DNA of 64,000 nucleotides from Ignisphaera sp. (GTDB lineage: Archaea; Thermoproteota; Thermoprotei_A; Sulfolobales; Ignisphaeraceae), in the NCBI GenBank assembly GCA_038889075.1, contig JAWAHS010000001.1, positions 128,001-192,000 of the forward strand. Reading direction: 5' to 3'. Positions within the stretch are counted from its first letter, which is position 1; each line of letters opens with the position of its first letter. The position numbers and the translations under genes were made by a program. Below are positions 1 through 64,000 of the stretch, piece by piece. The notes beneath the pieces were generated by a model. That model had not been told where the DNA came from, did no database searches, and worked only from the letters and a program-made list of their open reading frames with translations.

Positions 1-250
1 TTAGTTATAGAGACATTGCGTCATATACATGTAGCGAATTAACGATACTAATGTTTTTTAGGAATGTTAGTAAAATTAAATATTTAATTACGGTAATCCA
101 TAGGAGATTATATTAGAGGGTGTTGTATAAAAGATTGTGTTGACATTTAATTAAAACAATGCATCCTCTTTATGTTTATTTATTTGAATCTGATGTTTGT
201 ACGATAAATTTAAAAGGGCTAGTATTAACATATGGTTAGGGTGACCATAT

Positions 251-1372
251 ATGGGTTATAAATATGGGCTCATTATAGCAGCGGTGCTCCTTATTGGGAT
301 GTCGATAGGCTATCTCTTGACACTGACCTTTGCAGCTCCTAGGGCTACACCTATAGCACCTGCCACAACCGTAACTACGACAATAACGATTCCTAGTGTT
401 ACATCGATAAGAGAGACGGTAACAGTAACAACAGTGAAAACAGAAACCATCTCGGTTAAACTTGAAAAGAGATCGGTGATAGATGCATTTGGAAGGTTAA
501 TAGAATTTGAAAGAATACCGTCTAGGGTAATATCCCTTGCACCCAGCGTTACAGAGAAGCTATTTGCACTAGGTCTGGAGAATGTTGTTATTGGTGTAGA
601 TTCGTATTCTGATTACCCTGAGAAGGTTTTGGAGTTAGTTAATGAGAATAGAATTTCAGTTGTAGGTGGTCCGTGGACACCAGATCTAGAGAAGATCATT
701 GCATTGAATCCAGAGCTTGTCATACTATGTCGTGGTGTAAGACCACAAGAATCACTCTATCCGAAGCTTGAGGAAGTTGGTATAAAGACAGTATTCTTAT
801 TATGTGATAATGCCAAGAATCAGTACGATATCTACAGTGATCTATATACGCTTGGAGTGATATTCGCCGTCGAGGAGAGAGCCAAATCCGTATCTGATGA
901 TATACAGAGAAGACTAGACGAAATTCTACTAAAGTTGAAAGAAGCTAATGTGTCTAAAGTGAGAGTACTTGTTCTCATAGGACCACCTTCATGGGGTATT
1001 TATAGTGCTGGTGGAGATACATTTATTGGATGGCTTATAGATAGAGCAGGTGGTATAAACATTGCAAAAGCTTATAGCGGATGGCCGCAACTGGATTACG
1101 AATTTATACTCAATAACGATCCTGAGGTAATAATAATTACATCGCATGGTATAGATCCTAAGGATTTATATAACGAATTATTAAATACACCAATTGTTAA
1201 AACATCAGCATGGATGAACAGAAAGATATATCTCTTTACAGATGAGGCTAATGATGTACTCTGCAGACCGGGACCTAGAATCGTTACAGCACTAGAAATA
1301 CTAGCCCATATACTACATCCAGAGGTACTCGGAGAAATTCAGCGGACTGATGTATATAGAATTACAGAATAA
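251..1372 (+). CDS. ABC transporter substrate-binding protein, Fe-siderophore/cobalamin (BtuF/FepB-like)
   Basis: N-terminal TM anchor and Thr-rich linker; DAFGR..PSRVISLAPSVTE, PDLEKIIALNPE and RPGPR motifs; upstream of permease and ATPase. Confidence 0.9.
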   Translation: MGYKYGLIIAAVLLIGMSIGYLLTLTFAAPRATPIAPATTVTTTITIPSVTSIRETVTVTTVKTETISVKLEKRSVIDAFGRLIEFERIPSRVISLAPSVTEKLFALGLENVVIGVDSYSDYPEKVLELVNENRISVVGGPWTPDLEKIIALNPELVILCRGVRPQESLYPKLEEVGIKTVFLLCDNAKNQYDIYSDLYTLGVIFAVEERAKSVSDDIQRRLDEILLKLKEANVSKVRVLVLIGPPSWGIYSAGGDTFIGWLIDRAGGINIAKAYSGWPQLDYEFILNNDPEVIIITSHGIDPKDLYNELLNTPIVKTSAWMNRKIYLFTDEANDVLCRPGPRIVTALEILAHILHPEVLGEIQRTDVYRITE

Positions 1373-1414
1373 TTGTAATAGTATATGGTAATATAGTAGA
1401 TAGGGAGACATTAA

Positions 1415-2509
1415 ATGGCCATGGAACTCTATAGAACATCTGTAAAACGCTTTTTTATGATATTTTTCTCTCTATCTATCATACTTTTGTTTACGTTTGT
1501 ATTATCACTTTCAATAGGTTCCACAGTAGTTAATCCGGTAGATGTTTTCATCAAACTTGTATACAATTTCATCTATACCATGTTAGATATCTTTGGAATA
1601 CCACACTCACCAATAGGATTTGGAGCAGATAAGATATACAATATAGCTATGCTTAGACTTGGGAGGACAGTAGCTTCTGTTTTGACAGGGTCTCTCCTAG
1701 GTGTTGCAGGGCTACTCATACAGACAGTTACTAGAAACCCCCTTGCTGAACCATATATATTGGGGCTTTCATCGACTGCGCTAACAGCTATTACAATAGG
1801 CATAATAATAGCTCCAAATATAATAGTACACAGATGGACTTTGATGACAATCGCTTTCATTGGTTCACTTTTAGGATTTACCTTAACATTGGTTCTTAGT
1901 AGGTTAGCCGGTGGTACAAGTATTTCCTTGGTTCTAGCAGGTATTGCTGTAAATGCTCTTTTTTCTGGAGTTTCGCACACGCTTCTCTATTCTATTCAAA
2001 AAATTATCAAAATACATTATGTATTTCTTCTCATGGGCTCGACATCTACCATACTTCTAGGTGATACAATACTTCTTCTAGCACCTTCCCTTACTGGTAT
2101 TACAGTTGCGTTATTAATGTTTAAGATGTTGAACGCTTTCATATATGGTGATGAGTACGCTAAGCAACTGGGGTACAACCCGGGTATAGTCTTAATTATA
2201 ACATCTACTATAGTAAGTATTCTTACAGCATCAACGGTAGCTGTTATTGGTATTGTAGGGTTTATAGGACTTGCAGCACCGCACATCTCTAGACTTCTTG
2301 TCGGAACAGATCATAGATTCTCTATACCAGTGGTAGCTGTAATAGGTGCTGTAATAACTACTATAGCTGATATAATCGTTAGAATAATATCTCTGTTATC
2401 TGCAGGTTTAGGGGAATTGCCACTAGGTGTAATTACCTCTACCATTGGTGCTCCGTTTCTAGCCTATCTAATTATAAAGAGGATGAAGGGTTATGAAGAT
2501 AGTTATTAA
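1415..2509 (+). CDS. FecCD/BtuC-family ABC permease
   Basis: Hydrophobic; RNPLAEPYILG, GIVGFIGLAAPH and ELPLGVITSTIGAPF motifs. Confidence 0.92.
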   Translation: MAMELYRTSVKRFFMIFFSLSIILLFTFVLSLSIGSTVVNPVDVFIKLVYNFIYTMLDIFGIPHSPIGFGADKIYNIAMLRLGRTVASVLTGSLLGVAGLLIQTVTRNPLAEPYILGLSSTALTAITIGIIIAPNIIVHRWTLMTIAFIGSLLGFTLTLVLSRLAGGTSISLVLAGIAVNALFSGVSHTLLYSIQKIIKIHYVFLLMGSTSTILLGDTILLLAPSLTGITVALLMFKMLNAFIYGDEYAKQLGYNPGIVLIITSTIVSILTASTVAVIGIVGFIGLAAPHISRLLVGTDHRFSIPVVAVIGAVITTIADIIVRIISLLSAGLGELPLGVITSTIGAPFLAYLIIKRMKGYEDSY

Positions 2510-3296
2510 GAATTTAGAGGTTTGGTACAACTCTGTAAAAGCATTAAGTAATGTTTCTTTAGAAATTGTTGAAGGAGAGATGACATTCGTTATAGGTCCT
2601 AATGGTGCTGGTAAATCAACATTACTAAAAGCAATTTCACTGTTAGTTTCGCCAAAGAAAGGCGTAGTTTATATTGATGGGCGCGATGCAAGGCTCTATA
2701 GCGCTAGGGAGTTAGCAAAAATGGTAACATATGTCAATCCCTACATATCTAAAACAATACCATCAACAGTTCTGGAATATCTTATGACAGCAAGGTATCC
2801 CCATAGGAATCTCCTGAGTTTTAAAGAGGATAAGAGAGATCTAGAGGTAATCGAAAAAGTATCGCAACAGATGAATATAGCTCATCTTCTTAATAGGAGG
2901 TTAGATCAACTCAGCAGTGGAGAGCTTCAAAGAGTTATAATAGCTAGGGCACTAATACAGCAACCAGAAGTAATACTATTGGATGAACCGTCAGCTTTTC
3001 TAGATCTTCGTTACAGGCTTGAAATATTAGAATACATAAAGAGAATCACGAAAACAGAAGGCACCGTAACCATCATAGCTATACATGATCTCTATCTAGC
3101 TTCATTATATGCAGATAAGGTAATACTACTTTCTAATGGTTCTATAGTAGCTTACGGTAATACTGAAGAAGTTCTGAAAAAGGAAATTATAGAGAATATA
3201 TATGGTGTTAGGATAGCAATACTTAAAGTAAATAACAAACATATTATAGCACCAATAGAGCCTGTCAAAAAAGTTGATTGCGTAAGATCAGACTAA
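2493..3296 (+). CDS. ABC transporter ATP-binding protein (FepC/BtuD-like)
   Basis: Walker A GPNGAGKST, signature LSSGE, Walker B LLDEP, H-loop IHDL. Confidence 0.93.
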   Translation: MKIVIKNLEVWYNSVKALSNVSLEIVEGEMTFVIGPNGAGKSTLLKAISLLVSPKKGVVYIDGRDARLYSARELAKMVTYVNPYISKTIPSTVLEYLMTARYPHRNLLSFKEDKRDLEVIEKVSQQMNIAHLLNRRLDQLSSGELQRVIIARALIQQPEVILLDEPSAFLDLRYRLEILEYIKRITKTEGTVTIIAIHDLYLASLYADKVILLSNGSIVAYGNTEEVLKKEIIENIYGVRIAILKVNNKHIIAPIEPVKKVDCVRSD

Positions 3297-3664
3297 AAAG
3301 TTCAACACAATGTAGCTTGTAAGAGTCTGGATGATCATCAGGAAAGCAATATACGGCACTTCGCAGGGCTCTTGAAAACATTTCGATAGTATACAAAATC
3401 TATAATGTTATGACAATCTGCACGTTCTTTGAACACTATTTATATCTATGGTAATCATTATAGAACGGACATGTAAAAGTAACATATAGACTTTCAAAGT
3501 ATAAAATACTTTGATCGTTTTAGAAGCCTATTTGGAATTATGAACATTAATGGAAAAAGTATATATGCAACCACATATATAGAGGCGAAAGTCTTTTCTA
3601 GCCCTCTAAATAGATAATTCAGATCAATTATGTGGTAGCTTTGTAATATGGATGTTAGATACAG

Positions 3665-4072
3665 GTGGTAAAGCACTTGTATGGAAGCGGATCTCTTTAC
3701 AGCAATTCATTAGCAAAATTCCTGAGGAGTTATATGCGTTCTGTTCTTCCCTCTCTGGATAGCTTTGTTATCAAGGTAAAGAATGGATCTTCAGATACAA
3801 GCATTTCAGAGGAAGAATTAGCTATAATTGCAATAGCTATAAAAATGTATAAGGAAACAAAAAAGAAAAATGGGAACAGCGTTACCCATAATAACGGTAA
3901 TGGCTATGATAGTAATACGTATACCAGTTCCCCGTGGTTAAATAGGTGGATTTTTGAAACTGCGAATACTGATATACATAGCTTACTAAGATATGACACA
4001 ATTGATTTTAATCACAAGATGCGATATCGGATGGTTGATGGTCAGGATACCCCTTTATGGGATACAAGTTAA
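3665..4072 (+). CDS. Hypothetical protein with OadG/carboxylase epsilon-like motif
   Basis: 135-aa ORF; EEELAIIAIAIKMY...SPW resembles the C-terminus of small decarboxylase/carboxylase accessory subunits; start uncertain. Confidence 0.45.
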   Translation: MVKHLYGSGSLYSNSLAKFLRSYMRSVLPSLDSFVIKVKNGSSDTSISEEELAIIAIAIKMYKETKKKNGNSVTHNNGNGYDSNTYTSSPWLNRWIFETANTDIHSLLRYDTIDFNHKMRYRMVDGQDTPLWDTS

Positions 4073-4129
4073 GTTGTTTGTTCCCAAATAACAATCTCTA
4101 CTTCGGACTGGATTCTGTAGTTTCGGAAA

Positions 4130-6172
4130 TTAGAGAGAAGCCAGCTTTGTTCTAAACATCATCCATATTATAGCCATAGTAATCACTATTGCCATAATCA
4201 AAATTATTGCTACATCTCTTAAGTTTATATGGTCTCTCAATATAGGTGTTGCAATAGTTGTTGTCACCGTTATTGTGTGTGGTTGTTCAATAAAGGTTGT
4301 AATTGTTATTGTTGTGGTTACTATATTTCTCTCCTTTATTGTTATTGTTGTGGTTCTTTCTCCATCGATTTTTGTATATAATTGTTGTGGTTGTCGTAAT
4401 TCTGTACTGAGAATTCTATATATTGATAGTATTATTGATAGTCTGGATAGCATTGTTAATTGGGTTTGGGAATAGGATTCAAAGGTCTTTGCCATTTCTA
4501 TATACAGTGGAATATCTATGGGTAGGATGCTATCTGGTAGGGAAAGCGAAGTGCTTATCGTTTTATTTAATGCTTCTATAGCTGAACTGTAATCCTGTAG
4601 GAAGAGTGATGTCAGTATGAGATGCATATAGCTTATGGAACTTATTCCAAGAGCTAATCTATCAAGTGTATTATCTACTTTAGTCAGGAGTGAGTATCTA
4701 AACATTGCTTCTGAGAGCATATCTCCAGGGATCTGGATGGATGATGAAAATGCTATTATGTATGTGTATATATTTTGAGATAATGTTGAAATGTATAAAG
4801 CCATTCTATTTAGATCATCAGTAGGTATCTCTGAACCTATATATGGGTATTTATCTAGCAGTGTAGACCATAACCATGCGGTATAAATTCTAGCGGAGGC
4901 CAGCGCTAAGTACTGAGATATGGAGTCTATGTATTGAGATGTCAAGGTTCTATTTAGATAGATTAGTGCTTCATAAGCTCTATCTAATGTATTTATTACT
5001 ATAGAAAGCCTAGCAGTATCCATACCATTTTCAATATGGTATCTGTGTATATAGTTTATGATATCATATATGGAATTGTTTATGATGTTAATTTCTTTTG
5101 ATATAAATGCTCCATCTACAATAGCCTTGAGTAGATAAAGACGTTGATAGGCATATATAAGTGCTTGAAAGTATAGAGATGAAGCTGCATATAGTTTTTC
5201 AGCTGATACTAGAGATTCAGCCTGGATTCTCAAACTATTGATATTGGAGTCAATATTTTGAAGGGTATTTCTGACGTAAATGCTAGAGTAGCCACTTAAT
5301 GATGAAAGTGCTTTATCTTCTACAGCTTTACTTTCATTTACGATCGCTATTATTTTATTAGATAGATTAAATATCCATTCATACTGGATGTTTTTTAGTG
5401 CTGCATATATATTGCTTAGTTTATTTGGTAAACTAGAGGTGGTAGGGGTAACTTTATACATATGGTTAGTAAAAATCTCCAGCGCCTCAAAAATATTTGC
5501 AATAGGCACTACTGAAACGTTTAGCTGGGCACCGTATGATATAAGGTCAATTGTTTCTGGGATAACTCTAGTAATAACAGATGGACCAATTCTCTGAGAG
5601 ACAATTCTATATATAGTATCCTTTGTTTGGCCATACGGAACAAGGAACATCTTAGCACCACGAGAGACAGCGGCATCGAGTTTATATTTTAATCCTCCAA
5701 CAGGTCCTACACTTCCATCGGGCAATACCATGCCTGTCATTACTATACTTTCATTAAGTGGTAACCTAAGTAGTGCAGCAGCAAAGGCTACAGCTGTTAC
5801 GCCACTTGCACTTGGTCCACCAATAATAGGCGAATCAGATTTTATAGAGGCATAGAAGTCGCAACTATAGAAGCTTATATTAGCTATACTACTAGCTACA
5901 AGTGCTGCTATCCTAGTAGATGCTTGTAGATCTATCTCACTAAGAGGTAAAGTCTCTACATATACGTGGCCGGAGCCTGGGCATGCAACGCGTACATATA
6001 GGTCAGCTGAAACCCCGATATATGAACCATTTGATAGCTGGCTAACAGCTACTATGGTTACATGCCTTAATTCATCTAATATATAGCCGTATGTTAAGGA
6101 ATGTGTAGGTAATGATATGGTGACGAGCATTAATAGCGTAAGTATCATGCAGGTTCTGTATACCATAATCAT
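4130..6172 (-). CDS. Membrane-anchored archaeal Lon-like (S16) serine protease, no ATPase domain
   Basis: Signal peptide; GGPSAS (Ser) and MTGMVLPDGSVGPVGGLKYK (Lys) dyad; C-terminal Thr-rich linker and TM helix. Confidence 0.88.
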   Translation of the reverse strand: MIMVYRTCMILTLLMLVTISLPTHSLTYGYILDELRHVTIVAVSQLSNGSYIGVSADLYVRVACPGSGHVYVETLPLSEIDLQASTRIAALVASSIANISFYSCDFYASIKSDSPIIGGPSASGVTAVAFAAALLRLPLNESIVMTGMVLPDGSVGPVGGLKYKLDAAVSRGAKMFLVPYGQTKDTIYRIVSQRIGPSVITRVIPETIDLISYGAQLNVSVVPIANIFEALEIFTNHMYKVTPTTSSLPNKLSNIYAALKNIQYEWIFNLSNKIIAIVNESKAVEDKALSSLSGYSSIYVRNTLQNIDSNINSLRIQAESLVSAEKLYAASSLYFQALIYAYQRLYLLKAIVDGAFISKEINIINNSIYDIINYIHRYHIENGMDTARLSIVINTLDRAYEALIYLNRTLTSQYIDSISQYLALASARIYTAWLWSTLLDKYPYIGSEIPTDDLNRMALYISTLSQNIYTYIIAFSSSIQIPGDMLSEAMFRYSLLTKVDNTLDRLALGISSISYMHLILTSLFLQDYSSAIEALNKTISTSLSLPDSILPIDIPLYIEMAKTFESYSQTQLTMLSRLSIILSIYRILSTELRQPQQLYTKIDGERTTTITIKERNIVTTTITITTFIEQPHTITVTTTIATPILRDHINLRDVAIILIMAIVITMAIIWMMFRTKLASL

Positions 6173-6232
6173 CTACACCATCAAAATGGAACTGTCTTCG
6201 TAGATTTCTTAGATACTTAAAAAGTTTGCTCA

Positions 6233-6697
6233 CTATTGGTAAGTGTCTAATATCCTATCTGCATACTTGGCCACATCTTCTATGCAATCATCTATGATAT
6301 TGATTATCGATTTCAAGTAGTGTTGCGGTGTTGATTGTGAGAATTCTTTTAGCATCTTAGAGTTTTGTATAAGGCTTCTCATAGTCATGGATAACTCTAG
6401 GGGAAGGATGTATATGAATTTATCCACTTCATCATCGGTAAGCCGCTTTAAACCGTATTCTATGGGTTTATCTAGTAGTCTTCTAAGTGCTTGAAGAAGC
6501 TTATCAAATTTGAGCATAGTCATGGAATACAGATCGTACAGCTCCCTAAGTCTTCTTCTAGCAATATTATAGAATGCTTCAACTAAATCAAAACGAACAT
6601 CAATTAAGAGATTATAGAGGGCGTACATGGTCTCTCTATCAACAGTTCCCTGCACACCTTTCTTACCTCTAAGTTTTAGCAAAAAGTCTTTGAACAT
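6233..6697 (-). CDS. Hypothetical all-helical protein
   Basis: 154-aa ORF with RBS (GAGGTG on - strand); divergent from the zinc-finger gene. Confidence 0.65.
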   Translation of the reverse strand: MFKDFLLKLRGKKGVQGTVDRETMYALYNLLIDVRFDLVEAFYNIARRRLRELYDLYSMTMLKFDKLLQALRRLLDKPIEYGLKRLTDDEVDKFIYILPLELSMTMRSLIQNSKMLKEFSQSTPQHYLKSIINIIDDCIEDVAKYADRILDTYQ

Positions 6698-6765
6698 CGC
6701 AGTTCACCTCTAACCTTAACAATCAATACTCTATTTTCACAAAAAGTTATAAATAGATATGGTGA

Positions 6766-7053
6766 GTGAAAATTGAGAGTGCAGGTGTTTATATGGCCCT
6801 TAATACTCGCGATAAAGATAAGGTAATAAAGTCCATTGCTCGTTGGCTTGCTGGTCTTCGGCCTTCTTTTGGCTACAAATATTATTTTGAAAAATATTCG
6901 TCTGCACAAAGAGCTGTAGAAAAGCTACTTCCATATAAAGGACTTAGAGTGTGTCCTTTCTGTGGTAAGAGCTTCCTAAGGTCATCAGCATTTATTACCC
7001 ACATACTAAAGTTTCATGGCGATGAATTGGAGAATCTAATTGATAGCACATAG
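6766..7053 (+). CDS. C2H2 zinc-finger protein
   Basis: CPFCGKSFLRSSAFITHILKFH matches C-x2-C-x3-F-x8-H-x4-H; GGTGA RBS. Confidence 0.8.
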   Translation: MKIESAGVYMALNTRDKDKVIKSIARWLAGLRPSFGYKYYFEKYSSAQRAVEKLLPYKGLRVCPFCGKSFLRSSAFITHILKFHGDELENLIDST

Positions 7054-7092
7054 CTGATAACTTTCTATTTTTAATATTTTTGGTGCAGTGAA

Positions 7093-8079
7093 TTGGATAT
7101 TACACAATGTGGTTCGATGGGAATGTTTCGAGGGTCACAGATTAAAGTAGATAAAAAATATATGAGGCATTATACCACCGATACATGGAATTACACAGAG
7201 TTTCTAGATAGAAATGTAAAGGTCGTGCCATTTGAAGCATTTACAGCTTTGTATAAGCTCTATAATAACGATATTAAGAGCTTTATTGAAACTCATATAG
7301 ATGTCCACATCTGCACACCTATTATCTCATTATGTAGAGAACATGGTCCTAGAATAAAATGTTTGATTTATACAAGTGACAAATATTTAGAGATATATTC
7401 AGAGTGCTTTGATGTAGAGCTACTCTCTTCTATAATATTCGGTGATCTCTCAAATCTATTCACATTTGAAATAGGATACAGGGATGGTAGAAGGTTTAAG
7501 AGGGCTATCATACCCAAGAAGCTCATATTACAATTGGCTCCGGAGATTTCAAAGTGGAATAGAAATAATTCTGAAAGTGAATTCTTTACAACACCTTTAA
7601 AGACGTTCGGCAATATGATTAGATATGTGTTAGAAAAAGGAAACGAAGTTACAGAACTTATATTCCATATTCCATGTCTAGATGATAAAGCTATCGATTT
7701 ATTGTACGAAATGGTTAAATCGCTTGCAAATAAGAGTAGAATATATATTCTAACAACCCCTCCGACACTTGATAATGCAAAGAGATGTCAATCAAACTAT
7801 AAGGGTACGCTTATCGCATATTTAGAGGCTTACGAACTGCTATCCCGATACAATGTAACCATATGTAATATAGATACTATGCATGTAGGTCTCATAGTGA
7901 ATAGAATGCACTATGTTGTGTCATATGAATATAGTTATAGAGATGATATAGATGTAAGTATAGTAAAGGACAAATCATACATTGAAGCAATGGCGCAGAG
8001 CTTTCTTAGAGAGTGTTTCTGTTCAACCAGTTTAATTAAAGATGACTATAGGTATGGCCACATATATAAAATAGAGTAG
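7093..8079 (+). CDS. Hypothetical protein, possible degenerate PLD-like C-terminal domain
   Basis: 328-aa ORF; C-terminal pattern IPCLD..RIYILT..MHVGLIVN resembles a PLD fold lacking HxK. Confidence 0.55.
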   Translation: MDITQCGSMGMFRGSQIKVDKKYMRHYTTDTWNYTEFLDRNVKVVPFEAFTALYKLYNNDIKSFIETHIDVHICTPIISLCREHGPRIKCLIYTSDKYLEIYSECFDVELLSSIIFGDLSNLFTFEIGYRDGRRFKRAIIPKKLILQLAPEISKWNRNNSESEFFTTPLKTFGNMIRYVLEKGNEVTELIFHIPCLDDKAIDLLYEMVKSLANKSRIYILTTPPTLDNAKRCQSNYKGTLIAYLEAYELLSRYNVTICNIDTMHVGLIVNRMHYVVSYEYSYRDDIDVSIVKDKSYIEAMAQSFLRECFCSTSLIKDDYRYGHIYKIE

Positions 8080-8144
8080 ATTATTTATAGAACCTCACTG
8101 GAATGAGAACCGAGTACAGCTCAACATATGGATAGAACGGTATT

Positions 8145-9026
8145 ATGGGCACTCATATGATCTATAATCCTATTAAGTTAAGCGAGATTGTTGAGAAGAA
8201 TGTTGTGTATCTAAGTAATGGTAAGATTTTTCGAAAGTATTATCGATTTAGAGCGACTAAATTTTATGGAGGTTCGTCAACCGGGGACATTGTTGGATGC
8301 AATCTAAGTTGCAAGTATTGTTGGAGCTTAGGTACAAATACATCTCCAGCTATAAAGGGTATAGGATTCTATGTGGATCCTGAGGAGGCAGCACTAAGAC
8401 TTCTGAGCATCGCTTCGCAAAAAAGCTTCAAATATATTAGATTAAGTGGTGGTGAACCAACTATAGGATTCGACCATATTCTTCAGCTCCTTAAGAATAT
8501 TAGCAAATCTGCACTCTTTGATAAAATCAGATTTATCTTAGAAACTAACGGTATTTTAATAGGATACAAGAAAAACTATGCTGGAGAACTATCTAAATTT
8601 CCTTTTGTTACAGTCAGGGTATCCCTTAAAGGGTGTTCACCTAACGAATTCAATGCCATTACAGGAGCAGGTGAAGAGTTCTATGACTACCAGTTGAAGG
8701 CTATAAAATATCTTTTTGAGAATAATGTAGACACCATTGTAGCTATTACTATAAGCTTTTGTAATAAAGATTCGTTCTCAAGGCTGGTGCAACAGCTCTT
8801 AGAACTTGGAGAGGATATTATAGATAGGATAGAACTTGAAGTAGTTAAACTATATCCAAGTATAGCTAAAAGACTTTGCAAATCAAAAATATACCCATGG
8901 ATCGCCATAGATCCCAGAAAGAATGTTTTATTAAGGGGGGAAGCTATTGAGCGAATCCTTAGAGAAGGATGTAGAGGAAATGTTGATAAAGATCCTAGTA
9001 GATCACAGGGGCGGCTTAACATTTGA
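8145..9026 (+). CDS. Radical SAM protein (COG5014-like)
   Basis: GCNLSCKYCW (CxxxCxxC), SGGEPT, LETNG. Confidence 0.88.
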   Translation: MGTHMIYNPIKLSEIVEKNVVYLSNGKIFRKYYRFRATKFYGGSSTGDIVGCNLSCKYCWSLGTNTSPAIKGIGFYVDPEEAALRLLSIASQKSFKYIRLSGGEPTIGFDHILQLLKNISKSALFDKIRFILETNGILIGYKKNYAGELSKFPFVTVRVSLKGCSPNEFNAITGAGEEFYDYQLKAIKYLFENNVDTIVAITISFCNKDSFSRLVQQLLELGEDIIDRIELEVVKLYPSIAKRLCKSKIYPWIAIDPRKNVLLRGEAIERILREGCRGNVDKDPSRSQGRLNI

Positions 9027-9183
9027 AGAACTTAGAGATCATCTCGAAGTCAGCGGATATTACATTGACGGATTGATCCTTAGAAAAATTGTAGCTAGGC
9101 TAATACTCAACAACACCGTCTGCAAAGTTCCATCGAAAGAAAAGAAAAAGCTTCTACTAGTTCTATGTAGAGAAGATGTGTAG
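8947..9183 (+). CDS. Small winged-helix-like protein
   Basis: GLTFEELRDHL..LRKIVARLI pattern; G-rich RBS before TTG; overlaps the radical SAM 3' end (alternative start ATG 8980). Confidence 0.55.
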   Translation: MSESLEKDVEEMLIKILVDHRGGLTFEELRDHLEVSGYYIDGLILRKIVARLILNNTVCKVPSKEKKKLLLVLCREDV

Positions 9184-9234
9184 TCAGGCTAATATATCTA
9201 GGGAAGCCACTATATATTAATAGGGTGTAGAGCT

Positions 9235-10398
9235 TTGTCACTTGCCATCGACATAGCAAGCAAACCTGCACTTCTATTAAAGCCCTCCATGAAAATAAGC
9301 GAGATCCTTCCGAAAATGAAGGAGTTGAAGCTTAGGGACGCTCCTGTAGTCGATGAGGAGAATCGTATTATTGGTATAGTAAGCTATAGAAGCATTCTTA
9401 TGAGAGGGATAGGTAGGGATACAAAAGTGAAGAACATTATGGAGCCTCCTTTTTACATCTATGATGATGCTGATATGAATAGCGCTATAAATAGCCTTGT
9501 AATGTGGAGATCAAGGGAGGTACCGATAGTAAGTAGAGATGGTATTGTGGTGGGCATAATCTCTAGGAATGCTGTGTTGCGAAATCTCGTTGAAAATAAT
9601 AGAATTCCTAGAATTAAGGTTGATGATGTGATGAGCAAGCCAGCCATAACAATAAATGAGAAGGAGAACATAGCTAGAGCTAGATGGCTTATGTTAAAAA
9701 GTGGCATTTCTAGATTGCCAGTTGTTGATGCAGATAATAGAGTTTTAGGGGTAATAACATTTAGCGATATAGTTGAAAGGCTTTACACGATTAGATTAAG
9801 TAGAAGGAAAGGCTATGAATGGATTCAAAGTGAAGAATCATTTCTAGCGGCACCTGTATCAGAATTCATGACTTCACCACCTATAACAATACCACTTAGC
9901 ATAGATATAGGTAGAGTTGCCGAAATTCTTTTAGATAATAAAATATCCGGAGCACCTGTGGTCTCTAGCAATGATGTTGTTGAAGGTGTGGTAAGTAGTA
10001 TAGATATATTGAGGAAATATCTAGAGAGTTTTACGGTACTACAGCCCATAGAGGCAAAAATTTCAGAAGCTATCGAGGATGAGCTAACAAGAATTCAAGT
10101 AGAGAAGCTAGTTAATAGTTATCTCTCTAAATTTTCGAGATACGTAAGGGTAATAGACTTTAAGCTTAAGGTTAAACAACGAGGTAGGATAGAGGAAGTT
10201 ACCGTTGAAAAAAGAAAGCAATATGATGTATCTATAAAGATGTCTACAAATATTGGAACGATAGCTGCAAATTCGCAATGCTGGGATCTAGCTACATGTG
10301 TTAGAGAGGTGCTAACTATCTTAGAAAGGAGATTACGAAAAATATTAGATAAGAGAGGTACAAGGGTATACAATAGTAGAAGACAAGGCGGGGAATGA
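9235..10398 (+). CDS. 4xCBS-domain protein with C-terminal HPF/RaiA-like domain (candidate ribosome hibernation factor)
   Basis: Four CBS repeats (PVVD..GI(V/I)S); C-terminal ~100 aa ending WDLATCVREVLTILERRLRK matches the HPF beta-alpha-beta-beta-beta-alpha pattern. Confidence 0.8.
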   Translation: MSLAIDIASKPALLLKPSMKISEILPKMKELKLRDAPVVDEENRIIGIVSYRSILMRGIGRDTKVKNIMEPPFYIYDDADMNSAINSLVMWRSREVPIVSRDGIVVGIISRNAVLRNLVENNRIPRIKVDDVMSKPAITINEKENIARARWLMLKSGISRLPVVDADNRVLGVITFSDIVERLYTIRLSRRKGYEWIQSEESFLAAPVSEFMTSPPITIPLSIDIGRVAEILLDNKISGAPVVSSNDVVEGVVSSIDILRKYLESFTVLQPIEAKISEAIEDELTRIQVEKLVNSYLSKFSRYVRVIDFKLKVKQRGRIEEVTVEKRKQYDVSIKMSTNIGTIAANSQCWDLATCVREVLTILERRLRKILDKRGTRVYNSRRQGGE

Positions 10399-10586
10399 TA
10401 GAACATAGTTCTCCTCTTTTTCAATCTTACTGAGAAGCTGCTATGGTATTCCTATTTTAATGCTGTACGGTAGGCTGTTTCATGATTGATGATAAGTTTT
10501 GAATGTTTAATCGTCTTTTACTACTTTGCATGTACTCGGCAATCTGACGTACAGTTATGTATAGAATACAATATTTGAATGATAGG

Positions 10587-11402
10587 CTAGTCTATCACCT
10601 CTATATCTACTCGGTATGGAAGTTCTGATGTCAGGTTCTTAACAACCTCTTCATAGCATTCATTTATACTACTCGGGTTCATTATACCCAGTTCGATGGC
10701 TAGTGTTACACTATTATCAGAAATCTCGTGTGGTTTTACAGATATTTCTTCTCTAATAATAGTTTTAGATCTTTTAAGCACATTCACTATTCTCTCTATG
10801 AGTGTTTTAACATCTAGATTATAGCCATATATCTTTGCCATAAATTTCAATAATGTATGCTGCTTCTTTACAATGATTGCATTGAAAACTTTTCTATATG
10901 GTATAAATATAGAAGCATTATGATTTGTTCTCAGTATCATATGGCTACCCTCAGCTAATATAACCCTCCCTGTATAGCTTTTACCATCGACTACTATTTC
11001 AACATTGTCGCCTTCTCTAACTATACTTGACGATATAACAATTAAATACATTAAAGAATTCTCTATATAACTATACAACGATGCAACTACTACAATACCT
11101 ATAAAAATTAGGGTGGCTATTGAGAGCCATGCAATTTCATACCTTTGGAAGATTGATGAAAATGCGATAGGAAGAGCTATAACCATCATAGCAATCAGAA
11201 TTACCGCCCGAAGTGTACCCTCTGTTCCATGCGTGATCAAGCCTCTTAATCTTAACTTATATAGGAGCCTCTTAGCAATGAAATAAACTATAGCTACTAC
11301 GAGTAAAGCTATAATTAGATTTAGATATGGTTGAATGTACTCTAAGAGAGATGCCATAGGAATCTCTCTAATATCCATGACGGCTTCACTTAAACTAGAC
11401 AT
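10587..11402 (-). CDS. mscS: Small-conductance mechanosensitive channel family protein
   Basis: 3 TM helices followed by VREGDNVEI..GRV..IFIPY beta domain. Confidence 0.75.
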   Translation of the reverse strand: MSSLSEAVMDIREIPMASLLEYIQPYLNLIIALLVVAIVYFIAKRLLYKLRLRGLITHGTEGTLRAVILIAMMVIALPIAFSSIFQRYEIAWLSIATLIFIGIVVVASLYSYIENSLMYLIVISSSIVREGDNVEIVVDGKSYTGRVILAEGSHMILRTNHNASIFIPYRKVFNAIIVKKQHTLLKFMAKIYGYNLDVKTLIERIVNVLKRSKTIIREEISVKPHEISDNSVTLAIELGIMNPSSINECYEEVVKNLTSELPYRVDIEVID

Positions 11403-11455
11403 GTTCCTATGATATTCATACTGACATATAGCATTTAAAAGTTTTTACAATCCCG

Positions 11456-11489
11456 AAAGCCTAGTCCTTTAGGGCGGGGAGGAGGTCAG
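11456..11489 (+). mobile_element. Isolated IS200/IS605-family right-end remnant
   Basis: AAAGCCTAGTCCTTTAGGGCGGGGAGGAGGTCAG; GC-rich imperfect hairpin followed by GGAGGTCA, resembling archaeal IS605/tnpB ends; no tnpA/tnpB nearby. Confidence 0.65.
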
Positions 11490-11491
11490 AT

Positions 11492-12127
11492 CTATAAACC
11501 AATAATACGCTGAATGTTCTGAGATGATGTTAGAATAAATATCTTGTCGGCTCTTTGAATTTTGTATTCTTTATTTGGATATATTACATTGTTTTCTTTA
11601 TCGATAATAAAGATTACCTGGCCACCCATTTCTGTAAGTTCTTCTATGCTTTTATCAACTAATTTTGTATGTATTGAAGAATCCAATAGAATTAGAAGTT
11701 GATTTTGGGCTATTTCCATTTCCTTCATGTTGTAAAGTCTCTCCTTAAGAATAGTGCTAAGCTCACTGGGCTTTACAATAATTTCATTTGCAAGACCGAG
11801 TTCCCTTAGTATAGATGCCACTTTGTTATCATTAACAACAGCAATAATTCGTGGGACGCCTAGGTACTTAGCATATGAGCATACAACTATGTTAATAAGA
11901 TCGTTTGTATGGGCGGCTATGACTACGTCGGTCCTCGGCATACCTATCTCTTTATATAAATCAAGGTCAAGTAAATCTCCAACAAATGTAGCTATATCTA
12001 GTTCTCTTCTTAGACCCTCAACTCGGTTGGAGTCGCTGTCTACAACGGCAACATCTGTGCCAGCTCTAACAAGCTCTACAATAAATTGGGTCAATTCTTT
12101 TGAAAATCCAATAAGCAATACTCTCAT
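11492..12127 (-). CDS. trkA: Trk K+ uptake NAD-binding RCK subunit
   Basis: TrkA_N (GDLLD..DVVIAAHTNDLINI) plus TrkA_C; downstream of trkH. Confidence 0.85.
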   Translation of the reverse strand: MRVLLIGFSKELTQFIVELVRAGTDVAVVDSDSNRVEGLRRELDIATFVGDLLDLDLYKEIGMPRTDVVIAAHTNDLINIVVCSYAKYLGVPRIIAVVNDNKVASILRELGLANEIIVKPSELSTILKERLYNMKEMEIAQNQLLILLDSSIHTKLVDKSIEELTEMGGQVIFIIDKENNVIYPNKEYKIQRADKIFILTSSQNIQRIIGL

Positions 12128-12195
12128 ATACCATACCTACCAAGGTTATATTTACCTTACTGACATTTAAATCTATATAATGTTTGTAATTACTG

Positions 12196-13671
12196 TTAAT
12201 GAAATGTCGCACTCCTTCTATAATACCAGCCAATAAAAAGATATATGGGTAGAAATTCTAGTCTGCCCATATACATCGCTACCATCAAAATTACTTTAGA
12301 CATTACTGGAAGTGACGGTGATGTTATGCCAGTACTTAAACCAACACATGATAGTGCTGACACGGTCTCAAATAAAGTATCTATAAATGTATAGCTGTGT
12401 ATTCCTTCGATTGTTAGTGATATGTGCAGTACACTACCTAATAGTAATATTGCAAATAGATATATTATAGAAAATGACAATGCTGAGAATATAGTTTCAT
12501 CATCTAGTTCCTCAGAACCTAGTCTTCTTACAATTATAGCGCCTCTCAACTTAAATGGTCGTTGAAATTCCCATAAAATACTTTTTAATACTATTAAAAT
12601 CCTTCTGGTCTTTATACCACCAGCTGTAGAAAAAGTTGCACCACCAATAATCATAGCACAGATTAGAATTAATTTAATTAATTCTGGTTCGCTATGGATA
12701 TCGATGAACTGAAATCCTGTGGTGGTATACCCAGATACCAAGTGATAAATCCACGAAATCATCTTACTGCGGCTGTTAGTAACCATCGAATATATCATAA
12801 TTAAAACAATTAGTGTAGATAATAGTAAGAAGAGACCCTTAACCTCTGATGATCTTACAAAATCCTTTAACTTTCCTTTTAATAGATTGTAGGTGTCGAT
12901 AAAGTTAAGCGCACCTATAATCATTATTATAGATGATGTAAATAGAATTGTATAATTTGTTCCACTAAACCAGAATCCTATGTTCTGTGAATGTGACGAC
13001 ATTCCTCCGGTCGCTATAGCTGTCATAGAGTGCATAATAGCATCTGGAAGATCCATTCCACTGAATAATAAAATTAATATGCCAATAAATGTATATATCG
13101 CATATACAGTATAAAGCCTTCTCATGGTAGAAGCTATGGTTGGTGCGAGAAGCGGACCCCGTTCAACAATGTAAACTGTTCTTATACTACGGTGAACAAA
13201 TGGCAGAAGAACTCCTGATACAACAACAATACCTATTTCACCAAGCCATTGTGTTACAGCACGCATCATTAGTATGATATGAGGATAGCTCTCAGGTACA
13301 GTAAGCATTGTTAACCCTGTACCTGAGAATCCACTTAGAGATTCAAAGAATGCATCTATAAAGCTTAGATCTGTTAGATTTAAATATACAAACGTCGTTA
13401 TAAGAGGTACTACTAGCCAAGTAATAAGTACAATACTGAAACCCTCAGTTATATCGGTAATGACGCTTCCTCTAAAGATTAGAATAAATATGATGGAAAT
13501 AGATAATGATATTAGCACTACAGTTAGATATTTTAGCACGCTATTCAATCCAATCGCATCCTCTAAGTAGCTATATAGTACATAAAATACTATGCCAATA
13601 ATTAGAAACATTATTGTGACTGAAAGCATTAAAATACTCATGCCATATACTATAGCCTTGATACTGACCAA
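12196..13671 (-). CDS. trkH: Trk K+ uptake membrane subunit
   Basis: Pore loops ESLSGFSGTG, ATGGMS, TTTGF, SALSCVGLS; GGIK and GRLE motifs. Confidence 0.93.
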   Translation of the reverse strand: MVSIKAIVYGMSILMLSVTIMFLIIGIVFYVLYSYLEDAIGLNSVLKYLTVVLISLSISIIFILIFRGSVITDITEGFSIVLITWLVVPLITTFVYLNLTDLSFIDAFFESLSGFSGTGLTMLTVPESYPHIILMMRAVTQWLGEIGIVVVSGVLLPFVHRSIRTVYIVERGPLLAPTIASTMRRLYTVYAIYTFIGILILLFSGMDLPDAIMHSMTAIATGGMSSHSQNIGFWFSGTNYTILFTSSIIMIIGALNFIDTYNLLKGKLKDFVRSSEVKGLFLLLSTLIVLIMIYSMVTNSRSKMISWIYHLVSGYTTTGFQFIDIHSEPELIKLILICAMIIGGATFSTAGGIKTRRILIVLKSILWEFQRPFKLRGAIIVRRLGSEELDDETIFSALSFSIIYLFAILLLGSVLHISLTIEGIHSYTFIDTLFETVSALSCVGLSTGITSPSLPVMSKVILMVAMYMGRLEFLPIYLFIGWYYRRSATFH

Positions 13672-13766
13672 ATCTCTAGCCCCTAATTCAATGTAAATTC
13701 CAGCTTTAACTAGTATATATCGGTGTATATGAAGGTTACTGGTTCGCGTTAATTATATTTGTAAAG

Positions 13767-14174
13767 CTATATAGACGGAGAGAACTTTATCCCATAAACT
13801 ATTATACCTTCGGCACCGTCTTCAAATATTTTCCTTAGTACAGCTTCTACATACATACCTTCGTGGATTCTATCTACATCTATATCTACTATTGGTGCTA
13901 CAACTTTGGCACCATTTTCAAGCTCTATCAATCCAACTATTATTGGTGCATATTCTCGGTATCCCTCCGGAACAGTGTACTCTATCGTCCATGAGACAAC
14001 TCTTCCTCTTCTTGGAAGACTGATGTTTTCGGTTTCGTGATGTCCACAATATGGACATGAAGGCTTTGGTGGATAAAATGCACGGTTACACTTTTTACAT
14101 TTTGAACCTTCTAACCTATATCTAGACCCTTTTTCTCTCCATACACGTACAGGTGACATCCTCATGCTATTCAC
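13767..14174 (-). CDS. DUF35 Zn-ribbon/OB-fold thiolase partner
   Basis: CKKC..CPYC Zn ribbon plus OB fold; overlaps the thiolase stop by 4 nt. Confidence 0.9.
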   Translation of the reverse strand: MNSMRMSPVRVWREKGSRYRLEGSKCKKCNRAFYPPKPSCPYCGHHETENISLPRRGRVVSWTIEYTVPEGYREYAPIIVGLIELENGAKVVAPIVDIDVDRIHEGMYVEAVLRKIFEDGAEGIIVYGIKFSPSI

Positions 14175-15322
14175 CTCTTTAATATGATTACAGAGGTTAG
14201 TGTTGCCACGCCACCTGTATTCATTGCAAGCCCTATTTCAGCACTGTTTAGTCTAACCCCTGGAAAGTCGCCTCTAAGTTGCATCGCTATTTCAGCAACT
14301 TGATATACACCAGTAGCACCAACAGGATGCCCTCTAGCTTTGAGACCACCACTTAGGTTTATACTCGGTCTATCTCCGGCGGCAAATTTTCCATCTTTTA
14401 TAAGTTTCCAGGATTCTCCTAGCTTTGCAAATCCTAATCCTTCTATAGACAGTAGAGCTGTTATCGTGAAGGCATCGTGTATCTCAGCAATGTCTATAGC
14501 ACTAGGATGTAGCTTAGCCATTTTAAAGGCTTTTTCAGCTGCTCTCCTTATACTTATTGGATTGAGAATATCTTCTCGCGAGGATAGATCTAAGCCTTCG
14601 CTTCCGAGTCCTACACCTGCTATCTCTATAGGTGTGTCACAGATCTTTTTTGCACTATCTTCTGAAGCCAATATAAGTACTGCAGCCCCGTCTCCAATGG
14701 GTGCCGAGTCCATAAGTCTTATCGGATCTGAGATTATAGGAGAGTTAATAACATCTTCAACAGTTATTCTATTTCTTAGTTGAGCATAAGGATTTTTTGA
14801 ACCGTACTCATGCATTCTAACTGGCCATAGGGCCAGATCCTCTCTTTTAGCCTCATATTTAAGCATATAAAGTCTCATTGCAAGTGCATTTAGTGCTGGG
14901 AAACTTATACCATAGATATACTCATATTCAGCATCAGCAGCTTGAGCCAGGGCCGAGGTTACGGTAGAAGTTGGATAGTCACTCATTTTTTCAACACCAA
15001 TAACCATAATCTGATCGTATAGTCCAGAAGCAACGAGAGAATAACCAACAACAACAGCATGGCCGCCGCTTCCACATGCAGCTTCAACTTTAAGACCGCC
15101 AAGACCTCTAAAACCTATTGCATCTAGTGCTAGTGCTGCTAGGGAATCCTGATTATAGAGTGAGCTACTCAGCATATTACCAACAACAATTGCCTCAGGT
15201 TCATAGGATTTGGCATCGTTGAATGCTTTTATAGCTGCATCGTGGATTAGTTGCATATAGCCTTTCTCATAATATCTATCAATCCTAGTCATACCTATAC
15301 CAGCAATATATACCCTTCTCAA
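14171..15322 (-). CDS. Acetyl-CoA acetyltransferase (archaeal thiolase)
   Basis: EAACGSG, EIHDAF, GHPVGATG; start moved to TTG 15322 behind a GGTG RBS (ORF track start 15364). Confidence 0.9.
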   Translation of the reverse strand: MRRVYIAGIGMTRIDRYYEKGYMQLIHDAAIKAFNDAKSYEPEAIVVGNMLSSSLYNQDSLAALALDAIGFRGLGGLKVEAACGSGGHAVVVGYSLVASGLYDQIMVIGVEKMSDYPTSTVTSALAQAADAEYEYIYGISFPALNALAMRLYMLKYEAKREDLALWPVRMHEYGSKNPYAQLRNRITVEDVINSPIISDPIRLMDSAPIGDGAAVLILASEDSAKKICDTPIEIAGVGLGSEGLDLSSREDILNPISIRRAAEKAFKMAKLHPSAIDIAEIHDAFTITALLSIEGLGFAKLGESWKLIKDGKFAAGDRPSINLSGGLKARGHPVGATGVYQVAEIAMQLRGDFPGVRLNSAEIGLAMNTGGVATLTSVIILKR

Positions 15323-15454
15323 AATTCTACACCATGGTGTCTGGTTATATTGGTTATTAAACATCTTAAAGTCGATATTACGAGTTCAGATATTTAAGAC
15401 ATACATAGGTATTCTGATATACATTCTTTATCCCACTTAAGCTAAATAAAACTA

Positions 15455-15506
15455 TAGATGTCTTAAGTCATGCCCACTGAGTAATGATGAATATCGGGGT
15501 ATAGGA
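15455..15506 (+). ncRNA. Candidate box C/D guide sRNA
   Basis: CTGA (15477-80), ATGATGA (15484-90), guide ATATCGGGGTAT complementary to the conserved 16S segment AUACCCCGGUA, then AGGA; outer boxes poor; boundaries uncertain. Confidence 0.35.
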
Positions 15507-15528
15507 AATGGGAATACATTAGACGGGG

Positions 15529-16671
15529 GTGGTACAGCTGTTCAGAGGTAGCTATTGGTTCATAGTAAGACCAGATGCTATTGCTGCGCTAAGTAATGAG
15601 ACCCTTAGAAGGGTGCTTAAATGGTATTACTCTGTGTTTATCGATGACTATCCAGCAAAATTCCATATAGCTAAAGCAGTTCCTCTTCCAAAGGATGCTA
15701 AACTCGTAGATGATATAGAAACTCTATGGGGTATACATAATGAGTTAACCAAATATTTTACTAGTTTATGGAATGAGGTTAAAAAAAGCGGTATAAAGTT
15801 CGATGAATTTAAGAAGATGTACGGTACGGCTGATACCAGTCTTCTAGATCTAGATATAGAAATTGCTATGAGGATTTTAAGAATGTGCAGATTTTGTGAA
15901 TGGAGATGCGGAGTAGACAGAACGTATACAAATAGGGGTGTATGTAAACTTTCTACCACATCGTATGTCCATAGCTGGTTTCTTCACATAGGCGAAGAAG
16001 CTCCTCTTGTCCCAAGCGGTACAATATTCTATGGAAGCTGTAACTTTAGGTGCGTATTCTGTCAAAATTGGGATATATCACAAGAAAATCCCTATAGTGG
16101 AGTTGAGGTAGATCCTAGAAGCTTATATGTAATACAGAGAGAGTTAAGAATAAATGGTGCAAGGAATATAAATCATGTAGGTGGAGAACCAACACCGAAT
16201 CTCTATAATATCTTAGCCAGTTTAAAGCATCTTGATGTAAATGTACCACAGCTATGGAATAGCAATTTCTACATGAGTGAAGAAGCCATGAAATTGCTTA
16301 ACCATGTTATAGATATATGGCTTCCAGATTTTAAGTATGGTAATAATGAGTGCGCATTGAGATTATCAAAGGTACCCAGATACATAGATGTTATTACAAG
16401 AAATCTTAGGACAGCTATAGGATGGGGAGATATGATAATAAGGCACCTCGTCCTACCTAATCACATAGAATGTTGTTCTAAACCTATACTAAAGTGGATT
16501 GCCACCAACATTCAAAGAGATCGTGTAATCGTTAACATAATGGATCAGTATAGACCAGAATACAAGGCACGCGAATACAGCGATATTTCGAGAAGACCAT
16601 CTCCACATGAGCTGGAGGAAGTGTATAGATATGCAGACAGTTTAGGAATACTGTGGAGAGACGTATCATAA
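15529..16671 (+). CDS. pflX: PflX-like radical SAM protein (COG1313)
   Basis: CRFCEWRCGVDR, HIGEEAPLVPSGTIF, CNFRCVFCQN, PDFKYGN, IIRHLVLP, MDQYRP. Confidence 0.88.
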   Translation: MVQLFRGSYWFIVRPDAIAALSNETLRRVLKWYYSVFIDDYPAKFHIAKAVPLPKDAKLVDDIETLWGIHNELTKYFTSLWNEVKKSGIKFDEFKKMYGTADTSLLDLDIEIAMRILRMCRFCEWRCGVDRTYTNRGVCKLSTTSYVHSWFLHIGEEAPLVPSGTIFYGSCNFRCVFCQNWDISQENPYSGVEVDPRSLYVIQRELRINGARNINHVGGEPTPNLYNILASLKHLDVNVPQLWNSNFYMSEEAMKLLNHVIDIWLPDFKYGNNECALRLSKVPRYIDVITRNLRTAIGWGDMIIRHLVLPNHIECCSKPILKWIATNIQRDRVIVNIMDQYRPEYKAREYSDISRRPSPHELEEVYRYADSLGILWRDVS

Positions 16672-16812
16672 GTCTATTGTGTGGATCGCGGCATTGCACA
16701 GTTCAATCATTCTTTCAAGTTATTATCTATTATCTATTCATAGCATTTATAGCAATCTGTTAAAATACAGTATTTTAACTGTGTATATAATTTTCATTAA
16801 AATGACTTCAAC

Positions 16813-17994
16813 TTGAAAATCTTAAAATGTAATGGGATAGATTATATGATTAACCATTCAGTCTATATAATATTTTTAGGACTGGCTTTCGCCAAAGTAT
16901 TTGAACTCATCCTTAGCAGGCTTAAAATACCATCTATTATTTCATGGTTTGTTGCAGGAATTGTTGTTGGGCCCTACGTACTTGGTTTAATAGATAAAGG
17001 TGTAGAGTTGGAGTTGTTTTCTAGAATAGCATCAATTTTTCTTATGTTCTATATAGGCTTCTCGACAAACTATAATGTTGTTTTAAGAAGAATCTCCTTA
17101 AGTATTATTGTTAGTTTAGCCGGTGTCGTAGCAACGTTTTTCCTATGTTTCGCTATATTGTACTCCATCACTATGAATTTATATACTTCAATACTACTAT
17201 CGATAGTACTTTCCAATACAGCCTCCGAGATGGCATCATCGATTATGTTGACTATTAATAAACCTTTTGTATATGATATTGTAACAACTGCAAGCATTGT
17301 CGATGATATTATTGCGATCATTGCCATATTTATGATGGCCATTCCAATCCTAAATGGTGCCAGTTACTTCAGCTATATGGCTTTCCTCATAGTTGTCATC
17401 ATTAGTTGTGTACTCATAGGTTTATTTAGACAATATGCTAAGAAAGTCCATGGACGTCTCCAAACAGAGGTCATACACGCTTTGTCTATGGCTCTTCTCG
17501 GGCTTTCAGTAGCTATCACAGTATGGATGGGTGTGAATGAGCTATTAGTTGCCTATACTATGGGTTTAGTATTGAATATTGTTATGATTAGGGGAGATGC
17601 TTTACTTAGATCAGATACTATTGCAATGGATTTGGCTGATTCTATAAATAAACTTCTTCACTGGGTATTCCTACCACTGCTATTTGTATATGTTGCACTA
17701 TCTATTGAAATTAAAATGGTTAATATGTATGTATTCTTACCGCTTTTCATAGCTTCTACAATAGGTAAGCTAATTGGATGTAGTCTGCCAGTCTATGTTA
17801 AAACTAAAAGACAGGATTCTATAACCATAGGAATTATAATGATGTTGAGAGGCTCTCTTGAAAATACGCTATTGAGTACACTATATCTCTATAGCTTAAT
17901 AGATAAGATGCTCTATTCCACCTCAGTTGTTGTATCGCTCACCTCTACATTGCTATCCCTACTACTATTGTATGTACTGAAGGTTTTGCGGTAA
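16813..17994 (+). CDS. CPA2 cation:proton antiporter
   Basis: About 12 TM; GIVVGP, ASIVDDIIA, GKLIG, MMLRG; true start probably ATG 16846. Confidence 0.85.
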   Translation: MKILKCNGIDYMINHSVYIIFLGLAFAKVFELILSRLKIPSIISWFVAGIVVGPYVLGLIDKGVELELFSRIASIFLMFYIGFSTNYNVVLRRISLSIIVSLAGVVATFFLCFAILYSITMNLYTSILLSIVLSNTASEMASSIMLTINKPFVYDIVTTASIVDDIIAIIAIFMMAIPILNGASYFSYMAFLIVVIISCVLIGLFRQYAKKVHGRLQTEVIHALSMALLGLSVAITVWMGVNELLVAYTMGLVLNIVMIRGDALLRSDTIAMDLADSINKLLHWVFLPLLFVYVALSIEIKMVNMYVFLPLFIASTIGKLIGCSLPVYVKTKRQDSITIGIIMMLRGSLENTLLSTLYLYSLIDKMLYSTSVVVSLTSTLLSLLLLYVLKVLR

Positions 17995-18122
17995 TTCTGC
18001 TAAAGATTTGGGCAGCTGTTAGATACAGATATAATGGATTTTGCTGTAAAAACTTAAGAGAGACCATTGCTCATACAATGAGATTAAAATACTAGGTACT
18101 AATTATTGTATGGTACGAGAAG

Positions 18123-18734
18123 GTGACATTAATCTTGAAGTGTATAGTTCTCGCTTCAAATAGTTTAAGAAGAATTGAACTTTTTAGGAAAATGGGAATC
18201 GATGTAGTAGCAATTGCACCTAATGTAGAGGAGGTAATATATGTTGGGGATCCATTTAGAACAGTACTTGAAAATAGCAAGAGAAAGGTGTTAAGTGTAT
18301 TTGATAGAGCGCCCCATAATTCAATAATTATAGGTATTGACACAGCTATATTTAATCCTATGATTGGTGTTATAGGAAAGCCTAAAACTATTGAGGAAGC
18401 AGAGAGGATGTTAATGAGTTTCAGTGGAAAGTACCACATGGTTATAGGCGGTGTTACACTACTTGATAAGGAAACCGGAAAAACAACAGAGTTTACTGAC
18501 ATAACAATAGTAAAGTTTAGAGATGTTACAGAGGACGAAATTAAACTCTATATTAGTATCGAGAATCCTCTTGATAAAGCTGGTGCATATGCTATCCAGG
18601 GTCTTGCAGCATTTTTCATTGAATCCATAATAGGCGACTACTATAACGTGGTCGGATTACCGCTTTCAAAACTGTATAGGGTACTAGACGAGGAATTCGG
18701 TTTCAATCTTTTAAAAAATCTGGTAAAAAGGTGA
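18123..18734 (+). CDS. maf: Maf nucleotide pyrophosphatase
   Basis: IVLASNSLRR, DT, GKP, DKAGAYAIQG, NVVGLP. Confidence 0.93.
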   Translation: MTLILKCIVLASNSLRRIELFRKMGIDVVAIAPNVEEVIYVGDPFRTVLENSKRKVLSVFDRAPHNSIIIGIDTAIFNPMIGVIGKPKTIEEAERMLMSFSGKYHMVIGGVTLLDKETGKTTEFTDITIVKFRDVTEDEIKLYISIENPLDKAGAYAIQGLAAFFIESIIGDYYNVVGLPLSKLYRVLDEEFGFNLLKNLVKR

Positions 18735-18790
18735 GTGGAATAAATACGTGCTACAATAGCTGTACTTGTTCGATAGTGTTAAAAATGTGA

Positions 18791-19072
18791 CTAATATCTT
18801 GGGAATAGTAAACCACTATTAAGTAATATAAAAATAGTTAGAATAACAATAAAGAATATTATTGAAATTATGAGTAGGCTCTTCACAATTTTCTTACTAG
18901 TTCCAAAAGCAATTGGTATAGGACCTAGAATAATGATACCGCCAGCTTCGGTTCTCTTTTCAACCTCTTTATCTTTAGCAGATAGAGCTGAGATAAATAT
19001 AAGCAGCATGCCTACAATTATCATAGCCATTGCTAATGCAAATATTACTGGTATCCATAATATGCTGGTCAC
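18791..19072 (-). CDS. DUF131/TIGR00304 small membrane protein
   Basis: Two TM helices flanking GGIIILGPIPIAFGT. Confidence 0.85.
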   Translation of the reverse strand: MTSILWIPVIFALAMAMIIVGMLLIFISALSAKDKEVEKRTEAGGIIILGPIPIAFGTSKKIVKSLLIISIIFFIVILTIFILLNSGLLFPRY

Positions 19073-19472
19073 TATATCACCGAGTTAACCTATCAGCTTC
19101 TAACCTACCTTATAAAGTTATTGAGATTAAAATGTCGTAGTTTCCTAAGATAAAGAATTAAAAGTGCAGATAATTATTAGTAAGAAAGCCCTTGCACACA
19201 ATTTAATGAATATCCATGTTAATGTTCTGCCGTACTATACAATTCGTATCTTTCTAAAATGAAGGTGAAATGTAACGGCAGTACGGTTTCATGAAGTATT
19301 GAATAAAGATCTTTCATTGATAACTGTATTGAATAGTAATGTTTCTCATACTGATAACCGATATAGATGATGATGAAATGTTCAGACTGCAAAATAGTAT
19401 GTAATGTAAAGACTGAAAGCCATTAAAATTTTTACTTGGACAAAGGGTAGTAGACCACGGTGGTGAAGTTTA

Positions 19473-20663
19473 GTGGAGCTTGATATAATGGGAAATTTTT
19501 CGACGTACTATATTCGTGGATTTAAAAGCCCAGGTATGTATATTCAAGGTAGAGGTGTACTGGTCTATCTAGGTAAACTTGTTAAGAGATTTGGAAAACG
19601 GGCACTTGTTTTATCTGATAAGATCGTTTGGAACATTGTTGGCAGCATCATTGGATCTAGCTTAAAGAATTTTGATATCCATTTTATCTACAGTGTTTTT
19701 GGTGGAGAGTGTAGTTGGAATGAGATTAATAGGATCTCATCTATAGCTATTGAAAATGGTGTTGACATGGTTATCGGCATTGGTGGTGGTAAGGCTCTAG
19801 ATACAGCTAAGGCTGTAGCGATACCAAATGGTTTAGCCGCAGTAATGGTTCCAACAATAGCATCTACAGACGCACCAATAACAGCACACTCAGTAATATA
19901 TACAGAGCCGTATCCAGGCAAACTTTTAGAATTACTGTTCTTTCCCAGGAATCCGGATATTATTATAGTTGATACAGAGGTTATTGCAAAGGCACCGCCG
20001 AGATTTCTAGCAGCTGGTATGGGAGATGCAGCATCGCACTACTGGGAGGCAAGAGCAATCTTTGCAGGCAACAAATCCAATTTTGTATACATGGATTATA
20101 ATGGTAGAAAAGGTGTAGAACCGCTGAAACCCTTCGATGTAGGGTTCATATTTGCAAGTCATGCCTGGGAGATTCTCCGTAGACACGGAGTACTGGCTAT
20201 GGATTCAGCTAGGACCAGGGTTGTCACACCCAGTTTGGATATGGTTGTGTATGCAAATACACTCCTCAGCGGATTAGCAGTTGAAAACTGCGGTACTGCT
20301 CTGGCTCATGCTGTTGGCAATGGCTTAAGTGCCTTAGAGGAGAAAATGAAGCCCATGCAATATCATGGTGAAATGGTAGCTTTTGGAACACTTGTTGAAA
20401 TTGTAGCTGAGGATCCGCCAATGATACAGGAGTATATATGCTGGGCACATTCAATAGGTCTACCCATAACGTTACAAGAGCTTGGTTTGGAGAATGTTAC
20501 AGATGATGAGTTATATCAGATTGCTGAAAGAGCTAAAATGTCGTTAGGCTTCTCCAGAATACCATATGAAATAATGCCAGAGAAATTAGTTGAGTTAATA
20601 AAAATTGCAGACAAAATAGGTAGAAAACTAGGGGAGAGGTGTCCTAGACAACCATATAGTTAA
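19473..20663 (+). CDS. gldA: Glycerol dehydrogenase family (metal-dependent polyol dehydrogenase)
   Basis: GGGKALDTAK, PTIASTDAP, GMGDA, AHA..NGL, HGEMVAFG. Confidence 0.8.
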   Translation: MELDIMGNFSTYYIRGFKSPGMYIQGRGVLVYLGKLVKRFGKRALVLSDKIVWNIVGSIIGSSLKNFDIHFIYSVFGGECSWNEINRISSIAIENGVDMVIGIGGGKALDTAKAVAIPNGLAAVMVPTIASTDAPITAHSVIYTEPYPGKLLELLFFPRNPDIIIVDTEVIAKAPPRFLAAGMGDAASHYWEARAIFAGNKSNFVYMDYNGRKGVEPLKPFDVGFIFASHAWEILRRHGVLAMDSARTRVVTPSLDMVVYANTLLSGLAVENCGTALAHAVGNGLSALEEKMKPMQYHGEMVAFGTLVEIVAEDPPMIQEYICWAHSIGLPITLQELGLENVTDDELYQIAERAKMSLGFSRIPYEIMPEKLVELIKIADKIGRKLGERCPRQPYS

Positions 20664-20856
20664 GATAGTATTCAAAATATCTTTGTTGTTTTCCTTATAG
20701 TTGCTGGAGCTACTTTGAGTAATAACTGGGGGCTACTGGTTGAAATTGTGCTACATGTTTTGTTTAGCCGATACCTCTCGTAACAGTACTGGTAGTATTG
20801 CCTACTACCCTCTTCTTTTAAATATTTAGACGATAAAGATATATAAACTTCTTATT

Positions 20857-20883
20857 GTACACCTGGCTAGTAGCCAGGTGTAC
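20857..20883. promoter_or_regulatory. Perfect 13-bp inverted repeat covering the cbiM RBS
   Basis: GTACACCTGGCTA-G-TAGCCAGGTGTAC; ends 4 nt before ATG 20888. Confidence 0.7.
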
Positions 20884-20887
20884 TTTG

Positions 20888-21541
20888 ATGCACATTCCTG
20901 ACGGCTTTTTAGATCCATATACAGCCATAGCCACGTATATAGTCTCTCTAGCTATAGTTGGATACGCTATTAAAAAAAGTAGTTTGTTAGATGAAATCGT
21001 ACTCGCTAGAGTTATTACATTATCAGCTTTCATCTTTGTTGCACAAATGATTGCATGGCCTGTACCTGGGGGGACCAGTCTGCATCTTGTTGGCGGTGCC
21101 TTGGCCGGCATCCTACTAGGTCCTTGGTTAGGGGCATTAGCTATGGCTATAGTATTGATCATTCAGTGTCTAGTTTTCCACGATGGTGGTATAACAGCTC
21201 TTGGAGCAAATATGCTAAACATGGCTATAGTATCTGTTTTTATGGGCTACGTATTGTATAGAACTGTAGTGAAGTTAATCCATAGTAATGTGAAATTTGT
21301 TCGATTTATAGCTGGATTAATAGCAGGCTGGATCAGTCTTGCCTTAGCAGGCACACTGGCAGGTCTAGAAATAGGTATCGCAGGCTACATCCTTAATAGA
21401 ATTAGCTATAGCTTAATGATAAGCTTACCCTCCATGGCTATGTGGCACACCATTCTAGGAGTTATCGAGGGCAGTATAACAGGATCAATTCTAAGTTATA
21501 TAGGATCCAAGTACCCTAAGGTGATAGAGGGAGAGAGGTAG
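20888..21541 (+). CDS. cbiM: Ni/Co ECF transporter S component CbiM/NikM
   Basis: Diagnostic N-terminus MHIPDGFL (start reassigned to ATG 20888), GTSLH, HDGGITALGAN. Confidence 0.92.
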   Translation: MHIPDGFLDPYTAIATYIVSLAIVGYAIKKSSLLDEIVLARVITLSAFIFVAQMIAWPVPGGTSLHLVGGALAGILLGPWLGALAMAIVLIIQCLVFHDGGITALGANMLNMAIVSVFMGYVLYRTVVKLIHSNVKFVRFIAGLIAGWISLALAGTLAGLEIGIAGYILNRISYSLMISLPSMAMWHTILGVIEGSITGSILSYIGSKYPKVIEGER

Positions 21542-21548
21542 AGAGATT

Positions 21549-21830
21549 ATGAGTAGGAGGCATATATATCTTTTAATAGCATTAATTGTTATAAGTCCTG
21601 TATTTGGTGTATATCTAGCTAATTTAGTTGGATACCACGAACCTCTAGATATTATTGCAGAAGAACTTGGATTAAGTGAAGCAGAATTTAACTGGACTCC
21701 ACTGAAAGACTACATGGTGCCAGGTCTACCAGAATGGCTAGGCTATATTTTAACTGGAATTATCGGAGTGAGTATAATGCTTCTACTTGAAGCTATAGTA
21801 AGACATTTCATCTTGAGGAAAAACAAATGA
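21549..21830 (+). CDS. NikN/PDGLE-like accessory membrane subunit
   Basis: Two TM helices; EPLD..AE and PLKDY motifs; between cbiM and cbiQ. Confidence 0.8.
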   Translation: MSRRHIYLLIALIVISPVFGVYLANLVGYHEPLDIIAEELGLSEAEFNWTPLKDYMVPGLPEWLGYILTGIIGVSIMLLLEAIVRHFILRKNK

Positions 21831-22591
21831 ACAACGATACGCTATTTAAAGTACTACATGAACTAGCAGATATGATTGAAGTTTTTTCGCATGGAATATG
21901 TAGATACAATTATGGACTAACAAGATATTTGAGTCCACTAACGGTATTCATAATATTTATTTCACTAACCATTATAGCTGCATACAGCTCTAATGATACG
22001 GCTAGAATCATCGTAATAGGAATATGCGCAGTTCAATTATTATTAATAGGTTCGCGAAGAATATTAACTAATATACTCAAGACATACATGTTCATAATAT
22101 TTTTGGCGGCATTTCTAGGACTTCCATCAATTTATCTATATACAGATAAGTATAGCGTAGTAGCATCTATGACTAGAACTATCTTTGTATCCCTTTCATC
22201 GTCTACACCTATGATAGTATTCTCTATTCTTGTTGGTTTAAGAGAAATAGGAGAAATTATATCAATTTTTTCAAGAGCATTAGGTAGAGCCATATACGCA
22301 TTCTCCACAATATTTCTAAAGATATCAAGACTGCAAATAGATATTCTATTAATGAGATTCTCTAGGAATATTATAAATAAAAGGGGATATATCTGGATAA
22401 TACTGACGTCTAGTATAGGCGATACACTGCTCCACTCGGAATACATTTCACAGAATATAGCCCTAGCTATGAAATCTAGAACCTTAGCATCAAAAAGCTT
22501 AAGAAATGAGTATACACTAAAGCTGCTAGACTACATTGTAATTATCGCGATACTGTCTATGGTGTTTATAGCTATCTTGGTGTTGAAATGA
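21827..22591 (+). CDS. cbiQ: ECF T component CbiQ/NikQ
   Basis: Hydrophobic; C-terminal AMKSR motif; operon position. Confidence 0.75.
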   Translation: MNNDTLFKVLHELADMIEVFSHGICRYNYGLTRYLSPLTVFIIFISLTIIAAYSSNDTARIIVIGICAVQLLLIGSRRILTNILKTYMFIIFLAAFLGLPSIYLYTDKYSVVASMTRTIFVSLSSSTPMIVFSILVGLREIGEIISIFSRALGRAIYAFSTIFLKISRLQIDILLMRFSRNIINKRGYIWIILTSSIGDTLLHSEYISQNIALAMKSRTLASKSLRNEYTLKLLDYIVIIAILSMVFIAILVLK

Positions 22592-23256
22592 TGGAGCTAC
22601 ATCTAAATAATGTATACTATAGATATCCCGGTGCTGACTACTACACACTAAAGGGTATAACTTATACATTTGTAAAAGGTAGGACCTATCTTATTACAGG
22701 ACCTAATGGAGCTGGCAAAACGACTCTTCTACTGGTACTATCAGGGCTTTTAAAGCCTGCTCAAGGCGATGTTCTTCTAGATGGGGAATCCATCTATGGG
22801 AAGGAACGGTATAGAAGGTTTTTTGGAGTTCTATTCCAGAATCCAGATCTCATGCTATTCAATCCTACAGTATACGATGAAGTAACATATTCAATTAAAC
22901 AAATATGCAAAGATTTTGAGAAAATAGATAAGGAGGTTAGTAAATGGCTGGAATTCTTTGAATTGGATAGAGATATATTAAATAGGCCAACCCATACCCT
23001 CAGCTATGGTTATAAAAAGGTGGTTGCATTAATATCCATACTAATCTATAGACCGAGGATATTAGTATTGGATGAGCCACATACAAATCTATCTAAGGAG
23101 TATTTTAGAAAGATTAAGAAGGTTGTTAAAATGAACGCTATAGACGGTGGTATAAATATTATAGCGAGTCACTCAATATCGGCATATAGAGATGTAGCTG
23201 ATTATCTAATTGTATTAAATAATGGTATGGTTAAAAAGATTACCAGTGCAAGATAA
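22588..23256 (+). CDS. cbiO: ECF ATPase CbiO/NikO
   Basis: GPNGAGKTT, FQNPD, LSYG, LDEP. Confidence 0.88.
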   Translation: MMELHLNNVYYRYPGADYYTLKGITYTFVKGRTYLITGPNGAGKTTLLLVLSGLLKPAQGDVLLDGESIYGKERYRRFFGVLFQNPDLMLFNPTVYDEVTYSIKQICKDFEKIDKEVSKWLEFFELDRDILNRPTHTLSYGYKKVVALISILIYRPRILVLDEPHTNLSKEYFRKIKKVVKMNAIDGGINIIASHSISAYRDVADYLIVLNNGMVKKITSAR

Positions 23257-23473
23257 ATAACCAGTGTTATACAAATCTTTCCATAAAAATAAAAATAGAG
23301 TATATCAGTATACCTGATAAGGAGTCCATAGGATAGTACATTTTATTCTAAAATTGTCTATAAAGATGTCATAGAACATCTATCACCTATACCTACTTCA
23401 TTACAATGTTCCTACGCGTTTTATTAGAATAACGTAGATGTTAGATGTGGTGAGGTTGATGAGGATAAATTTA

Positions 23474-24211
23474 TTATTGACATAGGAATCCTTTTACGGC
23501 CTCCGGATCCATTTTTCTATATCTTTCAAGACTTCCAATATCATACCAAGTACCTCTATATAGATAAGCTCTAACATTGAATCCCTTCGATATCATCCAC
23601 GGAATTAGATCGCTCATTATATCAAATGATGTTCCCATTGTTTTCTCAACTTCTTTAAGGATAGATAGATTTAGTGTTAGGACACCTATTGTAACATACA
23701 AATCTAGCCATGGTTTCTCCTCCAGCTTAACAATTCTATTGCCATCTATAGAGGCAACACCAACCGGTACTTGGTATCTATCTGCAAGAACTACGACAGC
23801 ATCGGAATTCCATGCAAAATGCTTATTTAAGAGATCGTGAATGTCTACAAGTGCTAGTATATCACCGTACCAAATCAGTACAATGTTATCAATTAGACCG
23901 CATTTGAACGCTTTTAAAAGGGCTCCTCCCGTTCCCTTGTGGATTTCATCGTCAATACTGTACCTAATTTCTACACCGTGCCTAGAACCATTGTTAAAAT
24001 AATTTCTTATTTGTTTCCATTTATATCCAACTAAGAACACATATTTAGATATTCCAAACCTCTTTAACCAGCAAACTATGTGTTCTAAAATAGGTCTTTC
24101 ATCATATCCTATGGGAATCATTGGTTTTGGGATGATGTCTGTATATGGTTTAAATCTAGAACCTTCACCACCAGCAAGAATGACGCCGACCACGTCGCGT
24201 GTCGAAAGCAT
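23474..24211 (-). CDS. Sugar-phosphate nucleotidyltransferase family protein
   Basis: ILAGGEGSRF..PKPMIP, GTGG, YGD, EKP, WYDIGS. Confidence 0.9.
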   Translation of the reverse strand: MLSTRDVVGVILAGGEGSRFKPYTDIIPKPMIPIGYDERPILEHIVCWLKRFGISKYVFLVGYKWKQIRNYFNNGSRHGVEIRYSIDDEIHKGTGGALLKAFKCGLIDNIVLIWYGDILALVDIHDLLNKHFAWNSDAVVVLADRYQVPVGVASIDGNRIVKLEEKPWLDLYVTIGVLTLNLSILKEVEKTMGTSFDIMSDLIPWMISKGFNVRAYLYRGTWYDIGSLERYRKMDPEAVKGFLCQ

Positions 24212-24739
24212 TAAGGGACACCTTTAAAGAGGCTTATAAATGGTAATGGCAACTCTCTTTTTATATTTTTTTATTATCATACTTTAAATAAAGAGCAGGC
24301 GATACAAATACCATCTGCATTCTGATTTGTATTTTAGCAATATTATGTAGATACTAGGAAGCTTAAGCTTAATGTAGAGATTTAAGTATGTAAAAGCTGT
24401 GCTAGATTTGTATTGGTTAGCAATAAGTCATCTGGAGAACGACTTGTTTTTATAACAATAAATCTTAAGGACGATTTTTGGTACGGATTTTATACAAAGG
24501 TATTATCAAGCCATAGAATCAATACAAGTTATGGGAGACAATGGAGATTTGGATCCAGCTAAAAGATGCTAGCAAGTATGATGCTCCTAAATCACTATTA
24601 TTGAAGCTAGATAGATTTAGTTTAGGAACAACATTCCTAGAAGGAGCTCTATACGCGTCTTGTACAGCATCGTTGGCTTCTAAATCTTATAGAATAAAAA
24701 TGATTTGAACTCTTATGAAACGCGGTAAGAAGTATTTTG

Positions 24740-25363
24740 CTAGCTTTTTTGCAATAGAAGGGTCTTTATTTTTAGTGATCTTACCTTCTCCTCCCGTTCC
24801 ATTTCGTCAAATTTCATTGTTAGATACATTATAGTTTTTAGTATCCTTGGTATTAGAACTTTTTCAAGCATTGTAACAATTCTCCTTACTCTCGCTATTT
24901 CTTTTCCTAAATTCAGCAACTCCTTCTCATATTCTGCTAATCTCGTAATAGTCTCTAAAACTTCTCTTCTTTTATTTTGAATAGTACTGACCTCTATTGG
25001 TAAAATGCTAGAACTTTCTGGAACCATAGCTAATTCTATCATTGGTGCAGGAACTCCCATAACATTTCTAACCCCAGCTATAATACTAATACCTTTAGCT
25101 GTTGCTAGTGAGGTTACATCCAGATACTCCAAGCCGTGGAGTGAAAGAGCTATATAATAGTAATAGTATATTTCATTCAATAGCTTGTTGAGTTTAGATC
25201 TCGTATCATAAGCCTTTTTAAGCACAACGTAAAACTCCTGTAAAAGGAATGTTAGTCTATCTCGTAGAATTCTATGAAGTCTTCTGGCTATTGTCAATCT
25301 TCTTCTAAGTCTGATTAACTCTATTTTTGTTGGTCTTGGTAATCTTAGGATTTCGCTACTCAT
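24740..25363 (-). CDS. atpD: A/V-type ATP synthase subunit D
   Basis: [33 protein letters not shown]. Confidence 0.93.
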
Positions 25364-26781
25364 TGGCTTGATACCTGTTTTCTGTATGCTGGGTGGTATT
25401 TTTTCATGGTCTCTGAACTTATCTGCCGCAACTCTTCTTCAGGTAGAATGGATAGGAGACTCCATGCTATATCTAGTGTTTCTTCAAAGGCTCTTCTTTC
25501 ATGTTCACCTTGGCTAATAAATTTGGCTTCAAAATTATCAGCAAATTCTAGATACCTCCTATCCCTTGCAGTAAGGGATTCTGTACCTACTATTGTTATT
25601 AATTCTCTTAAATACTGTCCCTCTGCATATGCAGATATTAATTGTGCAAATACCTCTCTATGATCCTCTCTAGTTTTACCCGGTCCTATTCCCTCCTTCA
25701 TGAGTCTTGACAGTGATAGGAATACATCTACAGGGGGATACACACCCTTACGCCACATATCTCTTGACAGAACTATCTGCCCCTCTGTTATATAGCCAGT
25801 TAAATCTGGTATTGGATGAGTTATATCATCATCAGGCATAGTGAGTATAGGCATTATGGTCATACTACCTTTCTGATCGATAACCCTACCAGCCCTTTCA
25901 TACATTGTTGCTAAATCCGTATACATGTATCCAGGGTATCCTCTTCTGCCAGGTACCTCTTCTCTAGCAGCTGAGATCTCCTTTAATGCTTCACAGTAGT
26001 TGGTCATATCTGTTAATATTGTCAGCATATGCATACCATACCTCCATGCAAGGAATTCAGCCGCTGTTAGTGCAACTCTCGGGAGTGCAAGCTTTTCAAC
26101 TGTTGACGCTGATGCAGGTGCTAGAAATGCTATGGTTCTATCCAGTGCACCCATAGACTTTAATTCATTCAGGAAATACATGGCCTCTTCATGTGTAACC
26201 CCAATAGCGCCAAATACGACAGCAAATCTCTCACCAGAACCCCTAACAGCTGCCTGTCTCACTATTTGCATGGCAATTCTATTATGAGGTAGCCCAGAAC
26301 CACTGAAGATTGGTAGTTTCTGGCCTCTGACTAATGTCAGGAGGCCATCAATAACAGAAATTCCGGTCTCTATAGGTTCAGACGGCGGAATTCTTAGGGC
26401 TGGATTTAGCGGTTCTCCATGTATATCTAGGTAATCCTCCGGTACTATTGGAGGTCCGCCATCTATTGGCCTTGCTAATCCATCAAATATTCTTCCAAGC
26501 ATATCTGATGAAACTGGTATAGCTAGAGTCTCACCACGGAATTTAACAATAGTTTTACCTGGTGTAACACCTAGGGAAGATCCGAATATCTGTATTAATG
26601 CTATATCTCTACTTACATCAACTACCTGGCCGAGCCTAGAATCGCCATCAACATCTATCTCTACAAGCTCACCATATCTGATACCACCCAAGGCTTTAAC
26701 AAATATGAGAGAGCCTCTAACACCGGTAATTTGTCTACTCGACTTTGTGACAGCTAGTGTAGAGCTAGACATTTCAGCCAC
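25360..26781 (-). CDS. atpB: A/V-type ATP synthase subunit B
   Basis: [43 protein letters not shown]. Confidence 0.97.
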
Positions 26782-28561
26782 CCAATAGATCTAGGAATTC
26801 CCTCTTCATGGTTTCTAAAAGCTCAGGAATAAATTTACTCTTTAGTTCACCAATAGCATAGAACTTCATTCTGGACAGCATATACCTGCTCTTCAATTCC
26901 CTTATTCTGGCTACAGGAACACCCTTAGACAATGCTTCTTGAGCCAATCTGTAAAACTCCATTATAGCTTCCATCATTACAATACCCTTCTCAGGAGGTG
27001 AATATGCATCAACGGGATTGAGGGCACTTTGTTGCAGAAAGTCCTCCCTTATAATCCTAGCCATTTCGAGCAAAAGCTTATCCTCCTCGGGTAGTGCCTC
27101 AGGACCTACTAATCTAACTATATCACTTAGCTCGGCTTCCCTCTGCAAAATCTTGAGCATGGTTTCTCTATTTCTACTCCAGCTTCCCTCAGAAATTTTA
27201 TCCCAATACAGCTTAACGAAATCTATGTATAGGCTGTAGCTTTGAAGCCAGTTGATGGCAGGAAAATGCCTCCTTGTAGCTAATCCATAGTCCAATGCAT
27301 AAAAGCTCTGAATATATCTAACGGTACCTCTAACCACAGGTTCGCTAAAATCTCCACCTGGTGGTGAAACTGCGCCAAATATAGTTAGGCTTCCAAAGCG
27401 CTCTGGATTTCCAAGCGCTACAATTCTACCTGCTCTCTCATAGAATTCGGCCAGTCTACTAGATAGGTAGGCTGGAAATCCCTCCTCACCAGGCATCTCC
27501 TCCATCCTACCACTTATCTCCCTCATAGCCTCAGCCCATCTACTTGTTGAATCGGCGACCATTATTACATCATAGCCCATATCCCTAAAATACTCGCCTA
27601 TAGTAACACCAAGAAATACGCTAGTTTCTCTAGCAGCAACAGGCATATTACTTGTATTAGCAATGAATACAGATCTCTCCATCATTGGTCTACCCCTTCT
27701 AGTATCCATAAGCTTGAGGAAACTTGTTAGAGCATCCGACATTTCATTTCCCCGCTCGCCACATCCAACAAATATAGCTATATCAGCATGGCTCCACTTA
27801 GTCAATTCCTGTAGCAATACTGTTTTACCTGTGCCAAAGCCACCGGGAACAGCAGCTTTACCACCCTTAGCAATAGGGAATACATGGTCTATAACTCTTA
27901 TACCTGTGATCAAAGGCTCGATGGGGTTTAGCTTCTCTCTGTATGGTCTAGGTCTTCTAATAGGCCAAATCTGATACAGCTTAACATCATAGCTATTGCC
28001 ATCAGATTCAATAATGGCAATGGTATCTTCAATTCCGTAGTCACCATCGTCTGCCACCCACTTTAACTTACCATGAATATTGGGGGGAATCATAATCTTA
28101 TGGAGAACCAGCGGGGTTTCCTGTACATATCCTATTACATCGCCAGAGCTGATCTTATCCCCTAGATTCAACTTTTTCTCTCTCCTAAAATTCCACTTGG
28201 CATTTCTACTTAGAGCATTCAGCTTAACCCCCCTCCTGATAAATATACTCCTAGTCAGTATACCAATCTCCTTCTCAGGGCGTTGAAGACCGTCGTATAT
28301 GGAACCTATAAGTCCTGGGCCAAGCTCAGCTGATAAGGGTCTTCCTGAAGCAACAACTTTTTCACCTACAGTAAGCCCTGTTGTCTCCTCATAAACTTGT
28401 ATATAGATCTTATCACCACGGATAGCAATAACCTCACCTATAAGCCCCTCTTCACCAACATATACAACTTCGTACATCATAATTCTGCCGAGACCTTCAG
28501 CCACTATTAATGGACCTGCAATCCTATATATGCGACCAGTAGTGGTAGACATTAACCGCAC
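26774..28561 (-). CDS. atpA: A/V-type ATP synthase subunit A
   Basis: P-loop [27 protein letters not shown]; no intein. Confidence 0.97.
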
Positions 28562-28661
28562 CTCTATATCTGAGATGCCAGATGCATTATTATATGTTTT
28601 TGAAACGTGGGAGGCCTATTATAGAACATGGATATCATTTCCAGACGACACCCCATTTATA

Positions 28662-29009
28662 CTATTCTAGGTAAACTTCATATCCAATAAATCTGCGAAT
28701 TATATCCCTATAGAAAGCTTTTGGAGACTCGAGAATATCGTCAAGAGTATCAGGAATGGCGATGATTGATGGGTAGATGTGAATGTTTTGGAGGTATGTA
28801 GTTAAATCGATACCTTTAACGAGACTCCTCTGTACAATGATAACTCCTAGATCTCTATCTTCAATAAGCTTTGTCAGGGCATTTAAAATCTCGCTCTGAT
28901 TCTCAATAATGAATATAGCATCGATACCTAAAATTTTCATAAGGGGGGCGAGTTCCCTTCTTACAATGGCTGCTATTTTAGATTTAGATTGTGAATGCAA
29001 GGGTATCAC
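28662..29009 (-). CDS. atpF: A/V-type ATP synthase subunit F
   Basis: Size; DLGVIIV..IIAIP..IRRFIG pattern; operon position. Confidence 0.8.
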   Translation of the reverse strand: MIPLHSQSKSKIAAIVRRELAPLMKILGIDAIFIIENQSEILNALTKLIEDRDLGVIIVQRSLVKGIDLTTYLQNIHIYPSIIAIPDTLDDILESPKAFYRDIIRRFIGYEVYLE

Positions 29010-29881
29010 CTAATCCTATATCTACCTCTTATCGAACTCACTAGTGGATGTACATATCTAATCATCTTCTGCTCATAGTATCTGTTTATTAGATATAGTG
29101 TGAGTTGATCAATTAATTGATAGGAGGGGTAGAGAAGGTTCTTAATAGCATCATATACATACGCTGCTTCGTATATTTCTAAAGTATCTAGGGATTCTCT
29201 AATAAATTTTTCAATATTTTCTAAAATTGTATGGAGTTTATATACAATTAATTGATTAGAAAGATTTAGTTTCTGATTGATAAATTTAACAAACTCATTA
29301 TAACTATATTCTGCTAATGCTAAGATGTGAGAATTTTTTAAATAAATAAAGTATCTTATTGATGTGAAAATTGCTATAGCATTCAAAGCATTTATATAGG
29401 ATTCTAGATATGCCCTATAAATCTTTTTAAGTATAGAGGCAGTTTTATCTATGTAGATCTCTAGAAGACATCTATAGGAGTAGTCTCTGCAGCACTGCTT
29501 ATATTGAGGATCGTTTAATACATTGGTATACATGTATGTAGGTTGGGTAGTCTTCTTCGGGGTAGAAGATATCGCTAGGAGTTTTTCAAAATCATAAATC
29601 TCAAGAAATGTATAGAGATAGTACGAATATTCTTCAGGTAGAATGTTTCCTATATATTCAAATTCACTTCTATATATATCAAAGATATATCTATCCAACT
29701 CATCGATACTACTAGCGGATAGAAGTTTTACAAAACTATTTCGAGCATCTTTTTCCAATAAAAGGCGACTATATTCTATGGCGGCATTTTTCGTTAAACC
29801 ATCTATCAACTCTTCTAGCCTTGGCGGTTTAGCTAAATAGATGATTACCGTAGCCAGTGAAGCTTCGCGCGATAATTTCAT
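29006..29881 (-). CDS. atpC: Divergent A/V-type ATP synthase subunit C
   Basis: Position between E and F; helical 291 aa; little motif conservation. Confidence 0.55.
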   Translation of the reverse strand: MKLSREASLATVIIYLAKPPRLEELIDGLTKNAAIEYSRLLLEKDARNSFVKLLSASSIDELDRYIFDIYRSEFEYIGNILPEEYSYYLYTFLEIYDFEKLLAISSTPKKTTQPTYMYTNVLNDPQYKQCCRDYSYRCLLEIYIDKTASILKKIYRAYLESYINALNAIAIFTSIRYFIYLKNSHILALAEYSYNEFVKFINQKLNLSNQLIVYKLHTILENIEKFIRESLDTLEIYEAAYVYDAIKNLLYPSYQLIDQLTLYLINRYYEQKMIRYVHPLVSSIRGRYRIR

Positions 29882-30480
29882 TGATAGATCTCCTTAACGA
29901 GATTTGGCAGCATTTTCTTTAAGATAATTGAAATTCTAGAGTCGTAACTATTATCTATAGATATAGTACCATCGGCCAATTCAAGAATTAAACCGCCGAG
30001 GATTCCCGTGGATTCCACGTTAATTACCTCAATGCCATATTTATTCCTAATATACTCCCTTAATTGATTACTTAAATGAATGTCACGTTCAGAAATCTTA
30101 ATTGCTACTTGGTTTACGATACCATAACTATGAAAGATATGTTGTAGAGCTTCATCGAGGAGTCTGAACAGTGATTGAAGCCTTGTTTCCATATCTAAGT
30201 TAATCAAGAAATTGATAATATTCTTCTCCATCTCCTTAATAATTCGATGTTTTACATCGTGTATTATGAGTCTTGCATTCAGTTTTGCTTCAGCGATCTT
30301 GGCATCGTAATTCAATTCCTCTAATATTTTTCTTTTTTCATCCTCTATCCTATTTCTTTTTATCTTTTCAGCTTCCTCAATAATCCTTCTTGCCTCCTCC
30401 TCAGCCCTACTTACCCTACTTTCAGCCTCTTTAAGAGCTTTCTCCAATACAGCTTTTCTTAGCAGCTCTATAGATTCCAT
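29878..30480 (-). CDS. atpE: A/V-type ATP synthase subunit E
   Basis: N-terminal coiled coil; ILGGLIL..IDNSYDSR. Confidence 0.9.
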   Translation of the reverse strand: MESIELLRKAVLEKALKEAESRVSRAEEEARRIIEEAEKIKRNRIEDEKRKILEELNYDAKIAEAKLNARLIIHDVKHRIIKEMEKNIINFLINLDMETRLQSLFRLLDEALQHIFHSYGIVNQVAIKISERDIHLSNQLREYIRNKYGIEVINVESTGILGGLILELADGTISIDNSYDSRISIILKKMLPNLVKEIYQ

Positions 30481-30484
30481 GGAT

Positions 30485-30991
30485 TCACCAACCAGCTACT
30501 ATACTAAGCATTAATATTCCGAAGATCATGCCAAGTATTCCAAATAGTTCTTCATAAGCAGCTAAAACTATTCCCAGACCGAAAATTCCACCCTTTGTCT
30601 TAATTAGTTGTGTAGCAGTATCTGCACAAACTTGTCCCTGCGTATAGGCACTAAATGCTTCAGCGAAACCTACAAATATAGATATACCAATAATGGCAAA
30701 ACTTATGTTGAGAGGTATCAAATCGAGTTTTCCATACTTAGCTAGTATGCTTGGTAGGTAAACATTATATGTCATGAACATAAATATGAAACCATACACC
30801 ATAGCCTGAGTAGCAGGTAGAAATGAGAGAGCTAACACTTTTCCTCGTTGGATTGGATCCTCAGATATTACAGCTGTGCCCACAGAGGCAACCTTTCGGA
30901 TACCTAGCGTTGAACCTATAACGGCTAGGCCTTCAGCTATTGCAGGAAATGTATACATTATAGCACCCGTATCCATAATCTGATACACCAA
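30485..30991 (-). CDS. atpK: A/V-type ATP synthase proteolipid K/c (4 TM, duplicated)
   Basis: Two hairpins; LPATQ..YG in helix 2, QG in helix 3, YEE in helix 4. Confidence 0.88.
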   Translation of the reverse strand: MVYQIMDTGAIMYTFPAIAEGLAVIGSTLGIRKVASVGTAVISEDPIQRGKVLALSFLPATQAMVYGFIFMFMTYNVYLPSILAKYGKLDLIPLNISFAIIGISIFVGFAEAFSAYTQGQVCADTATQLIKTKGGIFGLGIVLAAYEELFGILGMIFGILMLSIVAGW

Positions 30992-31105
30992 TCTGATTTA
31001 TCTTGACTCGGCTAAAAATAGTATAAGCCCTGCATTAAAAAGCTTATATACTAGTTATATAGATTACTGTTACAACCTAAAACAATCATAGCTACCGTTT
31101 TTATA

Positions 31106-33061
31106 CTATCTCACACTTACACTTCCCAATACAATAGGTTCTATAGCTATTTTGACTGGCTGGATTCTTCTTCCAGCACCTTCAAGAAACTTTGATGATA
31201 TTTCAAAGAGGCATAGCCTTAATGAATGTACGAATGGTCCTATTGCAGAGACTGCTAAATTGAATAGATGAAGTATGAAGGACATCAGTATTCCAGCAAC
31301 CATTCCAACAATAATATTTGGCATTGTGAAAGCACCTGTTATAAAACCATTGAATATCTCTGCGAGCATCGCCGAACCCATGCCTATTCCAGCTATTCTT
31401 ATAAATGAAAAGACATCACCAATTATTCCGAGAACGTCAAATAGCCATAATAGCGCACCGAGACCGTGTAGGGAAATGATTTTACCTATAATGATGATTG
31501 CTATAGAGGCTAAACTTATCCACAGACTATATTCGTAGAAAATTGGTATTACAGGAATATTTGCTCTAAAGTAACTATATAGATATGGTCTTAAATACTG
31601 AGCACCAGCAATCATAATAAGCACTATACCTACTTCCGATAAGAATCCACCTCTATCCTTCAATCTAAAGTTCTTTAGGGCTGCAAATACATGTGATATT
31701 AATACAAATATATAGCCTATAGTTATGCTCAGACCCATCATAGACATTAGATCTGAGTAGTCCAAGATGCGCGGTATAGGTAGATGAGTACCTAGTAACG
31801 AACCTAGGAAGCTCTTAGATAAAATTCCCAAGATGATACAGCCTGCTGATGATATATAGAGAACTTGTTGAAGTCTTCTAAAGCCTAAGGCTTTTGGATT
31901 TTCAACAAATTTTGGTAGAACATACCTTGCTGCTAGGGCTAGACCTATACCATAACCAACATCAGCGAACATTAATGAGAAGAATAGAATGAATGAATAG
32001 GTGAGGAAGGGTGTCGGATCCCATTCGTTTGGCGATGGTATGCCATACATTTCGGTTATGATTTCAAACGGCTTGAATGGTTTAAGATTGTTAAAATCTA
32101 CAGGTGGGTTTGGATCTACCTCATACATAGTGTACACTGGCAGTCCCTGTAAGATTTTTATTGCACTATCTATTTTTGACTTTGGTATCCATCCTACTAG
32201 TGTTGTGAGATATTTTGAACTCAGTGTATTCTTCCATATCTCAATTTTCTTGTATTCGATATCTAGAAGTAGTTTAAGCATAGCAATTTCATTAATGTTT
32301 CTTTCTATAATATTCTCTATCCTAGATGTGACATTCGATATGTGTTGGCTTAAACTCTCTATTTCAATATTTAATCTATTTAAAACGGCATCTAACTTGG
32401 TAATACCGTATTTCTCTACTACATTAAATATCCTTACATCTTGGGGGAGAGCTCTAAATAGCTCTTCATACCCTTTTAATGGTAGTAGAGCAGATATAGC
32501 AGCATAATTATCACCTTCAGCTTCAGCTATAGTGAGTAGGGCCTTGCTACGTATGAGATTTACTGACTGTTTTGATGCAATAAAAGTCTCCACGGCATAG
32601 ATAGAACCTCTATAATGAAGTATTGATGTATCGGCATTTGGATACTTCTCTAAAATTTTCTCGATTAGTTGTTTGATTAATAGTAGTATTTCAATACTTC
32701 TCTTCATATTCAATACCTCATTATTAAGCACTTCTATATCTGATAGAATGGATGAAAGGTTTGCATATACTCGTTTAATGCCTTCTCTTATATCTGTAGG
32801 AATCTCAGTTATTTCAATGGTTATAGGTTGTTTAATATATGAGGAGATCTCATTATATAATAGTTTAGCCCGCTCAATGAACCCTATGTACTCTTTTATC
32901 TCTCTTAATTCCCTTTCCTTAGACTCTTGCTGTATTGGTTCAAAAACTCCTAATCTAAATAATTTCTCAGTTATTTCACTTATGTACTCAGTAGGTGTAA
33001 TTACATATACTTTGAAAGCTGTATCAGGATCACTTAGTATTAGAGATCTAAGACTGGACAT
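31106..33061 (-). CDS. atpI: A/V-type ATP synthase subunit I/a
   Basis: EWDPTP, MFADVGYG, DVFSFIRIAG, VHSLRLCLFE. Confidence 0.93.
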   Translation of the reverse strand: MSSLRSLILSDPDTAFKVYVITPTEYISEITEKLFRLGVFEPIQQESKERELREIKEYIGFIERAKLLYNEISSYIKQPITIEITEIPTDIREGIKRVYANLSSILSDIEVLNNEVLNMKRSIEILLLIKQLIEKILEKYPNADTSILHYRGSIYAVETFIASKQSVNLIRSKALLTIAEAEGDNYAAISALLPLKGYEELFRALPQDVRIFNVVEKYGITKLDAVLNRLNIEIESLSQHISNVTSRIENIIERNINEIAMLKLLLDIEYKKIEIWKNTLSSKYLTTLVGWIPKSKIDSAIKILQGLPVYTMYEVDPNPPVDFNNLKPFKPFEIITEMYGIPSPNEWDPTPFLTYSFILFFSLMFADVGYGIGLALAARYVLPKFVENPKALGFRRLQQVLYISSAGCIILGILSKSFLGSLLGTHLPIPRILDYSDLMSMMGLSITIGYIFVLISHVFAALKNFRLKDRGGFLSEVGIVLIMIAGAQYLRPYLYSYFRANIPVIPIFYEYSLWISLASIAIIIIGKIISLHGLGALLWLFDVLGIIGDVFSFIRIAGIGMGSAMLAEIFNGFITGAFTMPNIIVGMVAGILMSFILHLFNLAVSAIGPFVHSLRLCLFEISSKFLEGAGRRIQPVKIAIEPIVLGSVSVR

Positions 33062-33071
33062 GATTTACATC

Positions 33072-33389
33072 CTACTCAATCTCGATGCCTGCAACTATTG
33101 ATGCAATTCTTTTTGCAATATTCTGGACAGATTTTTGAGCTTTACTCCATAAGAGTTCAGCTTCTTTTTTTGCATTGAGTATTATCTCCTTAACGTCTCT
33201 CTCTATCTTTTCTTCATATTCTCTTCTCCATCTTTCTAAATCATTACGGTAGCTATCATCAGATAGTATCTCATGTGCTCTTCTCTTAGCATCATCGATG
33301 ATTTTCTGAACTTTCCTTTCAGCTTCATTGAGAATTTCCTCAGCCTCCTTCTCTATTTTAGAAATAATATTGTCCGACATTATTATCAC
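33072..33389 (-). CDS. atpH: A/V-type ATP synthase subunit H/G
   Basis: Highly charged coiled coil; first gene of the operon. Confidence 0.75.
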   Translation of the reverse strand: MIIMSDNIISKIEKEAEEILNEAERKVQKIIDDAKRRAHEILSDDSYRNDLERWRREYEEKIERDVKEIILNAKKEAELLWSKAQKSVQNIAKRIASIVAGIEIE

Positions 33390-33524
33390 TCTACCTCTAC
33401 AATAGACTATAAAGTAGCTTGATCTGAAATTTTAAACTTTTATAGAGTAAATTATTGCAGAAGAGTGATGATAATAAATAGGGAGTCTATATTAATGAGA
33501 ATAGCTGCATGGAAGTGATAGACT

Positions 33525-34424
33525 ATGTTAATAGGGATTTTAACCCAAAATCCTAATGGGTGGGCATCGTCTAGACTTATAAAAGCTATTGAACTGTTAG
33601 GACATAGAGCATTTCCATTTAGATTTAGAGATGTCGTTACCCATATTGATGATGGGCTATTCAAAGTAATTGTAAATGATCTGGATATAGTTAGGGAGAT
33701 CAATGCTATCATTGTGAGGCCTATTGGTAGATGTAGTCTTGAGTGGGCAATTTTTAGAATGGACTTGCTCTACGCCCTCCAAGACTACGGTTTAACAATA
33801 GTAAATAAACCACAGGCGATAGAGAGATGTGTAGATAAGTTTAGGGCACTATATCTCTTACAGCTTCGTGGGATTCCAGTACCGGAGACTATTGTGACAG
33901 AAAATGCTGCACTTGCACATGAATATTCAAAGCGTCTTAGGAATAGGGAAGTGGTTGTTAAGCCGATATTTGGATCTAGGGGTCACGGTTCTACAAAGAT
34001 AGTATTAAGCGATAGGGATGTTCTCTGGGAAGTGCTTCACGCAATGGCATTTACAAAGCATGTACTTTATGTCCAGAAGTTTTTACGCCATGGCGGCATG
34101 GATATAAGGGTCTTAGTTATAGGTGATAGAGTTATAGCATCTATGTATAGAGTTGCACCGAGAGGTATGTGGAAAACCAATGTAGCACAGGGAGCCCAAC
34201 CACTAGCCATAGAGAGGCTTAGCCCTGAAATTGAGGATATTGCAATAAGGTCAGCAAGAGCTGTAGAATGCGATGTAGCTGGGGTAGACATTGCTGTAGC
34301 TGATGGAAGGCCATATGTACTTGAGATTAATAGTCAGCCAGGGTGGAGAGGTCTTCAGAGCACTACTGAAAGGGATATCGCATTGGAAATAGTAAAGTAT
34401 GTTATAGAAAAAGCAAAAAAATAG
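33525..34424 (+). CDS. RimK-family ATP-grasp glutamate ligase (MptN/CofF/Orf5-like)
   Basis: DKF, VKPIFGSRG, DIRVLV, WKTNVAQG, LEINSQPG; converges on mch. Confidence 0.85.
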   Translation: MLIGILTQNPNGWASSRLIKAIELLGHRAFPFRFRDVVTHIDDGLFKVIVNDLDIVREINAIIVRPIGRCSLEWAIFRMDLLYALQDYGLTIVNKPQAIERCVDKFRALYLLQLRGIPVPETIVTENAALAHEYSKRLRNREVVVKPIFGSRGHGSTKIVLSDRDVLWEVLHAMAFTKHVLYVQKFLRHGGMDIRVLVIGDRVIASMYRVAPRGMWKTNVAQGAQPLAIERLSPEIEDIAIRSARAVECDVAGVDIAVADGRPYVLEINSQPGWRGLQSTTERDIALEIVKYVIEKAKK

Positions 34425-34425
34425 T

Positions 34426-35388
34426 TTAACCTAGACTTAAAGCTATAGAATTTTTAATAACACTAATGTTTATGTAACCGGCCTTGAACGTTCTACCAGA
34501 GCTGACATTATTTACAGTAACCATAGCAGGTGCAAATACATTTGGATCAACCTTATAGAGAATCTCCTCGCCAAACTGCTTTACGAGAACTACAAATGAT
34601 TTACCATAATCTCTAGAGGAAGAGCTGGGAGTTTTCTTCACATACTCCTCAAGTTTTGCATCATCTGGATAGCTAACTATATAGTACGTGGATCCTCCAT
34701 AGAGTAACATATCGTTTGTTCTACCCATCATTACTAAGGGATCTGGGTGGAGAGGTGCTATGGGACATACGCCAAATCCGTATCTAATACACTTTATATC
34801 GAATCCTATTGTGTTAAATTTAAATATGCCAGTCTCAACTATCCTTGCACTCACCTGCACACTACCAGCTATACTATTTGGTGCTACCACCATAATATAG
34901 ATATTTTTAGATTCAACACCGGTTTCATTACCGATATACTTTATTACATCTTCACTAGGCATTCTACTCGTCTCTAGGACAAGGGCAGCTTCATCAGACT
35001 GTTCTGTATAGCCTATACTTTCAAGGAGTTTCCTAGGCTTTTTAGCAAGCACTCTTGCAGGTCCACTACCATTAGCAAAGAAATCTCCTACCCTAATTCT
35101 CCAGCCAGCTAGCTGGGAAGCAATACACGATTCGATTGGATGGTCTGTCGATACAGCTACAGCAGGCAATACTATATCTTCAATAAGTAGGGGTGTTAGG
35201 GATACTGCGGCGAGTCCTCCAAGACAAACCTTGGAGACGACTATACCAGCATCTATACTGCCACTAGCCTTAACACCAGCATCAACTACTGTCGCACCTC
35301 CTATATTTAGGATCTCTACCTTAAGCTCGTCAGCCATATCAATACCCTTTTTAATTATGTCAACTGCAAGCTTATTCATAGGTTTCAC
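34426..35388 (-). CDS. mch: Methenyl-H4MPT cyclohydrolase
   Basis: SQLAGW, GSGPAR, VQVSARIVE, MGRTND, FAPA. Confidence 0.95.
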   Translation of the reverse strand: MKPMNKLAVDIIKKGIDMADELKVEILNIGGATVVDAGVKASGSIDAGIVVSKVCLGGLAAVSLTPLLIEDIVLPAVAVSTDHPIESCIASQLAGWRIRVGDFFANGSGPARVLAKKPRKLLESIGYTEQSDEAALVLETSRMPSEDVIKYIGNETGVESKNIYIMVVAPNSIAGSVQVSARIVETGIFKFNTIGFDIKCIRYGFGVCPIAPLHPDPLVMMGRTNDMLLYGGSTYYIVSYPDDAKLEEYVKKTPSSSSRDYGKSFVVLVKQFGEEILYKVDPNVFAPAMVTVNNVSSGRTFKAGYINISVIKNSIALSLG

Positions 35389-36266
35389 GGTATTCTCACC
35401 TCTTCAATAAGTTGTAGTAGGGGCTGTAGAATAGCTTTATTCTCTTCTAGTGATACTGCGAGAGTTCCCCTTCCAGAGGCAAGGGCATCTCCTATAAATA
35501 TGGCAAAAGGCTTCTTAAATACTCTTCCCCTTGCCCTAACCTCACCTACTATAGAGTCTATATAGAAGCTAGGTAGTATTCCTCCAATACCACCAACTAT
35601 AATTATTCTACCACCGGACATTCTTGCACCAACAAAATCGCCACAGTTTCCCTGTACAATGATTAACCCCCCAGTCATATATCCCCCAACCATATTACCA
35701 GCACTCTTTTCAACTATTATTGTACCGCCAGCCATACCCAACCCAATATACGATCCTGCATTACCATGGATTATTATCGCACCATCCTTCATACCCTTTC
35801 CAGGCTTTTCACCAGGGAGCTTTGCTCCTATAAAGTTTCCAGCATCGCCAAATACCTCTATCGAGCCGCCTTTCATCTTAGCGCCCAGCCAGTTTCCAGC
35901 AGATCCCTTGATCACTATATTGCCTTTAGACATTTTATAGCCAGTTAAGGGACCAGCGCTACCCTCAACGATAATCCTTCCACCATCCATTTTATAGCCG
36001 AGATATCTGATCTTGCTAGTACCATCACCTAGTACTATAATTTCTATGTTTTCAGGATTCGGTGGAAGCGTGGCTGGGCTCTCAACATCGAATAAATCTT
36101 CTAAAACGGTCTCTCTACCACCCTCTATTATCTTAATGTTCTTTACATCACTATTTCTTAGACTAGCTATTCGATCAGGTCTAAGTGCCCTTAAATCTAT
36201 TGGAACAGTAGGTCTAGCCTTTAGCCTTACATAAACGGATATCTTCTCCTGTGACATCCGAATCAC
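35385..36266 (-). CDS. fwdC: Formylmethanofuran dehydrogenase subunit C
   Basis: GxxMxxGxIxVxG beta-helix repeats; follows fwdA. Confidence 0.93.
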   Translation of the reverse strand: MIRMSQEKISVYVRLKARPTVPIDLRALRPDRIASLRNSDVKNIKIIEGGRETVLEDLFDVESPATLPPNPENIEIIVLGDGTSKIRYLGYKMDGGRIIVEGSAGPLTGYKMSKGNIVIKGSAGNWLGAKMKGGSIEVFGDAGNFIGAKLPGEKPGKGMKDGAIIIHGNAGSYIGLGMAGGTIIVEKSAGNMVGGYMTGGLIIVQGNCGDFVGARMSGGRIIIVGGIGGILPSFYIDSIVGEVRARGRVFKKPFAIFIGDALASGRGTLAVSLEENKAILQPLLQLIEEVRIP

Positions 36267-36267
36267 C

Positions 36268-37986
36268 CTATAGCTTAGGCTCCACTCTGATTTCCTTCAA
36301 TCTCTTAATCTCATGATCTCCAATCACAAAATTTTCAAGTGAGATTGTATAGTACTGTTTAAATCTATCCTTAAGATATGCCTCAAATTCCTTACGTATA
36401 TCCTCAGAGATAGCTATGTATGGATTGACGGAATACGTCTTACCATAAACAGACTGTACTATTTCCCCCTCCTTGACTACAATCTCACCATCTTTAATAA
36501 CACACCATGCTCTTTGAAATGCCTTTAGAATTTTCTCATATTCTCTACTAGGATCTATAACTCTGGGATCAATATCATATATTGCAACATCAGCATCGGC
36601 ACCTACACCGAGATGCCCCTTCATAGTTTCTAGCCCTAGGAGTTTGGCAGGTGCAGCTCTAGTAATGATGACCAGTTCATATAGTGTAATCTCTCTATCT
36701 ATAGATGGAAGTACACACCTTCGTAGAGCTCTTTGGTTTACCTCCTTTAGTGTTTCATCTCGATACTTTTTACTCATAGCCCACGCAAATATCTTTGGAT
36801 AATCCGTAAATACTCCAGCATTAGGGTGATCTGTTGTTATAAAGCTCCTCCAAGGATCTCTTGATAGTAGTAGAACCTCAAGACCTATTGCCCACTGTAT
36901 GGTATTTACATAACTCTTCTTACGGTATCTATATGGCACTATTCCTGAGGCTGCTTCATTCTCGATATCAGCATTTGCCCACTTCCACCTAGTTAAATGG
37001 TATAATATGAATTCAAAGGGAGCATCGGCTGTCATGGTAGTTGCTTCACCAAATGTTACCTGTCCAAGATCTAGTGTTACATAGGGATTTACATTAAGTT
37101 CATTGGCTATTGCTTCGCCACCGCTTTCCAACGTTGCCCACGAATCTCCTCCATATCCCGTAAATTGTACGTGTGTAATATGGATGCTATTTCTATTTCT
37201 TAGTGCAAAATTCCTTCCAAGTTTCATGGTATTTAGTGTTGTTATGTAGTTTCCTGGGAAGCCCAGTCTGTTGCAGTGTACATGTATTGTGTGAGGAAGA
37301 TTTAGAGATTCATTTGCTTCGCCAGCTAGCTGTACTATATCCTTAGGTGTTAGGTTGTACCCGGGAACCTGGTCGTCTAGGTCCAAACCTACTTTACCCA
37401 TCATCCAAGCAGCATCGCTTCCTGGGTCAACAAGCTTTAGAGCATAGGCTTTTGTCGCATATAAAAGCCATGCTAGATAAGTCTTCAATAAATCTTTTCT
37501 ATTCTCAGCCATAAGATCTAGAGCAAGCCAATTGGAATCAACGAGTACAAAGACCATTTTATCGATAATTGGTATCGCATTAAGTTCGTCATGGGCATGC
37601 CTCATTTTTAGGGGTGCACATGCAGGTTCAGCAACAAGTGTATAGCCCATCATAGCATATTTATACCCTATAGCAAAGACATTGGGTACAGTTCTGCCCG
37701 TCATGGCTCTTCTGAACGGTAGCTTACTTGGAATATTAGTTAGATAGTGGTCTTCAGGTCTCATAAGTCTTCCAGTATTGACCTTGGGTCCGGCTATATG
37801 GGAGTGTATATCTATTCCTCCAGCTAGAACTAATCTTCCACCAGCGTCTATTACCATAGCTTCAGATTCTCTTATTCTACCTGGATCGACTATCCTACCA
37901 TCTCTAATACCAATATCCATCAGCTCTCCTTTAATATCGTTAAGAGGATCTATCACAAAACCATTTTTTATAATGATGTCCACCAT
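36268..37986 (-). CDS. fwdA: Formylmethanofuran dehydrogenase subunit A
   Basis: DIHSH, GRLMRPEDH, HVHCNRLG, HITHVQF, TMTADAP, TTDHPN. Confidence 0.96.
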   Translation of the reverse strand: MVDIIIKNGFVIDPLNDIKGELMDIGIRDGRIVDPGRIRESEAMVIDAGGRLVLAGGIDIHSHIAGPKVNTGRLMRPEDHYLTNIPSKLPFRRAMTGRTVPNVFAIGYKYAMMGYTLVAEPACAPLKMRHAHDELNAIPIIDKMVFVLVDSNWLALDLMAENRKDLLKTYLAWLLYATKAYALKLVDPGSDAAWMMGKVGLDLDDQVPGYNLTPKDIVQLAGEANESLNLPHTIHVHCNRLGFPGNYITTLNTMKLGRNFALRNRNSIHITHVQFTGYGGDSWATLESGGEAIANELNVNPYVTLDLGQVTFGEATTMTADAPFEFILYHLTRWKWANADIENEAASGIVPYRYRKKSYVNTIQWAIGLEVLLLSRDPWRSFITTDHPNAGVFTDYPKIFAWAMSKKYRDETLKEVNQRALRRCVLPSIDREITLYELVIITRAAPAKLLGLETMKGHLGVGADADVAIYDIDPRVIDPSREYEKILKAFQRAWCVIKDGEIVVKEGEIVQSVYGKTYSVNPYIAISEDIRKEFEAYLKDRFKQYYTISLENFVIGDHEIKRLKEIRVEPKL

Positions 37987-37987
37987 T

Positions 37988-39730
37988 TTAAGTCAACCTT
38001 TTTAACTTTTTAACTCTATTGATAAGTCTGGAAAGGATTTCCGTATCGCATAGTACGCCTTTTGGAGGGTCTACAAGTCGCTTAACTTTAAGTGGGACAT
38101 CATCTAACCTGTACACTGTTCCCTCACACTCTATACCGGTAACAGCAGATGGTATAAGGATGTCCGCAACACTAGCAGTTAATGACCAGAAAGGATCTAT
38201 AACTATCTTTGGGATCTTCATTAGATTCTCAACTGCTTTTTGTGGGAAGTGCGCCACGGGATCGCTGGCAATTATTAAAGCCGCATCTACATCTGAATTT
38301 ATGAGTAGATCTATAGTTGTTGTCACACCTGGAATCATCTTTGGAAATCCTCTTGAAAATTCTACACCATATGGATAACCTGTTAGCCAAAGCATTGCAT
38401 GATTTGAACCTGTAACATTGTAGTGACCACGCATTGGTAGAAGAGTCCACTTGGTCCACTCATTAAGTTCCTGTACAAGTCTTATAACCTCTTCAAGATT
38501 CTTGTACTTTGCACCTCCTTGTGTCAACCCCATGCCGAAGAATATAACACCGAATTTAGCTGTTTTCATAACCTCTACAAGTTTGTATACCTCCTCCCTT
38601 GGAACACCAGCTACCTTGGGACTCTCTATCTCATAGTCTCTTAGAGCCATTCTTAGGGCTGTGAATAGCTCGTAATCTTTACCGGGCTCTATTTGTATAA
38701 AGATATCGGCAAGTTTAGCTGTATCACTCCTTCTCACATCTATCACAATGATCTTTCTCTCCTTACGTCCCTTCACGAATTTTCCATCTGGAAGAACAAC
38801 ACGTCTAATGTGATTTATGTGTGCATTCATTGGATTACAGCCCCAGAACACTATGGTATCTGCTAGATTCATGGCCATACCCAATGTAATTCGAACTGTA
38901 CCCACCTCTTGAACCGCCAATACTGTTGGGCCATGACATAGCGTAGTAGTGTTATCAACAACACCACGGGTAATTTCAGCAAGCTCTACGGCAAGCTCTG
39001 TAGCTTCTACACATGTATTCGACAGACCATAGATTAAGGGATACTTGGCATTAGCTAAAATTTCAGCTGCTCTATCTATGGCGTACTCAAGATCGACCTC
39101 TATAAAATTTCCATTCTTTACAGTTCTAATCATGGGGGTTAGAACTCTGTGTTTATAATAGTTCATGAACTTTGCATGTCCTATTGGACAAGCATTTACG
39201 ACTCTAACAGTTTTTTCACCATCTAGCTCCACGCTAAGGAAATCACATACTTCACCACAGAATGTACATGGTACATCATGTACCACTTTTTTAATACCTG
39301 TTGTCAAGGATCTTTCTGTTATCTTGTAATTGATTTTCTCAGCTCCAAGGAATCTGAATATAGCATCGAGCGGAGTTGCCTCCTCTGATGTAGCCTCAAC
39401 ATATACATCAACGTTTTTTAATGATGGCATACCGGTTCCTTCGGTTATTGGTAACGTTAGCACATTTGCCCAAGGACCCATTGGAACGAAAACTATACCT
39501 GGGGGAACGTCATTATTTGGTTTCACATTAACTACTATACTTCCATATACACTTGTAATCTTTGCATTATTCTTTATACCCAGAGCTTCGATATCCTTAG
39601 GGTTCATCTCAGCTATAGCAACGGCCTTTCTATATCCTTCGCCAAACTTCCCCTCTATTTCCATGGAACGTCCTTGCTCTGTTGTACGGCCTGTTACTAG
39701 CTTAAACATCAGTGGCATTGTTGCAATCAC
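37988..39730 (-). CDS. fwdB: Formylmethanofuran dehydrogenase D-B fusion
   Basis: N-terminal FwdD (TGRTTEQG..PMGPWAN..GMPSLK) in frame with FwdB (CTFCGEVCD, LCHGP, WGCNP, MRGHYNV). Confidence 0.93.
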   Translation of the reverse strand: MIATMPLMFKLVTGRTTEQGRSMEIEGKFGEGYRKAVAIAEMNPKDIEALGIKNNAKITSVYGSIVVNVKPNNDVPPGIVFVPMGPWANVLTLPITEGTGMPSLKNVDVYVEATSEEATPLDAIFRFLGAEKINYKITERSLTTGIKKVVHDVPCTFCGEVCDFLSVELDGEKTVRVVNACPIGHAKFMNYYKHRVLTPMIRTVKNGNFIEVDLEYAIDRAAEILANAKYPLIYGLSNTCVEATELAVELAEITRGVVDNTTTLCHGPTVLAVQEVGTVRITLGMAMNLADTIVFWGCNPMNAHINHIRRVVLPDGKFVKGRKERKIIVIDVRRSDTAKLADIFIQIEPGKDYELFTALRMALRDYEIESPKVAGVPREEVYKLVEVMKTAKFGVIFFGMGLTQGGAKYKNLEEVIRLVQELNEWTKWTLLPMRGHYNVTGSNHAMLWLTGYPYGVEFSRGFPKMIPGVTTTIDLLINSDVDAALIIASDPVAHFPQKAVENLMKIPKIVIDPFWSLTASVADILIPSAVTGIECEGTVYRLDDVPLKVKRLVDPPKGVLCDTEILSRLINRVKKLKRLT

Positions 39731-39733
39731 ATT

Positions 39734-40600
39734 CTATTCCTTTTTAACAGGCTTTTCAGCCAACTTCTCTTTAAACAGAACCTCACCCTTTGTACTATGT
39801 GGTGTTCTTACAACCGTATCTCCATACTTCTCAATCTCCCTAGCCTCATCTGCTAAGAGGGCAGCATACCTCATCATTTCATGCGCAGCTGCTACTATCG
39901 GGATGTACCTATCCGCTTCCTTGACTCTGAAGCATCCCTCAGTAGTTAAATCAGCGACATGCCGAGCAATTTCATAGGCTGCCATAGCTTTGACCTTTGC
40001 ATACGGATTCCTAAACTCAGCGTATCGTACAGCAGTTTCCTTGTCGACTACAATTTTGGGTAGCTGTATGTTCGTAATACCTTTTTTAATCTGATCGATT
40101 ACATTGTCGATCTCCCGTTGGAGGAGTCTGTAAACGCCTGTTATGGCCAGAACACGTATCAAATCGCCGTTGAAGAGCGTCATTTCAACGGGATCTAGAA
40201 ATTCTCTCCTTGCCCCAATCATTGAATCAGCTAAAACTATTATATAGCCAAACCCCTTAGCTTCAAGGTCCTTTACAATTTTGGATGTCGGTGCATCAGA
40301 TACTACAATGACATGTTTACCTTTCTCCTTAAGGGTTTCTCTAGCTTTTGTAGGTCCGGGGGTTGTTGCATTAGGGCTTACAACTAAATATATGTCGCAA
40401 TCTTCCCTAAAGCCTTTTTCAGCGAGTTCTAAACCATACTTTTCGTCATACATCTTGGCCCCTGTTGTGACAACTCTAACCTCAATGTCCATCCTATCAG
40501 CTCTTTCATCAAGGATGTACTCTAGGAGAGGTGCTGAAGCGATGCAACCAAGTTTTAGAATACATACCTTTACTGTTTTAGTTACCTCGGATTGAGACAT
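39734..40600 (-). CDS. mtd: F420-dependent methylene-H4MPT dehydrogenase
   Basis: KLGCI, LDERADR, SPN, DSMIGARREFLDP, AAHEM, RTPH. Confidence 0.96.
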   Translation of the reverse strand: MSQSEVTKTVKVCILKLGCIASAPLLEYILDERADRMDIEVRVVTTGAKMYDEKYGLELAEKGFREDCDIYLVVSPNATTPGPTKARETLKEKGKHVIVVSDAPTSKIVKDLEAKGFGYIIVLADSMIGARREFLDPVEMTLFNGDLIRVLAITGVYRLLQREIDNVIDQIKKGITNIQLPKIVVDKETAVRYAEFRNPYAKVKAMAAYEIARHVADLTTEGCFRVKEADRYIPIVAAAHEMMRYAALLADEAREIEKYGDTVVRTPHSTKGEVLFKEKLAEKPVKKE

Positions 40601-40658
40601 ATACCTTCCCTAAGAACTATTTTGTACTAAAGTACTTAAATCTTAATGATATAACATG

Positions 40659-41594
40659 TTACTGAATTTGTATATCGATATTCTTGGTTACCTCAAGAGC
40701 CTCCCTTAGATATAGATGGTATGGCCCAAGCTTGCCACCATAATTACCCGCATCGATCTTTACCACACCAGGTACTGTTGAAGCAGCTCGTATTGCTACA
40801 CCCATTGCAAATAATACATCCTCCTTCTTTAATCCATTTATAACAATCTCGTACACTGAATTAACCTCCTGTGGTAACTTGGAATCTTTAACAGCTCCCT
40901 TTAGTGTAGGACAGTAGAGATGGTTTGTTGTTGCTCTAAGCTTAGGATACTTTAGCGAGCCAACCTTGGAACCCGATCTCACTATACCACCTGGAAATGG
41001 TGTTATAACTCTCCTAGCGTATCTCCTTATGGCTTTAACAGCCTTCTCAGCAGCCATCAGACCAGCTTCACTACTCTTAGCTAGAATAAGAATGTTCCCC
41101 CCTGCAACACCTTTGATTACACCAAAGGAGTCCTCAATTATGAATTCACCTTCCATAACTGGAATCCTCCACACTTTCCTACCATGTAGTTCATCCTCTT
41201 TTTCAAAACCATCTCCAAATTTTGCAAGTGCGGTGCCCACACCCATTCTCCTTTTAGCCCATGGCAAACCATCGAATGCTGCTGTGGTAGGGCATGTGAG
41301 TATGGTTTGGCCAATCCGTGAAATTGTAATCATTTTAAGATTTACAGGATCTGTATGATAGAATTGAATTGCTATACCAACCCGCTTATCAGGTGTAAGT
41401 CTAGGCGATAAAAGGCATTCAATACCGGTTTCCCCAGGACTAGCAATGACAGAGGTACCGAAGCCTGTTGCAACCCGTCCAGCTATTAGTGCCCATTTAC
41501 GGTTCTTAGCTGTTACAATAATTCTTGTAGCATACATTGGGAATGCTTCTGCAAAAGTATCCTCAATTGAAGTACTTCCAATATCACGATTCAC
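40659..41594 (-). CDS. ftr: Formylmethanofuran:H4MPT formyltransferase
   Basis: IEDTFAEAF, TCPTTA, GVAGGN, SGSKVGS, EIVING, GNYGGKLG. Confidence 0.96.
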   Translation of the reverse strand: MNRDIGSTSIEDTFAEAFPMYATRIIVTAKNRKWALIAGRVATGFGTSVIASPGETGIECLLSPRLTPDKRVGIAIQFYHTDPVNLKMITISRIGQTILTCPTTAAFDGLPWAKRRMGVGTALAKFGDGFEKEDELHGRKVWRIPVMEGEFIIEDSFGVIKGVAGGNILILAKSSEAGLMAAEKAVKAIRRYARRVITPFPGGIVRSGSKVGSLKYPKLRATTNHLYCPTLKGAVKDSKLPQEVNSVYEIVINGLKKEDVLFAMGVAIRAASTVPGVVKIDAGNYGGKLGPYHLYLREALEVTKNIDIQIQ

Positions 41595-41681
41595 ATTTCA
41601 TCCCCTAAGAAATAGACCATTATTACTTATAAATTTTTAGCTCACAAGTACGTGGTGATGGATATTAAGAGGAGCTCATGA

Positions 41682-42440
41682 ATGAGGAGAATAGAGATCT
41701 ATGGGCTTAGAATAGACAAGGAAATTTTACCTGGGGATAATATAGCTGAAACGTTAATTATGGCAGCAGAAAGCAATGGTATTAGGATATTGGATGGTGA
41801 TATAATTGTCGTAAGTAGTAAGGTCATAGCTAAATCAGAGGGTCGAGTTGTTCCTCTGGATAGTGTGGAGCCGTCTGAGGAGGCTATGAGAATAGCTAAT
41901 ATAAGTAATAAGGATCCTAAACTAGTTGAATTGATATTGAGGGAATCAAAGGAAATTCTAAAAGTAGAGAGAAACAATATTATTGTGCTTACAAGACACG
42001 GTATTGTAGGAGCTAATGCAGGAATAGATCAGTCAAACACGGGAGGTACGGGAAAGGTTGTTTTGTTGCCTATAGATCCAGATGATTCAGCTAGGAAAAT
42101 TCGAAGATATATTAATGATAAGCTAGGAGTTAATGTAGCAGTAATAGTATCGGACACCTACGGCAGACCATTTAGAGAAGGACAAATCAATCTGGCAATA
42201 GGATTTGCAGGTATATGTCCGTACAGAGACTATAGGGGTCAAAGTGATAGGGATGGGTATATACTTAGAGTTAAGAATATTGCAATTGTGGATGAGATAG
42301 CAGCTGCCGCGGAGCTCGTTATGGGCCAATCAATAGAGAATACACCCTTTGCAATAGTTCGAGGAGTTGAATATGGTCGATGTGAGGAGGCCGGTTTTAA
42401 AGACATTGTAATGCCTAAAGAGCGGTGGCTGTTCAGATAA
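41682..42440 (+). CDS. cofE: F420-0:gamma-glutamyl ligase
   Basis: SKVIAKSEG, ANAGIDQSN, DTYGRPFREG, DEIAAAAELVMG. Confidence 0.93.
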   Translation: MRRIEIYGLRIDKEILPGDNIAETLIMAAESNGIRILDGDIIVVSSKVIAKSEGRVVPLDSVEPSEEAMRIANISNKDPKLVELILRESKEILKVERNNIIVLTRHGIVGANAGIDQSNTGGTGKVVLLPIDPDDSARKIRRYINDKLGVNVAVIVSDTYGRPFREGQINLAIGFAGICPYRDYRGQSDRDGYILRVKNIAIVDEIAAAAELVMGQSIENTPFAIVRGVEYGRCEEAGFKDIVMPKERWLFR

Positions 42441-42527
42441 ATAATCATAACATACCATATTGTGAAGCAGGGTAAATTTAAATACCATAGATTTAAATTC
42501 TACATATGTTACAGAGATTTAATGTGA

Positions 42528-43679
42528 TTGGCTTTGAGCAATACAAAGGTAACTAATGTATCGATGAACATAGATGTAGGTCTTTGTTCATTTTGTGGGG
42601 CATGTATAGCTATCTGTCCGACGCATGTAGGTTCAAAGAACCTTGATTACATTCCAGAGAAATCTGCCGATAAACCTGTTGTTAAGGATTTCCAAAAATG
42701 TGAGAAATGTAGACACACACTATGTATGCAGATATGTCCACAGTTAAACATACCGAGTAGCTCATTTAATACAAATAGTTACGGTTACCAAGGAGCATAC
42801 TATTCGAGGTCAAGGATGCAAGAAGTATTAAGTAGGGTACAGGATGGAGGGACGACCACAACACTTCTTCTTACAGCTCTAAGAGCAAAATTTGTGGACC
42901 ATGTATTAATCCTTAAAAAGGATGATGAATGGTATCCTAAACCTATGATTACTCAGAGTGAAAATGATGTTATAGAAGCAGGTGGTTCGAAATATGTTTT
43001 CTCTCCAATCCTTTCGGTTTTAGAAGAGGTTATAGATCGAATTGATATTGGTAAAGTAGCAGTTGTTGGTATTCCGTGTCAGTTGAGGGCTCTTGAAAAC
43101 ATTAGTAGACTTGGATTTAAACATAATAGTATCGCAGCTCTTAGAATCGGGTTATTCTGCATGCACAGTTTTTCAAGAGATAGAATGGAATTGATACTAA
43201 AGGAGCTTGGCGTACAATTCAAAGATGTGGTAAAAATGAATATAAAGAAAGGAAAGCTATGGTTTACACTAAGAGATGGAAGAATATTAGATTACCCATT
43301 AAGAAAAGCAGAGAAAGTACTCAGACCAGCATGTAGACAGTGTCCAGAGCTCTTTTCACCGTATGCCGATGTAAATGTGGGATCCATAGGAGCAGAGGAG
43401 AATTGGAATAGCCTATTGATTATGAATTCGAGAGGAAGAGAGCTTGTTGAAAAAGCGATTGACATGGGACTATTAGAGATTAAGCCTATGGACAATAGCG
43501 GTACTGAAACCATAGAAAAATATGTAAATAAAAAGGTTAGTGAAGCATTAAAGTATAGAGAGCTATATACTAAGGAGTTCCAAAATGTTCTACTCATAAC
43601 TCCTACAAAGAGAGGTAGAAAATTAAATGAGATCTTAGAACACAAGTCTGGAAGAAGTATCTATCTATCACCACTCTAG
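42528..43679 (+). CDS. FrhB/FdhB/FpoF-family F420-binding flavoprotein with N-terminal ferredoxin domain
   Basis: CSFCGACIAICP and CEKC..CMQICP; QDGG, GSKY, GIPCQ, GLFC, CRQC. Confidence 0.9.
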   Translation: MALSNTKVTNVSMNIDVGLCSFCGACIAICPTHVGSKNLDYIPEKSADKPVVKDFQKCEKCRHTLCMQICPQLNIPSSSFNTNSYGYQGAYYSRSRMQEVLSRVQDGGTTTTLLLTALRAKFVDHVLILKKDDEWYPKPMITQSENDVIEAGGSKYVFSPILSVLEEVIDRIDIGKVAVVGIPCQLRALENISRLGFKHNSIAALRIGLFCMHSFSRDRMELILKELGVQFKDVVKMNIKKGKLWFTLRDGRILDYPLRKAEKVLRPACRQCPELFSPYADVNVGSIGAEENWNSLLIMNSRGRELVEKAIDMGLLEIKPMDNSGTETIEKYVNKKVSEALKYRELYTKEFQNVLLITPTKRGRKLNEILEHKSGRSIYLSPL

Positions 43680-43681
43680 GG

Positions 43682-44158
43682 GTGGCTACAATGGTTAAAA
43701 AGATATTTATAGACATAGCGAAATGCATTGGCTGTCATGCTTGTGAAATAGCCTGTGAAGAAACTCATGGAAAATCGTACATATCTGTATATGAGGTTAC
43801 GGACTTCCTTACAATACCATTGAAGTGCATGCATTGTGAGAAAGCACCATGTATCAGAGTATGTCCGACTAGAGCTATGAGGAGAGCTGATGGTATCGTT
43901 GTCGTTGATGATGCTAGATGCATTGGCTGTACCTCTTGTATATCAGTATGTCCATTTGGAGCACCAGAGCTCAATATGAAAGGAATTATAGAAAAGTGTG
44001 ATCAATGTAGAATGCGTACTATGAAGGGTCTACTACCAGCATGTGTAGCAGTATGCCCTACGGGAGCACTAGTATTTATGGAGGAAGAGGAGTTTACCAA
44101 ATTAAGAAGATTAAATGTAGTAAAAGAACTGAGTGAAAAATTAGTAGCATATCAATGA
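43682..44158 (+). CDS. 4x[4Fe-4S] electron-transfer protein (CooF/HycB-like)
   Basis: CIGCHACEIAC, CMHCEKAPCIRVCP, CIGCTSCISVCP, KCDQC..CVAVCP. Confidence 0.9.
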   Translation: MATMVKKIFIDIAKCIGCHACEIACEETHGKSYISVYEVTDFLTIPLKCMHCEKAPCIRVCPTRAMRRADGIVVVDDARCIGCTSCISVCPFGAPELNMKGIIEKCDQCRMRTMKGLLPACVAVCPTGALVFMEEEEFTKLRRLNVVKELSEKLVAYQ

Positions 44159-44175
44159 ATGAAAATGAAATATAT

Positions 44176-44922
44176 CTAGAATGTGTACAGTTCATTCCAA
44201 TGTTTTTCGATTGCAATTTTTAAAGCGTTGATTGCTTCTCTAGAAACTCTCCCAAGTCTATTGCCGCTACATGCAGCCGTCCTAACGCCAATTACATTAA
44301 AACCCAGACTTACACATGTGGGGATGTGCTCAGCTCTTAAACCACCAGCAATAGCTGTATATAGACCGTTCCTATTAGCATTTAGAACAAATTCCTCTAA
44401 ATATCGAAGAGGGATGTGATCAAAGGTTGATTTGCCATCCTTAATTCGTGTATCAATCATAACCCCTTGAACTTTAGCTACTTTAGCTAGGTCAATGACT
44501 TTTAGAGGCTCTAATGTACCTATACTTTTCCAATCGGCATAACTAACTAAAACAATATCAGTTTCATTATTACAGTAGGCAATAGTTCTTCTAATCTGTG
44601 AAACTGTGGATACAGCTTTATCGTAATCGTTCATCTCTATTCCTATTTTGATGTAATCGACGTCAAGTAGAGATAGTGTGTAGGCTATATAGCTAAGGGC
44701 ATGACTATATTCTCTTACATCACCTATCGCTACGCTTATCTCCTTATAGTTTTCAACGCTATTCACAATGCTGAGGACGACGTCTAGCGATGGAAGTCCT
44801 AGGGAGCCTATAGAGGGATCTTTAACATCAATTATATCAGCACTGCTATTTATTACCTCTGGTACTTCATCTACAGTCCATATGCTGATAAGAAGTTTTG
44901 GTTTTACCCTTACAATGGACAT
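44176..44922 (-). CDS. mfnB: (5-formylfuran-3-yl)methyl phosphate synthase
   Basis: LLIS, DIIDVKDP..GSLG, DYIKIG, MIDT.IKDG, GVRTAAC. Confidence 0.9.
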   Translation of the reverse strand: MSIVRVKPKLLISIWTVDEVPEVINSSADIIDVKDPSIGSLGLPSLDVVLSIVNSVENYKEISVAIGDVREYSHALSYIAYTLSLLDVDYIKIGIEMNDYDKAVSTVSQIRRTIAYCNNETDIVLVSYADWKSIGTLEPLKVIDLAKVAKVQGVMIDTRIKDGKSTFDHIPLRYLEEFVLNANRNGLYTAIAGGLRAEHIPTCVSLGFNVIGVRTAACSGNRLGRVSREAINALKIAIEKHWNELYTF

Positions 44923-45058
44923 ATTTCTCTTACCCTATCGTTCCTGCATGTTTAAAGATTGCTGTAGCGTTAATAAATACACCATATCAGTTGCGATTAA
45001 GGTTCAAACGTTTTAAAGCTTAAATACGTGTACTATTTAAAGCCCTGTATCTAATGCT

Positions 45059-47206
45059 ATGAATGTCTGTGGACATCTAGAAGGTGATGCGCTATTGGCT
45101 AATGGAGGTGCAGATCTATTTAGACCTAGGAGCGTAGCGGTTATTGGAGCGTCTAGGGAACCAGGCAAGGTTGGATATGCAGTACTAAAAAATATTATTA
45201 ATAGTGGCTTTCAAGGAAAGATATATCCTATAAATCCTAAGGCAGAAGAAATACTGGGTATTAAGGCATACAAATCGGTGTTAGATGTTTCTGACGATAT
45301 AGATCTGGGTGTAATTGTTGTACCTGCTTCCATAGCTCTAGATGTTGCTGAAGAATGTGGTAAGAAGGGTATTAAGCATCTTGTTGTAATATCAGCTGGC
45401 TTTAAGGAGGTAGGGGGTGAGGGTATTGAGAGAGAGAAAAAGCTTGTGGATATAGCTAGAAAATATGGTATGAGGATGGTAGGGCCTAACTGCCTTGGTA
45501 TTATAGATACGTATACACCCATAAATGCATCATTCTCAGCTACTATGCCAAAAAGAGGTAGTATAGCTTTTATATCACAGAGTGGTGCGCTCCTTACCGC
45601 AATTCTTGACTGGAGTATTAAGAAGGGTATAGGTTTTTCAAGAATTGTAAGCTTAGGCAATAAAGCTGATTTGAACGAAGCTGACTTTATCCAGGCTGTT
45701 GAAGAGGATGTTAATACAAAAGTTGTTTTGCTATATTTAGAATCTATTGAAAATGGTAGAAAGCTTATAGAGGTAGCGGCTAGAGTTGGTAGGAAGAAGC
45801 CTATTGTTCTACTTAAGGGTGGTGTTACAGAGGCTGGTGCTAGAGCTGCTATGAGCCATACTGGAGCTATGACAAGTAGTACAACGATTCTCGAAGCTGG
45901 GCTTAAAAAGGCAGGTATCTTGATTGCTCGTAACCTTTCAGAGCTATTCGATTATGCTGTGGCGTTTAGTTATCAGCCAATACCTTTAAATAATAGAATT
46001 GCTGTAGTAACCAATGCCGGAGGACCGGGAGTTATAACATCGGATTTGATTGTGTCTAGGGGACTGAGGCTAGCATCATTCACTTCAGATACTATAAATA
46101 GTCTTAGGTCAAAGCTTCCGCCAGCAGCAGCTGTGTACAATCCTGTTGATGTATTAGGGGATGCTAGAGCTGATAGGTATAGCTATGCTATAGAGACCGT
46201 GTTGAACGATGATAACGTAGATGGTCTGATAGTTATACTCACGCCCCAAGCTATGACAGAGCCTGTAGAGACTGCAAAGGCTATGCTAAGACTGAATAAA
46301 AAGCATCCAAACAAGCCGATGGTGGGAGTATTTATAGGGGGTGATATGGTTGAGGAGGCATCTAGAATTCTTATGGAGAATGGTGTTCCAGTATATGATT
46401 TGCCTGAAAGGGGTGTTATTGCAATTTATGGTCTGTGTAGATATAGAGAAAGTCTAGAGTATTTGGAGAGAATTTTAGAGAGGGCAATATTCTTTGATGT
46501 TGATAAAGCTACGGCACTATCTATTATAGATAGCGTTAAGAGTGAAAATCGTAAAACATTGCTAGAATCGGAAGCTAAGGATTTAATAAAAAGCTATGGT
46601 ATTCCAGTAGCACCTACACGTCTTGCGAAAAATGAAGATGAGGCTGTTGAAATAGCTAGTAGGATCGGCTATCCAGTGGTACTGAAGATAGCTTCGCCAG
46701 ATATTATGCACAAGACAGATATAGGAGGTGTTGTAATGAATATAAATTCGGAGAAGGAAGTAAGAGAAGCCTTTAGAACAATAATTGACAGAGCATATAA
46801 ATATGCTCCAAGGGCACTGGTCTACGGAGTAGCAGTTCAGAAAATGGTTCCCAGAGGTAGGGAGGTAATAATTGGTGTATCTAAGGATCCATCATTTGGT
46901 CATGTTATAATGTTTGGTCTTGGCGGTATATATACAAATGTATTCAGAGATGTTTCATTCAGACTCGCCCCCCTCTCAGCGTATGAGGCTAGAGAGATGA
47001 TTAGTGAAACGAAAGCATATACGTTACTAAGGGGTTATAGAGGGGAGCCACCAGCAGATGTATCCTCAATAGTAAATATACTGTTAAGAGTTAGTCAATT
47101 GGTTACCGAGATACCCGATATAGTAGAAATGGATATTAACCCCCTCTTTGTATATAATGAAGGTATGGGTAGTCTAGCTATAGATGTAAAGGTGGTACTT
47201 TCATAG
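45059..47206 (+). CDS. ADP-forming acetyl-CoA synthetase, fused alpha-beta
   Basis: CoA-binding GPNCLG, SQSG, phospho-His SHTG, NAGG, ATP-grasp HKTDIGGV..DINP; probable start TTG 45095. Confidence 0.92.
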   Translation: MNVCGHLEGDALLANGGADLFRPRSVAVIGASREPGKVGYAVLKNIINSGFQGKIYPINPKAEEILGIKAYKSVLDVSDDIDLGVIVVPASIALDVAEECGKKGIKHLVVISAGFKEVGGEGIEREKKLVDIARKYGMRMVGPNCLGIIDTYTPINASFSATMPKRGSIAFISQSGALLTAILDWSIKKGIGFSRIVSLGNKADLNEADFIQAVEEDVNTKVVLLYLESIENGRKLIEVAARVGRKKPIVLLKGGVTEAGARAAMSHTGAMTSSTTILEAGLKKAGILIARNLSELFDYAVAFSYQPIPLNNRIAVVTNAGGPGVITSDLIVSRGLRLASFTSDTINSLRSKLPPAAAVYNPVDVLGDARADRYSYAIETVLNDDNVDGLIVILTPQAMTEPVETAKAMLRLNKKHPNKPMVGVFIGGDMVEEASRILMENGVPVYDLPERGVIAIYGLCRYRESLEYLERILERAIFFDVDKATALSIIDSVKSENRKTLLESEAKDLIKSYGIPVAPTRLAKNEDEAVEIASRIGYPVVLKIASPDIMHKTDIGGVVMNINSEKEVREAFRTIIDRAYKYAPRALVYGVAVQKMVPRGREVIIGVSKDPSFGHVIMFGLGGIYTNVFRDVSFRLAPLSAYEAREMISETKAYTLLRGYRGEPPADVSSIVNILLRVSQLVTEIPDIVEMDINPLFVYNEGMGSLAIDVKVVLS

Positions 47207-47216
47207 GTGGTGACTG

Positions 47217-48278
47217 ATGAGGGCTATATATGTAGTTGGTGAAAGAGGTAAAACTATTCTAATATATGGGCTACTAAGAAGATTCTCCCTAGAGGGGTTT
47301 AAGGTAGCATACTTTAAGCCCATATCAATGGCTAGAATGAGAGTTGCATCTGGTAAATATGTAGATACAGATGTTATTGCAATTAAGGATGCGCTAAACC
47401 TTGAGAATTCTATAGAGCATATTTCACCGATAGTAATATCTAGGAGCTATCTTGAATTAAGTGAGCGTGTAGATGAGGTTAAAAGCAGCATCTTGGAGGG
47501 TTTTAAGAAAGTTGTTGAGGGAAAAGATATAGTCATTATTGAAGGATACACACCAGCCGAGGCACTAACATCTATAAATTGTAACTTTGTAGAGCTTGCA
47601 AAGTTGTTTGGAGCAAAAATCGTACTGGTTATGGATTGTAGAAGTAGGATTGTGATCGATGAAATAATAGATAGGGCAATCCTATATAAATGCTTCATAG
47701 AGAAATCAGGCGGCGAACTGTATGGTGTTATACTCAATACTGTACCAATAGTGTACACCGAACGTGTTAAGAGCTTGATCGTGCCGTATCTAGAAAAGCT
47801 TGGGATTAGAGTACTTGGCGTAATTGAAGAAAGACCTAGACTTACGGCATTAACCGTAAAAGATATTGTGGAAGCGCTAAACGCTGAGGTATTGGAGGGT
47901 AAAGATAGGCTAAATTCTATGGTGGAGGATATTCTAATAGGTGCTATGAGCCCTGAGGCTGCTCTTAGATGGTTTAGAAGAGCTGTAAATGCAGCTATTG
48001 TAACAGGTGGTGATAGAACTGATTTAATTATGCAGGCACTTGAAACTCGACCAAGTGTTGTAATTTTAACCGGGAATCTATATCCCTCTATAGGTGTTTT
48101 GGTAAAGGCTAGAGAAACGGGTACACCAATATTACTAGTACCATATGATACATTTACAACAGTTGAGAGGCTTAAAGAGATGCAGGGAATAATCACCGCA
48201 GATTCATTAAAAGCTAGAGACAAGGATTTGATAACAATAATTGAAAAGGAGATTAAATGGAGAGAGCTACTGGCATAG
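47217..48278 (+). CDS. Phosphotransacetylase N-terminal-like (BioD-like + DRTGG) protein
   Basis: GKT, YFKP, IIEG, IGAM, VTGGDRTD; no Pta catalytic domain. Confidence 0.88.
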   Translation: MRAIYVVGERGKTILIYGLLRRFSLEGFKVAYFKPISMARMRVASGKYVDTDVIAIKDALNLENSIEHISPIVISRSYLELSERVDEVKSSILEGFKKVVEGKDIVIIEGYTPAEALTSINCNFVELAKLFGAKIVLVMDCRSRIVIDEIIDRAILYKCFIEKSGGELYGVILNTVPIVYTERVKSLIVPYLEKLGIRVLGVIEERPRLTALTVKDIVEALNAEVLEGKDRLNSMVEDILIGAMSPEAALRWFRRAVNAAIVTGGDRTDLIMQALETRPSVVILTGNLYPSIGVLVKARETGTPILLVPYDTFTTVERLKEMQGIITADSLKARDKDLITIIEKEIKWRELLA

Positions 48279-48283
48279 TAATT

Positions 48284-49177
48284 CTACATCTTTTTAAATC
48301 TCAACACTATAATGGGATAGTGCTTAACTCTTCTGAGAGATAGCCATGTGACAGATCTAAAATGTTCCATACCCAACGCTTTAACCATTTCAATAATGTT
48401 CCTTCCAATACCATAACCACGGAATTTCTCGCCTATACGTGCTAGCCTAAGTAATGTATAGAGATCGAGTTGAATACCTATATATGCTGTCGGGGTTGGA
48501 AATTTCTCAAATAAATTTCTAAATACCTTTCCAAGAATGTAGGCAGCAACACCGAGATCTATAATACCCTTTACCGTAGAGGGTCTTGTTGCTATTGCAA
48601 GAGATTTAATATTCTTTGGAACAAAACAGCTATCGGTATCAACAACGAGAATGTTTATGTTTGCGGATAGCTTACCCTCTATGGATTGTTTCATCTCTCT
48701 AATTATCTTAGCAACATTTTTAACTGGTATAGATACGTAGTAGTACGGAAGATTTGTAGCATCTATACCAGATTCAGAAAGAGGTTTTAAAAAATGCCGC
48801 ATTCCACCATAGTATAATGCTAATTTCTTGTGCTTTGCTAGAAGATCTATAGGGGTTTCACTTACAATTCTAATTGTATTTATATCTGTAAACAGTTTTC
48901 TGAGAAGATATCCCCAGAGAATTCTTGAGGTAAAGAATGTCATCATAGACGTCATAGGATCAACATTCACCGCATTCTCATCATAGATATTACCAAGAGC
49001 TATACTGAGGGCCTTGTCAGATATAACAATAATATCGTTATTTTTAATTGTATTACCATATACTTTTACAATCTCCTTAACAACATCTGTACCGGGCAGC
49101 CAATACTTACAAGGCTTTCTAATAACGCATAGCCTGTATCTGCTCCTTAGATTTAGATAATTCACGAATTGTTGCAC
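48284..49177 (-). CDS. Second, divergent CofE-like (F420 ligase family) protein
   Basis: YWLPG, DIIVISDKA, GIDATN, VVDTD. Confidence 0.7.
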   Translation of the reverse strand: MQQFVNYLNLRSRYRLCVIRKPCKYWLPGTDVVKEIVKVYGNTIKNNDIIVISDKALSIALGNIYDENAVNVDPMTSMMTFFTSRILWGYLLRKLFTDINTIRIVSETPIDLLAKHKKLALYYGGMRHFLKPLSESGIDATNLPYYYVSIPVKNVAKIIREMKQSIEGKLSANINILVVDTDSCFVPKNIKSLAIATRPSTVKGIIDLGVAAYILGKVFRNLFEKFPTPTAYIGIQLDLYTLLRLARIGEKFRGYGIGRNIIEMVKALGMEHFRSVTWLSLRRVKHYPIIVLRFKKM

Positions 49178-49198
49178 CTTCCACCTACTAAATGTAGT

Positions 49199-49939
49199 CT
49201 ATAGAAATGCATTTATGGTAATTGATAGGTATAGACATAATAGCAACATCATCGAGGACGCTACGACTATTATAGCATCTACGATCTTTATTGAAGCATC
49301 TATTGGATACTTAGGTATGCCATAAATGTAGGTAGCCTCTGTGATTTCTTTAGCATAATTTACAGAATGTAAAATCATTGGCAACAAGGCCTTGTATAGG
49401 TATCTTGAACCATACTTTAGCTTTACTGTTGATAGCGCCTCTGAATACACTATCATGATGTAGGGAATCTGTGAAAAAGCAATAGCTATAGAGGTTCCCA
49501 ATTCACCAAGGCCTATTTTTTCGAGAAACCATCGAATCTCTTCTATTCTAGTCCACTGGAATATCGATGCTATGGTCATAAACATAAGGGCTCCTTTCAA
49601 TGAGGCTATGGTTGCGCTAGTTATATCAACAACCCAGAAGTTGAAGAACTTAGCCAATAGATTTATAGCCAGACCTATTGCTATAAAGATTACAACAAAC
49701 TGCAGTCCTCCTAAAATCTTTCTAAAACTGCCACTCGTATGAAGAATGATTAGAATTGCAACTAATGCAGGTAACATGTAGAACAAATTGGATAGAGGTT
49801 TTAGTTTTAGAAACGAGCTGATGAGAAGGTATAGAAGTAGAATGGTAGGAATAGCTATCCTCGTGATAACACTTAGCCCCGTAGATGAAGTGTAGATAAA
49901 CGCATATGCTAGATTCTTCAACATTGATATGTTACCCAC
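49199..49939 (-). CDS. Membrane protein, probable ECF T component
   Basis: Multi-TM; WTRIEEIRWFLEKIG and C-terminal EATYIYG pattern; follows the S component. Confidence 0.6.
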   Translation of the reverse strand: MGNISMLKNLAYAFIYTSSTGLSVITRIAIPTILLLYLLISSFLKLKPLSNLFYMLPALVAILIILHTSGSFRKILGGLQFVVIFIAIGLAINLLAKFFNFWVVDITSATIASLKGALMFMTIASIFQWTRIEEIRWFLEKIGLGELGTSIAIAFSQIPYIMIVYSEALSTVKLKYGSRYLYKALLPMILHSVNYAKEITEATYIYGIPKYPIDASIKIVDAIIVVASSMMLLLCLYLSITINAFL

Positions 49940-50055
49940 AGCAGCATATTATGGTACGACACTTGTTGTAAAATAATGTAGTTTTATAAGGTATTTAGCT
50001 TTACTATTTGACCTAGCACCAAACTATTTAATTTTAACTTAAAATAGAGTATTGA

Positions 50056-50658
50056 TTAGGTAACGAAACCCATTTTGCTGAGTATTCTCACTATAGGTAT
50101 TGAGAATGTAGAGGTATATGCAGCTGAAATTGCATTGAATAGTACTATTAAGTGGAGAATAGGTATAATGATACTATGCAATGCTACAGTATACGATGGT
50201 GCTCCCCAGAATAGTGTTGCTATTAATGGTGTTATAAGGATGTTTAATACTACCATAGCTATAGACCTGCTTATTACTGCCACAAATATAAGTAGGAGAA
50301 ACATCACTTTAGCAGATATGCGAGGATACGCCCTACGGAGATACCTGTATGTATATACCATCGGTATATATGTTGAAGCCTCAGCTAAAACCTTCATAAG
50401 AGGGCTTAAAGGATTTGTAGCTCCCATTAGTAAGATTCCTAAATAGAATATGGGTAACCCTAGCGAAATTGAAAGTGGTAGATTTACAAATCCGGCTACT
50501 GCTAATGGTATTCCACAGAGATCAAATTTTAGGAACGGTGCTAATGGAAAGTCGATTTTCCCAAGATGAATAGGTATAGCAAGGCTAGATAGTATAACCA
50601 CTAGAGCTTTAGTTAAACTGAATGTTTTTGAAGATATTTTGGGGACTGGTGTAGTCAA
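50056..50658 (-). CDS. ECF transporter S component (RibU-like)
   Basis: FPLAPFLKFDLCGIP, helix pair RSIAMVVLN and FNAI; ~200 aa, 6 TM. Confidence 0.8.
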   Translation of the reverse strand: MTTPVPKISSKTFSLTKALVVILSSLAIPIHLGKIDFPLAPFLKFDLCGIPLAVAGFVNLPLSISLGLPIFYLGILLMGATNPLSPLMKVLAEASTYIPMVYTYRYLRRAYPRISAKVMFLLLIFVAVISRSIAMVVLNILITPLIATLFWGAPSYTVALHSIIIPILHLIVLFNAISAAYTSTFSIPIVRILSKMGFVT

Positions 50659-50662
50659 TCTA

Positions 50663-51634
50663 TCATACCGCCCTTCTATAGCTCTTCACTATATTTAAAA
50701 CTTTTTGTGCTAATATCACCTTAGCATCTATGCTATCCATAGCTATATTAGCTAGTGTCACATCTACTCCTATTTCTCCTTTTATCCTATGTGCTAAGTG
50801 TTCATCGGAAGAGTCTATAACGATGTCTGATATGATATCAGAATACATCTCAGCAATACTATATGCCGTTGGTTCGTAGCCTAAATACTTCAATAGAACA
50901 TGGGCTACCCCAGTAAAGGCTCTACCATTCCTAATTGGGGAAACTGCCACTATTGGTACCCCTGCTTCACGTTTCTTTCTAATACATTCTCTTATACCTC
51001 TAGTGCTAAGTATTGGATTTATGCTTAGGAATGGGTTGCTAGGTCCTATTACAATTATATCAGCGTTAGTTATAGCATTTAGAACTTCAGGTGGGGCCTT
51101 AGCTTCACCTATACCTCTGTATTCGATCTTGAAGACTTTTACCTTTTCAGGGTTCTGTTTAGCTGCATATTTAACGAGATATTCCTGAATGTGAAGGTCA
51201 CCTAGATCTGTATATATGTGTGTTTCTACATGTTCATCGCTCATAGGTAGAATTACCCCTTTAGCTTTAAGGACTTTAGAAATATACCTTGTAATCTCTG
51301 TTAATCTAAATCCTTGTCTAAGCATGTGGGTTCTAACTATGTGTATAGCTAGATCTCTATCTCCTAATACAAACCAGTCTAAAACGTTAAATCTCCTAAT
51401 CATACTGTATGTATTGAAAGTATCATTAATAATGCCCCAATACCTGCCAGTATCAAGTAATCCACAGGCAAGGTATGTAGCAGAATCGACGTCAGGTGCT
51501 ATGTAAAGGTCTAAAAGCCATATATTGTCAGCAGTGTTAACCACTACAGTTATCGTTTCTGGATCAATCAGTTCCCTTAATCCTTCAAAAAGCTTTAGAC
51601 CACCCTGGCCACCAGTAAGCAGGACAATATTCAC
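50663..51634 (-). CDS. cofD: 2-phospho-L-lactate transferase
   Basis: GGQGGLK, VNTAD, PDVD, LGDRD, PMSD, GPSNP. Confidence 0.95.
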   Translation of the reverse strand: MNIVLLTGGQGGLKLFEGLRELIDPETITVVVNTADNIWLLDLYIAPDVDSATYLACGLLDTGRYWGIINDTFNTYSMIRRFNVLDWFVLGDRDLAIHIVRTHMLRQGFRLTEITRYISKVLKAKGVILPMSDEHVETHIYTDLGDLHIQEYLVKYAAKQNPEKVKVFKIEYRGIGEAKAPPEVLNAITNADIIVIGPSNPFLSINPILSTRGIRECIRKKREAGVPIVAVSPIRNGRAFTGVAHVLLKYLGYEPTAYSIAEMYSDIISDIVIDSSDEHLAHRIKGEIGVDVTLANIAMDSIDAKVILAQKVLNIVKSYRRAV

Positions 51635-51647
51635 GTATGCGTCACCA

Positions 51648-52322
51648 CTATTTGTGTCTAATTAGGCTAGTCCCATACAGGGACAGAATTCTACATAGTT
51701 CCTTTCCTCCGTATATGCTACATAGCTGTTTGGCTATTATGAGATCCTCAGCTGTATCTATATCTATAGATGTACCTAGAGTGCTATATACATTTACCCT
51801 TATTGTTTTTTGGAGAGCTCTAGCTAGATGTTTTTGAAAGCTATTTTTACCGTGCATAAGCTCTATCATGAGTGGATACCTTTGTAACATTATATTTGTA
51901 CCGCCATCAATTGAAGGCGTGAGAACTATATCAAATCCATCTCTATAGAATCCTACGATGGTATTCACATCTTCACTTGAGACAAACGGAGCATCTGCTA
52001 CCCCAAAAATTACTGCATCGATTTTATATGGTATTGTTTCAAGGGCTTTGAGATAGGCCTCAATCTGTCCATTGCCACCATCATAAACTATATCTATGGT
52101 GAAATCTCGAACAGTTTCTCTTATACTTGGATCTGGGGTCACTAAGATTGTCTTATCAACATATCTCGAGCATGCATAGACGTGAATGACGTCTCTTAGC
52201 ATAGCTTTTACAATCTCTATACGAATAGATTTTTCTATTTCTTTAAGCCTGGATTTCGCTCTATTAAGATCTTTAATCGGTACCAGGGCAACAATCATTA
52301 TTAGCAACCATAGGATCTGCAT
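51648..52322 (-). CDS. cofC: 2-phospho-L-lactate/PEP guanylyltransferase
   Basis: VPIK..AKSRL, DGGTN, SFQKH, DIDT.EDL. Confidence 0.92.
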   Translation of the reverse strand: MQILWLLIMIVALVPIKDLNRAKSRLKEIEKSIRIEIVKAMLRDVIHVYACSRYVDKTILVTPDPSIRETVRDFTIDIVYDGGNGQIEAYLKALETIPYKIDAVIFGVADAPFVSSEDVNTIVGFYRDGFDIVLTPSIDGGTNIMLQRYPLMIELMHGKNSFQKHLARALQKTIRVNVYSTLGTSIDIDTAEDLIIAKQLCSIYGGKELCRILSLYGTSLIRHK

Positions 52323-52339
52323 CTAGTATGTGTTTCTAA

Positions 52340-52990
52340 CTATGGTATTATAAGCGTGTAAGGTGAGCAGCAGGAGGTTTTTTCTAATAAGCAATAGAGA
52401 GAATCTACATAGTGCGCATTTACAATAGCTGTAGGTATGCGATGTCTTCTGATTAATATAGGCGTATATTCATCAATAACATTTTGATTTAATGGAACGC
52501 TATCCGCTTTAATGGTTCTAGCTATACTGCCATTGACAATTATACCACTTACAAGTTTTGTTAATATGGCTATATCAGCCTTAAGTAGATGTGCTATGAA
52601 TACGGTGATAGCATCGCTTGTTACAGACCACGAGTGGGGTAGCTCATCATATTTTTTAATGATATTGAAGGGCATTATTAGGGGAAGGCGATTTCTAGAC
52701 CATACATCGTACACCCTCTCTAGGGTATCCGCACTCTCTATATAGCTACTTCTTGAGCTAATGAATGCACCATATACTTCCATGGACTTTATCGCCATCC
52801 AGTGTGCTGTCGAATCGTCGAAGTTTAGTCTCCTTTGAAGATCGCGAATCACATCTGCAAATATACTACCCCCTGGTACTATAGCTATTCTTATATCATT
52901 GTTCTGAAGCTTTGAGAGGGTATTGAGTAGCGTATCGAGAGTATCGGTACTCCATAGAAGATTGCCGCTAATTTTAACTACGGTTTTCAT
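52340..52990 (-). CDS. mfnE: Amino-acid-kinase family, MfnE-like
   Basis: VVKISG, PGGSIFAD, AHWMAI, PHSWSVTSD. Confidence 0.82.
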   Translation of the reverse strand: MKTVVKISGNLLWSTDTLDTLLNTLSKLQNNDIRIAIVPGGSIFADVIRDLQRRLNFDDSTAHWMAIKSMEVYGAFISSRSSYIESADTLERVYDVWSRNRLPLIMPFNIIKKYDELPHSWSVTSDAITVFIAHLLKADIAILTKLVSGIIVNGSIARTIKADSVPLNQNVIDEYTPILIRRHRIPTAIVNAHYVDSLYCLLEKTSCCSPYTLIIP

Positions 52991-52992
52991 AG

Positions 52993-54066
52993 TTACTTAG
53001 ACACCCTTTGGCGCATCATCATAGTAGCAGCATATGCTGGAAATACAGCTGATATCTGTGGTTCTATAAGATTATCTATATCTACAATTACTTTAAAGCC
53101 AGCTCTTTTTGCTGCTTCACTTGCTAGAAACTTTCCTACACCGGCTACAACTACCTTAAAAATCGATGGATCTATATTAAGGGAAGCTATATAGCTTCTA
53201 ATTTGCATTAAAGCACCAGACACCATATGTATCTGCATCTCGTAGATGTATCTAGCCATCTCCCTAATTTCAAACTCGTTCAATATCATCATATCGCCAC
53301 ACACTACTCGAGCCAACCTCTCCATAGCCTCCTCTAAAGAGGTACCTCTGCCATCAGCCGTCTCTGTTGTATACTCGCTACTCGATATGTTTCTTAGTAT
53401 GAGGTGGACATCGCCTACCAATGCGAATCTCTCATTGCATATTCTAGCGTAGAGTCCCTTTATGGGAACCCTATCAACAATGCCTACAACATTACTTCTT
53501 AGAATGCCGGTATATACAAGCTCGCCAACGATAAGTTTCTCGGTATCTGTAAATCCTCTTACACAAGCTTTTCCGCTGATTATAGGAATTAGAGTAGTCG
53601 TTGTACTACCTATATCAACAAATATGCTATTTTCAATACCCCATCTATACGAGTATCTCTCCAAAAACCATGCAGAAGCAGCCCAGTTTGCTCCTGCAAC
53701 TTTCAGATAGTTCTCAATAGCCTCATCACTAGATACTAGCTTCATATCACTAGAGACAAACTTTATATCGATCGCATCGCTAAATGCATCCATAGATGAT
53801 CTGACTATGTGTTCAACACCTTCTCTTTTAACTCTATAGACATCACTTAGTTCAGCTGTCATGCATATAGCTATATAGTACTGTTCACTATCCGTAATAA
53901 TACTTCTTCTAATCTCTCTAAGCTTTTCCTCTAAACCTTTTCTACCACGGATCCATATAGGGAAATATTCTCGCAGAACTGATAGCACCTTTACCTCATT
54001 ATCGTATGCGTCTATTTTCACAGCCTTTATATTAGCACCTCCTATATCGAGACCAACAATAATCAA
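52993..54066 (-). CDS. mfnF: Hydantoinase-A-like methanofuran synthesis protein
   Basis: DIGGANIK, MTAELSD, ANW, DIGSTTT, ELVYTG, TADG. Confidence 0.88.
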   Translation of the reverse strand: MIIVGLDIGGANIKAVKIDAYDNEVKVLSVLREYFPIWIRGRKGLEEKLREIRRSIITDSEQYYIAICMTAELSDVYRVKREGVEHIVRSSMDAFSDAIDIKFVSSDMKLVSSDEAIENYLKVAGANWAASAWFLERYSYRWGIENSIFVDIGSTTTTLIPIISGKACVRGFTDTEKLIVGELVYTGILRSNVVGIVDRVPIKGLYARICNERFALVGDVHLILRNISSSEYTTETADGRGTSLEEAMERLARVVCGDMMILNEFEIREMARYIYEMQIHMVSGALMQIRSYIASLNIDPSIFKVVVAGVGKFLASEAAKRAGFKVIVDIDNLIEPQISAVFPAYAATMMMRQRVSK

Positions 54067-54143
54067 GGTGCAGCACCTACGGCTAATTAGGTGAGCAACG
54101 CTATATATTAGCTATTGTAAACAGTCTCTAGGGCTGGCTATAT

Positions 54144-54830
54144 ATGATTGAAAAGGTTAAGGTTATACCTGTAGTGGATGTAATGAATGGTTTAGCAGTA
54201 CATGCTATTGAGGGAAAGAGGGATATGTATAGACCTATAGAGGGTAGCATTATATCATCTTCTCCTGATCCCAGGGATGTCCTCCAGGGGCTGCATAGGT
54301 ACGGATTTAGAGAAGTCTATATAGCTGATCTAGACGCTATTATGGGTAGGGGAGATAATACATGGGTTCTGGACTACGCTATTAGATTGGGATTCAAAGT
54401 TATAGCGGATATTGGCAGAGGAGGTCTCGAAAAAACAGATTCAAACAGTATTAGATATGTTATAGGGACGGAATACATTTCGTACCCATATGAGGTTAAA
54501 AAACTTAGCAATAGAATTGTAAGCCTGGACTGCCATAATTTAAATACAAAGTTTTCAGATAGATATGTCGAGGCTTCGCTAGCAGCAGAACTACTTATGA
54601 GAATTGGTATAACTGAATTGATAGTTCTAGACCTTACACGCGTGGGATCTATGAGGGGTCCAAATCTCCAACTTATAAGTAGTGTTAGGGAAGTTTATAG
54701 AGGCACGATTTATGTAGGTGGCGGTATCAGGGGAAGGAGTGATATTGAGGAATTGAAGAGATTTGATGTGGATGGCGTTCTACTGGCTACAGCAATACAC
54801 AAGGGAATAATACTCAATGTATATCTCTAA
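54144..54830 (+). CDS. HisA/HisF-related protein (H4MPT/MFR-cluster type)
   Basis: IPVVDV..AVHA..G.R..YRP, YIADLDAI, LDLTRVGS..GP, GGGIR. Confidence 0.82.
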   Translation: MIEKVKVIPVVDVMNGLAVHAIEGKRDMYRPIEGSIISSSPDPRDVLQGLHRYGFREVYIADLDAIMGRGDNTWVLDYAIRLGFKVIADIGRGGLEKTDSNSIRYVIGTEYISYPYEVKKLSNRIVSLDCHNLNTKFSDRYVEASLAAELLMRIGITELIVLDLTRVGSMRGPNLQLISSVREVYRGTIYVGGGIRGRSDIEELKRFDVDGVLLATAIHKGIILNVYL

Positions 54831-54881
54831 CTTCAGGATAGATTTTTAATTTATTTACTGTATATATTTTTGGTGGAAAAC

Positions 54882-55076
54882 GTGTGTGAATCCATAGCCT
54901 ATATAAGGGAGGGCAACTCTGAAAAACTCTATGCACGAGATATAGCTACGTTGGTAATTGAAGAGAATAAGATAGTACTCATAGATATTGCTGGCAATAC
55001 ATACACCTTAACAGATGCCGTATTAGAGTACGTAGACTTTGTTGGTCATAGAATCATTTTAAGAAAAACCGATTGA
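54882..55076 (+). CDS. cooT: CooT-family nickel-binding protein
   Basis: GTG start behind GGTGG gives MCESIAY (Cys2), DIAG, C-terminal HRIIL. Confidence 0.8.
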   Translation: MCESIAYIREGNSEKLYARDIATLVIEENKIVLIDIAGNTYTLTDAVLEYVDFVGHRIILRKTD

Positions 55077-55159
55077 GATCAATGTAGAATTGAGGATGAC
55101 TGTGTTGATATATTAAGAACTAATTAATTAGTATTGGAGAAAAAATTATTTTTACCTAT

Positions 55160-55876
55160 TTATTTTGCAGGTTTGAATATATACTCATAGAGAGTCGCTC
55201 CTATTATACCCCCTATTATAGGTCCTATTAGATATATCCATACCTTGGATAGAGGCAGTAGATCACCAGCAATAGCTGCAGCTATTGCCGGTCCAAGAGA
55301 TCTTGCAAAATTCATGCTTGCACCTGTTAACGGTCCTCCAATCCATATATCGCAGGCTACTATCATCCCTATTGAAAACCCTGCCCAGCCTGTCGGTGCC
55401 CGTTTATCTACGGCTACACCCATTATTACAAATAGTAGCCATAATGTGAGGATGATCTCTATAACTACGGCTGCACCATCTCCTACTCCAGTACCTGGAA
55501 GTGTAGAACCAAAGCGAACAGCCTTACCTGCAACTGGGAAGAATCCGTAGAGGCAGAGACCTGCTATAATGGAACCTATAATCTGAGCAGCTATATAGGG
55601 TGCTACAAGTTTAGCAGGAAGTCTTCCAATAGCAGCAAGGGCGACTGTTACAGAAGGGTTTATATGTGTACCCGAGATGTGACCCAGGGTATAGATCATT
55701 ATCATTACAATAAAGCCGAATGTAGCACCTATACCAAATAGTGCAGCAGGGCCGCCACCAAGTATCGAGATTAGGGTTATAACTGATGCAGGTCCGAATA
55801 GTGTTAGAGCCCATGTGCCAAATATCTCTGCTATAAACATCTGTAGCAATGTAGGCTGGGTCTTTTGACTAGCCAA
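55160..55876 (-). CDS. MIP/aquaporin family channel with NPS/NFA motifs
   Basis: AEIFGT, HISGTHINPSVT, GASMNFARSLGP, WIY..GP. Confidence 0.92.
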   Translation of the reverse strand: MASQKTQPTLLQMFIAEIFGTWALTLFGPASVITLISILGGGPAALFGIGATFGFIVMIMIYTLGHISGTHINPSVTVALAAIGRLPAKLVAPYIAAQIIGSIIAGLCLYGFFPVAGKAVRFGSTLPGTGVGDGAAVVIEIILTLWLLFVIMGVAVDKRAPTGWAGFSIGMIVACDIWIGGPLTGASMNFARSLGPAIAAAIAGDLLPLSKVWIYLIGPIIGGIIGATLYEYIFKPAK

Positions 55877-56014
55877 CCATTTTCACCCACAGTACTTAAT
55901 CCGGTTATGGGGTATATAAGCTTTTCTCTATATATAGAAAGGGAATTCATGGCCTATGCAAGCTATTGTTGAAAAAGAATTTAAAAATACGGATTATTTT
56001 TATTTTGTTTTAAT

Positions 56015-57568
56015 CTAGGCAGCCTCTACTCCAGCCGTTAATGGCACTGTTTTAGCTATACCTATTCTATACCAGCACCACTTACATCTACCACTTAGGA
56101 ATGTCTGGCTAACGCCGCATGCCTTACATATTGGTGGTGGCGCTATTGGTTTTTCTGGATGTAGCGCTACAATATATGTATTGATTGTAGCAGTAACAGG
56201 TTCGCTTGTTAAGAGGCATGGGAAGTCCGCTAATCTCATAAGCGATGAAAATCTCACTGTTATTGCACAACCTGGATAGGTGTATCTCTGCGGAGCCATC
56301 AGGACAGCATTTCTCTTTATGGGTGATAGATCTATCTTAAGACCCTTTAGTACATAGCCATCTCTTCCAAATGGTGAAGGTCTGATTACGTCTGCGCCTC
56401 TCATGATGAGGTCTATGAAGTCAGCATTGTGTAGTTCTGCAGCAGGGCTTCTAGTTGGGTATTTCAGTACAAAGTTGTGGAATCTCTTTACAAGTAGGTC
56501 AGCAACAGTTTCACCTGTGAAGCCATCCAATTCAAGTATAAATGTTGTTGCTCCAGCAAGGGTTCTACCTGCGGCTGTTAAGGCATCATATTCGCTCTTT
56601 ATAAGACCCTCCTTAACACCTTTAGTCAGAGTTACATCTAGGACATCTGTAACAGCCTCCATAATAGCCATAGTCATATCATCTTTAGCCATGTTGTACA
56701 TGCTCTGAGATATATGGTGACCCACATCGCCAACACCATATGCTGGTACGACAGTGAGATTAGCGGGGTGTACACCTGCATTAAGTGCCGCCTTTATATA
56801 TGGTAGCATCCTATCCTTAAATTTGCTCATATATGTTGCAGGATCAAAGCTCCTATGGCCAACAGCCTTCATGACATCTATCTGCATTTTTACAGGTTCT
56901 AGCCACATCTTCTTCAGAGCTTCGATCTCTTCCTTCACAGCCTCATCAAGGGATTTGCCAGCCTCAACTGCTGCTACAAATGTTGCTCCAAAGCCATAGC
57001 TTGTAGCCATACCCCAGCTCTTAGCAGCAAGTATTATCTCCTTGTGCTCCTTTGGAATATCAAGCTTCTCAAGAATGGCTGCATGTATTCCCGGCATTCC
57101 TCCAACAGCATAGGCAAAGTCAACCACACATGTAGGTCCATAGAACCCTGCATACTTCCTAACGAGTTCTCTACCTATGAATCCTTTATGCTCCTCTAAA
57201 GCTTTTGTAAACTTTTCAACCGATTCTTTAAATTTTGGATCAAGCTCATACAGAATCTCAAGAACTACAGGTGTCTGGTAGTGCTCAACGTAGGGATCGT
57301 CCTCAGGAACTATGGTTTTATCGACAGCAATTTCATTTAGAATATCGTAGTGTGCAACAACACTAGCTACAAACAGATCTATAACCTCCTTCTTCATAGG
57401 GCCAACAGCAGCCATTTTCTTTGTAGCTTCAACATACGGGGCTGCATCAGGTATGACGAATTTGCCTCCGCGCCTCTCTCTAATGACAGAAATATCAGCT
57501 TTTTGAGCAGCAATAGCATCTTCAACAATTTTGGTTACTACTTCAGGTGGAAGACTTGAAGTACCCAA
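56015..57568 (-). CDS. DUF2193 family protein
   Basis: PEDDPYVEHYQTP, GFYGPTCVVDFA, KSWGM, DVGHHISQS, RFSSLMRLADFPC, C-terminal CKAC..CKWC. Confidence 0.85.
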   Translation of the reverse strand: MGTSSLPPEVVTKIVEDAIAAQKADISVIRERRGGKFVIPDAAPYVEATKKMAAVGPMKKEVIDLFVASVVAHYDILNEIAVDKTIVPEDDPYVEHYQTPVVLEILYELDPKFKESVEKFTKALEEHKGFIGRELVRKYAGFYGPTCVVDFAYAVGGMPGIHAAILEKLDIPKEHKEIILAAKSWGMATSYGFGATFVAAVEAGKSLDEAVKEEIEALKKMWLEPVKMQIDVMKAVGHRSFDPATYMSKFKDRMLPYIKAALNAGVHPANLTVVPAYGVGDVGHHISQSMYNMAKDDMTMAIMEAVTDVLDVTLTKGVKEGLIKSEYDALTAAGRTLAGATTFILELDGFTGETVADLLVKRFHNFVLKYPTRSPAAELHNADFIDLIMRGADVIRPSPFGRDGYVLKGLKIDLSPIKRNAVLMAPQRYTYPGCAITVRFSSLMRLADFPCLLTSEPVTATINTYIVALHPEKPIAPPPICKACGVSQTFLSGRCKWCWYRIGIAKTVPLTAGVEAA

Positions 57569-57584
57569 TTATAACCACCACGTT

Positions 57585-57598
57585 CCTAACTGGTTAGG
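57585..57598. promoter_or_regulatory. Palindrome between the TATA box and start of DUF2193
   Basis: CCTAAC-TG-GTTAGG; minus-strand TTTAAATA at 57603-57610. Confidence 0.4.
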
Positions 57599-58569
57599 TA
57601 GTTATTTAAAGGTTTCTAAATATATTAGAATAGAATCGTTCGAATTTGAACTATTAATAATGTCAAGGTAATCACTGTTCTATGAATAGATAGATTCTAA
57701 GTATAGAAGGTAAACATTATCATGCATAGCGGCAACAACAATAGCAATGGAATAATGTCTCTCTTACCGCTTACAGAGGTAGTTTGAGAGCCTATATTTA
57801 AGTTTTTATGCACCTTCAATGATAGAAGTACAATGGAGAAGAAATGTAACGTGTACATGGTAGAGGATCTTGAATTGTAAACATTATTGAAATCCGGAAA
57901 TAGTACATCTTTTTATAATAACGTATAGAGTACTTATTCTATTTGTTCTTGATGAACGTAATTAATGATATACTCTCTTCTGCTCTAATGATCACTTGTT
58001 CTATAAGATCTTAGGCATAGTATTGACGAAATTTATACAGGCAATACTACCGATATTTTCGATGATGCAACAATTGTAATCTTACTACATTAATTCCAAA
58101 TTTGATTCTGAACTGTTGATTATACTGGTTAGCTTATAGAGATGTAGTGGCTAGAAGCAGTTTCGACAGAGTTATCAAAATAGTATCTAATTCCGTAACA
58201 TATATAAAGATGGAGATAGCCTATCTCAACCAGATATCCGTGAACGTTTTGATCTCTATTGATATTCTAAAATCTTCTATCTAAAATCTTCATTAACTGC
58301 GCTTTCTTCCTCGAATGGTTCCTTACTATAATCAGAAACGGTTCAGCTGTGCAGATTCCTCGATGCGCTGTATTAGTGTGCTATTGCGTAGCGTAGAGCA
58401 GGCTTTTTATGGAGGTATGTAATGTTTTCGAGTTTACGAATTTAAGTACCTGAAGGAATTCACATAGAGAATTTGACCGAAACTCTACTACAACTTTTCA
58501 ACGGATTTTTAGTAAATGCTTCACACATTTCATATAACCAGTGATATTCATAACACAGTGTTCCATTAC

Positions 58570-59775
58570 CTAGCATTTGTTCCAACTATTTAGTTTATCT
58601 ATGGATATCCTCAATTCCCTTCCTCTATATGTAAATGATGATTCGTCAAAAAATAGATGCTGTGTACCGGATTCCCTCTCCGATATGGTTACGATTGCAA
58701 TTCCGCTGGCCACGTCCCCTAGGTATATATGGGTATCAAAGTTTCTATTCGTCATTGCATTTACGATTATCTTACCCACCTCTGGATAGAGTCTTGCTAT
58801 GGCTATAAATGGTGTTGTTAACCTTGGGTTAACCTCAACGACAATAGGTTTTCCATCCCACATAACTATGTCAAATCCTATGTAACCTTCTATATCGTTA
58901 TAGCATTGAATTAACTTTGTTAGAAACCTATGGACGTTTTTAACGATTTCACAATCTCTAACTGGAAGTATGTTTCCCCTATATCTAAATGCATTACCAT
59001 CCAATTCTATAATTTGTTTGTTAACTGAATAGAACAATATTTTTCCATTGCTTATAATTGTTGAAATGCTTCCATGAATTCCTTCAATGTATTGCTGGAC
59101 GACAGCTCTACGAAGAGGATCGCACCGTAGAGCTCTTATAATATATCTCTCAGCATCGCTTGGGCTCCTCGCTATGTAGACACACTCTGAACCTGCAAGC
59201 ATACAGGGTTTAACAACAACTGGGTATTCTAGCGATTTCAAATCAATATTACTGACATCTCTAACCTCTACAGTTTCAGGTACAGCTATCCCACATCTTC
59301 TGAGGACCATCATGGAGTTATACTTATCTGAAAGTAGTTGAATCGAATTTGTACTAGGTCCCCATATCTTCCTACCTACAATTTCAGCTAATCTCACTAA
59401 CTCCATAGGTGGTGCAATCACAATAATTTTATTGTATTCTTCTGCAATTTTAGAAACATTTTCTTCAAAGTAGTTACAGTCAATATAGTGGGCAATATCA
59501 ATGTCATCTCTATAGACATGGGCTAGCAAACGTGAAACAGCAATGCGTGTTTCAACATATTTGTTGAGGAGTTTAGCTAGAGTATAAGCCATTGAGAAGC
59601 CCTCCGGAAGTAGGGCATCGTATTGGTTACGGCATTTGAATGTTGCTGTCACGTACTCTAGAACAAGTACCCTAAACTCTCTACCTCTAGGGTAATGCTC
59701 TATACTATGAGACATAGTAAATAGAGGAGTAAAATAGACTTTATATACCTTATGGTATGAAAACCGTGTCAACAT
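58570..59775 (-). CDS. mfnD: Tyramine-glutamate ligase (ATP-grasp), MfnD-like
   Basis: LEYVTA..EGFSM, IAP, SDKY, VVKP, QQYIEG.HGS, GYIGFD, EVNPRLTT; true start probably downstream of the ORF start. Confidence 0.78.
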   Translation of the reverse strand: MLTRFSYHKVYKVYFTPLFTMSHSIEHYPRGREFRVLVLEYVTATFKCRNQYDALLPEGFSMAYTLAKLLNKYVETRIAVSRLLAHVYRDDIDIAHYIDCNYFEENVSKIAEEYNKIIVIAPPMELVRLAEIVGRKIWGPSTNSIQLLSDKYNSMMVLRRCGIAVPETVEVRDVSNIDLKSLEYPVVVKPCMLAGSECVYIARSPSDAERYIIRALRCDPLRRAVVQQYIEGIHGSISTIISNGKILFYSVNKQIIELDGNAFRYRGNILPVRDCEIVKNVHRFLTKLIQCYNDIEGYIGFDIVMWDGKPIVVEVNPRLTTPFIAIARLYPEVGKIIVNAMTNRNFDTHIYLGDVASGIAIVTISERESGTQHLFFDESSFTYRGRELRISIDKLNSWNKC

Positions 59776-59891
59776 GGTGTGCAGCTATGGTATGGCTTAC
59801 GCTAGATAGTGTATTGGTAAGTACTACTCTACCGATTCTACATAGTTAATGGGAGTGCACAATCATAGACTGAAACACAAATCCAATATCA

Positions 59892-62306
59892 ATGGTCACA
59901 ATAGAAATGTTTATAGCTGTAGTACTCCATACCACTAACAAGGCTATACTATACTTTAGCGGTTTTATGGGGGTAGTATTGGGTTGTAGGGATGTTAGGG
60001 CTGTAAAGATAAGGATAGTAGGTACCGTACAAGGGGTTGGTTTTAGACCCTTTATCTATAGGCTTGCTACCTCTCTTAATTTAAAAGGGTATGTTGTTAA
60101 TCTTGGTGGTAGCGAAGTTGAGATACATGTTGAGGGGGAAGAAAATCAGATTGAGATCTTTATATCAAGGCTCACTACTGAAAAGCCTCCACCTGCTAAG
60201 ATAGTAAGCATTGAAATTAGAGAGGTTGAGCCTCAGTATTTTGCATCCTTTAAAATTCTAAGGAGTAGTAAGAGTCTATCTGCAAGAAGCTCTATACCAC
60301 CAGACGTCGCTATATGTCGGGACTGTATCAATGAGATCTATACAGAGGGTTCGCGATTCTATAGATATCCATGGAATAGTTGTGCATGGTGTGGTCCTAG
60401 GTTTTCTATGATGTATGATATACCATATGATAGAGAAAATACAGCCATGTTTAAGTTTAAACTATGTGAAGAGTGTTCAAAAGAGTATAGCGATCCGAGC
60501 AATATTAGAAGATTTCATGCACAAGGTATAAGCTGTTCTAGATGTGGTCCAAAAACATTTGTATATCGAAGTAGTGGTGAGAGGATCTATGTTGAAGATC
60601 CTGTAAGTTTCATAGCGCAGAAGATTCTTGAGGGCTGTATAGTTGCCATTAAGGGTATAGGTGGCTATCACATAGCGTGTCTGGCTACGAGAGATGATGT
60701 TGTCCTAGAGTTGAGATCTAGGAAGAGGAGACCTTCACAACCATTTGCTCTAATGGCTAAGGATTTCGACATAGTGAATAGAATCGCTATACCTCCTCCA
60801 GGTGCAAGAGAATTGCTAGAGTCTCCACAAAGACCTATAGTAGTTATGCCTAAGCGTCCTGGATCTCCACTGTCAGAATATGTGGCACCTGCACTTTCTA
60901 CAATTGGTGTTATGCTTCCATATACGGGTTTTCAGGTTATGCTACTTAATACTACTCCAGACGGTTTTCTTATAATGACTAGTGGGAATGTTCATGGAAA
61001 GCCTATGTGTACGGATCTCGAATGTATTTTTAGCGAACTTGTAGATGTTGTGGATTATGTTGTTGAACATGAGAGGCAGATCGTTCATAGAGTTGATGAT
61101 AGTGTTATAAGGTTTACAGATGGTGTACCGGTGTTTCTTAGGAGGGCACGTGGATATGCTCCAGAATGGATAGAAACACAAGTGGAGCTTTTAGAAGGCG
61201 TAGCTGTTGGTGCAGAGCTTCAAACAGCTGGTGCTGTAGGTTTTGAAAATAAGGTCGTTCTGACACAGTTTATAGGTGATATCGATGAACCTGCACAGCT
61301 GGAGGATCTTGAGAAAGAGCTTAGGTGGTTTATAAAGGTGTACAGACTTAATCCCATGTTTATAGCACTGGATAAGCATCCCCTTTATCATAACAGATCA
61401 GCTGCGAAGAAGTTGGCTAGAGAATTTGGTGCAGAACTTATCGAGGTTCAGCACCATCATGCACATATAGCATCCGTTATGGGTGAAGTAGGGGTTTCGA
61501 AGGATGAAGAAGTTGTTGGTATAGCAATTGATGGAACAGGTTATGGAGACGATGGAGGTATATGGGGTGGTGAGGTGATAACCGCTAGCTATAGGGATTA
61601 TATGAGAACTGGCAGTCTAGAGCCCTTTATACTTCCGGGTGGAGATTCCTCTGCTATATATCCAGTTAAGTCTCTTATCAGCATAATGGCTTCAGCTGGT
61701 TACAGTGAAGATGAGGTTCTAGATACTCTTGATAAAATGGATTTGTTTAAAGGCCTTCCACATGGTCGTAAGGAGGGTGAGGTAATATATTACCTATCTA
61801 AGAGTGGAAAGGGTATGGTTACAACGAGTATCGGTAGAGTACTAGATGCTTTTTCAGCTCTATTAAATATATGTACGTTCAGAAGCTATGAGGGTGAACC
61901 ACCAATAAAGCTTGAGGCTGTAGCTGATATAGGTAAGGATCTAGGCTATACACCAAGGTTAAGAAGCTTTGGTGATAGAATAATTGTAAGCGTTTCAGAT
62001 ATGCTTAGATGGGTTCTCGACAATATTGGTAAAGAGAGAAAGGAGGATATAGCTACCACAATACAGAGAGGTTTTGGCAGAGCATTAGGTGAAGCGGCAC
62101 TGGTATCGTTAAAGGGAAGGAGAAATGCAAAGCAATACATTGTTATTGGAGGTGGTGCAGCTGCAAATACTCATATAGTTAGAGGTGTGAAGGAGGTGTT
62201 AAAGGAATATGGTGTAGATGTTATCTTGCCCAGAAGATTGCCTCCTAGTGACGGTGGAATAGCATTTGGCCAGATAATCATAGCATCCAGTAAAGCCGGG
62301 AAGTGA
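59892..62306 (+). CDS. hypF: [NiFe]-hydrogenase maturation carbamoyltransferase
   Basis: GTVQGVGFRP, Zn fingers, KGIGGYH, QHHHAH, DGTGYG, DGGIAFGQ; true start probably near 59967. Confidence 0.96.
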   Translation: MVTIEMFIAVVLHTTNKAILYFSGFMGVVLGCRDVRAVKIRIVGTVQGVGFRPFIYRLATSLNLKGYVVNLGGSEVEIHVEGEENQIEIFISRLTTEKPPPAKIVSIEIREVEPQYFASFKILRSSKSLSARSSIPPDVAICRDCINEIYTEGSRFYRYPWNSCAWCGPRFSMMYDIPYDRENTAMFKFKLCEECSKEYSDPSNIRRFHAQGISCSRCGPKTFVYRSSGERIYVEDPVSFIAQKILEGCIVAIKGIGGYHIACLATRDDVVLELRSRKRRPSQPFALMAKDFDIVNRIAIPPPGARELLESPQRPIVVMPKRPGSPLSEYVAPALSTIGVMLPYTGFQVMLLNTTPDGFLIMTSGNVHGKPMCTDLECIFSELVDVVDYVVEHERQIVHRVDDSVIRFTDGVPVFLRRARGYAPEWIETQVELLEGVAVGAELQTAGAVGFENKVVLTQFIGDIDEPAQLEDLEKELRWFIKVYRLNPMFIALDKHPLYHNRSAAKKLAREFGAELIEVQHHHAHIASVMGEVGVSKDEEVVGIAIDGTGYGDDGGIWGGEVITASYRDYMRTGSLEPFILPGGDSSAIYPVKSLISIMASAGYSEDEVLDTLDKMDLFKGLPHGRKEGEVIYYLSKSGKGMVTTSIGRVLDAFSALLNICTFRSYEGEPPIKLEAVADIGKDLGYTPRLRSFGDRIIVSVSDMLRWVLDNIGKERKEDIATTIQRGFGRALGEAALVSLKGRRNAKQYIVIGGGAAANTHIVRGVKEVLKEYGVDVILPRRLPPSDGGIAFGQIIIASSKAGK

Positions 62307-62561
62307 TTATAGAGGATAGTATTCTATACCACGGGGACGAATCTCCATGAAAATTGGGAATAGGAGGTTTGAATGCAATGGCCGAAAGCATGCACTATTA
62401 GTTAGCACTCGAGTTTTAAATCCATTGAATGCAACCCTTAGATAGTTCTGTCAGCTCTAGAACTACGAATGACATTTATCTAGCGCTATGGATACGAGAA
62501 ATTCTATGCAGGTAGTTTAGTTAATAAAGCTACAGAGAAGATAGGGTTAGTGTGAAATCAA

Positions 62562-62870
62562 ATGTGTCTAGGGGTACCCGCAGTAGTTGTAGATATCGAT
62601 GAGAATAGCAATATCGTAAAGATAGACTATGGTGATGGTATTGTGAGAGAGGCTTTACTTGGCATTTCTGAGGAAAGAGTGGCAAGGGGGGATATTGTAA
62701 TGGTGCATGCAGGCATAGTCATATCAAGGCTTAGTGTGGAAGGCTTGTACGAGCAGATCGAATTTGTGAGGAACCTTCTTAGCGATACTGAAGGTGGTGA
62801 TTCATCGGAAGGATTAATAAGACTTTATGAGAATATAGCACAGCTTGCTAAAAAGCTGAAATCCAAGTAG
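62562..62870 (+). CDS. hypC: Hydrogenase maturation chaperone
   Basis: MCLGVP, GDIVMVHAG; extended C-terminal helix. Confidence 0.93.
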   Translation: MCLGVPAVVVDIDENSNIVKIDYGDGIVREALLGISEERVARGDIVMVHAGIVISRLSVEGLYEQIEFVRNLLSDTEGGDSSEGLIRLYENIAQLAKKLKSK

Positions 62871-62881
62871 CAATACTATGG

Positions 62882-63940
62882 GTGATGATAGTGGATGACG
62901 TCATTAGATTACTACACGGTTCTGGAGGTATTGAGATGAGAGAAATTTTGGAAAGAGTTATATTCTCAAGGGTTGATCCGTCGCTGAAGAGAATTGGCGG
63001 AGGTATAGGAATTGATTGGCCAGACGATGGTGCTCTAATACCTCTACCAGATGGAAAGTACCTTGTTGTTACAATGGATAGCTACACCGTTAATCCACTA
63101 TTCTTCCCTGGGGGCAATATAGGTTCACTAGCCGCCTCAGGTACTATAAATGATGTTGTTATGATGGGTGGCAAACCCATTGCACTGCTCGATTCAATAG
63201 TTGTTGAAGAGGGTTTTCCTATTAAGGATCTTCAAATAATAGTGGACTCTTTCATAGATGTTATTAGAAATGAGGGAGTGGCATTGATAGGAGGAGACTT
63301 TAAAGTTATGCCGAGAGGCCAGGTGGATAAGATTGTAATAACTACTGTGGGTATAGGTATAGCAGGCAGACCTATAGTGGATAGACCTAGGGCAGGGGAT
63401 AAGATCATAGTTAGTGATTATGTTGGCGATCATGGAGCGGTGATCATGATGCTTCAATTAGGTCTCGAAAAGCGCATTGATGAATTAGCTGAGGGTATTT
63501 TAAAAAGCGATGTGAAACCGTTAACAAAGCTTATGATCCCAGTAATTGAAAGATACGGCGACTACATCCATGCTGCAAGAGACCCTACACGTGGGGGTCT
63601 TTCTGGGGTCTTAAATGAATGGGCATCCTCCTTAGATATTGTGATAGTTGTTGACGAAGGGAATATACCTATTAGAGAACCAGTAGCTAGATACTGTGAA
63701 ATGTTAGGCATAGACCCCCTCTATCTAGCAAGTGAAGGTATAGCAGTTCTCTCCGTTGATCCACTAATGGCCGAAGACATAGTCAACTACATGAAGAGTC
63801 TTGGGTATACAAATGCCAGAATTATAGGCGAAGTTAAAGCCAGTGAAAAGTACAAAAACTATGTAATTTTGAAGACTGCCGTAGGAGGTTTTAGAATTCT
63901 TGAACCACCACATGGCGAGCTCGTACCTAGAATATGCTAG
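62882..63940 (+). CDS. hypE: Hydrogenase maturation dehydratase
   Basis: HGSGG, DSYTVNPLFFPGG, RDPTRGG, C-terminal PRIC. Confidence 0.96.
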   Translation: MMIVDDVIRLLHGSGGIEMREILERVIFSRVDPSLKRIGGGIGIDWPDDGALIPLPDGKYLVVTMDSYTVNPLFFPGGNIGSLAASGTINDVVMMGGKPIALLDSIVVEEGFPIKDLQIIVDSFIDVIRNEGVALIGGDFKVMPRGQVDKIVITTVGIGIAGRPIVDRPRAGDKIIVSDYVGDHGAVIMMLQLGLEKRIDELAEGILKSDVKPLTKLMIPVIERYGDYIHAARDPTRGGLSGVLNEWASSLDIVIVVDEGNIPIREPVARYCEMLGIDPLYLASEGIAVLSVDPLMAEDIVNYMKSLGYTNARIIGEVKASEKYKNYVILKTAVGGFRILEPPHGELVPRIC

Positions 63941-64000
63941 GGGTCACCATACCAGGGTTGGTATATTCAAGCAAACTCCCTATAACCATGCATAATAGTA

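Follow-up and report, generated by a model that had tools for sequence, protein, structure and literature searches.

A two-gene unit of an FrhB-type flavoprotein and a four-cluster ferredoxin-like protein as a candidate link between F420 and ferredoxin in an Ignisphaera Wood-Ljungdahl island

Introduction

Non-methanogenic archaea with the H4MPT Wood-Ljungdahl pathway, which include Bathyarchaeia, Korarchaeia, Asgard archaea and the Ignisphaera studied here, need F420H2 for Mtd and Mer, yet they usually lack an F420-reducing hydrogenase. In the passages of the literature cited here, the source of their F420H2 is called unclear, as in Bathyarchaeia (PMC7886697), or it is assigned to an orphan FrhB, for which a ferredoxin:F420 role has been proposed in Korarchaeia (PMC10667645); the soluble FpoF/FqoF is described there as a ferredoxin:F420 oxidoreductase (PMC9012536, PMC10667645). 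Which protein might supply this link is the question raised by a locus of Ignisphaera sp., a hot-spring archaeon, in which cofE is followed by a gene of the FrhB family (FrhBl) and a gene for a four-cluster ferredoxin-like protein (HycBl). We analysed this locus in a window of 64,000 nucleotides (contig JAWAHS010000001.1, positions 128,001 to 192,000), in the whole genome and in related genomes. The initial annotation of the window had interpreted the three genes as a possible electron outlet for Mtd and for a formylmethanofuran dehydrogenase (Fwd) lacking FwdF and FwdG, with two alternatives in view: a Fwd coupled to F420, or an adaptor between F420H2 and ferredoxin or a hydrogenase.

Results

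Organisation of the locus

As shown in Table 1, cofE, the FrhB-family gene with two extra N-terminal Fe-S motifs and the four-cluster gene were all found where the initial annotation had placed them. The three genes lie head to tail, cofE being the first, and diverge from ftr at a distance of 87 nt. The operon on the opposite strand has the order mch-fwdC-fwdA-fwdD/B fusion-mtd-ftr and, as had been stated, contains no genes for the F, G or H subunits of Fwd. The absence of frhA/G, fdhA and fpo genes was likewise confirmed for those ORFs of the window that were annotated, which lie outside about 24.7-31 kb. The FrhBl gene is surrounded by genes for F420, H4MPT and methanofuran, an island to which cofD and cofC also belong, and the window is part of a complete archaeal Wood-Ljungdahl island, with Mer, an Mrp-Mbh membrane-bound hydrogenase and CODH/ACS encoded directly downstream of the window.

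The 2-nt gap described between FrhBl and HycBl holds for the GTG start of HycBl. In three orthologues, the start position corresponds to the ATG at 43691, which is the probable true start of HycBl; the gap is then 11 nt long and contains GGGGTG. For FrhBl, the orthologues point to the TTG at 42534, rather than 42528, as the probable true start.

Table 1. Features of the cofE-FrhBl-HycBl locus and its surroundings (positions in the window)
Feature	Position	Strand	Evidence
mch, fwdC, fwdA, fwdD-fwdB fusion	34426..39730	-	TIGR03120, TIGR03122, TIGR03121, TIGR03129, all above cut-off
Mtd, F420-dependent methylene-H4MPT dehydrogenase	39734..40600	-	NF002162, 388.9 vs cut-off 297
ftr, formylmethanofuran:H4MPT formyltransferase, first gene of the divergent operon	40659..41594	-	NF002554, 402 vs cut-off 297
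ftr/cofE divergent intergenic region	41595..41681	.	A+T-rich, TATA-like stretches (read from the sequence)
cofE, F420-0:gamma-glutamyl ligase	41682..42440	+	TIGR01916, 258.8 bits vs cut-off 180.65
FrhBl, FrhB-family F420 oxidoreductase subunit	42528..43679	+	383 aa; PF04422 and PF04432 above cut-off
HycBl, four-cluster ferredoxin-like protein (Fer4_11 type)	43682..44158	+	158 aa; PF13247
mfnB, methanofuran biosynthesis, convergent with HycBl	44176..44922	-	PF04476, 197.5 bits
cofD and cofC, F420 biosynthesis	50663..52322	-	TIGR01819, 282 vs 257.45; TIGR03552, 111.9 vs 105

FrhBl and its relatives

FrhBl matched PF04422 with 66.3 bits (gathering threshold 22) and PF04432 with 125 bits (gathering threshold 23.3), and it was the sole PF04432 match in the genome, which is 99.6% complete. 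Both domains, together with the core cysteines, predict a FAD- and F420-handling member of the FrhB/FdhB/FpoF superfamily. The protein contains exactly 12 cysteines, all of them invariant in 10 homologues. They comprise the two four-Cys motifs of an N-terminal ferredoxin domain (C20/23/26/30 and C58/61/66/70, the second with the unusual spacing CX2CX4CX3C) and C184, C211, C269 and C272, also invariant in 10 sequences, which would be the ligands of the core [4Fe-4S] cluster.

Judged by sequence, the closest relative of FrhBl with a solved structure is FwdI of Ca. Ethanoperedens thermophilum, deposited as chain E of 8RJA according to the part of PMC11493965 cited here; residues 14-350 of FrhBl were aligned with residues 12-355 of 8rja_E (E 3.9e-48, 167.5 bits). 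The ACDS zeta subunit (8RIU chain B; same source) was the fourth-best solved match with 144.4 bits. Per aligned residue, FrhBl is closer to FrhB (150 bits over 252 residues vs 167.5 bits over 337 residues for FwdI), and the total score of FwdI exceeds that of a true FrhB only because FrhB has no N-terminal domain. Like FwdI and the ACDS zeta subunit, FrhBl has an N-terminal two-[4Fe-4S] ferredoxin domain followed by an FrhB-type FAD/[4Fe-4S] core, a module predicted to connect F420 with a chain of iron-sulfur clusters. The soluble FpoF/FqoF of Methanosarcina mazei and Archaeoglobus is likewise an FrhB-family protein whose N-terminal domain has two clusters, but FrhBl stayed below the FpoF/FqoF models NF040616 and NF006808 (163 and 164.2 bits vs cut-offs of 475 and 444), and FpoF has no dedicated four-cluster partner, whereas FrhBl has HycBl. 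With FrhB and FdhB, it shares the same two Pfam domains and the core Cys ligands; however, it did not reach the cut-off of the FrhB equivalog TIGR03289 (183.6 bits vs 331.5) and matched solved FdhB chains with only about 60 bits.

HycBl and its paralogues

HycBl scored 77.8 bits against PF13247 (cut-off 26.2), and its 16 cysteines, arranged in four motifs, were all invariant in 10 relatives. The cut-off of no named equivalog was reached (DmsB, HybA, HydN, FdnH and others; best DmsB, 105.9 vs 214.1), and solved four-cluster iron-sulfur chains were matched at E values from 1e-24 to 4e-19, namely the iron-sulfur subunits of polysulfide/thiosulfate reductase, formate dehydrogenase-N, arsenate reductase and aldehyde oxidoreductase (AorA). 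HycBl has the four 4-Cys motifs and the Fer4_11 domain in common with the PsrB/NrfC type, FdnH, HycB and AorA but, unlike in these, the partner with which it is co-encoded or fused is an F420 flavoprotein of the FrhB type. In AorABC, the four-cluster protein sits between a tungsten enzyme and a flavoprotein and connects them, an arrangement that would also fit HycBl. A pairing of an FrhB-type flavoprotein with a HycB-type protein was not described in the titles and abstract openings of the literature searched.

The nearest paralogues of HycBl (128-131 bits) are four-cluster proteins encoded beside Pyr_redox_2 genes, and one such pair ends the Mrp-Mbh operon, with intergenic gaps of a few nucleotides, in this genome and two genus-mates. 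Further four-cluster paralogues in the genome are encoded beside flavoproteins and tungsten aldehyde oxidoreductases. A phylogeny of the four-cluster proteins was weakly resolved (7 of 13 inner branches open), and its long branches obscure whether HycBl and the two fusions described below share an origin. The four-cluster protein of locus L005 had the top score to HycBl outside the genus (160 bits), but it was not counted as an orthologue because it clusters with the paralogues linked to Pyr_redox_2 genes (95/95).

FrhBl and HycBl form one unit

In protein P0008 of Methanococcus aeolicus (550 aa), FrhBl and HycBl are fused in that order; the linker aligns with the C-terminal tail of FrhBl, and HycBl is 39% identical (E 2e-35) to the C-terminal part. 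A second fusion of this kind was found in a Desulfurococcaceae MAG (L007:8001-9620, 539 aa). Among the best 150 matches out of 1.84 billion representatives, a C-terminal Fer4_11 domain was present in 2 of the 30 proteins of at least 430 aa, and the two Fer4_11-bearing fusions ranked 2nd and 5th overall. For the fusion P0031, the protein atlas returned generic FrhB clusters only, with scores <0.9. The gene pair was retained in all three Ignisphaera loci, and more distant relatives from the Thermoproteota (35-38% identity) have FrhBl alone, with no four-cluster partner. cofE adjoins FrhBl in loci L002-L005, a single gene (CitG) intervenes in L006, and cofE or a cofE-like gene is a direct or close neighbour of FrhBl in nine of the first 14 related loci (L002-L007 and L013-L015). 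FrhBl and HycBl thus form one unit.

In the RNA-library run X15, one contig (41785-44067) joined cofE to HycBl and a separate contig (33939-41604) carried the fwd genes, the break falling in the ftr/cofE intergenic region, which was crossed within one contig in a DNA run. cofE-FrhBl-HycBl is probably a transcription unit of its own. Since RNA-library contigs cannot reveal transcript ends and the library may include DNA, contig depths were not used for ranking expression; the RNA runs X23 and X24 were nearly empty.

Redox enzymes encoded in the genome

No FrhA was found above the cut-off in the whole genome; the best score (106.9 vs 392.5) came from within an Mvh-like cluster, whose small subunit matches VhuG better than FrhG. 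Fno did not reach its cut-off either. The initial annotation had left room for fwdF or fwdG elsewhere in the genome: for FwdF, no protein scored above the cut-off (best 48.3 vs 375), and none of the 5784 ORFs has more than four Fe-S motifs. The fwd operon holds no small two-cluster gene (FwdG and FwdH were judged without a family model), and among the small two-motif (8-Cys) proteins of the genome are a 74-aa ferredoxin of generic type and PorD, the pyruvate:ferredoxin oxidoreductase delta subunit.

Mer (TIGR03555, 443.8), CODH/ACS and ACD are encoded, and ferredoxin-using enzymes are abundant, with two Mbh-type hydrogenases, pyruvate:ferredoxin oxidoreductase and aldehyde:ferredoxin oxidoreductases. 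Both NuoD-like large subunits of the Mbh-type hydrogenases keep the NiFe cysteine motifs CGIC and DPCxSC; since both complex-I-like loci are [NiFe] hydrogenases, the genome has no Fpo/Fqo complex. Contig C8 carries a complete cluster of HdrC, HdrB, an HdrA2-MvhD fusion, MvhG and MvhA, and an FdhA-like gene that stands alone. The latter was present in 12 of 16 genus-mates, five of them without any FrhB gene, and was not found in the unit-bearing genome G102; it does not co-vary with the FrhBl-HycBl unit.

Distribution of the unit

A survey of 151 genomes of the class, which are related so that co-occurrence counts are not independent, revealed FrhB_C in 27, Mtd in 9, FwdA in 20 and CofD in 15 of them. 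An FrhB-family gene was present in 8/9 genomes with Mtd and in 14/15 genomes with CofD; one genome (G011) has Mtd and lacks both FrhB and CofD. The gene was absent from 11 of the 20 FwdA-positive genomes, and six of these 11 are Ignisphaera genus-mates that are 93-99% complete. Ten of the 11 FwdA-positive genomes without Mtd also had no FrhB-family gene, the exception being 67% complete. Within the genus, FwdA was found in 7/8 sampled genomes, while FrhB, Mtd and CofD each occurred in 1/8, the same genome in all cases. As 13 of the 27 FrhB-positive genomes have no CofD, the FrhB family is broader than the function proposed here.

Four genomes without the unit were examined, three of genus-mates and one of another family (G117). 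All had the same F/G-less fwd operon, and an MtdA/B-like dehydrogenase (PF09176) filled the slot of Mtd. A cofE-like gene was found in islands without CofD as well. These results indicate that the distribution of the unit tracks F420 rather than Fwd. The link to Mtd and the F420 pool proposed in the initial annotation is therefore supported, also in view of the cofactor island, the single FrhB-family gene, the presence of Mer and the lack of an Fno above the cut-off, whereas the coupling to Fwd is not borne out by the distribution. The FwdD/B tree placed the sequences of NAD(P)-type islands from three families in a single clade (96/97) and those of the F420-type Ignisphaera in another, which shows that the two types are separate old lineages and speaks against a clean single-gene swap within the genus as the reason for the difference between Mtd and the MtdA-like enzyme.

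Discussion

With Mtd, Mer and CODH/ACS encoded, one FrhB gene and neither FrhA nor Fno above the cut-off, the need for an F420 oxidoreductase exists without an alternative in this genome. The unit most likely links the F420 of the carbon-fixation pathway to the ferredoxin pool, a variation on a known theme. More precisely, we give about an even chance to FrhBl-HycBl being a ferredoxin-linked F420 oxidoreductase that serves Mtd and Mer, the function that soluble FpoF/FqoF performs between ferredoxin and F420 in the accounts cited above. FrhBl and HycBl would be one soluble two-subunit enzyme; from the motif count, we infer a single FAD and seven [4Fe-4S] clusters, of which FrhBl would hold three and HycBl four. 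Hydride would be exchanged between F420/F420H2 and the flavin of FrhBl, and single electrons would move over the core cluster and then both N-terminal clusters of this protein to the chain of four clusters in HycBl, whose far end would swap electrons with ferredoxin or a ferredoxin-dependent partner. By this route, the F420 pool used by Mtd and Mer would be connected to the low-potential iron-sulfur pool used by pyruvate:ferredoxin oxidoreductase, aldehyde:ferredoxin oxidoreductases, CODH/ACS, Fwd and the Mbh hydrogenases. If the pathway is reductive, as an electron sink with acetate formed via ACD, the unit would make F420H2 from reduced ferredoxin; if it is oxidative, the unit would dispose of F420H2. 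Against this reading, uncoupled reduction of F420 by ferredoxin wastes about 30 kJ/mol, as calculated from the standard potentials in PMC11493965. Moreover, the partnerless FrhBl of distant Thermoproteota implies that a four-cluster protein is not required for F420:ferredoxin exchange itself, and the presence of HycBl may signal a specific docking target.

One such target would be Fwd. HycBl would then replace FwdG and FwdF on FwdB and carry FrhBl as a FwdI-like F420 reductase, so that the oxidation of formyl-methanofuran directly reduces F420, as in Ca. Ethanoperedens. We regard this as unlikely, although several observations speak for it: the match to FwdI spans the N-terminal ferredoxin domain and the core, the unit is adjacent to the fwd-containing operon and arranged divergently from it in 4/4 Ignisphaera-type loci, the fwd operon lacks F and G, and no FwdF was found in the genome. 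In addition, the FwdB part of the fusion matches 5t5i_B (E 7.6e-138) and keeps both the N-terminal [4Fe-4S] Cys motif and the metal-ligand Cys-His, which means that FwdB needs an electron partner and also rules out that the fwd genes encode a non-redox hydrolase of the Fhc type. Four-cluster proteins are classic partners of tungsten/molybdenum pterin enzymes, and paralogues of HycBl adjoin such tungsten enzymes here. However, according to PMC11493965, FwdI is wired to FwdB via the two-cluster FwdG, in place of FwdF, and Fwd-F420 coupling is regarded as specific to ethanotrophs. Here the fwd operon has no FwdG gene, the partner of FrhBl is a Fer4_11 protein encoded in its own cofE-containing unit, and more than half of the Fwd-positive relatives do without an FrhB-family gene while sharing, in those examined, the F/G-less operon. 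Genomes G004 and G153 carry FrhBl and fwd on separate contigs, and the edge of FwdI in the structure matches is due to the N-terminal domain only. From the potentials quoted in PMC11493965, an obligately F420-coupled Fwd would be unable to reduce CO2, whereas the full CODH/ACS and ACD set of the genome would fit reductive use. The FrhBl-HycBl fusion also occurs in Methanococcus, a hydrogenotrophic methanogen, which must reduce CO2 at this step.

A second target would be a membrane-bound [NiFe] hydrogenase. At the end of the Mrp-Mbh operon, a GltD-like flavoprotein is encoded together with a four-cluster protein that is a paralogue of HycBl. In this reading, HycBl would dock FrhBl onto Mrp-Mbh as an F420 input/output module, which would give a hydrogenase that depends on F420H2 and translocates ions, comparable to FpoF on Fpo. 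The pairing of the nearest paralogues with Pyr_redox_2 genes, one pair closing the Mrp-Mbh operon, the intact NiFe motifs in both large subunits, the position of Mer and the Mbh operon directly beyond the window and the fusion of FrhB to a hydrogenase small-subunit-like domain in a relative (P0058) are consistent with this proposal. Nevertheless, the argument is one of paralogy, and the tree of the four-cluster proteins is weakly resolved; the unit lies outside the Mbh operon, about 22 kb away on the same strand, and F420H2-driven formation of H2 would, from standard potentials, be endergonic at most H2 pressures. Overall, we consider it rather improbable.

We hold in equally low expectation a broader version, in which the genus would use interchangeable plug-in modules. 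Each would combine a flavoprotein specific for one coenzyme, GltD-like for NAD(P)H or FrhB-like for F420, with a four-cluster adaptor of its own, and both adaptors would dock on the same ion-translocating Mrp-Mbh hydrogenase or on FwdB. If true, the F420-type islands (Mtd, CofCDE, FrhBl-HycBl) and the NAD(P)-type islands (MtdA/B-like, F420-less) would be two coenzyme versions of one respiratory/C1 machine, and a group-4 membrane hydrogenase would have in the unit its first F420 input module, or else an F420-coupled Fwd would have been built a second time, independently and outside the ethanotrophs.

Other roles are, taken together, very improbable. FrhBl-HycBl might be the F420 arm of the Hdr-Mvh complex on C8, whose cluster is complete, and FrhB-HdrA complexes are proposed for other systems in the cited portions of PMC10667645 and PMC9012536, but this cluster is unlinked to the unit and has its own hydrogenase. 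The two proteins might be beta/gamma subunits of the orphan FdhA-like pterin enzyme, which the lack of co-variation speaks against. Finally, the linkage to cofE and its co-assembly in the RNA-library contigs would suggest a redox step of F420 biosynthesis, e.g., dehydro-F420-0 reduction, but the island mixes enzyme and cofactor genes throughout, the cofE-like gene is not confined to islands with CofD, and seven iron-sulfur clusters would be unexpected for a biosynthetic reductase.

As a possible ferredoxin-linked F420 oxidoreductase, FrhBl-HycBl is a defined two-gene candidate for the missing F420H2 link of non-methanogenic archaea. Natural fusions of the two proteins exist, one of them from Methanococcus, which is genetically tractable, and within Ignisphaera the Wood-Ljungdahl pathway exists in an F420-type and an NAD(P)-type form. 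Should the unit dock on Fwd or on the membrane hydrogenase instead, F420-wired CO2-forming enzymes would extend beyond the ethanotrophs.

Gene content of the locus and of the genome

The initial annotation had described cofE, an FrhB-family gene with two N-terminal four-cysteine motifs (FrhBl) and a gene for a four-cluster protein (HycBl) as divergent from ftr, and the fwd operon as lacking fwdF, fwdG and fwdH. Both descriptions were confirmed, the second by the gene content of the operon (see the table). No fwdF was found elsewhere in the genome either, where the best match reached 48.3 bits against a cut-off of 375, none of the 5784 genome ORFs carries more than four Fe-S motifs, and FrhA has no genome-wide match at cut-off. 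FrhBl is the only PF04432 match in the whole genome, which is 1.95 Mb in size and 99.6% complete, with hot-spring Ignisphaera MAGs as its nearest named relatives. The window, at C1:128001-192000, falls in a gene island that serves the H4MPT C1 pathway along with its cofactors; the Wood-Ljungdahl pathway has previously been reported from Ignisphaera MAGs (bioRxiv 10.1101/391417).

Features of the locus, of the genome and of related loci. Bare coordinates are window positions; C, contigs of the Ignisphaera genome (G000); L, loci compared.
Feature	Position	Strand	Remarks
mch, fwdC, fwdA, fwdD-fwdB fusion, mtd, ftr	34426-41594	-	all above curated NCBIfam cut-offs
ftr/cofE spacer			87 nt, A+T-rich; separates minus-strand operon from three plus-strand genes
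cofE	41682-42440	+	
cofE/FrhBl spacer	42441-42527		87 nt
FrhBl	42528-43679	+	FrhB-family, 383 aa
HycBl	43682-44158	+	Fer4_11, 158 aa
ACD	45059-47206		
cofE-like	48284-49177	-	297 aa; PF01996 weak (40.5 bits), no NCBIfam match
mptN, mfnB, cofD, cofC, mfnE, mfnF, HisA/F-related, MfnD-like, hypF, hypE	within window		further island genes
mtrH, mer	just beyond window end		mer: TIGR03555, 443.8 bits
Mrp-Mbh [NiFe] hydrogenase	beyond window end		13 genes, NiFe Cys motifs kept
GltD-like flavoprotein and own four-cluster (Fer4_11) protein	C1:204243-205782 (L083:243-1782), beyond window end; L091:15183-16812; L092:3816-5445		340-357 aa (flavoprotein); PRK12770 279 bits, below cut-off
cooC, cdhA, cdhB, cdhC	beyond window end		
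HdrC, HdrB, HdrA2-MvhD fusion, MvhG, MvhA	C8:35969-41580 (L103:2970-8580)		complete cluster
FdhA-like orphan	C8:17181-19145 (L084:7182-9149)		pterin enzyme (W or Mo); TIGR01591 232.9 against cut-off 666
MtdA/B-like (PF09176)	L091:14121-15035; L092:5592-6506; L093:6169-7086; L099:6023-6931		relatives without F420 genes; L092 copy assigned from identical length and position
DUF2193 protein	L094:15618-17150; L099:4142-5743		510-533 aa, 7-9 Cys; near ftr
FrhB/Fer4_11 fusion	L007:8001-9620		Desulfurococcaceae MAG, 539 aa

The 12 cysteines of FrhBl, eight in the two N-terminal motifs (the second is spaced CX2CX4CX3C) and four in the FrhB core, are all invariant in an alignment of 10 homologues, as are the 16 cysteines in the four motifs of HycBl among 10 relatives. 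Comparison with orthologues suggests that the true starts lie slightly later, at a TTG (42534) for FrhBl and an ATG (43691) for HycBl; the gap between the genes would then be 11 nt, with GGGGTG inside, instead of the 2 nt first called. The cofE/FrhBl spacer holds TTTAAATA-like stretches and could be an internal promoter, yet an RNA-library contig crosses it.

Elsewhere, the genome encodes a second Mbh, a soluble group-3-like hydrogenase, an Hdr-Mvh cluster, pyruvate:ferredoxin oxidoreductase, two aldehyde:ferredoxin oxidoreductases beside four-cluster and flavoprotein genes, and a free two-cluster ferredoxin of 74 aa, while Fno has no genome match at cut-off. Here, as in two genus-mates, the Mrp-Mbh operon ends with the GltD-like/Fer4_11 pair, with gaps of a few nt; the pair may be a module that links the membrane-bound hydrogenase to NAD(P)H.

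FrhBl and HycBl are one unit

In Methanococcus aeolicus, FrhBl and HycBl occur in this order within one protein of 550 aa (P0008). Its N-terminal part is 38% identical to FrhBl and shares the unusual second cysteine motif; the linker that follows lines up with FrhBl's C-terminal tail, and residues 389-531 are 39% identical to HycBl (E 2e-35). A second fusion, with FrhB domains and Fer4_11, is encoded in a Desulfurococcaceae MAG. When 1.84 billion representatives were scanned with HMMER (3633 matches at E ≤1e-3, 1565 at 1e-10 and 210 at 1e-30), a C-terminal Fer4_11 was found in two of the 30 proteins of at least 430 aa among the best 150 of the 3633 matches, ranking 2nd and 5th overall; one is of the Desulfurococcaceae type (L007) and the other shares 66% identity with P0008. 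The remaining 28, P0058 and P0130 among them, carry N-terminal extensions, extra two-cluster domains, TrmB and further architectures. Other fusions among these best 150 are P0058 (a hydrogenase small-subunit-like domain with FrhB), P0130 (FrhB, Fer4_20 and Pyr_redox_2, GltD/NfnB-like, 906 aa), P0063, P0071 and P0153, the types including FrhB with a TrmB helix-turn-helix.

All genes from mch through the cofE-like gene follow one another in the same order in all three Ignisphaera loci (L002-L004). In contigs assembled from an RNA library (run X15, ~99% identical), a 2284-nt contig (41785-44067) reaches from inside cofE to inside HycBl, and mch-ftr (7666 nt, 33939-41604), mfnB and ACD lie on separate contigs, whereas a DNA run gave the entire 15.9 kb as a single contig. 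The breaks hint at separate transcription units. Taken together, FrhBl and HycBl are one unit.

Relationship to known enzymes

The FwdB part of the fusion matches M. wolfei FwdB (E 7.6e-138) and retains both the cluster motif near its N-terminus and the metal-site Cys-His, so that it is a redox enzyme and requires an electron partner. Three points favour a FwdI-like, F420-coupled Fwd: the unit adjoins the fwd-containing operon, pterin enzymes are classically paired with four-cluster proteins, and among solved structures FrhBl matches best to 8RJA chain E (167.5 bits, residues 14-350), identified as the FwdI of PMC11493965 from its place in the entry and its length of 359 aa. It is followed by true FrhB, with 150 bits over 252 residues, and then by the zeta subunit of ACDS (144), Fsr (108-122) and FdhB (50-60). 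According to PMC11493965, FwdI takes the place of FwdF and is wired to FwdB via FwdG, a coupling its authors see as specific to ethanotrophs.

Compared with FrhB and FpoF, FrhBl falls below every equivalog cut-off. HycBl likewise reaches none, and resembles four-cluster subunits of pterin enzymes and hydrogenases, AorA included, at E 1e-24 to 4e-19. Its nearest paralogues in the genome are the four-cluster proteins beside GltD-like flavoproteins (128-131 bits); in the four-cluster tree these group together (95/95), HycBl forms an Ignisphaera-only clade, and the fusions take no supported position.

The FrhB-family gene accompanies F420 genes

Among 151 genomes of the class, whose relatedness makes the counts non-independent, FrhB_C occurred in 27, Mtd in nine, FwdA in 20 and CofD in 15. 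An FrhB-family gene was present in eight of the nine Mtd-positive genomes (exception G011) and in 14 of the 15 with CofD (exception G021, 78% complete), but was absent from 11 of the 20 FwdA-positive ones, six of these being genus-mates that are 93-99% complete. Where FwdA occurred without Mtd, FrhB was missing in 10 of 11 (exception G026, 67% complete). Within the genus, FwdA was found in seven of eight sampled genomes and FrhB, Mtd and CofD in one each, always G102.

Three genus-mates (G058, G107, G093) and a member of another family (G117) carry ftr-fwdD/B-fwdA-fwdC-mch without F or G, and beside ftr, in Mtd's place, an MtdA/B-like dehydrogenase that combines PF09176 with a Rossmann domain. 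The lineage thus holds F420-type and NAD(P)-type versions of one C1 gene cluster. In the FwdD/B tree, the NAD(P)-type islands, which come from three families, form one clade (96/97) separate from the F420-type Ignisphaera clade (100/100); the two island types are old and do not stem from a recent swap. Closely related F/G-less Fwd enzymes occur in genomes without any FrhB-family protein, and the FrhB-family gene accompanies F420 synthesis and F420-dependent Mtd. With this distribution, and with thermodynamics unfavourable in the reductive direction, an F420-coupled Fwd is unlikely. The initial annotation had proposed the unit as a possible electron outlet for both Mtd and Fwd. This is supported in part: co-distribution with F420 genes favours the Mtd/F420-pool side and lends no support to the Fwd side.

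In two C1 islands a DUF2193 gene lies near ftr: it adjoins ftr in L094 and is separated from it by the MtdA/B-like gene in L099; G011, the source of one such island, has Mtd and neither FrhB nor CofD. The cofE-like gene adjoins FrhB-like genes in L005, L007 and L013-L015, and also occurs beside mptN and mtrH in NAD(P)-type islands (L099, L100) whose genomes lack CofD, so its product may glutamylate a cofactor other than F420. The gene for ACD (ADP-forming acetyl-CoA synthetase), two genes from the unit in the window, divergently adjoins an FrhB-like gene in eight Bathyarchaeia loci (L023, L024, L039, L042, L045, L050, L072, L079). Most of the loci of Asgard archaea (Promethearchaeota and related) among L021-L081 have tandem FrhB-like genes of ~500 and then ~370 aa, some with a third copy nearby.

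Proposed function

With moderate confidence, we propose that FrhBl-HycBl is a soluble enzyme that serves Mtd and Mer by linking F420 to the ferredoxin pool through electron exchange. The complex would contain FAD and seven [4Fe-4S] clusters. It would reduce F420 with ferredoxin if the pathway serves as an acetogenic electron sink, and would be an F420H2 oxidase if the pathway is run oxidatively. Ferredoxin-F420 exchange has been proposed for soluble FpoF/FqoF (PMC9012536) and, in Korarchaeia, for an orphan FrhB (PMC10667645); for Bathyarchaeia, PMC7886697 terms the source of F420H2 unclear. Against this proposal, the uncoupled reaction wastes energy, and more distant Thermoproteota homologues of FrhBl have no four-cluster partner, so the HycBl wire may mean a specific docking target.

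FrhBl-HycBl could instead be an F420 module of the Mrp-Mbh hydrogenase, since HycBl is paralogous to the adaptor whose gene closes the Mrp-Mbh operon; we consider this quite unlikely. Very unlikely are other partners such as the orphan FdhA-like enzyme, whose distribution does not match that of the unit: 12 of 16 genus-mates encode it, including five that lack FrhB-family genes, and no copy was found in G102, the sampled genus-mate with FrhB, Mtd and CofD. No iron-sulfur subunit gene adjoins the FdhA-like gene, and its orthologues contain one in-frame TGA in G058 and G107, which could encode selenocysteine, and one TAG in G412. Any further explanation has hardly any probability.

The FrhBl-HycBl unit, in which an F420 flavoprotein of FrhB type has its own four-cluster partner, at times fused to it, is a variant inside the known modular FrhB family; no description of such a pairing was found in the literature searched.

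Follow-up and report, generated by a model that had tools for sequence, protein, structure and literature searches.

The closest described relatives of the locus analysed here are the RibU proteins of S. aureus (3P5N), T. maritima (5KBW) and L. lactis, which are ECF S components with the size and six-helix fold of the protein designated here as S_A. Genes for archaeal RibU have been described in riboflavin-auxotrophic archaea (Rodionova et al. 2017, PMC5397151); the available part of that report deals with riboflavin only and mentions neither a second, cof-linked paralogue nor 7,8-didemethyl-8-hydroxy-5-deazariboflavin (FO) nor Ignisphaera. In Listeria monocytogenes, EetB/FmnA is a pair of S-like and T-like proteins without ATPase genes that uses the shared EcfA/A′, as stated in the accessible text of PMC9973259. 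In the sources covered, the only transporters found whose annotation or genomic setting connects them with F420-type molecules are the NCBIfam 'putative F420-0 ABC transporter' (TIGR03868/03869/03873), which is a hypothetical, classical binding-protein ABC system and not an ECF one, and a putative ABC transporter by the 3PG-F420 cluster of P. rhizoxinica, which is also hypothetical, has been proposed to act in export and is not of the ECF type (PMC8498797).

A 64,000-nucleotide stretch of DNA from Ignisphaera sp. (the window) carries genes for an S component and a T-like protein, S_A and T_A, directly behind cofC-cofD. We infer that FO is the substrate of this pair, that import is the direction of transport and that the ATPase is shared. 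With a probability of about 0.5, S_A and T_A form the membrane half of a RibU-family ECF importer that has turned into an FO importer and shares its ATPase with a paralogous operon. S_A, an additional and rapidly evolved copy of the host's riboflavin importer, is at present the strongest candidate for an FO-salvaging transporter, and its host is a hot-spring archaeon. If this reading is correct, a natural transporter for deazaflavins would have been found for the first time.

Gene organization of the cofC-cofD locus

Table 1 Features of the S_A/T_A locus and of the F420-related genes in the window
Feature	Positions	Strand	Basis
Mtd, F420-dependent methylene-H4MPT dehydrogenase, cofactor consumer	39734..40600	-	NF002162 388.9 bits vs 297
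True CofE, F420-0:gamma-glutamyl ligase	41682..42440	+	TIGR01916 258.8 bits vs 180.65
FrhB/FpoF-like F420-interacting subunit, adjoins CofE	42528..43679	+	NF006807 206.8 (cut-off 269); TIGR03289 183.6 (cut-off 331.5)
CofE-like PF01996 paralogue, 297 aa	48284..49177	-	PF01996 40.5 bits vs 25 (weak)
T_A, divergent EcfT-like transmembrane coupling subunit, 246 aa	49199..49939	-	EcfT fold of model
AT-rich spacer, 116 nt, between S gene and T gene	49940..50055	-	486-aa ATPase gene here in sister species
S_A, RibU-family ECF S component, 200 aa, CofD-linked paralogue	50056..50658	-	Profile and fold
CofD, 2-phospho-L-lactate transferase, substrate FO	50663..51634	-	TIGR01819 282 bits vs 257.45; PF01933 151 bits
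CofC, guanylyltransferase	51648..52322	-	TIGR03552 111.9 bits vs 105; PF01983 90.7 bits
MfnE-like amino-acid-kinase-family protein	52340..52990	-	NF040622 124.6 vs 300; PF00696 50.8 bits
MfnF-like; TIGR03123 'probable H4MPT-linked C1 transfer pathway protein'	52993..54066	-	TIGR03123 308 bits vs cut-off 244.1

The first-pass annotation described a minus-strand run of MfnF, MfnE, CofC, CofD, an S component, a T-like protein and a CofE-like protein. ORF calls and family scans confirm that this run is real (Table 1). The gap of only 4 nt that was described between cofD and the S-component gene is also correct, since S_A starts with TTG at 50656-50658 and the cofD stop codon occupies 50663-50665. 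The names cofC and cofD stand, their equivalog cut-offs being passed, whereas the mfnF, mfnE and CofE-like genes fall under theirs: the MfnF-like protein scores 235.4 against 520 for the MfnF equivalog NF040623, the MfnE-like protein is not a member of NF040622, and the CofE-like protein reaches 18.1 bits against 180.65 for TIGR01916 and is 22% identical to true CofE over 163 residues. One copy of this CofE-like gene is present in each of 14 genomes among the 17 of the genus, CofD-less ones included, and in the latter MptN-like and MfnD-like genes lie on its flanks. Because it is resident also in CofD-less genomes, it gives no evidence for an F420 link and is probably a resident gene of the genus outside F420 synthesis.

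The true CofE gene on the plus strand and the AT-rich spacer between the S and T genes had both been overlooked in the first-pass annotation. The FrhB/FpoF-like subunit encoded beside CofE is assigned at the family level only, because both FrhB/FpoF-type models score below cut-off. The window also carries MfnB, MfnD-like, MptN-like, Ftr, Mch and Fwd genes, and the methanofuran/H4MPT-type genes of the operon leave room for another cofactor precursor. BtuFCD-like genes at 251-3296 score 44, 129 and 202 bits on the putative F420-0 ABC transporter models, far below the cut-offs of 392, 437 and 372.

Requirement for external FO

Profile searches of the genome (1.95 Mb in 25 contigs, 99.58% complete) with TIGR03550 and TIGR03551 give no match to CofG or CofH at E ≤ 0.001, either in the window or elsewhere. 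The lack of an FO synthase that had been noted for the window is thereby confirmed and extends to the near-complete genome and to the genus: none of 41 relatives has a CofG or CofH over either cut-off, and the 17 genus genomes have none at E ≤ 1e-5. The riboflavin pathway is the source of the FO precursor. Neither RibB nor RibH/RibC is found in the genome by a search that recovers both from all 14 control genomes; GCH-III is not found there, and the top RibD_C score in the genome, only 15.8 bits, is counted as not found. RibK is present, and CofC, CofD, CofE and Mtd all score above their curated cut-offs. Because the host lacks CofG/CofH and the riboflavin pathway and yet has CofC, CofD, CofE and Mtd, the FO of this F420-using archaeon must be taken up from outside. 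The FO salvage proposed in the first-pass annotation is thus upheld as regards the need for it, with Mtd and a true CofE present and neither cofGH nor a riboflavin pathway; the case for FO specificity of the S component is circumstantial.

The same auxotrophy bears on the direction of transport. EetB/FmnA also consists of S and T proteins without ATPase genes, and its S subunit sets the transport direction according to the available text (PMC9973259), so that S_A/T_A could by analogy export a flavin or deazaflavin. Export is very improbable, because the host makes neither flavin nor FO head groups and would act against its own needs, and because a sister species retains a complete S-AA′-T operon of the importer type.

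Family, fold and substrate loops of S_A

Searched as single sequences, neither S_A nor T_A has a hit in Pfam or NCBIfam up to E=10, and S_A alone is matched by neither PF12822 nor PF07155 at that threshold; PF12822 matches 11 of the 29 members of the S_A family. A profile built from these 29 sequences (A1) retrieves only RibU chains from 177,635 PDB sequences, namely 3p5n (E 2.2e-24) and 5kbw (E 1.9e-17), and no other S component. RibU also occupies ranks 1-5 when the AF2 model of S_A (pLDDT 89.1, pTM 0.82) is compared by Foldseek (TMt 0.81-0.82, rmsd 3.0-3.3 Å), and ThiT, FolT, BioY and PanT follow at lower TMt (0.45-0.63). By profile and predicted fold, S_A is a RibU-family ECF S component, in agreement with its earlier naming as RibU-like.

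The S_A clade (clade A) departs, in 8 of 8 sequences, from residues that are near-invariant in 26 other family members. These replacements are P36D in loop 1, NPLS in the helix 3/4 loop in place of the DPxG that is common to bacterial RibU and the archaeal family, and W146I, L147A, W/Y160L and P169H; a new WGAP appears at 151-154. Position 160 is W, Y or F in the 26 sequences outside clade A and L within it. FO and riboflavin differ partly at the benzenoid ring. By alignment, the clade-A substitutions map to L1, L3 and L5; in a simulation of S. aureus RibU, as reported in the available part of PMC3868957, the ribityl chain is held by L1 and the benzenoid ring is covered by L5′. The substrate loops of S_A are remodelled, and at the level of this loop alignment the changes suggest an altered pocket.

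An altered pocket might also accept another molecule, such as F420-0, F420 or a pterin or furan from which methanopterin or methanofuran is made. The operon opens with the MfnF-like and MfnE-like genes, the window holds the further genes of this type named above, and the heavy remodelling of the binding loops would suit such a substrate. K89 and R131 could fit an anionic ligand; both are invariant in the family, and bacterial RibU has N and M/A in their place. However, these two residues are common to clade B and all single-copy members and are thus not specific to S_A. Import of F420 would leave CofC and CofD pointless, and the coupling of S_A over 4 nt is to cofD, whose product has FO as its substrate. 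Such a substrate is therefore distinctly unlikely.

T_A and the missing ATPase

T_A is not matched by PF02361 (EcfT/CbiQ) at E=10, and a sequence search of the PDB with the profile of its family (A3) retrieves no EcfT chain. All Foldseek matches of its AF2 model (pLDDT 85) listed to rank 12 (11 entries) are EcfT/CbiQ chains, with a best E of 1.3e-3 and TMq up to 0.64; later matches have TM below 0.2. The Atlas model of T_A reaches TM 0.72 to an EcfT cluster, and hhalign of T_A with two canonical CbiQ proteins gives a probability of 47% and an E of 2e-4. The earlier designation of this protein as T-like agrees with the EcfT-like fold of its model. EcfT has two coupling helices that carry Ala-Arg-Gly motifs. 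The family-invariant K175-x-G177 and A202-x-Y204-x-x-G207 of T_A fall in the region aligned with CbiQ.

In the locus of one sister species (L039), a gene for a 486-aa protein with two fused ABC_tran domains lies between the S and T genes. It is absent from the window and from loci L036 and L037, that is, from three of the four CofD-linked loci, and the spacer holds no detectable ATPase remnant. The ATPase gene of the CofD-linked module is lost here and retained in one sister species. In the host genome, a paralogous operon on contig C2 contains a homologous gene, whose 474-aa product shares 46-48% identity with the L039 ATPase. Because the module has lost its own ATPase gene, the AA′ ATPase of the C2 operon would power S_A/T_A. 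The lack of an ATPase gene at the locus is a weak point of the FO-importer reading. Owing to the promoter-like AT-rich sequence in the spacer, the S and T genes may lack co-transcription.

Origin by duplication and purifying selection

In the S, T and ATPase trees alike, the sister group of clade A is clade B from the same genomes (support 92/75 for S, 83/83 for T, SH-aLRT 93 for the ATPase). The S and T genes arose by a lineage-specific duplication of the resident S-AA′-T operon of riboflavin type. The stem branch of S_A is 1.11 long and that of S_B 0.57. Estimates of dN/dS are 0.13-0.20 for S_A, 0.08-0.23 for T_A and 0.11-0.21 for CofD, including pairs in which both members lack the ATPase gene, and are rough because dS is close to saturation. 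S_A and T_A are under purifying selection.

These estimates argue against S_A/T_A being a functionless remnant that has decayed after loss of the ATPase gene. Such decay would fit the missing ATPase gene at three of four loci and the RNA data, in which contigs of one library span cofD, cofC, cofE and the frhB-like gene, with thin cover of S and little or none of S and T. However, the S and T genes keep complete reading frames in each of the four species and their dN/dS values equal those of CofD even in ATPase-less pairs, which makes decay extremely improbable.

The proposed FO importer could have arisen as follows. In the ancestor of a small Ignisphaera-like group, the whole S-AA′-T operon of the resident riboflavin importer was duplicated, and one duplicate ended up immediately behind cofC-cofD. 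S_A would then have become a high-affinity binding subunit for FO, toppling against T_A within the membrane and handing FO to CofD. In this genome the module's own ATPase gene was lost, and transport would be driven by the fused AA′ ATPase that the paralogous C2 operon encodes.

Distribution of S_A and its paralogue

Of the 41 related genomes, four have a high-identity orthologue of S_A (69-100%), and these four are exactly the genomes with CofD, CofE and Mtd above cut-off. In all four, S_A follows cofD immediately, at a distance of -4 to +11 nt. The association of this S-component clade with cofD in cofGH-less genomes, on which the first-pass suggestion depended, therefore holds for every CofD-bearing relative. 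It is a single evolutionary event, with one clade in four species, and not four independent ones.

The genome also encodes paralogue B, which is single-copy in riboflavin-auxotrophic relatives. Among related genomes, PF00885 occurs in only 3 of the 17 with a RibU-like gene and in 18 of the 24 without one. This distribution and the single-copy state in auxotrophs mark paralogue B as the housekeeping importer of riboflavin.

FO salvage in the phylum

Among 401 genomes of Thermoproteota, 174 have CofD, and CofG is absent from 97 of these. In the 97, RibB is found once and is absent from 96; RibU-like genes occur in 79, with at least two copies in 31, and the other 18 have no gene of family A1. 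RibU-like genes are found in 8 of the 77 genomes with both CofD and CofG. Among 30 further cofD loci, 4 have an ECF S-like gene no more than 1.5 kb from cofD; these come from two other families, and all are in CofG-less genomes. In three of these lineages (G230, G401 and G089), which are riboflavin auxotrophs, the cofD-adjacent RibU-like gene is the only copy of its family and must therefore carry riboflavin too. These genes have none of the clade-A substitutions. Thus, a place beside cofD is by itself no sign of FO specificity, and FO may already be carried by a RibU that has not specialised.

These three lineages, where an FMN-type nitroreductase gene is also a neighbour, bring in the reading that S_A/T_A is a second riboflavin/FMN importer of unchanged specificity. 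Its place behind cofD would then be due to chance or to a shared flavin-enzyme regulon, and FO would enter through paralogue B, another carrier or diffusion. The RibU affiliation of the S_A family by profile and fold and the riboflavin auxotrophy of the host are in keeping with this, and yeast work hints, in the part of PMC8859854 available, at common transporters for FO and riboflavin. However, the riboflavin role is already filled by paralogue B, the orthologue of the single gene of the relatives, S_A is confined to genomes with CofD, CofE and Mtd, and its stem is long, with near-invariant residues replaced, the DPxG motif of bacterial RibU included. An unchanged specificity is therefore rather unlikely.

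With S_A/T_A read as an FO importer, the survey permits a tentative generalization. FO salvage may be common in Thermoproteota, in that more than half of the sampled CofD-bearing genomes, lacking FO synthase and the riboflavin pathway, would rebuild F420 from FO through RibU-family ECF transporters, and one Ignisphaera clade would have a duplicated, dedicated FO importer wired into cofC-cofD. The odds of this wider picture are a little short of even. If true, it would imply a community-level trade of FO from producers to users in hot springs.

Comparison with known systems

The account of archaeal ribU in the available part of Rodionova et al. (2017) agrees with paralogue B and with the single-copy genes found in the relatives. 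S_A/T_A resembles EetB/FmnA in having no ATPase genes of its own and in being a system for cargo of the flavin family that stands beside RibU-EcfT (PMC9973259, as far as its available text goes). However, EetB/FmnA exports FAD for extracytosolic flavinylation in Firmicutes according to the same text, whereas the host of S_A/T_A is a head-group auxotroph in which import is expected. Unlike EetB/FmnA, S_A/T_A still has an ATPase gene inside the operon of a sister species. Compared with RibU itself, S_A conserves Asn139 and F174-N175 at an identity of about 21-22%, with NPLS in place of DPxG and the conserved aromatic residues of TM5-L5-TM6 replaced. In contrast to RibU, S_A is encoded in the F420 operon of a host without FO synthase, and its proposed substrate would be FO rather than riboflavin.

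Gene organization of the cofD locus

The locus consists of seven consecutive ORFs, in which a TIGR03123 member and an MfnE-like gene lie upstream of cofC–cofD, and two membrane genes lie downstream of cofD. These encode a 200-aa candidate FO-binding subunit (S_A) and a 246-aa protein (T_A). The cofD stop codon is separated by 4 nt from the TTG start codon of S_A, and a 116-nt AT-rich spacer lies between S_A and T_A. The first-pass annotation described this run correctly from the sequence alone, as judged from the ORFs, the CofC and CofD model scores and the 4-nt gap between cofD and the S gene, although it missed the S–T spacer and the true CofE gene. An Rfam scan of 47000–56000 gave no match at E ≤ 0.1.

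Features of the cofD locus and of the surrounding island
Feature	Position	Strand	Model evidence
Seven consecutive ORFs	48284–54066	minus	
TIGR03123 'probable H4MPT-linked C1 transfer pathway protein'	52993–54066	minus	under MfnF equivalog cut-off
MfnE-like kinase-family protein	52340–52990	minus	under MfnE cut-off
CofC	51648–52322	minus	TIGR03552 111.9 bits, cut-off 105
CofD	50663–51634	minus	TIGR01819 282 bits, cut-off 257.45
S_A	50056–50658	minus	
T_A	49199–49939	minus	
CofE-like 297-aa protein, last ORF of the run	48284–49177	minus	weak PF01996 (F420 ligase) domain
MfnB	44167–44937		
True CofE	41682–42440		258 bits
F420-dependent Mtd	39734–40600		NF002162 389 bits, cut-off 297
CbiMNQO cobalt ECF system	20855–23256		
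254-aa ORF in the CbiQ position	21827–22591		no Pfam or NCBIfam match
BtuFCD-like ABC system	251–3296		
FrhB/FpoF-like protein	in window		
Mch, FwdC, FwdA, FwdB/D, Ftr, MptN-like ligase, MfnD-like ligase	in window		

The window as a whole forms an island of one-carbon and cofactor genes. A passage of an opinion article notes that some Ignisphaera genomes have H4MPT/methanofuran genes and others do not (PMC5020050). Hot-spring metagenomes of 11 studies contain DNA near-identical to the window, and the closest named relatives of S_A come from Ignisphaera MAGs. The cobalt/nickel ECF system of the island has the order CbiM–CbiN–(254-aa ORF)–CbiO, and the lack of any model match for the ORF in the CbiQ position indicates that T subunits are generally divergent in this lineage.

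Inferred requirement for FO uptake

A genome-wide search for cofG and cofH, as proposed in the first-pass annotation, gave no match at E ≤ 0.001 in the window's genome (1.95 Mb in 25 contigs, 99.58% complete). No CofG or CofH match exceeds its cut-off in any of the 41 related genomes, and the 17 genomes of the genus yield no match at E ≤ 1e-5. Four other families have CofH matches under the cut-off, which presumably stem from related radical-SAM enzymes. FO, the deazaflavin head group of F420, draws its pyrimidine precursor from the riboflavin pathway. RibH/RibC (PF00885) and RibB (PF00926), each of which is detected in 14 of 14 control genomes, are absent from the window's genome; GTP cyclohydrolase III was not found there, RibD_C reaches only 15.8 bits, under its cut-off, and the archaeal riboflavin kinase RibK is present. 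Because the riboflavin pathway is missing, riboflavin must be imported, and FO cannot be made by any known route. CofC, CofD, CofE and the F420-dependent Mtd are nevertheless kept. Since imported finished F420 would leave CofC and CofD useless, FO uptake is a logical requirement. That the host requires FO uptake follows tightly from its gene content, and its need for FO salvage is well supported.

Identity of S_A and T_A

Single-sequence Pfam and NCBIfam scans of the S_A and T_A proteins gave nothing, even at E = 10. A word-indexed search retrieved 4 relatives of S_A, and 31 were obtained at E ≤ 1e-3 when 1.84 billion representatives were searched exhaustively with HMMER. When a family profile built from 29 members was compared with all PDB sequences, RibU was the only family matched (S. 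aureus 3p5n, E 2.2e-24; T. maritima 5kbw/5kc0, about 1e-17), the next row being noise at E 0.11; 11 of the 29 members match PF12822 individually. The five highest-ranking Foldseek matches of the S_A AlphaFold2 model (pLDDT 89.1, pTM 0.82) are all RibU chains (TMt 0.81–0.82, rmsd about 3 Å), compared with TMt 0.45–0.63 for the other S components ThiT, FolT, BioY and PanT. Profile and predicted fold thus support the assignment of S_A as a RibU-like S component, the name it had been given at first reading.

T_A is more divergent than S_A. Its family profile found no EcfT chain in the PDB, where the rows obtained were chance-level GPCR matches (E 0.1), and hhalign of the family against two canonical CbiQ proteins gave a probability of only 47%. 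Foldseek matches of the T_A model (pLDDT 85) listed to rank 12 (11 entries) are EcfT/CbiQ chains only, with a best E of 1.3e-3 and TMq up to 0.64, and subsequent matches fall below TM 0.2. An Atlas model reaches TM 0.72 to an EcfT cluster. These model comparisons suggest with moderate confidence that T_A is an EcfT-like subunit, in agreement with the earlier label 'T-like'.

Duplication of the S component and loss of the ATPase gene

S_A orthologues at 69–100% identity are restricted to 4 of the 41 related genomes, all in the genus (the window's genome, G000, and G009, G012 and G014). Each of the four carries a second S copy at 43–44% identity, and 10 of the 13 remaining genus genomes have a single S copy at 34–38% identity. 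CofD, CofE and Mtd each score over cut-off in exactly the same four genomes, and the S_A gene is directly 3' of cofD in all of them. The linkage of this S clade to cofCD in cofGH-less genomes, which had been suggested as a check, is thus seen in all four CofD-positive genomes of the 41. Three named Ignisphaera loci, which may be from the same species and are not independent, share the order mfnF-like, mfnE-like, cofC, cofD, S, T and CofE-like, followed on the opposite strand by genes for a DRTGG protein and an ADP-forming acyl-CoA synthetase.

The second copy (paralogue B) forms a complete S–AA'–T operon, located in the window's genome at C2:294835–297581, with S_B at C2:296958–297581, and followed by Fae. 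Single-copy genes of other Thermoproteota lie in an operon of the same three genes, and a double ABC_tran gene comes right after S in 11 of 19 Pfam-scanned loci, with the same ORF sizes in five unscanned loci. In the CofD-linked clade A, one of the three named Ignisphaera loci (L039) still has a gene for a fused double ABC ATPase (486 aa) separating S from T, whereas the window and two other loci (L036 and L037) have only a 112–157-nt spacer at this position. A search of these three spacers for an ATPase-gene remnant gave chance-level matches only (best E 0.04–0.27).

In maximum-likelihood trees built from 34 rows for S, 15 for T and 12 for the ATPase, clade A is consistently sister to the clade B found in the same genomes (S 92/75, T 83/83, ATPase SH-aLRT 93). 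Because L039 is basal within S_A, the ATPase gene was lost once. The S_A stem is twice as long as that of S_B (1.11 versus 0.57 substitutions per site). S_A is a RibU-family paralogue that arose by duplication and then moved into the cofCD operon. The 474-aa AA' protein of operon B, 46–48% identical to the ATPase retained in L039, would be the obvious ATPase donor for S_A/T_A.

Among the 41 relatives, a RibU-like gene is found in 17 and is missing from 24, and PF00885 is present in 3 of the 17 versus 18 of the 24. Such a distribution is expected of a riboflavin importer, and it agrees with a statement in part of a published study that riboflavin-auxotrophic archaea often have ribU (PMC5397151).

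Several genes accompany the B operon. The Fae gene (237 bits) directly follows it and is accompanied by a 297-aa nitroreductase-family gene (G000:C2:293138–294577, corresponding to L061:4139–5578); the same pair follows the operon in L040. At a distance of 2 kb from the operon are genes for a URO-D/MtaA-like protein and a B12-binding corrinoid protein (G000:C2:299686–301457, corresponding to L061:10687–12458), a possible sign that a corrinoid methyltransferase system feeds the H4MPT pathway. In 3 of the 19 Pfam-scanned loci, the B-type operon is followed by a PF02441 flavoprotein gene.

The CofE-like gene

The last gene of the run, labelled CofE-like at first reading, scores 18 bits against a CofE equivalog cut-off of 181, and it is a resident gene of the genus, single-copy in 14 of 17 genus genomes and found in CofD-less ones. 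In all seven inspected same-genus loci without CofD, it adjoins orthologues of the MptN-like and MfnD-like genes, joined in two by a HisA/F-related gene; an eighth locus, from another family, has none of these neighbours. This PF01996 family (about 290 aa; L067–L074) is conserved throughout the genus beside MptN-like/MfnD-like ATP-grasp ligases, even where CofD, CofE and Mtd are absent. The cof–ECF block came to lie beside the resident gene. A role as the glutamyl ligase of the F420 pathway was rejected in view of the true CofE and of the occurrence of the CofE-like gene in genomes without CofD; a function as glutamyl ligase in the synthesis of a different cofactor is more likely.

Selection and expression

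Pairwise Nei–Gojobori dN/dS values are 0.13–0.20 for S_A and 0.08–0.23 for T_A, rough ratios as dS is 1–2 or more, and are indistinguishable from those of CofD (0.11–0.21), CofC, S_B and T_B. They are also low in pairs in which both loci are without an ATPase gene, and both frames are intact in all four species. The codon-level pattern indicates that S_A is maintained by selection.

In one metatranscriptome run, contigs 95–99+% identical to the window cover Ftr, CofE–FrhB-like–4Fe4S, MfnB and the genes for the acyl-CoA synthetase and the DRTGG protein, together with portions of cofD and of cofC/mfnE-like. Cover is zero over 48472–49872, and depth is 0.25–2.1 over 49873–50806; these data are contigs, which can show neither absence, transcription, expression level nor gene ranking, and are neutral on S_A/T_A expression. 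One RNA contig (run X20) contains a joint that jumps back by 771 bases, from position 44937 to position 44167, head-to-tail across the MfnB gene. Being seen in a single contig, this joint may be an assembly artefact.

Remodeling of the substrate-binding loops

FO and riboflavin differ at C5, C7 and C8, so that the difference lies partly at the benzenoid ring. In an alignment of 8 clade-A, 4 clade-B and 22 other archaeal family members, 19 positions are invariant in clade A with a residue never seen outside it, and 10 of these are near-invariant elsewhere. Clade A has L30I and P36D in loop 1, and D82N and G85S convert the DPxG motif, which a profile alignment also finds in S. aureus and T. maritima RibU, into NPLS. 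Further changes at near-invariant positions are W146I, L147A, T163I, an inserted P166 and P169H, and other residues confined to clade A are a new W-G-A-P at 151–154 and W/Y160L. On the model, the clade-A positions fall in loop 1, in the loop between helices 3 and 4 and in the stretch from TM5 through the short helix and loop 5 to TM6, a mapping made by alignment at the level of loops. In a simulation of S. aureus RibU, the ribityl chain is reportedly held by loop 1 and the hydrophobic dimethylbenzene ring is covered by loop 5' (PMC3868957), and a study of L. lactis RibU puts a key aromatic residue at the end of helix 3 (PMC9354243).

Judged from the alignment, the substrate loops of S_A changed after the duplication. 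Ring-covering loops that appear rebuilt and frozen by selection in a duplicated riboflavin receptor are as expected for a switch to FO. FO would be the most economical cargo of S_A, at a probability of about one half. Alternatively, S_A may keep an unchanged riboflavin role: riboflavin, too, must be imported and RibU is the only family matched, but the changed loops and the riboflavin-type operon B in the same genome make this unlikely. Some other cofactor-related cargo, with one-carbon and cofactor genes all around S_A but FO uptake the logical requirement, is less probable still.

Distribution across the phylum

Four models were searched in a phylum sample (GTDB sense) of 401 genomes including the window's; the genomes are related to one another, and the cross-tabulation is given as raw counts. 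The sample contains 174 genomes with CofD (170 over cut-off), 78 with CofG, 138 with RibB and 209 with a match to the RibU-like profile; even the weakest CofG match (2.6e-95) is well separated from the threshold. RibB occurs in 1 of the 97 genomes that have CofD without CofG, and a RibU-like gene in 79 of them (a single copy in 48, at least two in 31). The 77 genomes with both CofD and CofG have RibB in 67 and a RibU-like gene in only 8, and the 226 genomes with neither have RibB in 70 and a RibU-like gene in 121 (at least two copies in 18). Across the phylum, FO synthase and riboflavin synthesis are lost together, with the F420 'tail' enzymes retained, and CofD-positive, CofG-negative genomes almost always carry a RibU-family transporter. 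Whole families show this state, with CofD, CofG and RibB in 16/17, 1/17 and 1/17 genomes of f22, 16/25, 0/25 and 0/25 of f24, and 4/4, 0/4 and 0/4 of f26. FO auxotrophy combined with continued synthesis of the F420 tail therefore seems to be widespread. Ten of the 77 genomes with both CofD and CofG lack RibB (e.g. G042, G066 and G151) and may keep only the pyrimidine branch needed for FO.

In the 1.5-kb flanks of the 30 best cofD loci beyond the genus, an ECF S-like gene lies beside cofD in four, from two other families and all in CofG-less genomes; the family profile detected three (E 1e-29 to 1e-36), and the fourth matched only PF12822. The cofD-adjacent gene is the sole family copy in three of these genomes, from which PF00885 is also absent, so the gene must carry riboflavin too. 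The clade-A substitutions were considered as a common feature of the cofD-adjacent RibU-like genes (G230, G401, G089 and G059), which do not share them. Adjacency to cofD thus supports a link to flavin/deazaflavin uptake without supporting specificity for FO. The argument for a dedicated FO carrier depends on the presence of two paralogues in the Ignisphaera clade.

Duplication also occurs in another CofD-positive, CofG-negative lineage (f37), where two RibU-like genes are adjacent to each other, on opposite strands and not near cofD (G206:C2:23435–25097 and G309:C37:59112–60777). In 19 of the 30 loci (L075–L102), a nitroreductase-family (PF00881) gene of about 160–213 aa adjoins cofD, mostly directly upstream on the same strand; it may be a stand-alone counterpart of the C-terminal dehydro-F420-0 reductase domain of FbiB.

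Implications and comparison with known systems

F420 is usually treated as made in full or lacking. Passages of a 2021 F420 review state that TACK archaea carry 'a full complement' of F420 genes, and their sole transporter is a putative ABC exporter beside the 3PG-F420 cluster; a word search found neither 'salvage' nor 'scaveng', and no importer appears in these passages (PMC8498797). Full-text searches of open-access papers found no description of a natural FO or F420 importer, as the first-pass annotation had also remarked. If S_A binds FO, it would be the first transporter for a deazaflavin and would explain the F420 supply of many archaea with only cofC, cofD and cofE. Tail enzymes and a transporter would then suffice, changing how genomes are read for F420 capacity, and feeding FO to F420-making cells would become a route for biotechnology.

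NCBIfam holds hypothetical 'F420-0 ABC transporter' models, and the BtuFCD-like genes of the window fall short of them. The ATPase has such a model as its top NCBIfam match, at 202 bits against a cut-off of 372, and the BtuF/BtuC-like binding protein and permease match the corresponding models far under cut-off; this system is probably a corrinoid or siderophore transporter. A parallel to S_A/T_A is the S-like and T-like pair EetB/FmnA of Listeria, which, according to part of a published account, uses a shared EcfA/A' (PMC9973259). Like S_A/T_A, it is a module without its own ATPase, and thus provides a precedent.

Follow-up and report, generated by a model that had tools for sequence, protein, structure and literature searches.

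A conserved DUF2193-AqpM gene pair probably linked to the methanofuran/H4MPT one-carbon pathway in Ignisphaera and other strict anaerobes

The window analysed here, a stretch of 64,000 nucleotides from an Ignisphaera sp. contig, encodes on its minus strand a DUF2193 protein of 517 aa (56015..57568), followed 138 bp downstream on the same strand by an AqpM-type MIP channel of 238 aa (55160..55876; PF00230, E 1.3e-46), and Pfam searches thereby bear out the two-gene arrangement described in the first-pass annotation. The DUF2193 product matches PF09959 over its full length (E 2e-201; 670.3 bits against a cut-off of 25), with residues 9-501 aligned to profile positions 2-495 of 498, and none of the NCBIfam models match it. 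The gene had also been credited with its own TATA box, for which reading by eye gives a candidate, the TATA-like TTTAAATA at 57610-57603 on the minus strand, 35-42 nt before the TTG start, with GGTGG at 57579-57575 (minus strand, likewise by eye) also lying upstream of this start. The spacer between the two genes (55877..56014, minus strand), read in the same way, contains T-runs after the DUF2193 stop and, before the MIP start, a TATA-like TTATATA of the channel gene's own at about 55919-55913. A metatranscriptome library contig of 2507 nt with 51 differences covers 55020-57523, including both genes and the spacer, and one such RNA contig is not proof of a single DUF2193-MIP transcript.

The pair is flanked by a CooT-like ORF of 68 aa (54870-55076, plus strand; PF10133, E 1.6e-10), a hisA/hisF-related gene (54144-54830, plus strand; TIGR00734) and an ATP-grasp_3 gene (58570-59775, minus strand; PF02655, E 9.6e-32), neighbours that are present as had been described, with the qualification that the last is a weak MfnD-like match, its 69.7 bits for NF040722 (MfnD) being below cut-off. 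Pfam and NCBIfam models identify cofD, cofC, mfnE-like and TIGR03123/mfnF-like genes on the minus strand and the TIGR00734 gene on the plus strand within 50663..54830, and further away, within 34426..44922, Pfam identifies mch, fwdC-like, fwdA, a fused fwdD/B, mtd of the F420 type, ftr and mfnB on the minus strand with cofE, an FrhB-like gene and a ferredoxin gene on the plus strand. The first-pass annotation had regarded this as a minimal island lacking Mer and Mtr, which does not hold, as the window edge at C1:192000 falls just before both genes, an MtrH homolog (C1:192263-193141) and Mer (C1:193246-194241; TIGR03555, 443.5 bits, over cut-off) being located 0.3-2.2 kb past it. A search of the same genome did not find McrA. 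Likewise, the proposal that DUF2193 fills a missing entry step must be abandoned for this Ignisphaera genome, since its contig C2 carries the gene for Fae (PF08714), the enzyme through which formaldehyde is known to enter the H4MPT route.

In an alignment of 34 DUF2193 sequences all of the motifs previously singled out were recovered, with E95-H96-Y97-Q98, H284-H285 and E378-L379-H380-N381 invariant or nearly so and the C-terminal cysteines arranged as C481-K-A-C484-x10-C495-K-W-C498. Approximately 100 columns are invariant, including H73, H96, H284, H285 and H380 and many Asp, Glu, Lys and Tyr, and the window protein, which the tree places in a Thermoproteota clade with 100% support, shares 52-56% identity over approximately 490 residues with homologs from Bacillota or methanogens, such that the conservation across domains is enzyme-like. 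Structure prediction and a fold search had both been proposed at the outset; the AF2 model is all-alpha (pLDDT 86.2, pTM 0.89), and for this fold no solved relative and no detectable remote relatives were found. The C-terminal cysteine tail is modelled with low confidence (pLDDT 53-66), and a cluster placed there is better suited to electron transfer or sensing than to catalysis. Pfam gives PF09959 only, with no DNA-binding domain detected, and no membrane-like segment is found (maximum 19-residue Kyte-Doolittle value 1.39). By analogy with the homolog from Methanococcus voltae the window protein is expected to carry one [4Fe-4S] cluster on its C-terminal tail. The earlier description of DUF2193 as a metalloenzyme, possibly of the Fe-S type, stands as far as an Fe-S metalloprotein is concerned (Dieter et al., 2025; PMC12375889), while we infer the enzymatic part.

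The channel is the only MIP match in the Ignisphaera genome, and its closest solved chains in a PDB search are AqpM 3ne2 (E 2.8e-40) and then 2evu (E 1.3e-32), with TIGR00861 scoring 154.8 bits, under the cut-off of 171.25. Neither NPA box is canonical, the sequences being NPS at 73-75 and NFA at 189-191. The selectivity filter (F53/I177/A186/R192) is identical to that of 2evu (F62/I187/S196/R202) at three of four positions, the exception being an exchange of Ser for Ala that is found in 20 of 69 MIPs linked to DUF2193. A filter of Phe, Ile or Val, a small residue and Arg is common to all 69 full-length linked MIPs, and the NFA box is confined to 11 of the 69, all from the Ignisphaera/Desulfurococcales/Thermoprotei group and all also bearing NPS; a twelfth NPS box occurs in a Bacillota locus (L053) whose second NPA box is normal.

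Of the 75 distinct loci across genomes that could be judged, 65 have a MIP gene on the same strand directly downstream of DUF2193, and two further loci have one divergently upstream, which confirms the suspected linkage and establishes DUF2193-AqpM as a conserved gene pair of strict anaerobes, of which the window pair is a typical and intact member. Exceptions are the control genome of M. acetivorans, with DUF2193 and no MIP match, and two fwd/ftr/mch operons (L052, and L071 of Synergistaceae) that contain DUF2193 without a MIP, with a sodium/solute symporter gene directly upstream of DUF2193 in the same orientation in L052. The third most frequent neighbour of DUF2193 is the MfnD-like ATP-grasp_3 gene, whose cluster is represented in 19 loci.

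The operon headed by DUF2193-AqpM in Bacillota is under sigma-54 control and has approximately 21 genes, among them fwdDBAC, ftr, mch, an Mpt_N-type mtd and genes for H4MPT and methanofuran biosynthesis. In Neomoorella sulfitireducens (L040 and L090) a same-strand run, preceded by a gene for a GAF-PAS sigma-54 activator, opens with DUF2193, AqpM, beta-RFAP synthase and AfpA/dihydromethanopterin reductase, continues with a DHPS-like protein, DUF447, Mpt_N-type Mtd and an ATP-grasp protein and then FwdD, FwdB, FwdA, Ftr, FwdC and Mch, and ends with MptN, a CitG-like protein, MfnB, an MfnD-like protein, TIGR03123/MfnF, MfnE and a hisAF-related protein; homologs of these closing genes (TIGR03123/MfnF-like, MfnE-like and TIGR00734) are those seen in the window. 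Formimonas warabiya (L031 and L091) has nearly the same gene set, with one MfnE-like gene inverted and with FolE and FdhD in addition. Of 14 bacterial loci examined, 11 have a sigma-54 promoter motif (TGGC-N8-TGC, mostly TGGCAT-N5-TTGC) 56-144 nt ahead of the DUF2193 start; the three with no match are L029, L052 and L071, the last two of which also have no sigma-54 activator gene.

On the bacterial side DUF2193 is embedded in a similar way in a Synergistaceae MAG and in an unclassified bacterium, and on the archaeal side in one Bathyarchaeota MAG and three Thermoproteota MAGs, with ftr, mtd, fwd and mch beside it in Thermoproteota loci L017, L019 and L022 and in Bathyarchaeota locus L034. An Mpt_N-type Mtd gene is its immediate same-strand neighbour in L017, L019 and L071; in L052 DUF2193 directly precedes MfnD-like-FwdD-FwdB-FwdA, and in L071 it is located two genes ahead of FwdD. 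Of 82 distinct loci, 25 have at least one pathway gene within approximately 8 kb of DUF2193 and 14 have three or more; the proportion with at least one is 11/11 in Bacillota and 3/43 in Euryarchaeota. The operon evidence is mostly bacterial and from Thermoproteota, and related genomes are not independent.

In the co-occurrence samples, which included no H4MPT-free methanogens, Mch is present in nine of nine DUF2193 genomes of the genus and DUF2193 in none of the three genomes of the genus without Mch. DUF2193 was found in eight of 16 congeners and in none of the 260 other genomes of the phylum that were sampled; five congeners have kept Mch and FwdB without DUF2193 (G003, G004, G006 and G008, each at least 97% complete, and G013, 72%), and with G015 there are six that have FwdB and no DUF2193. 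The control genome of M. jannaschii has the pathway, including Fwd, and no DUF2193. In a bacterial sample of 401 genomes, drawn from the phylum of Bacillota genome G048, DUF2193 was detected in eight and Mch in 30, with Mch in 7/8 genomes that have DUF2193 vs 23/393 that do not and the two genes 8-13.5 kb apart on one contig in six of the seven. FwdB was over cut-off in 7/7 genomes with DUF2193 and Mch vs 3/23 with Mch only. DUF2193 thus follows FwdB more closely than Mch in this phylum, and a position at the CO2 end of the pathway fits this at least as well as formaldehyde entry. Among the bacterial genomes with DUF2193, Mch was found in 10 of 15, the five misses being MAGs of unknown completeness, three of which have H4MPT biosynthesis genes beside DUF2193. 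The case made in the first-pass annotation depended on DUF2193-MIP linkage and H4MPT co-occurrence across genomes, and since both are found the outcome is in its favour. No Fae was found in the 401 genomes of the G048 phylum or in the four operon-bearing Bacillota genomes tested (G042, G045, G048 and G052); this absence is not complementary to DUF2193 because it extends to all 30 Mch-positive genomes, with or without DUF2193.

Operon context in bacteria and archaea, together with the co-occurrence with Mch and FwdB, indicates that DUF2193-AqpM is probably tied functionally to the methanofuran/H4MPT pathway. Given the presence of Fae, the congeners that keep Mch and FwdB without it and the reported non-essentiality of the M. 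maripaludis homolog (Dieter et al., 2025; PMC12375889), DUF2193 is an accessory of this pathway rather than its obligatory entry step, and within its genus the window pair is likewise accessory. The best overall explanation, a tentative one, is that the pair forms an accessory solute-handling unit, a two-gene module of strict anaerobes running this pathway in which the AqpM-type channel would pass a small neutral C1 compound across the membrane. DUF2193 would then be a soluble, all-helical, very slowly evolving cytoplasmic metalloenzyme, and it is conceivable, if somewhat short of an even chance, that it acts on the C1 solute borne by the channel. In the favoured variant the solute would be formaldehyde, methanediol or a formaldehyde-yielding compound, captured by DUF2193 for methylene-H4MPT and then oxidised by Mtd, Mch, Ftr and Fwd. 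A solute specifically at the formaldehyde level is doubtful, and we know of no obvious external source of formaldehyde for hydrogenotrophic methanogens. In this Ignisphaera genome the module would be a dispensable addition to a pathway with Fae, Mer and an MtrH homolog and not the sole entry. It is unlikely that DUF2193 is a new-fold Fe-S enzyme providing a Fae-independent anaerobic entry, with AqpM admitting formaldehyde, methanediol or a precursor and DUF2193 converting it to methylene-H4MPT or to formaldehyde at the cofactor site; if so, it would supply the missing first step of the approximately 21-gene Bacillota operon and of the Synergistota, Bathyarchaeota and Thermoproteota clusters.

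The pair might instead act at the CO2 end, with AqpM easing CO2 entry or exit and DUF2193 serving as a CO2-handling or Fwd-associated protein that hydrates, traps or delivers CO2 or acts as electron partner for Fwd via its [4Fe-4S] tail. The authors of the AqpM structure reportedly suggested CO2 or H2S as possible solutes, and the Fwd reaction (CO2 to formyl-methanofuran and back) is the one common to all host types, which comprise hydrogenotrophic, methylotrophic and aceticlastic methanogens, Archaeoglobi, Methanoperedens, Ignisphaera and Bacillota. The FwdB counts in Mch-positive Bacillota and the proximity of DUF2193 to Fwd genes in L052 and L071 point the same way, as does the finding that none of the ORFs annotated in the bacterial DUF2193 operons is a ferredoxin gene of the FwdF/G type. 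In Methanocalculus AqpM tops the published list of genes with significantly raised expression at 25 MPa, going from 2.17 to 9.19 normalised RPKM under a condition read by the authors as CO2 limitation (PMC12727201). It would however be unusual for a CO2 channel to head a sigma-54 operon that is induced by substrate, the symporter upstream of DUF2193 in L052, where no MIP is present, is a type of carrier that cannot move CO2, and Fwd does without DUF2193 in six congeners and in M. jannaschii. The need for CO2 channels in prokaryotes is itself disputed and a 500-residue invariant body exceeds what an electron shuttle requires; this role appears rather improbable. Similarly low credence is given to DUF2193 as an Fe-S carrier or Fe-S/redox sensor rather than a C1 enzyme, whose oligomeric switch would regulate Fe-S acquisition, the channel or gene expression, with the MIP serving iron or sulfur uptake, for example of sulfide. 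MIPs are tetramers, like the apo form of DUF2193; Fe-S clusters are too large to pass through the pore of an aquaporin. The M. voltae protein, MvoDUF2193 (Mvol_0354), binds one [4Fe-4S] cluster per subunit, is a tetramer as apo and a monomer as holo protein, reaches a 13-fold higher abundance with pyrite than with Fe(II)/sulfide and co-purified with nucleic-acid-binding E. coli proteins, in keeping with the Fe-S carrier, sensing or regulatory roles proposed for it (Dieter et al., 2025; PMC12375889), and the flexibility of the cluster-binding tail in the AF2 model agrees with these. Such roles leave unexplained why DUF2193 heads bacterial H4MPT/methanofuran operons and is found together with Mch and FwdB in a phylum that has few of either; approximately 100 invariant positions across domains are atypical of a carrier or sensor, and the detection of PF09959 alone gives no sign of DNA binding.

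Many neighbours of DUF2193 are biosynthetic, namely cofC, cofD, mfnE, mfnF-like, hisAF-related and ATP-grasp genes in the window and RFAP synthase, AfpA, DHPS-like, DUF447, MptN and MfnB/D/E/F in Bacillota, with the MfnD-like ATP-grasp gene among the commonest and FdhD closing the Formimonas cluster. This would suit a protein that helps to make or mature methanofuran, H4MPT or the metal cofactor of Fwd, with the MIP as a passenger, but such a function is very improbable: M. jannaschii, which has Fwd and makes methanofuran and H4MPT, lacks DUF2193, five congeners retain Mch and FwdB in its absence, the M. maripaludis homolog is reported to be non-essential where the pathway is essential (PMC12375889), and a passenger MIP would not stay adjoining in 65 of 75 loci in two domains. 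It is just as hard to credit that the pair has no C1 link and is a self-contained accessory unit, perhaps for coping with osmotic or solute stress, which happened to travel with H4MPT islands during horizontal transfer. The patchy distribution within genus and phylum and the 40 of 43 euryarchaeal loci with no pathway gene nearby would agree with this, and the co-occurrence counts overstate the case for a link because related genomes are not independent. Gene order nevertheless differs among the clusters of Bacillota, L052, L071, L034 and Thermoproteota, the DUF2193 genes of which come from separate tree branches, a sigma-54 promoter motif drives DUF2193 as first gene of the operon, and DUF2193 is kept in fwd operons from which the MIP was lost.

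Few proteins of unknown function in methanogens and related anaerobes are as well conserved as DUF2193, and the physiological solute of AqpM has been a standing question ever since its structure. The embedding of DUF2193 in methanofuran/H4MPT operons of several bacteria and archaea is a concrete functional lead, and its position at the head of complete bacterial operons turns a vague idea of Fe-S trafficking into assays that can be run. Were the accessory unit to prove a C1 entry or exit device, it would add a step to one of the oldest carbon pathways and give a reason why acetogen-like Bacillota retain an archaeal-type C1 route.

The pairing of DUF2193 with MIP, which adjoins 91% of methanogen homologs, and the binding of a [4Fe-4S] cluster have been published for M. 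voltae, whose protein is the one PF09959 member to have been characterised (Dieter et al., 2025; PMC12375889), and no publication linking DUF2193 to H4MPT or methanofuran was found. Like MvoDUF2193 the window protein is a full-length PF09959 member with a C-terminal cysteine cluster region and a downstream MIP gene, and it is 52% identical to the M. maripaludis homolog; unlike MvoDUF2193 it belongs to a separate well-supported Thermoproteota clade and its gene is inside a C1/cofactor island. The window motif, CX2C-X10-CX2C, exceeds the published CX2CX6DX2(H/C)X2C (PMC12375889) by one residue and keeps the four ligand positions, with Cys at the H/C position and Leu, as in the whole Thermoproteota clade, in place of the Asp. 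The channel shares a same-type filter (Phe/Ile/small/Arg) with AqpM of Methanothermobacter marburgensis (2evu/2f2b) and Archaeoglobus fulgidus (3ne2), differing in its NPS/NFA boxes, in Ala186 for Ser196 and in its sub-threshold TIGR00861 score.

Fae could be a functional analogue of DUF2193 only, in that both would precede methylene-H4MPT dehydrogenase; it is a small enzyme that contains no metal, and DUF2193, an Fe-S protein of 517 aa, is unrelated to it in sequence or fold, and the Bacillota operons have DUF2193 without Fae while the Ignisphaera genome has both. Ignisphaera, Firmicutes and Synergistetes have already been listed as carriers of H4MPT/methanofuran C1 genes that retain fwdD and afp (Chistoserdova, 2016; PMC5020050), and in the accessible text of that article no mention of DUF2193 or an aquaporin was found. 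The bacterial C1 clusters it describes share mch, ftr, fwd/fhc, mtd and cofactor genes with those reported here, but the methylotroph clusters have fae and no fwdD (PMC5020050), whereas the present clusters are anaerobic, contain FwdB/D and begin with DUF2193-AqpM.

The gene pair described in the first-pass annotation is real, with Pfam matches to both members on the minus strand of the window. The DUF2193 gene (56015-57568) encodes 517 amino acids matched over the whole length by the Pfam family (E 2e-201), with no match to NCBIfam models, while the MIP channel gene (55160-55876; 238 amino acids; PF00230, E 1.3e-46) lies 138 bp 3′ on the same strand. The motifs singled out in DUF2193, EHYQ (95-98), HH (284-285), ELHN (378-381) and CKAC-x10-CKWC (481-498), are present and conserved. 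Read by eye, the claimed TATA box has a candidate in TTTAAATA, 35-42 nt ahead of the TTG start, with a candidate TATA-like box also serving the MIP gene and T-runs 3′ of the DUF2193 stop codon. In a sediment metatranscriptome library, a 2507-nt contig with 51 differences spans window positions 55020-57523, that is the MIP gene, the spacer and the DUF2193 ORF minus its first 45 nt, showing both genes to be covered by RNA-library material from a close relative, which does not of itself prove a single transcript. The end of this contig was rejected as a transcript start because assembly also breaks near 57500-57529 in a DNA run; 57618-58622 and parts of adjacent genes lie outside the RNA-library contigs, and neither such gaps nor contig depth support any inference. 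The gap of about 1 kb between the DUF2193 and ATP-grasp genes (57569-58569) contains no ORF of at least 60 amino acids and no Rfam match, which is unusual in a region otherwise tightly packed; Rfam gave zero matches anywhere in the window.

The neighbours of the pair (cooT/hisA-like, mfnD-like, C1 island) were likewise found by profile matches to be as described. A CooT-like ORF of 68 amino acids (54870-55076, plus strand; PF10133, E 1.6e-10) is convergent with the MIP gene, HisA/HisF-related, MfnF-like, MfnE-like, CofC and CofD genes occupy one flank, an ATP-grasp_3 gene with HypF/C/E genes the opposite flank, and mch, fwdC-like, fwdA, fused fwdD/B, mtd, ftr, cofE and mfnB lie at 34-45 kb. 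The 580-amino acid protein encoded at 37988-39730 (minus strand), with an N-terminal molybdopterin-dinucleotide-binding domain followed by a molybdopterin oxidoreductase domain, appears to be the fused FwdD-FwdB. Two further minus-strand ORFs between the cofE-like gene and cofD, 49199-49939 (246 amino acids) and 50056-50658 (200 amino acids, strongly hydrophobic), have no match in Pfam or NCBIfam.

The view of this island as lacking Mer and Mtr reflected the edge of the window, since Mer (plus strand; 443.5 bits, above cut-off) and an MtrH homolog (minus strand) lie 0.3-2.2 kb past its end (locus L096, G000:C1:192263-204000 of the host genome). They are followed in the same stretch by a 13-gene Mrp/Mbh-type membrane-bound [NiFe] hydrogenase cluster, with which hypF/hypC/hypE at window 59892-63940 fit. 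The host genome (1.95 Mb, 99.6% complete), whose nearest public loci, at up to 94% identity, come from Ignisphaera MAGs, also encodes formaldehyde-activating enzyme (Fae) on contig C2; McrA was not found in it. With Fae, Mer and the MtrH homolog present, the genome already has known routes into methylene- and methyl-H4MPT, and the proposal that DUF2193 supplies an obligatory, missing entry step is not borne out; the DUF2193-AqpM module is an accessory of the pathway.

A full-text search found DUF2193 only in Payne et al. (2022) and Dieter et al. (2025; PMC12375889) and no mention of 'PF09959'. The passages of Payne et al. (2022) on Mvol_0354 report it as more abundant on pyrite. In the text of the later paper, the Methanococcus voltae protein is 13-fold up on pyrite, binds one [4Fe-4S] cluster and changes from a tetramer (apo form) to a monomer (holo form), the homolog in M. 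maripaludis is not essential, a MIP/aquaporin gene adjoins 91% of methanogen homologs, and the roles proposed are Fe-S carrier, sensor or regulator (Dieter et al., 2025). Going by that text, both the pairing of DUF2193 with MIP and the Fe-S character of the protein were already known, the latter upholding through the M. voltae homolog what had been supposed of the window protein. The word 'methanopterin' occurs nowhere in the main text of that paper, whose Tables S1 and S2 may list neighbours and taxa relevant to the distribution (Dieter et al., 2025). Literature searches returned nothing on aquaporin with formaldehyde and methanediol, nothing on Formimonas warabiya with formylmethanofuran and no tetrahydromethanopterin-aquaporin link; the aquaporin gene named in a Desulfofundulus paper belongs to an unrelated insert.

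The linkage extends across genomes. After removal of six duplicates there were 82 distinct DUF2193 loci, and at 65 of the 75 that could be judged MIP lies directly 3′ on the same strand, being absent from the locus in the other 10; in two short loci it is divergently upstream. ORF clustering of all neighbours showed only DUF2193 and MIP to be general, the next commonest clusters being genes of the methanofuran/H4MPT pathway. At least one pathway gene lies within about 8 kb of DUF2193 in 25/82 loci and at least three in 14/82, with at least one nearby in all 11 Bacillota loci compared with 3/43 euryarchaeal loci. In Neomoorella sulfitireducens 21 genes run on one strand behind a GAF-PAS sigma-54 activator, in the order DUF2193, AqpM, beta-RFAP synthase, AfpA/dihydromethanopterin reductase, DHPS-like, DUF447, Mpt_N-type Mtd, ATP-grasp, FwdD, FwdB, FwdA, Ftr, FwdC, Mch, MptN, CitG-like, MfnB, MfnD-like, TIGR03123/MfnF, MfnE and a hisAF-related gene. 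The gene set is almost unchanged in Formimonas warabiya, where one MfnE-like gene is inverted. A sigma-54 promoter motif, TGGC-N8-TGC (mostly TGGCAT-N5-TTGC), lies 56-144 nt 5′ of DUF2193 in 11/14 bacterial loci. Pathway genes also accompany DUF2193 at two loci with no MIP, L052 (sodium/solute symporter, DUF2193, MfnD-like, FwdD, FwdB, FwdA, Ftr, FwdC, Mch, MptN) and the Synergistaceae locus L071 (LarA-like, DUF2193, Mpt_N Mtd, ATP-grasp, FwdD, FwdB, FwdA, MptA-FolK, AfpA, DHPS-like), and ftr, mtd, fwd and mch adjoin it in Thermoproteota (L017, L019, L022) and Bathyarchaeota (L034).

Two of these bacterial genomes have further features. A Peptococcaceae MAG (G042) carries two DUF2193-AqpM-H4MPT clusters on separate contigs (L026, L028) and two Mch genes. 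In N. sulfitireducens (G048:C23:86187-87446), as in another Bacillota genome (G400:C1:2044951-2046210), FwdB contains one in-frame TGA, suggesting a putative selenocysteine-containing formylmethanofuran dehydrogenase in bacteria.

Co-occurrence with H4MPT metabolism, as the annotation had anticipated, is seen in the phylum of N. sulfitireducens (401 genomes; DUF2193 in 8, Mch in 30), in which Mch is present in 7/8 genomes with DUF2193 and 23/393 without; among the Mch-positive genomes FwdB is above cut-off in 7/7 and 3/23, respectively. Many of the 23 Bacillota genomes with Mch but not DUF2193 have two to five Mch copies and 20 have no FwdB above cut-off, as if Mch paralogues there had some other, unexplained use. 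Of 15 bacterial genomes with DUF2193, 10 have Mch, and H4MPT biosynthesis genes lie beside DUF2193 in three of the five misses. Among 17 genomes of the window's own genus, Mch is present in all nine with DUF2193, three lack both, and DUF2193 is missing from 5/14 Mch genomes (G003, G004, G006 and G008, at least 97% complete, and G013, 72%). FwdB, above cut-off in 15/17 with and without DUF2193, was rejected as a within-genus discriminator. Since related genomes are not independent, these figures describe a pattern and carry no probability. As controls, M. jannaschii has Mch, FwdB and Fae without DUF2193, and M. acetivorans has DUF2193 with no MIP match. Complementarity of Fae and DUF2193 was dropped as an argument: none of the 401 genomes sampled from the bacterial phylum has Fae, with or without DUF2193. 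Nor could a clean deletion of the pair be read in congeners, since the mfn/hisAF/ATP-grasp genes of G003, G006 and G008 are differently arranged and only 36-54% identical, with Mch (66%) in the G003 stretch only.

DUF2193 is patchy within the genus (8/16 relatives) and rare in its phylum, with none among 260 other sampled genomes. In an 84-row tree the window protein falls in a Thermoproteota clade with 100% support on the longest inner branch, and is thus no recent import from methanogens or Bacillota. One Ignisphaera genome (G012; L002/L076) has a different type, grouping with Baldrarchaeota and Bathyarchaeota sequences and followed by a MIP with canonical NPA/NPA boxes. Near-identical DUF2193 genes in a 'Bathyarchaeota' and an 'Actinomycetota' MAG (L034, L037; end branches 0.009 and 0.023), both with MIP divergent upstream, likely reflect binning error or very recent transfer. 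In an Ignisphaera MAG (G010, locus L020, 8001-10521) both genes look broken, DUF2193 by an in-frame TAG inside the invariant PEDDP motif and MIP by the need for two frame changes, damage explained either by assembly errors or by decay of the two genes together.

DUF2193 is a compact, strongly conserved family. The Ignisphaera protein is 52-56% identical to those of Moorella, Sporomusa, Desulfitobacterium, Methanococcus or Methanolobus, and about 100 columns are invariant in a 34-sequence alignment. Searching 1.84 billion representatives with a profile brought 183 matches, every one a DUF2193 protein or fragment, and thus no remote relatives; the ESM Atlas held no usable look-alike. The AF2 model, a confident one (pLDDT 86.2, pTM 0.89), is all-helical with a low-confidence cysteine tail, and the window protein lacks any membrane-like segment. 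A Foldseek comparison with the PDB yielded nothing at E ≤ 0.001 (top match E 0.039, TM 0.14-0.16, membrane transporters throughout) and VIA-align against 48,161 chains a top Z of 6.5 over 104 residues, with Z ≥ 5 in two chains only; as these scores are under chance level for helical proteins, no fold is assigned. No fusions were seen among proteins of 906-2585 residues, which is weak evidence, and neither an N-terminal extension of one homolog (P0122) nor a POR piece on another (P0134) gave a clear lead. Complex prediction for DUF2193 with MIP scored 0.00 in both runs, giving no verdict either way.

Taken together, the module is probably tied to the methanofuran/H4MPT pathway, a link that literature searches did not find in print; this part of the original interpretation stands, in contrast to the island without Mer/Mtr and the required entry step. 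Strong conservation of polar residues argues for DUF2193 as an enzyme, while non-essentiality and pathway genomes without DUF2193 argue against a core biosynthetic role or a Fwd subunit. The favoured reading is that channel and enzyme would form a unit for a neutral, formaldehyde-level C1 solute, given that the pair heads an inducible operon, that Mtd lies next to it and that those bacteria lack Fae. A role at the CO2/Fwd end, rated as less likely, would account at least equally well for the host range and for the correlation with FwdB. A role of DUF2193 as an Fe-S sensor, based on the only experiments to date, is rated similarly. What is new is the evidence from operons and co-occurrence, through which the function becomes testable.

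The window pair is an ordinary, intact member of a known, functionally unsolved gene pair, and its MIP gene gives the only MIP match in the host genome. All 69 full-length DUF2193-linked MIPs, bacterial and archaeal, have a selectivity filter of F, I or V, a small residue and R. The second NPA box is NFA in 11 of them, all from the Ignisphaera/Desulfurococcales/Thermoprotei group and all with NPS as first box; a Bacillota MIP (L053) is the sole case among the 69 of an NPS first box with a normal second box. The nearest solved chains are AqpM of Archaeoglobus fulgidus and Methanothermobacter marburgensis, and on alignment the filter of the window channel, F53/I177/A186/R192, corresponds to F62/I187/S196/R202 of AqpM (2evu), differing in the alanine in place of serine.
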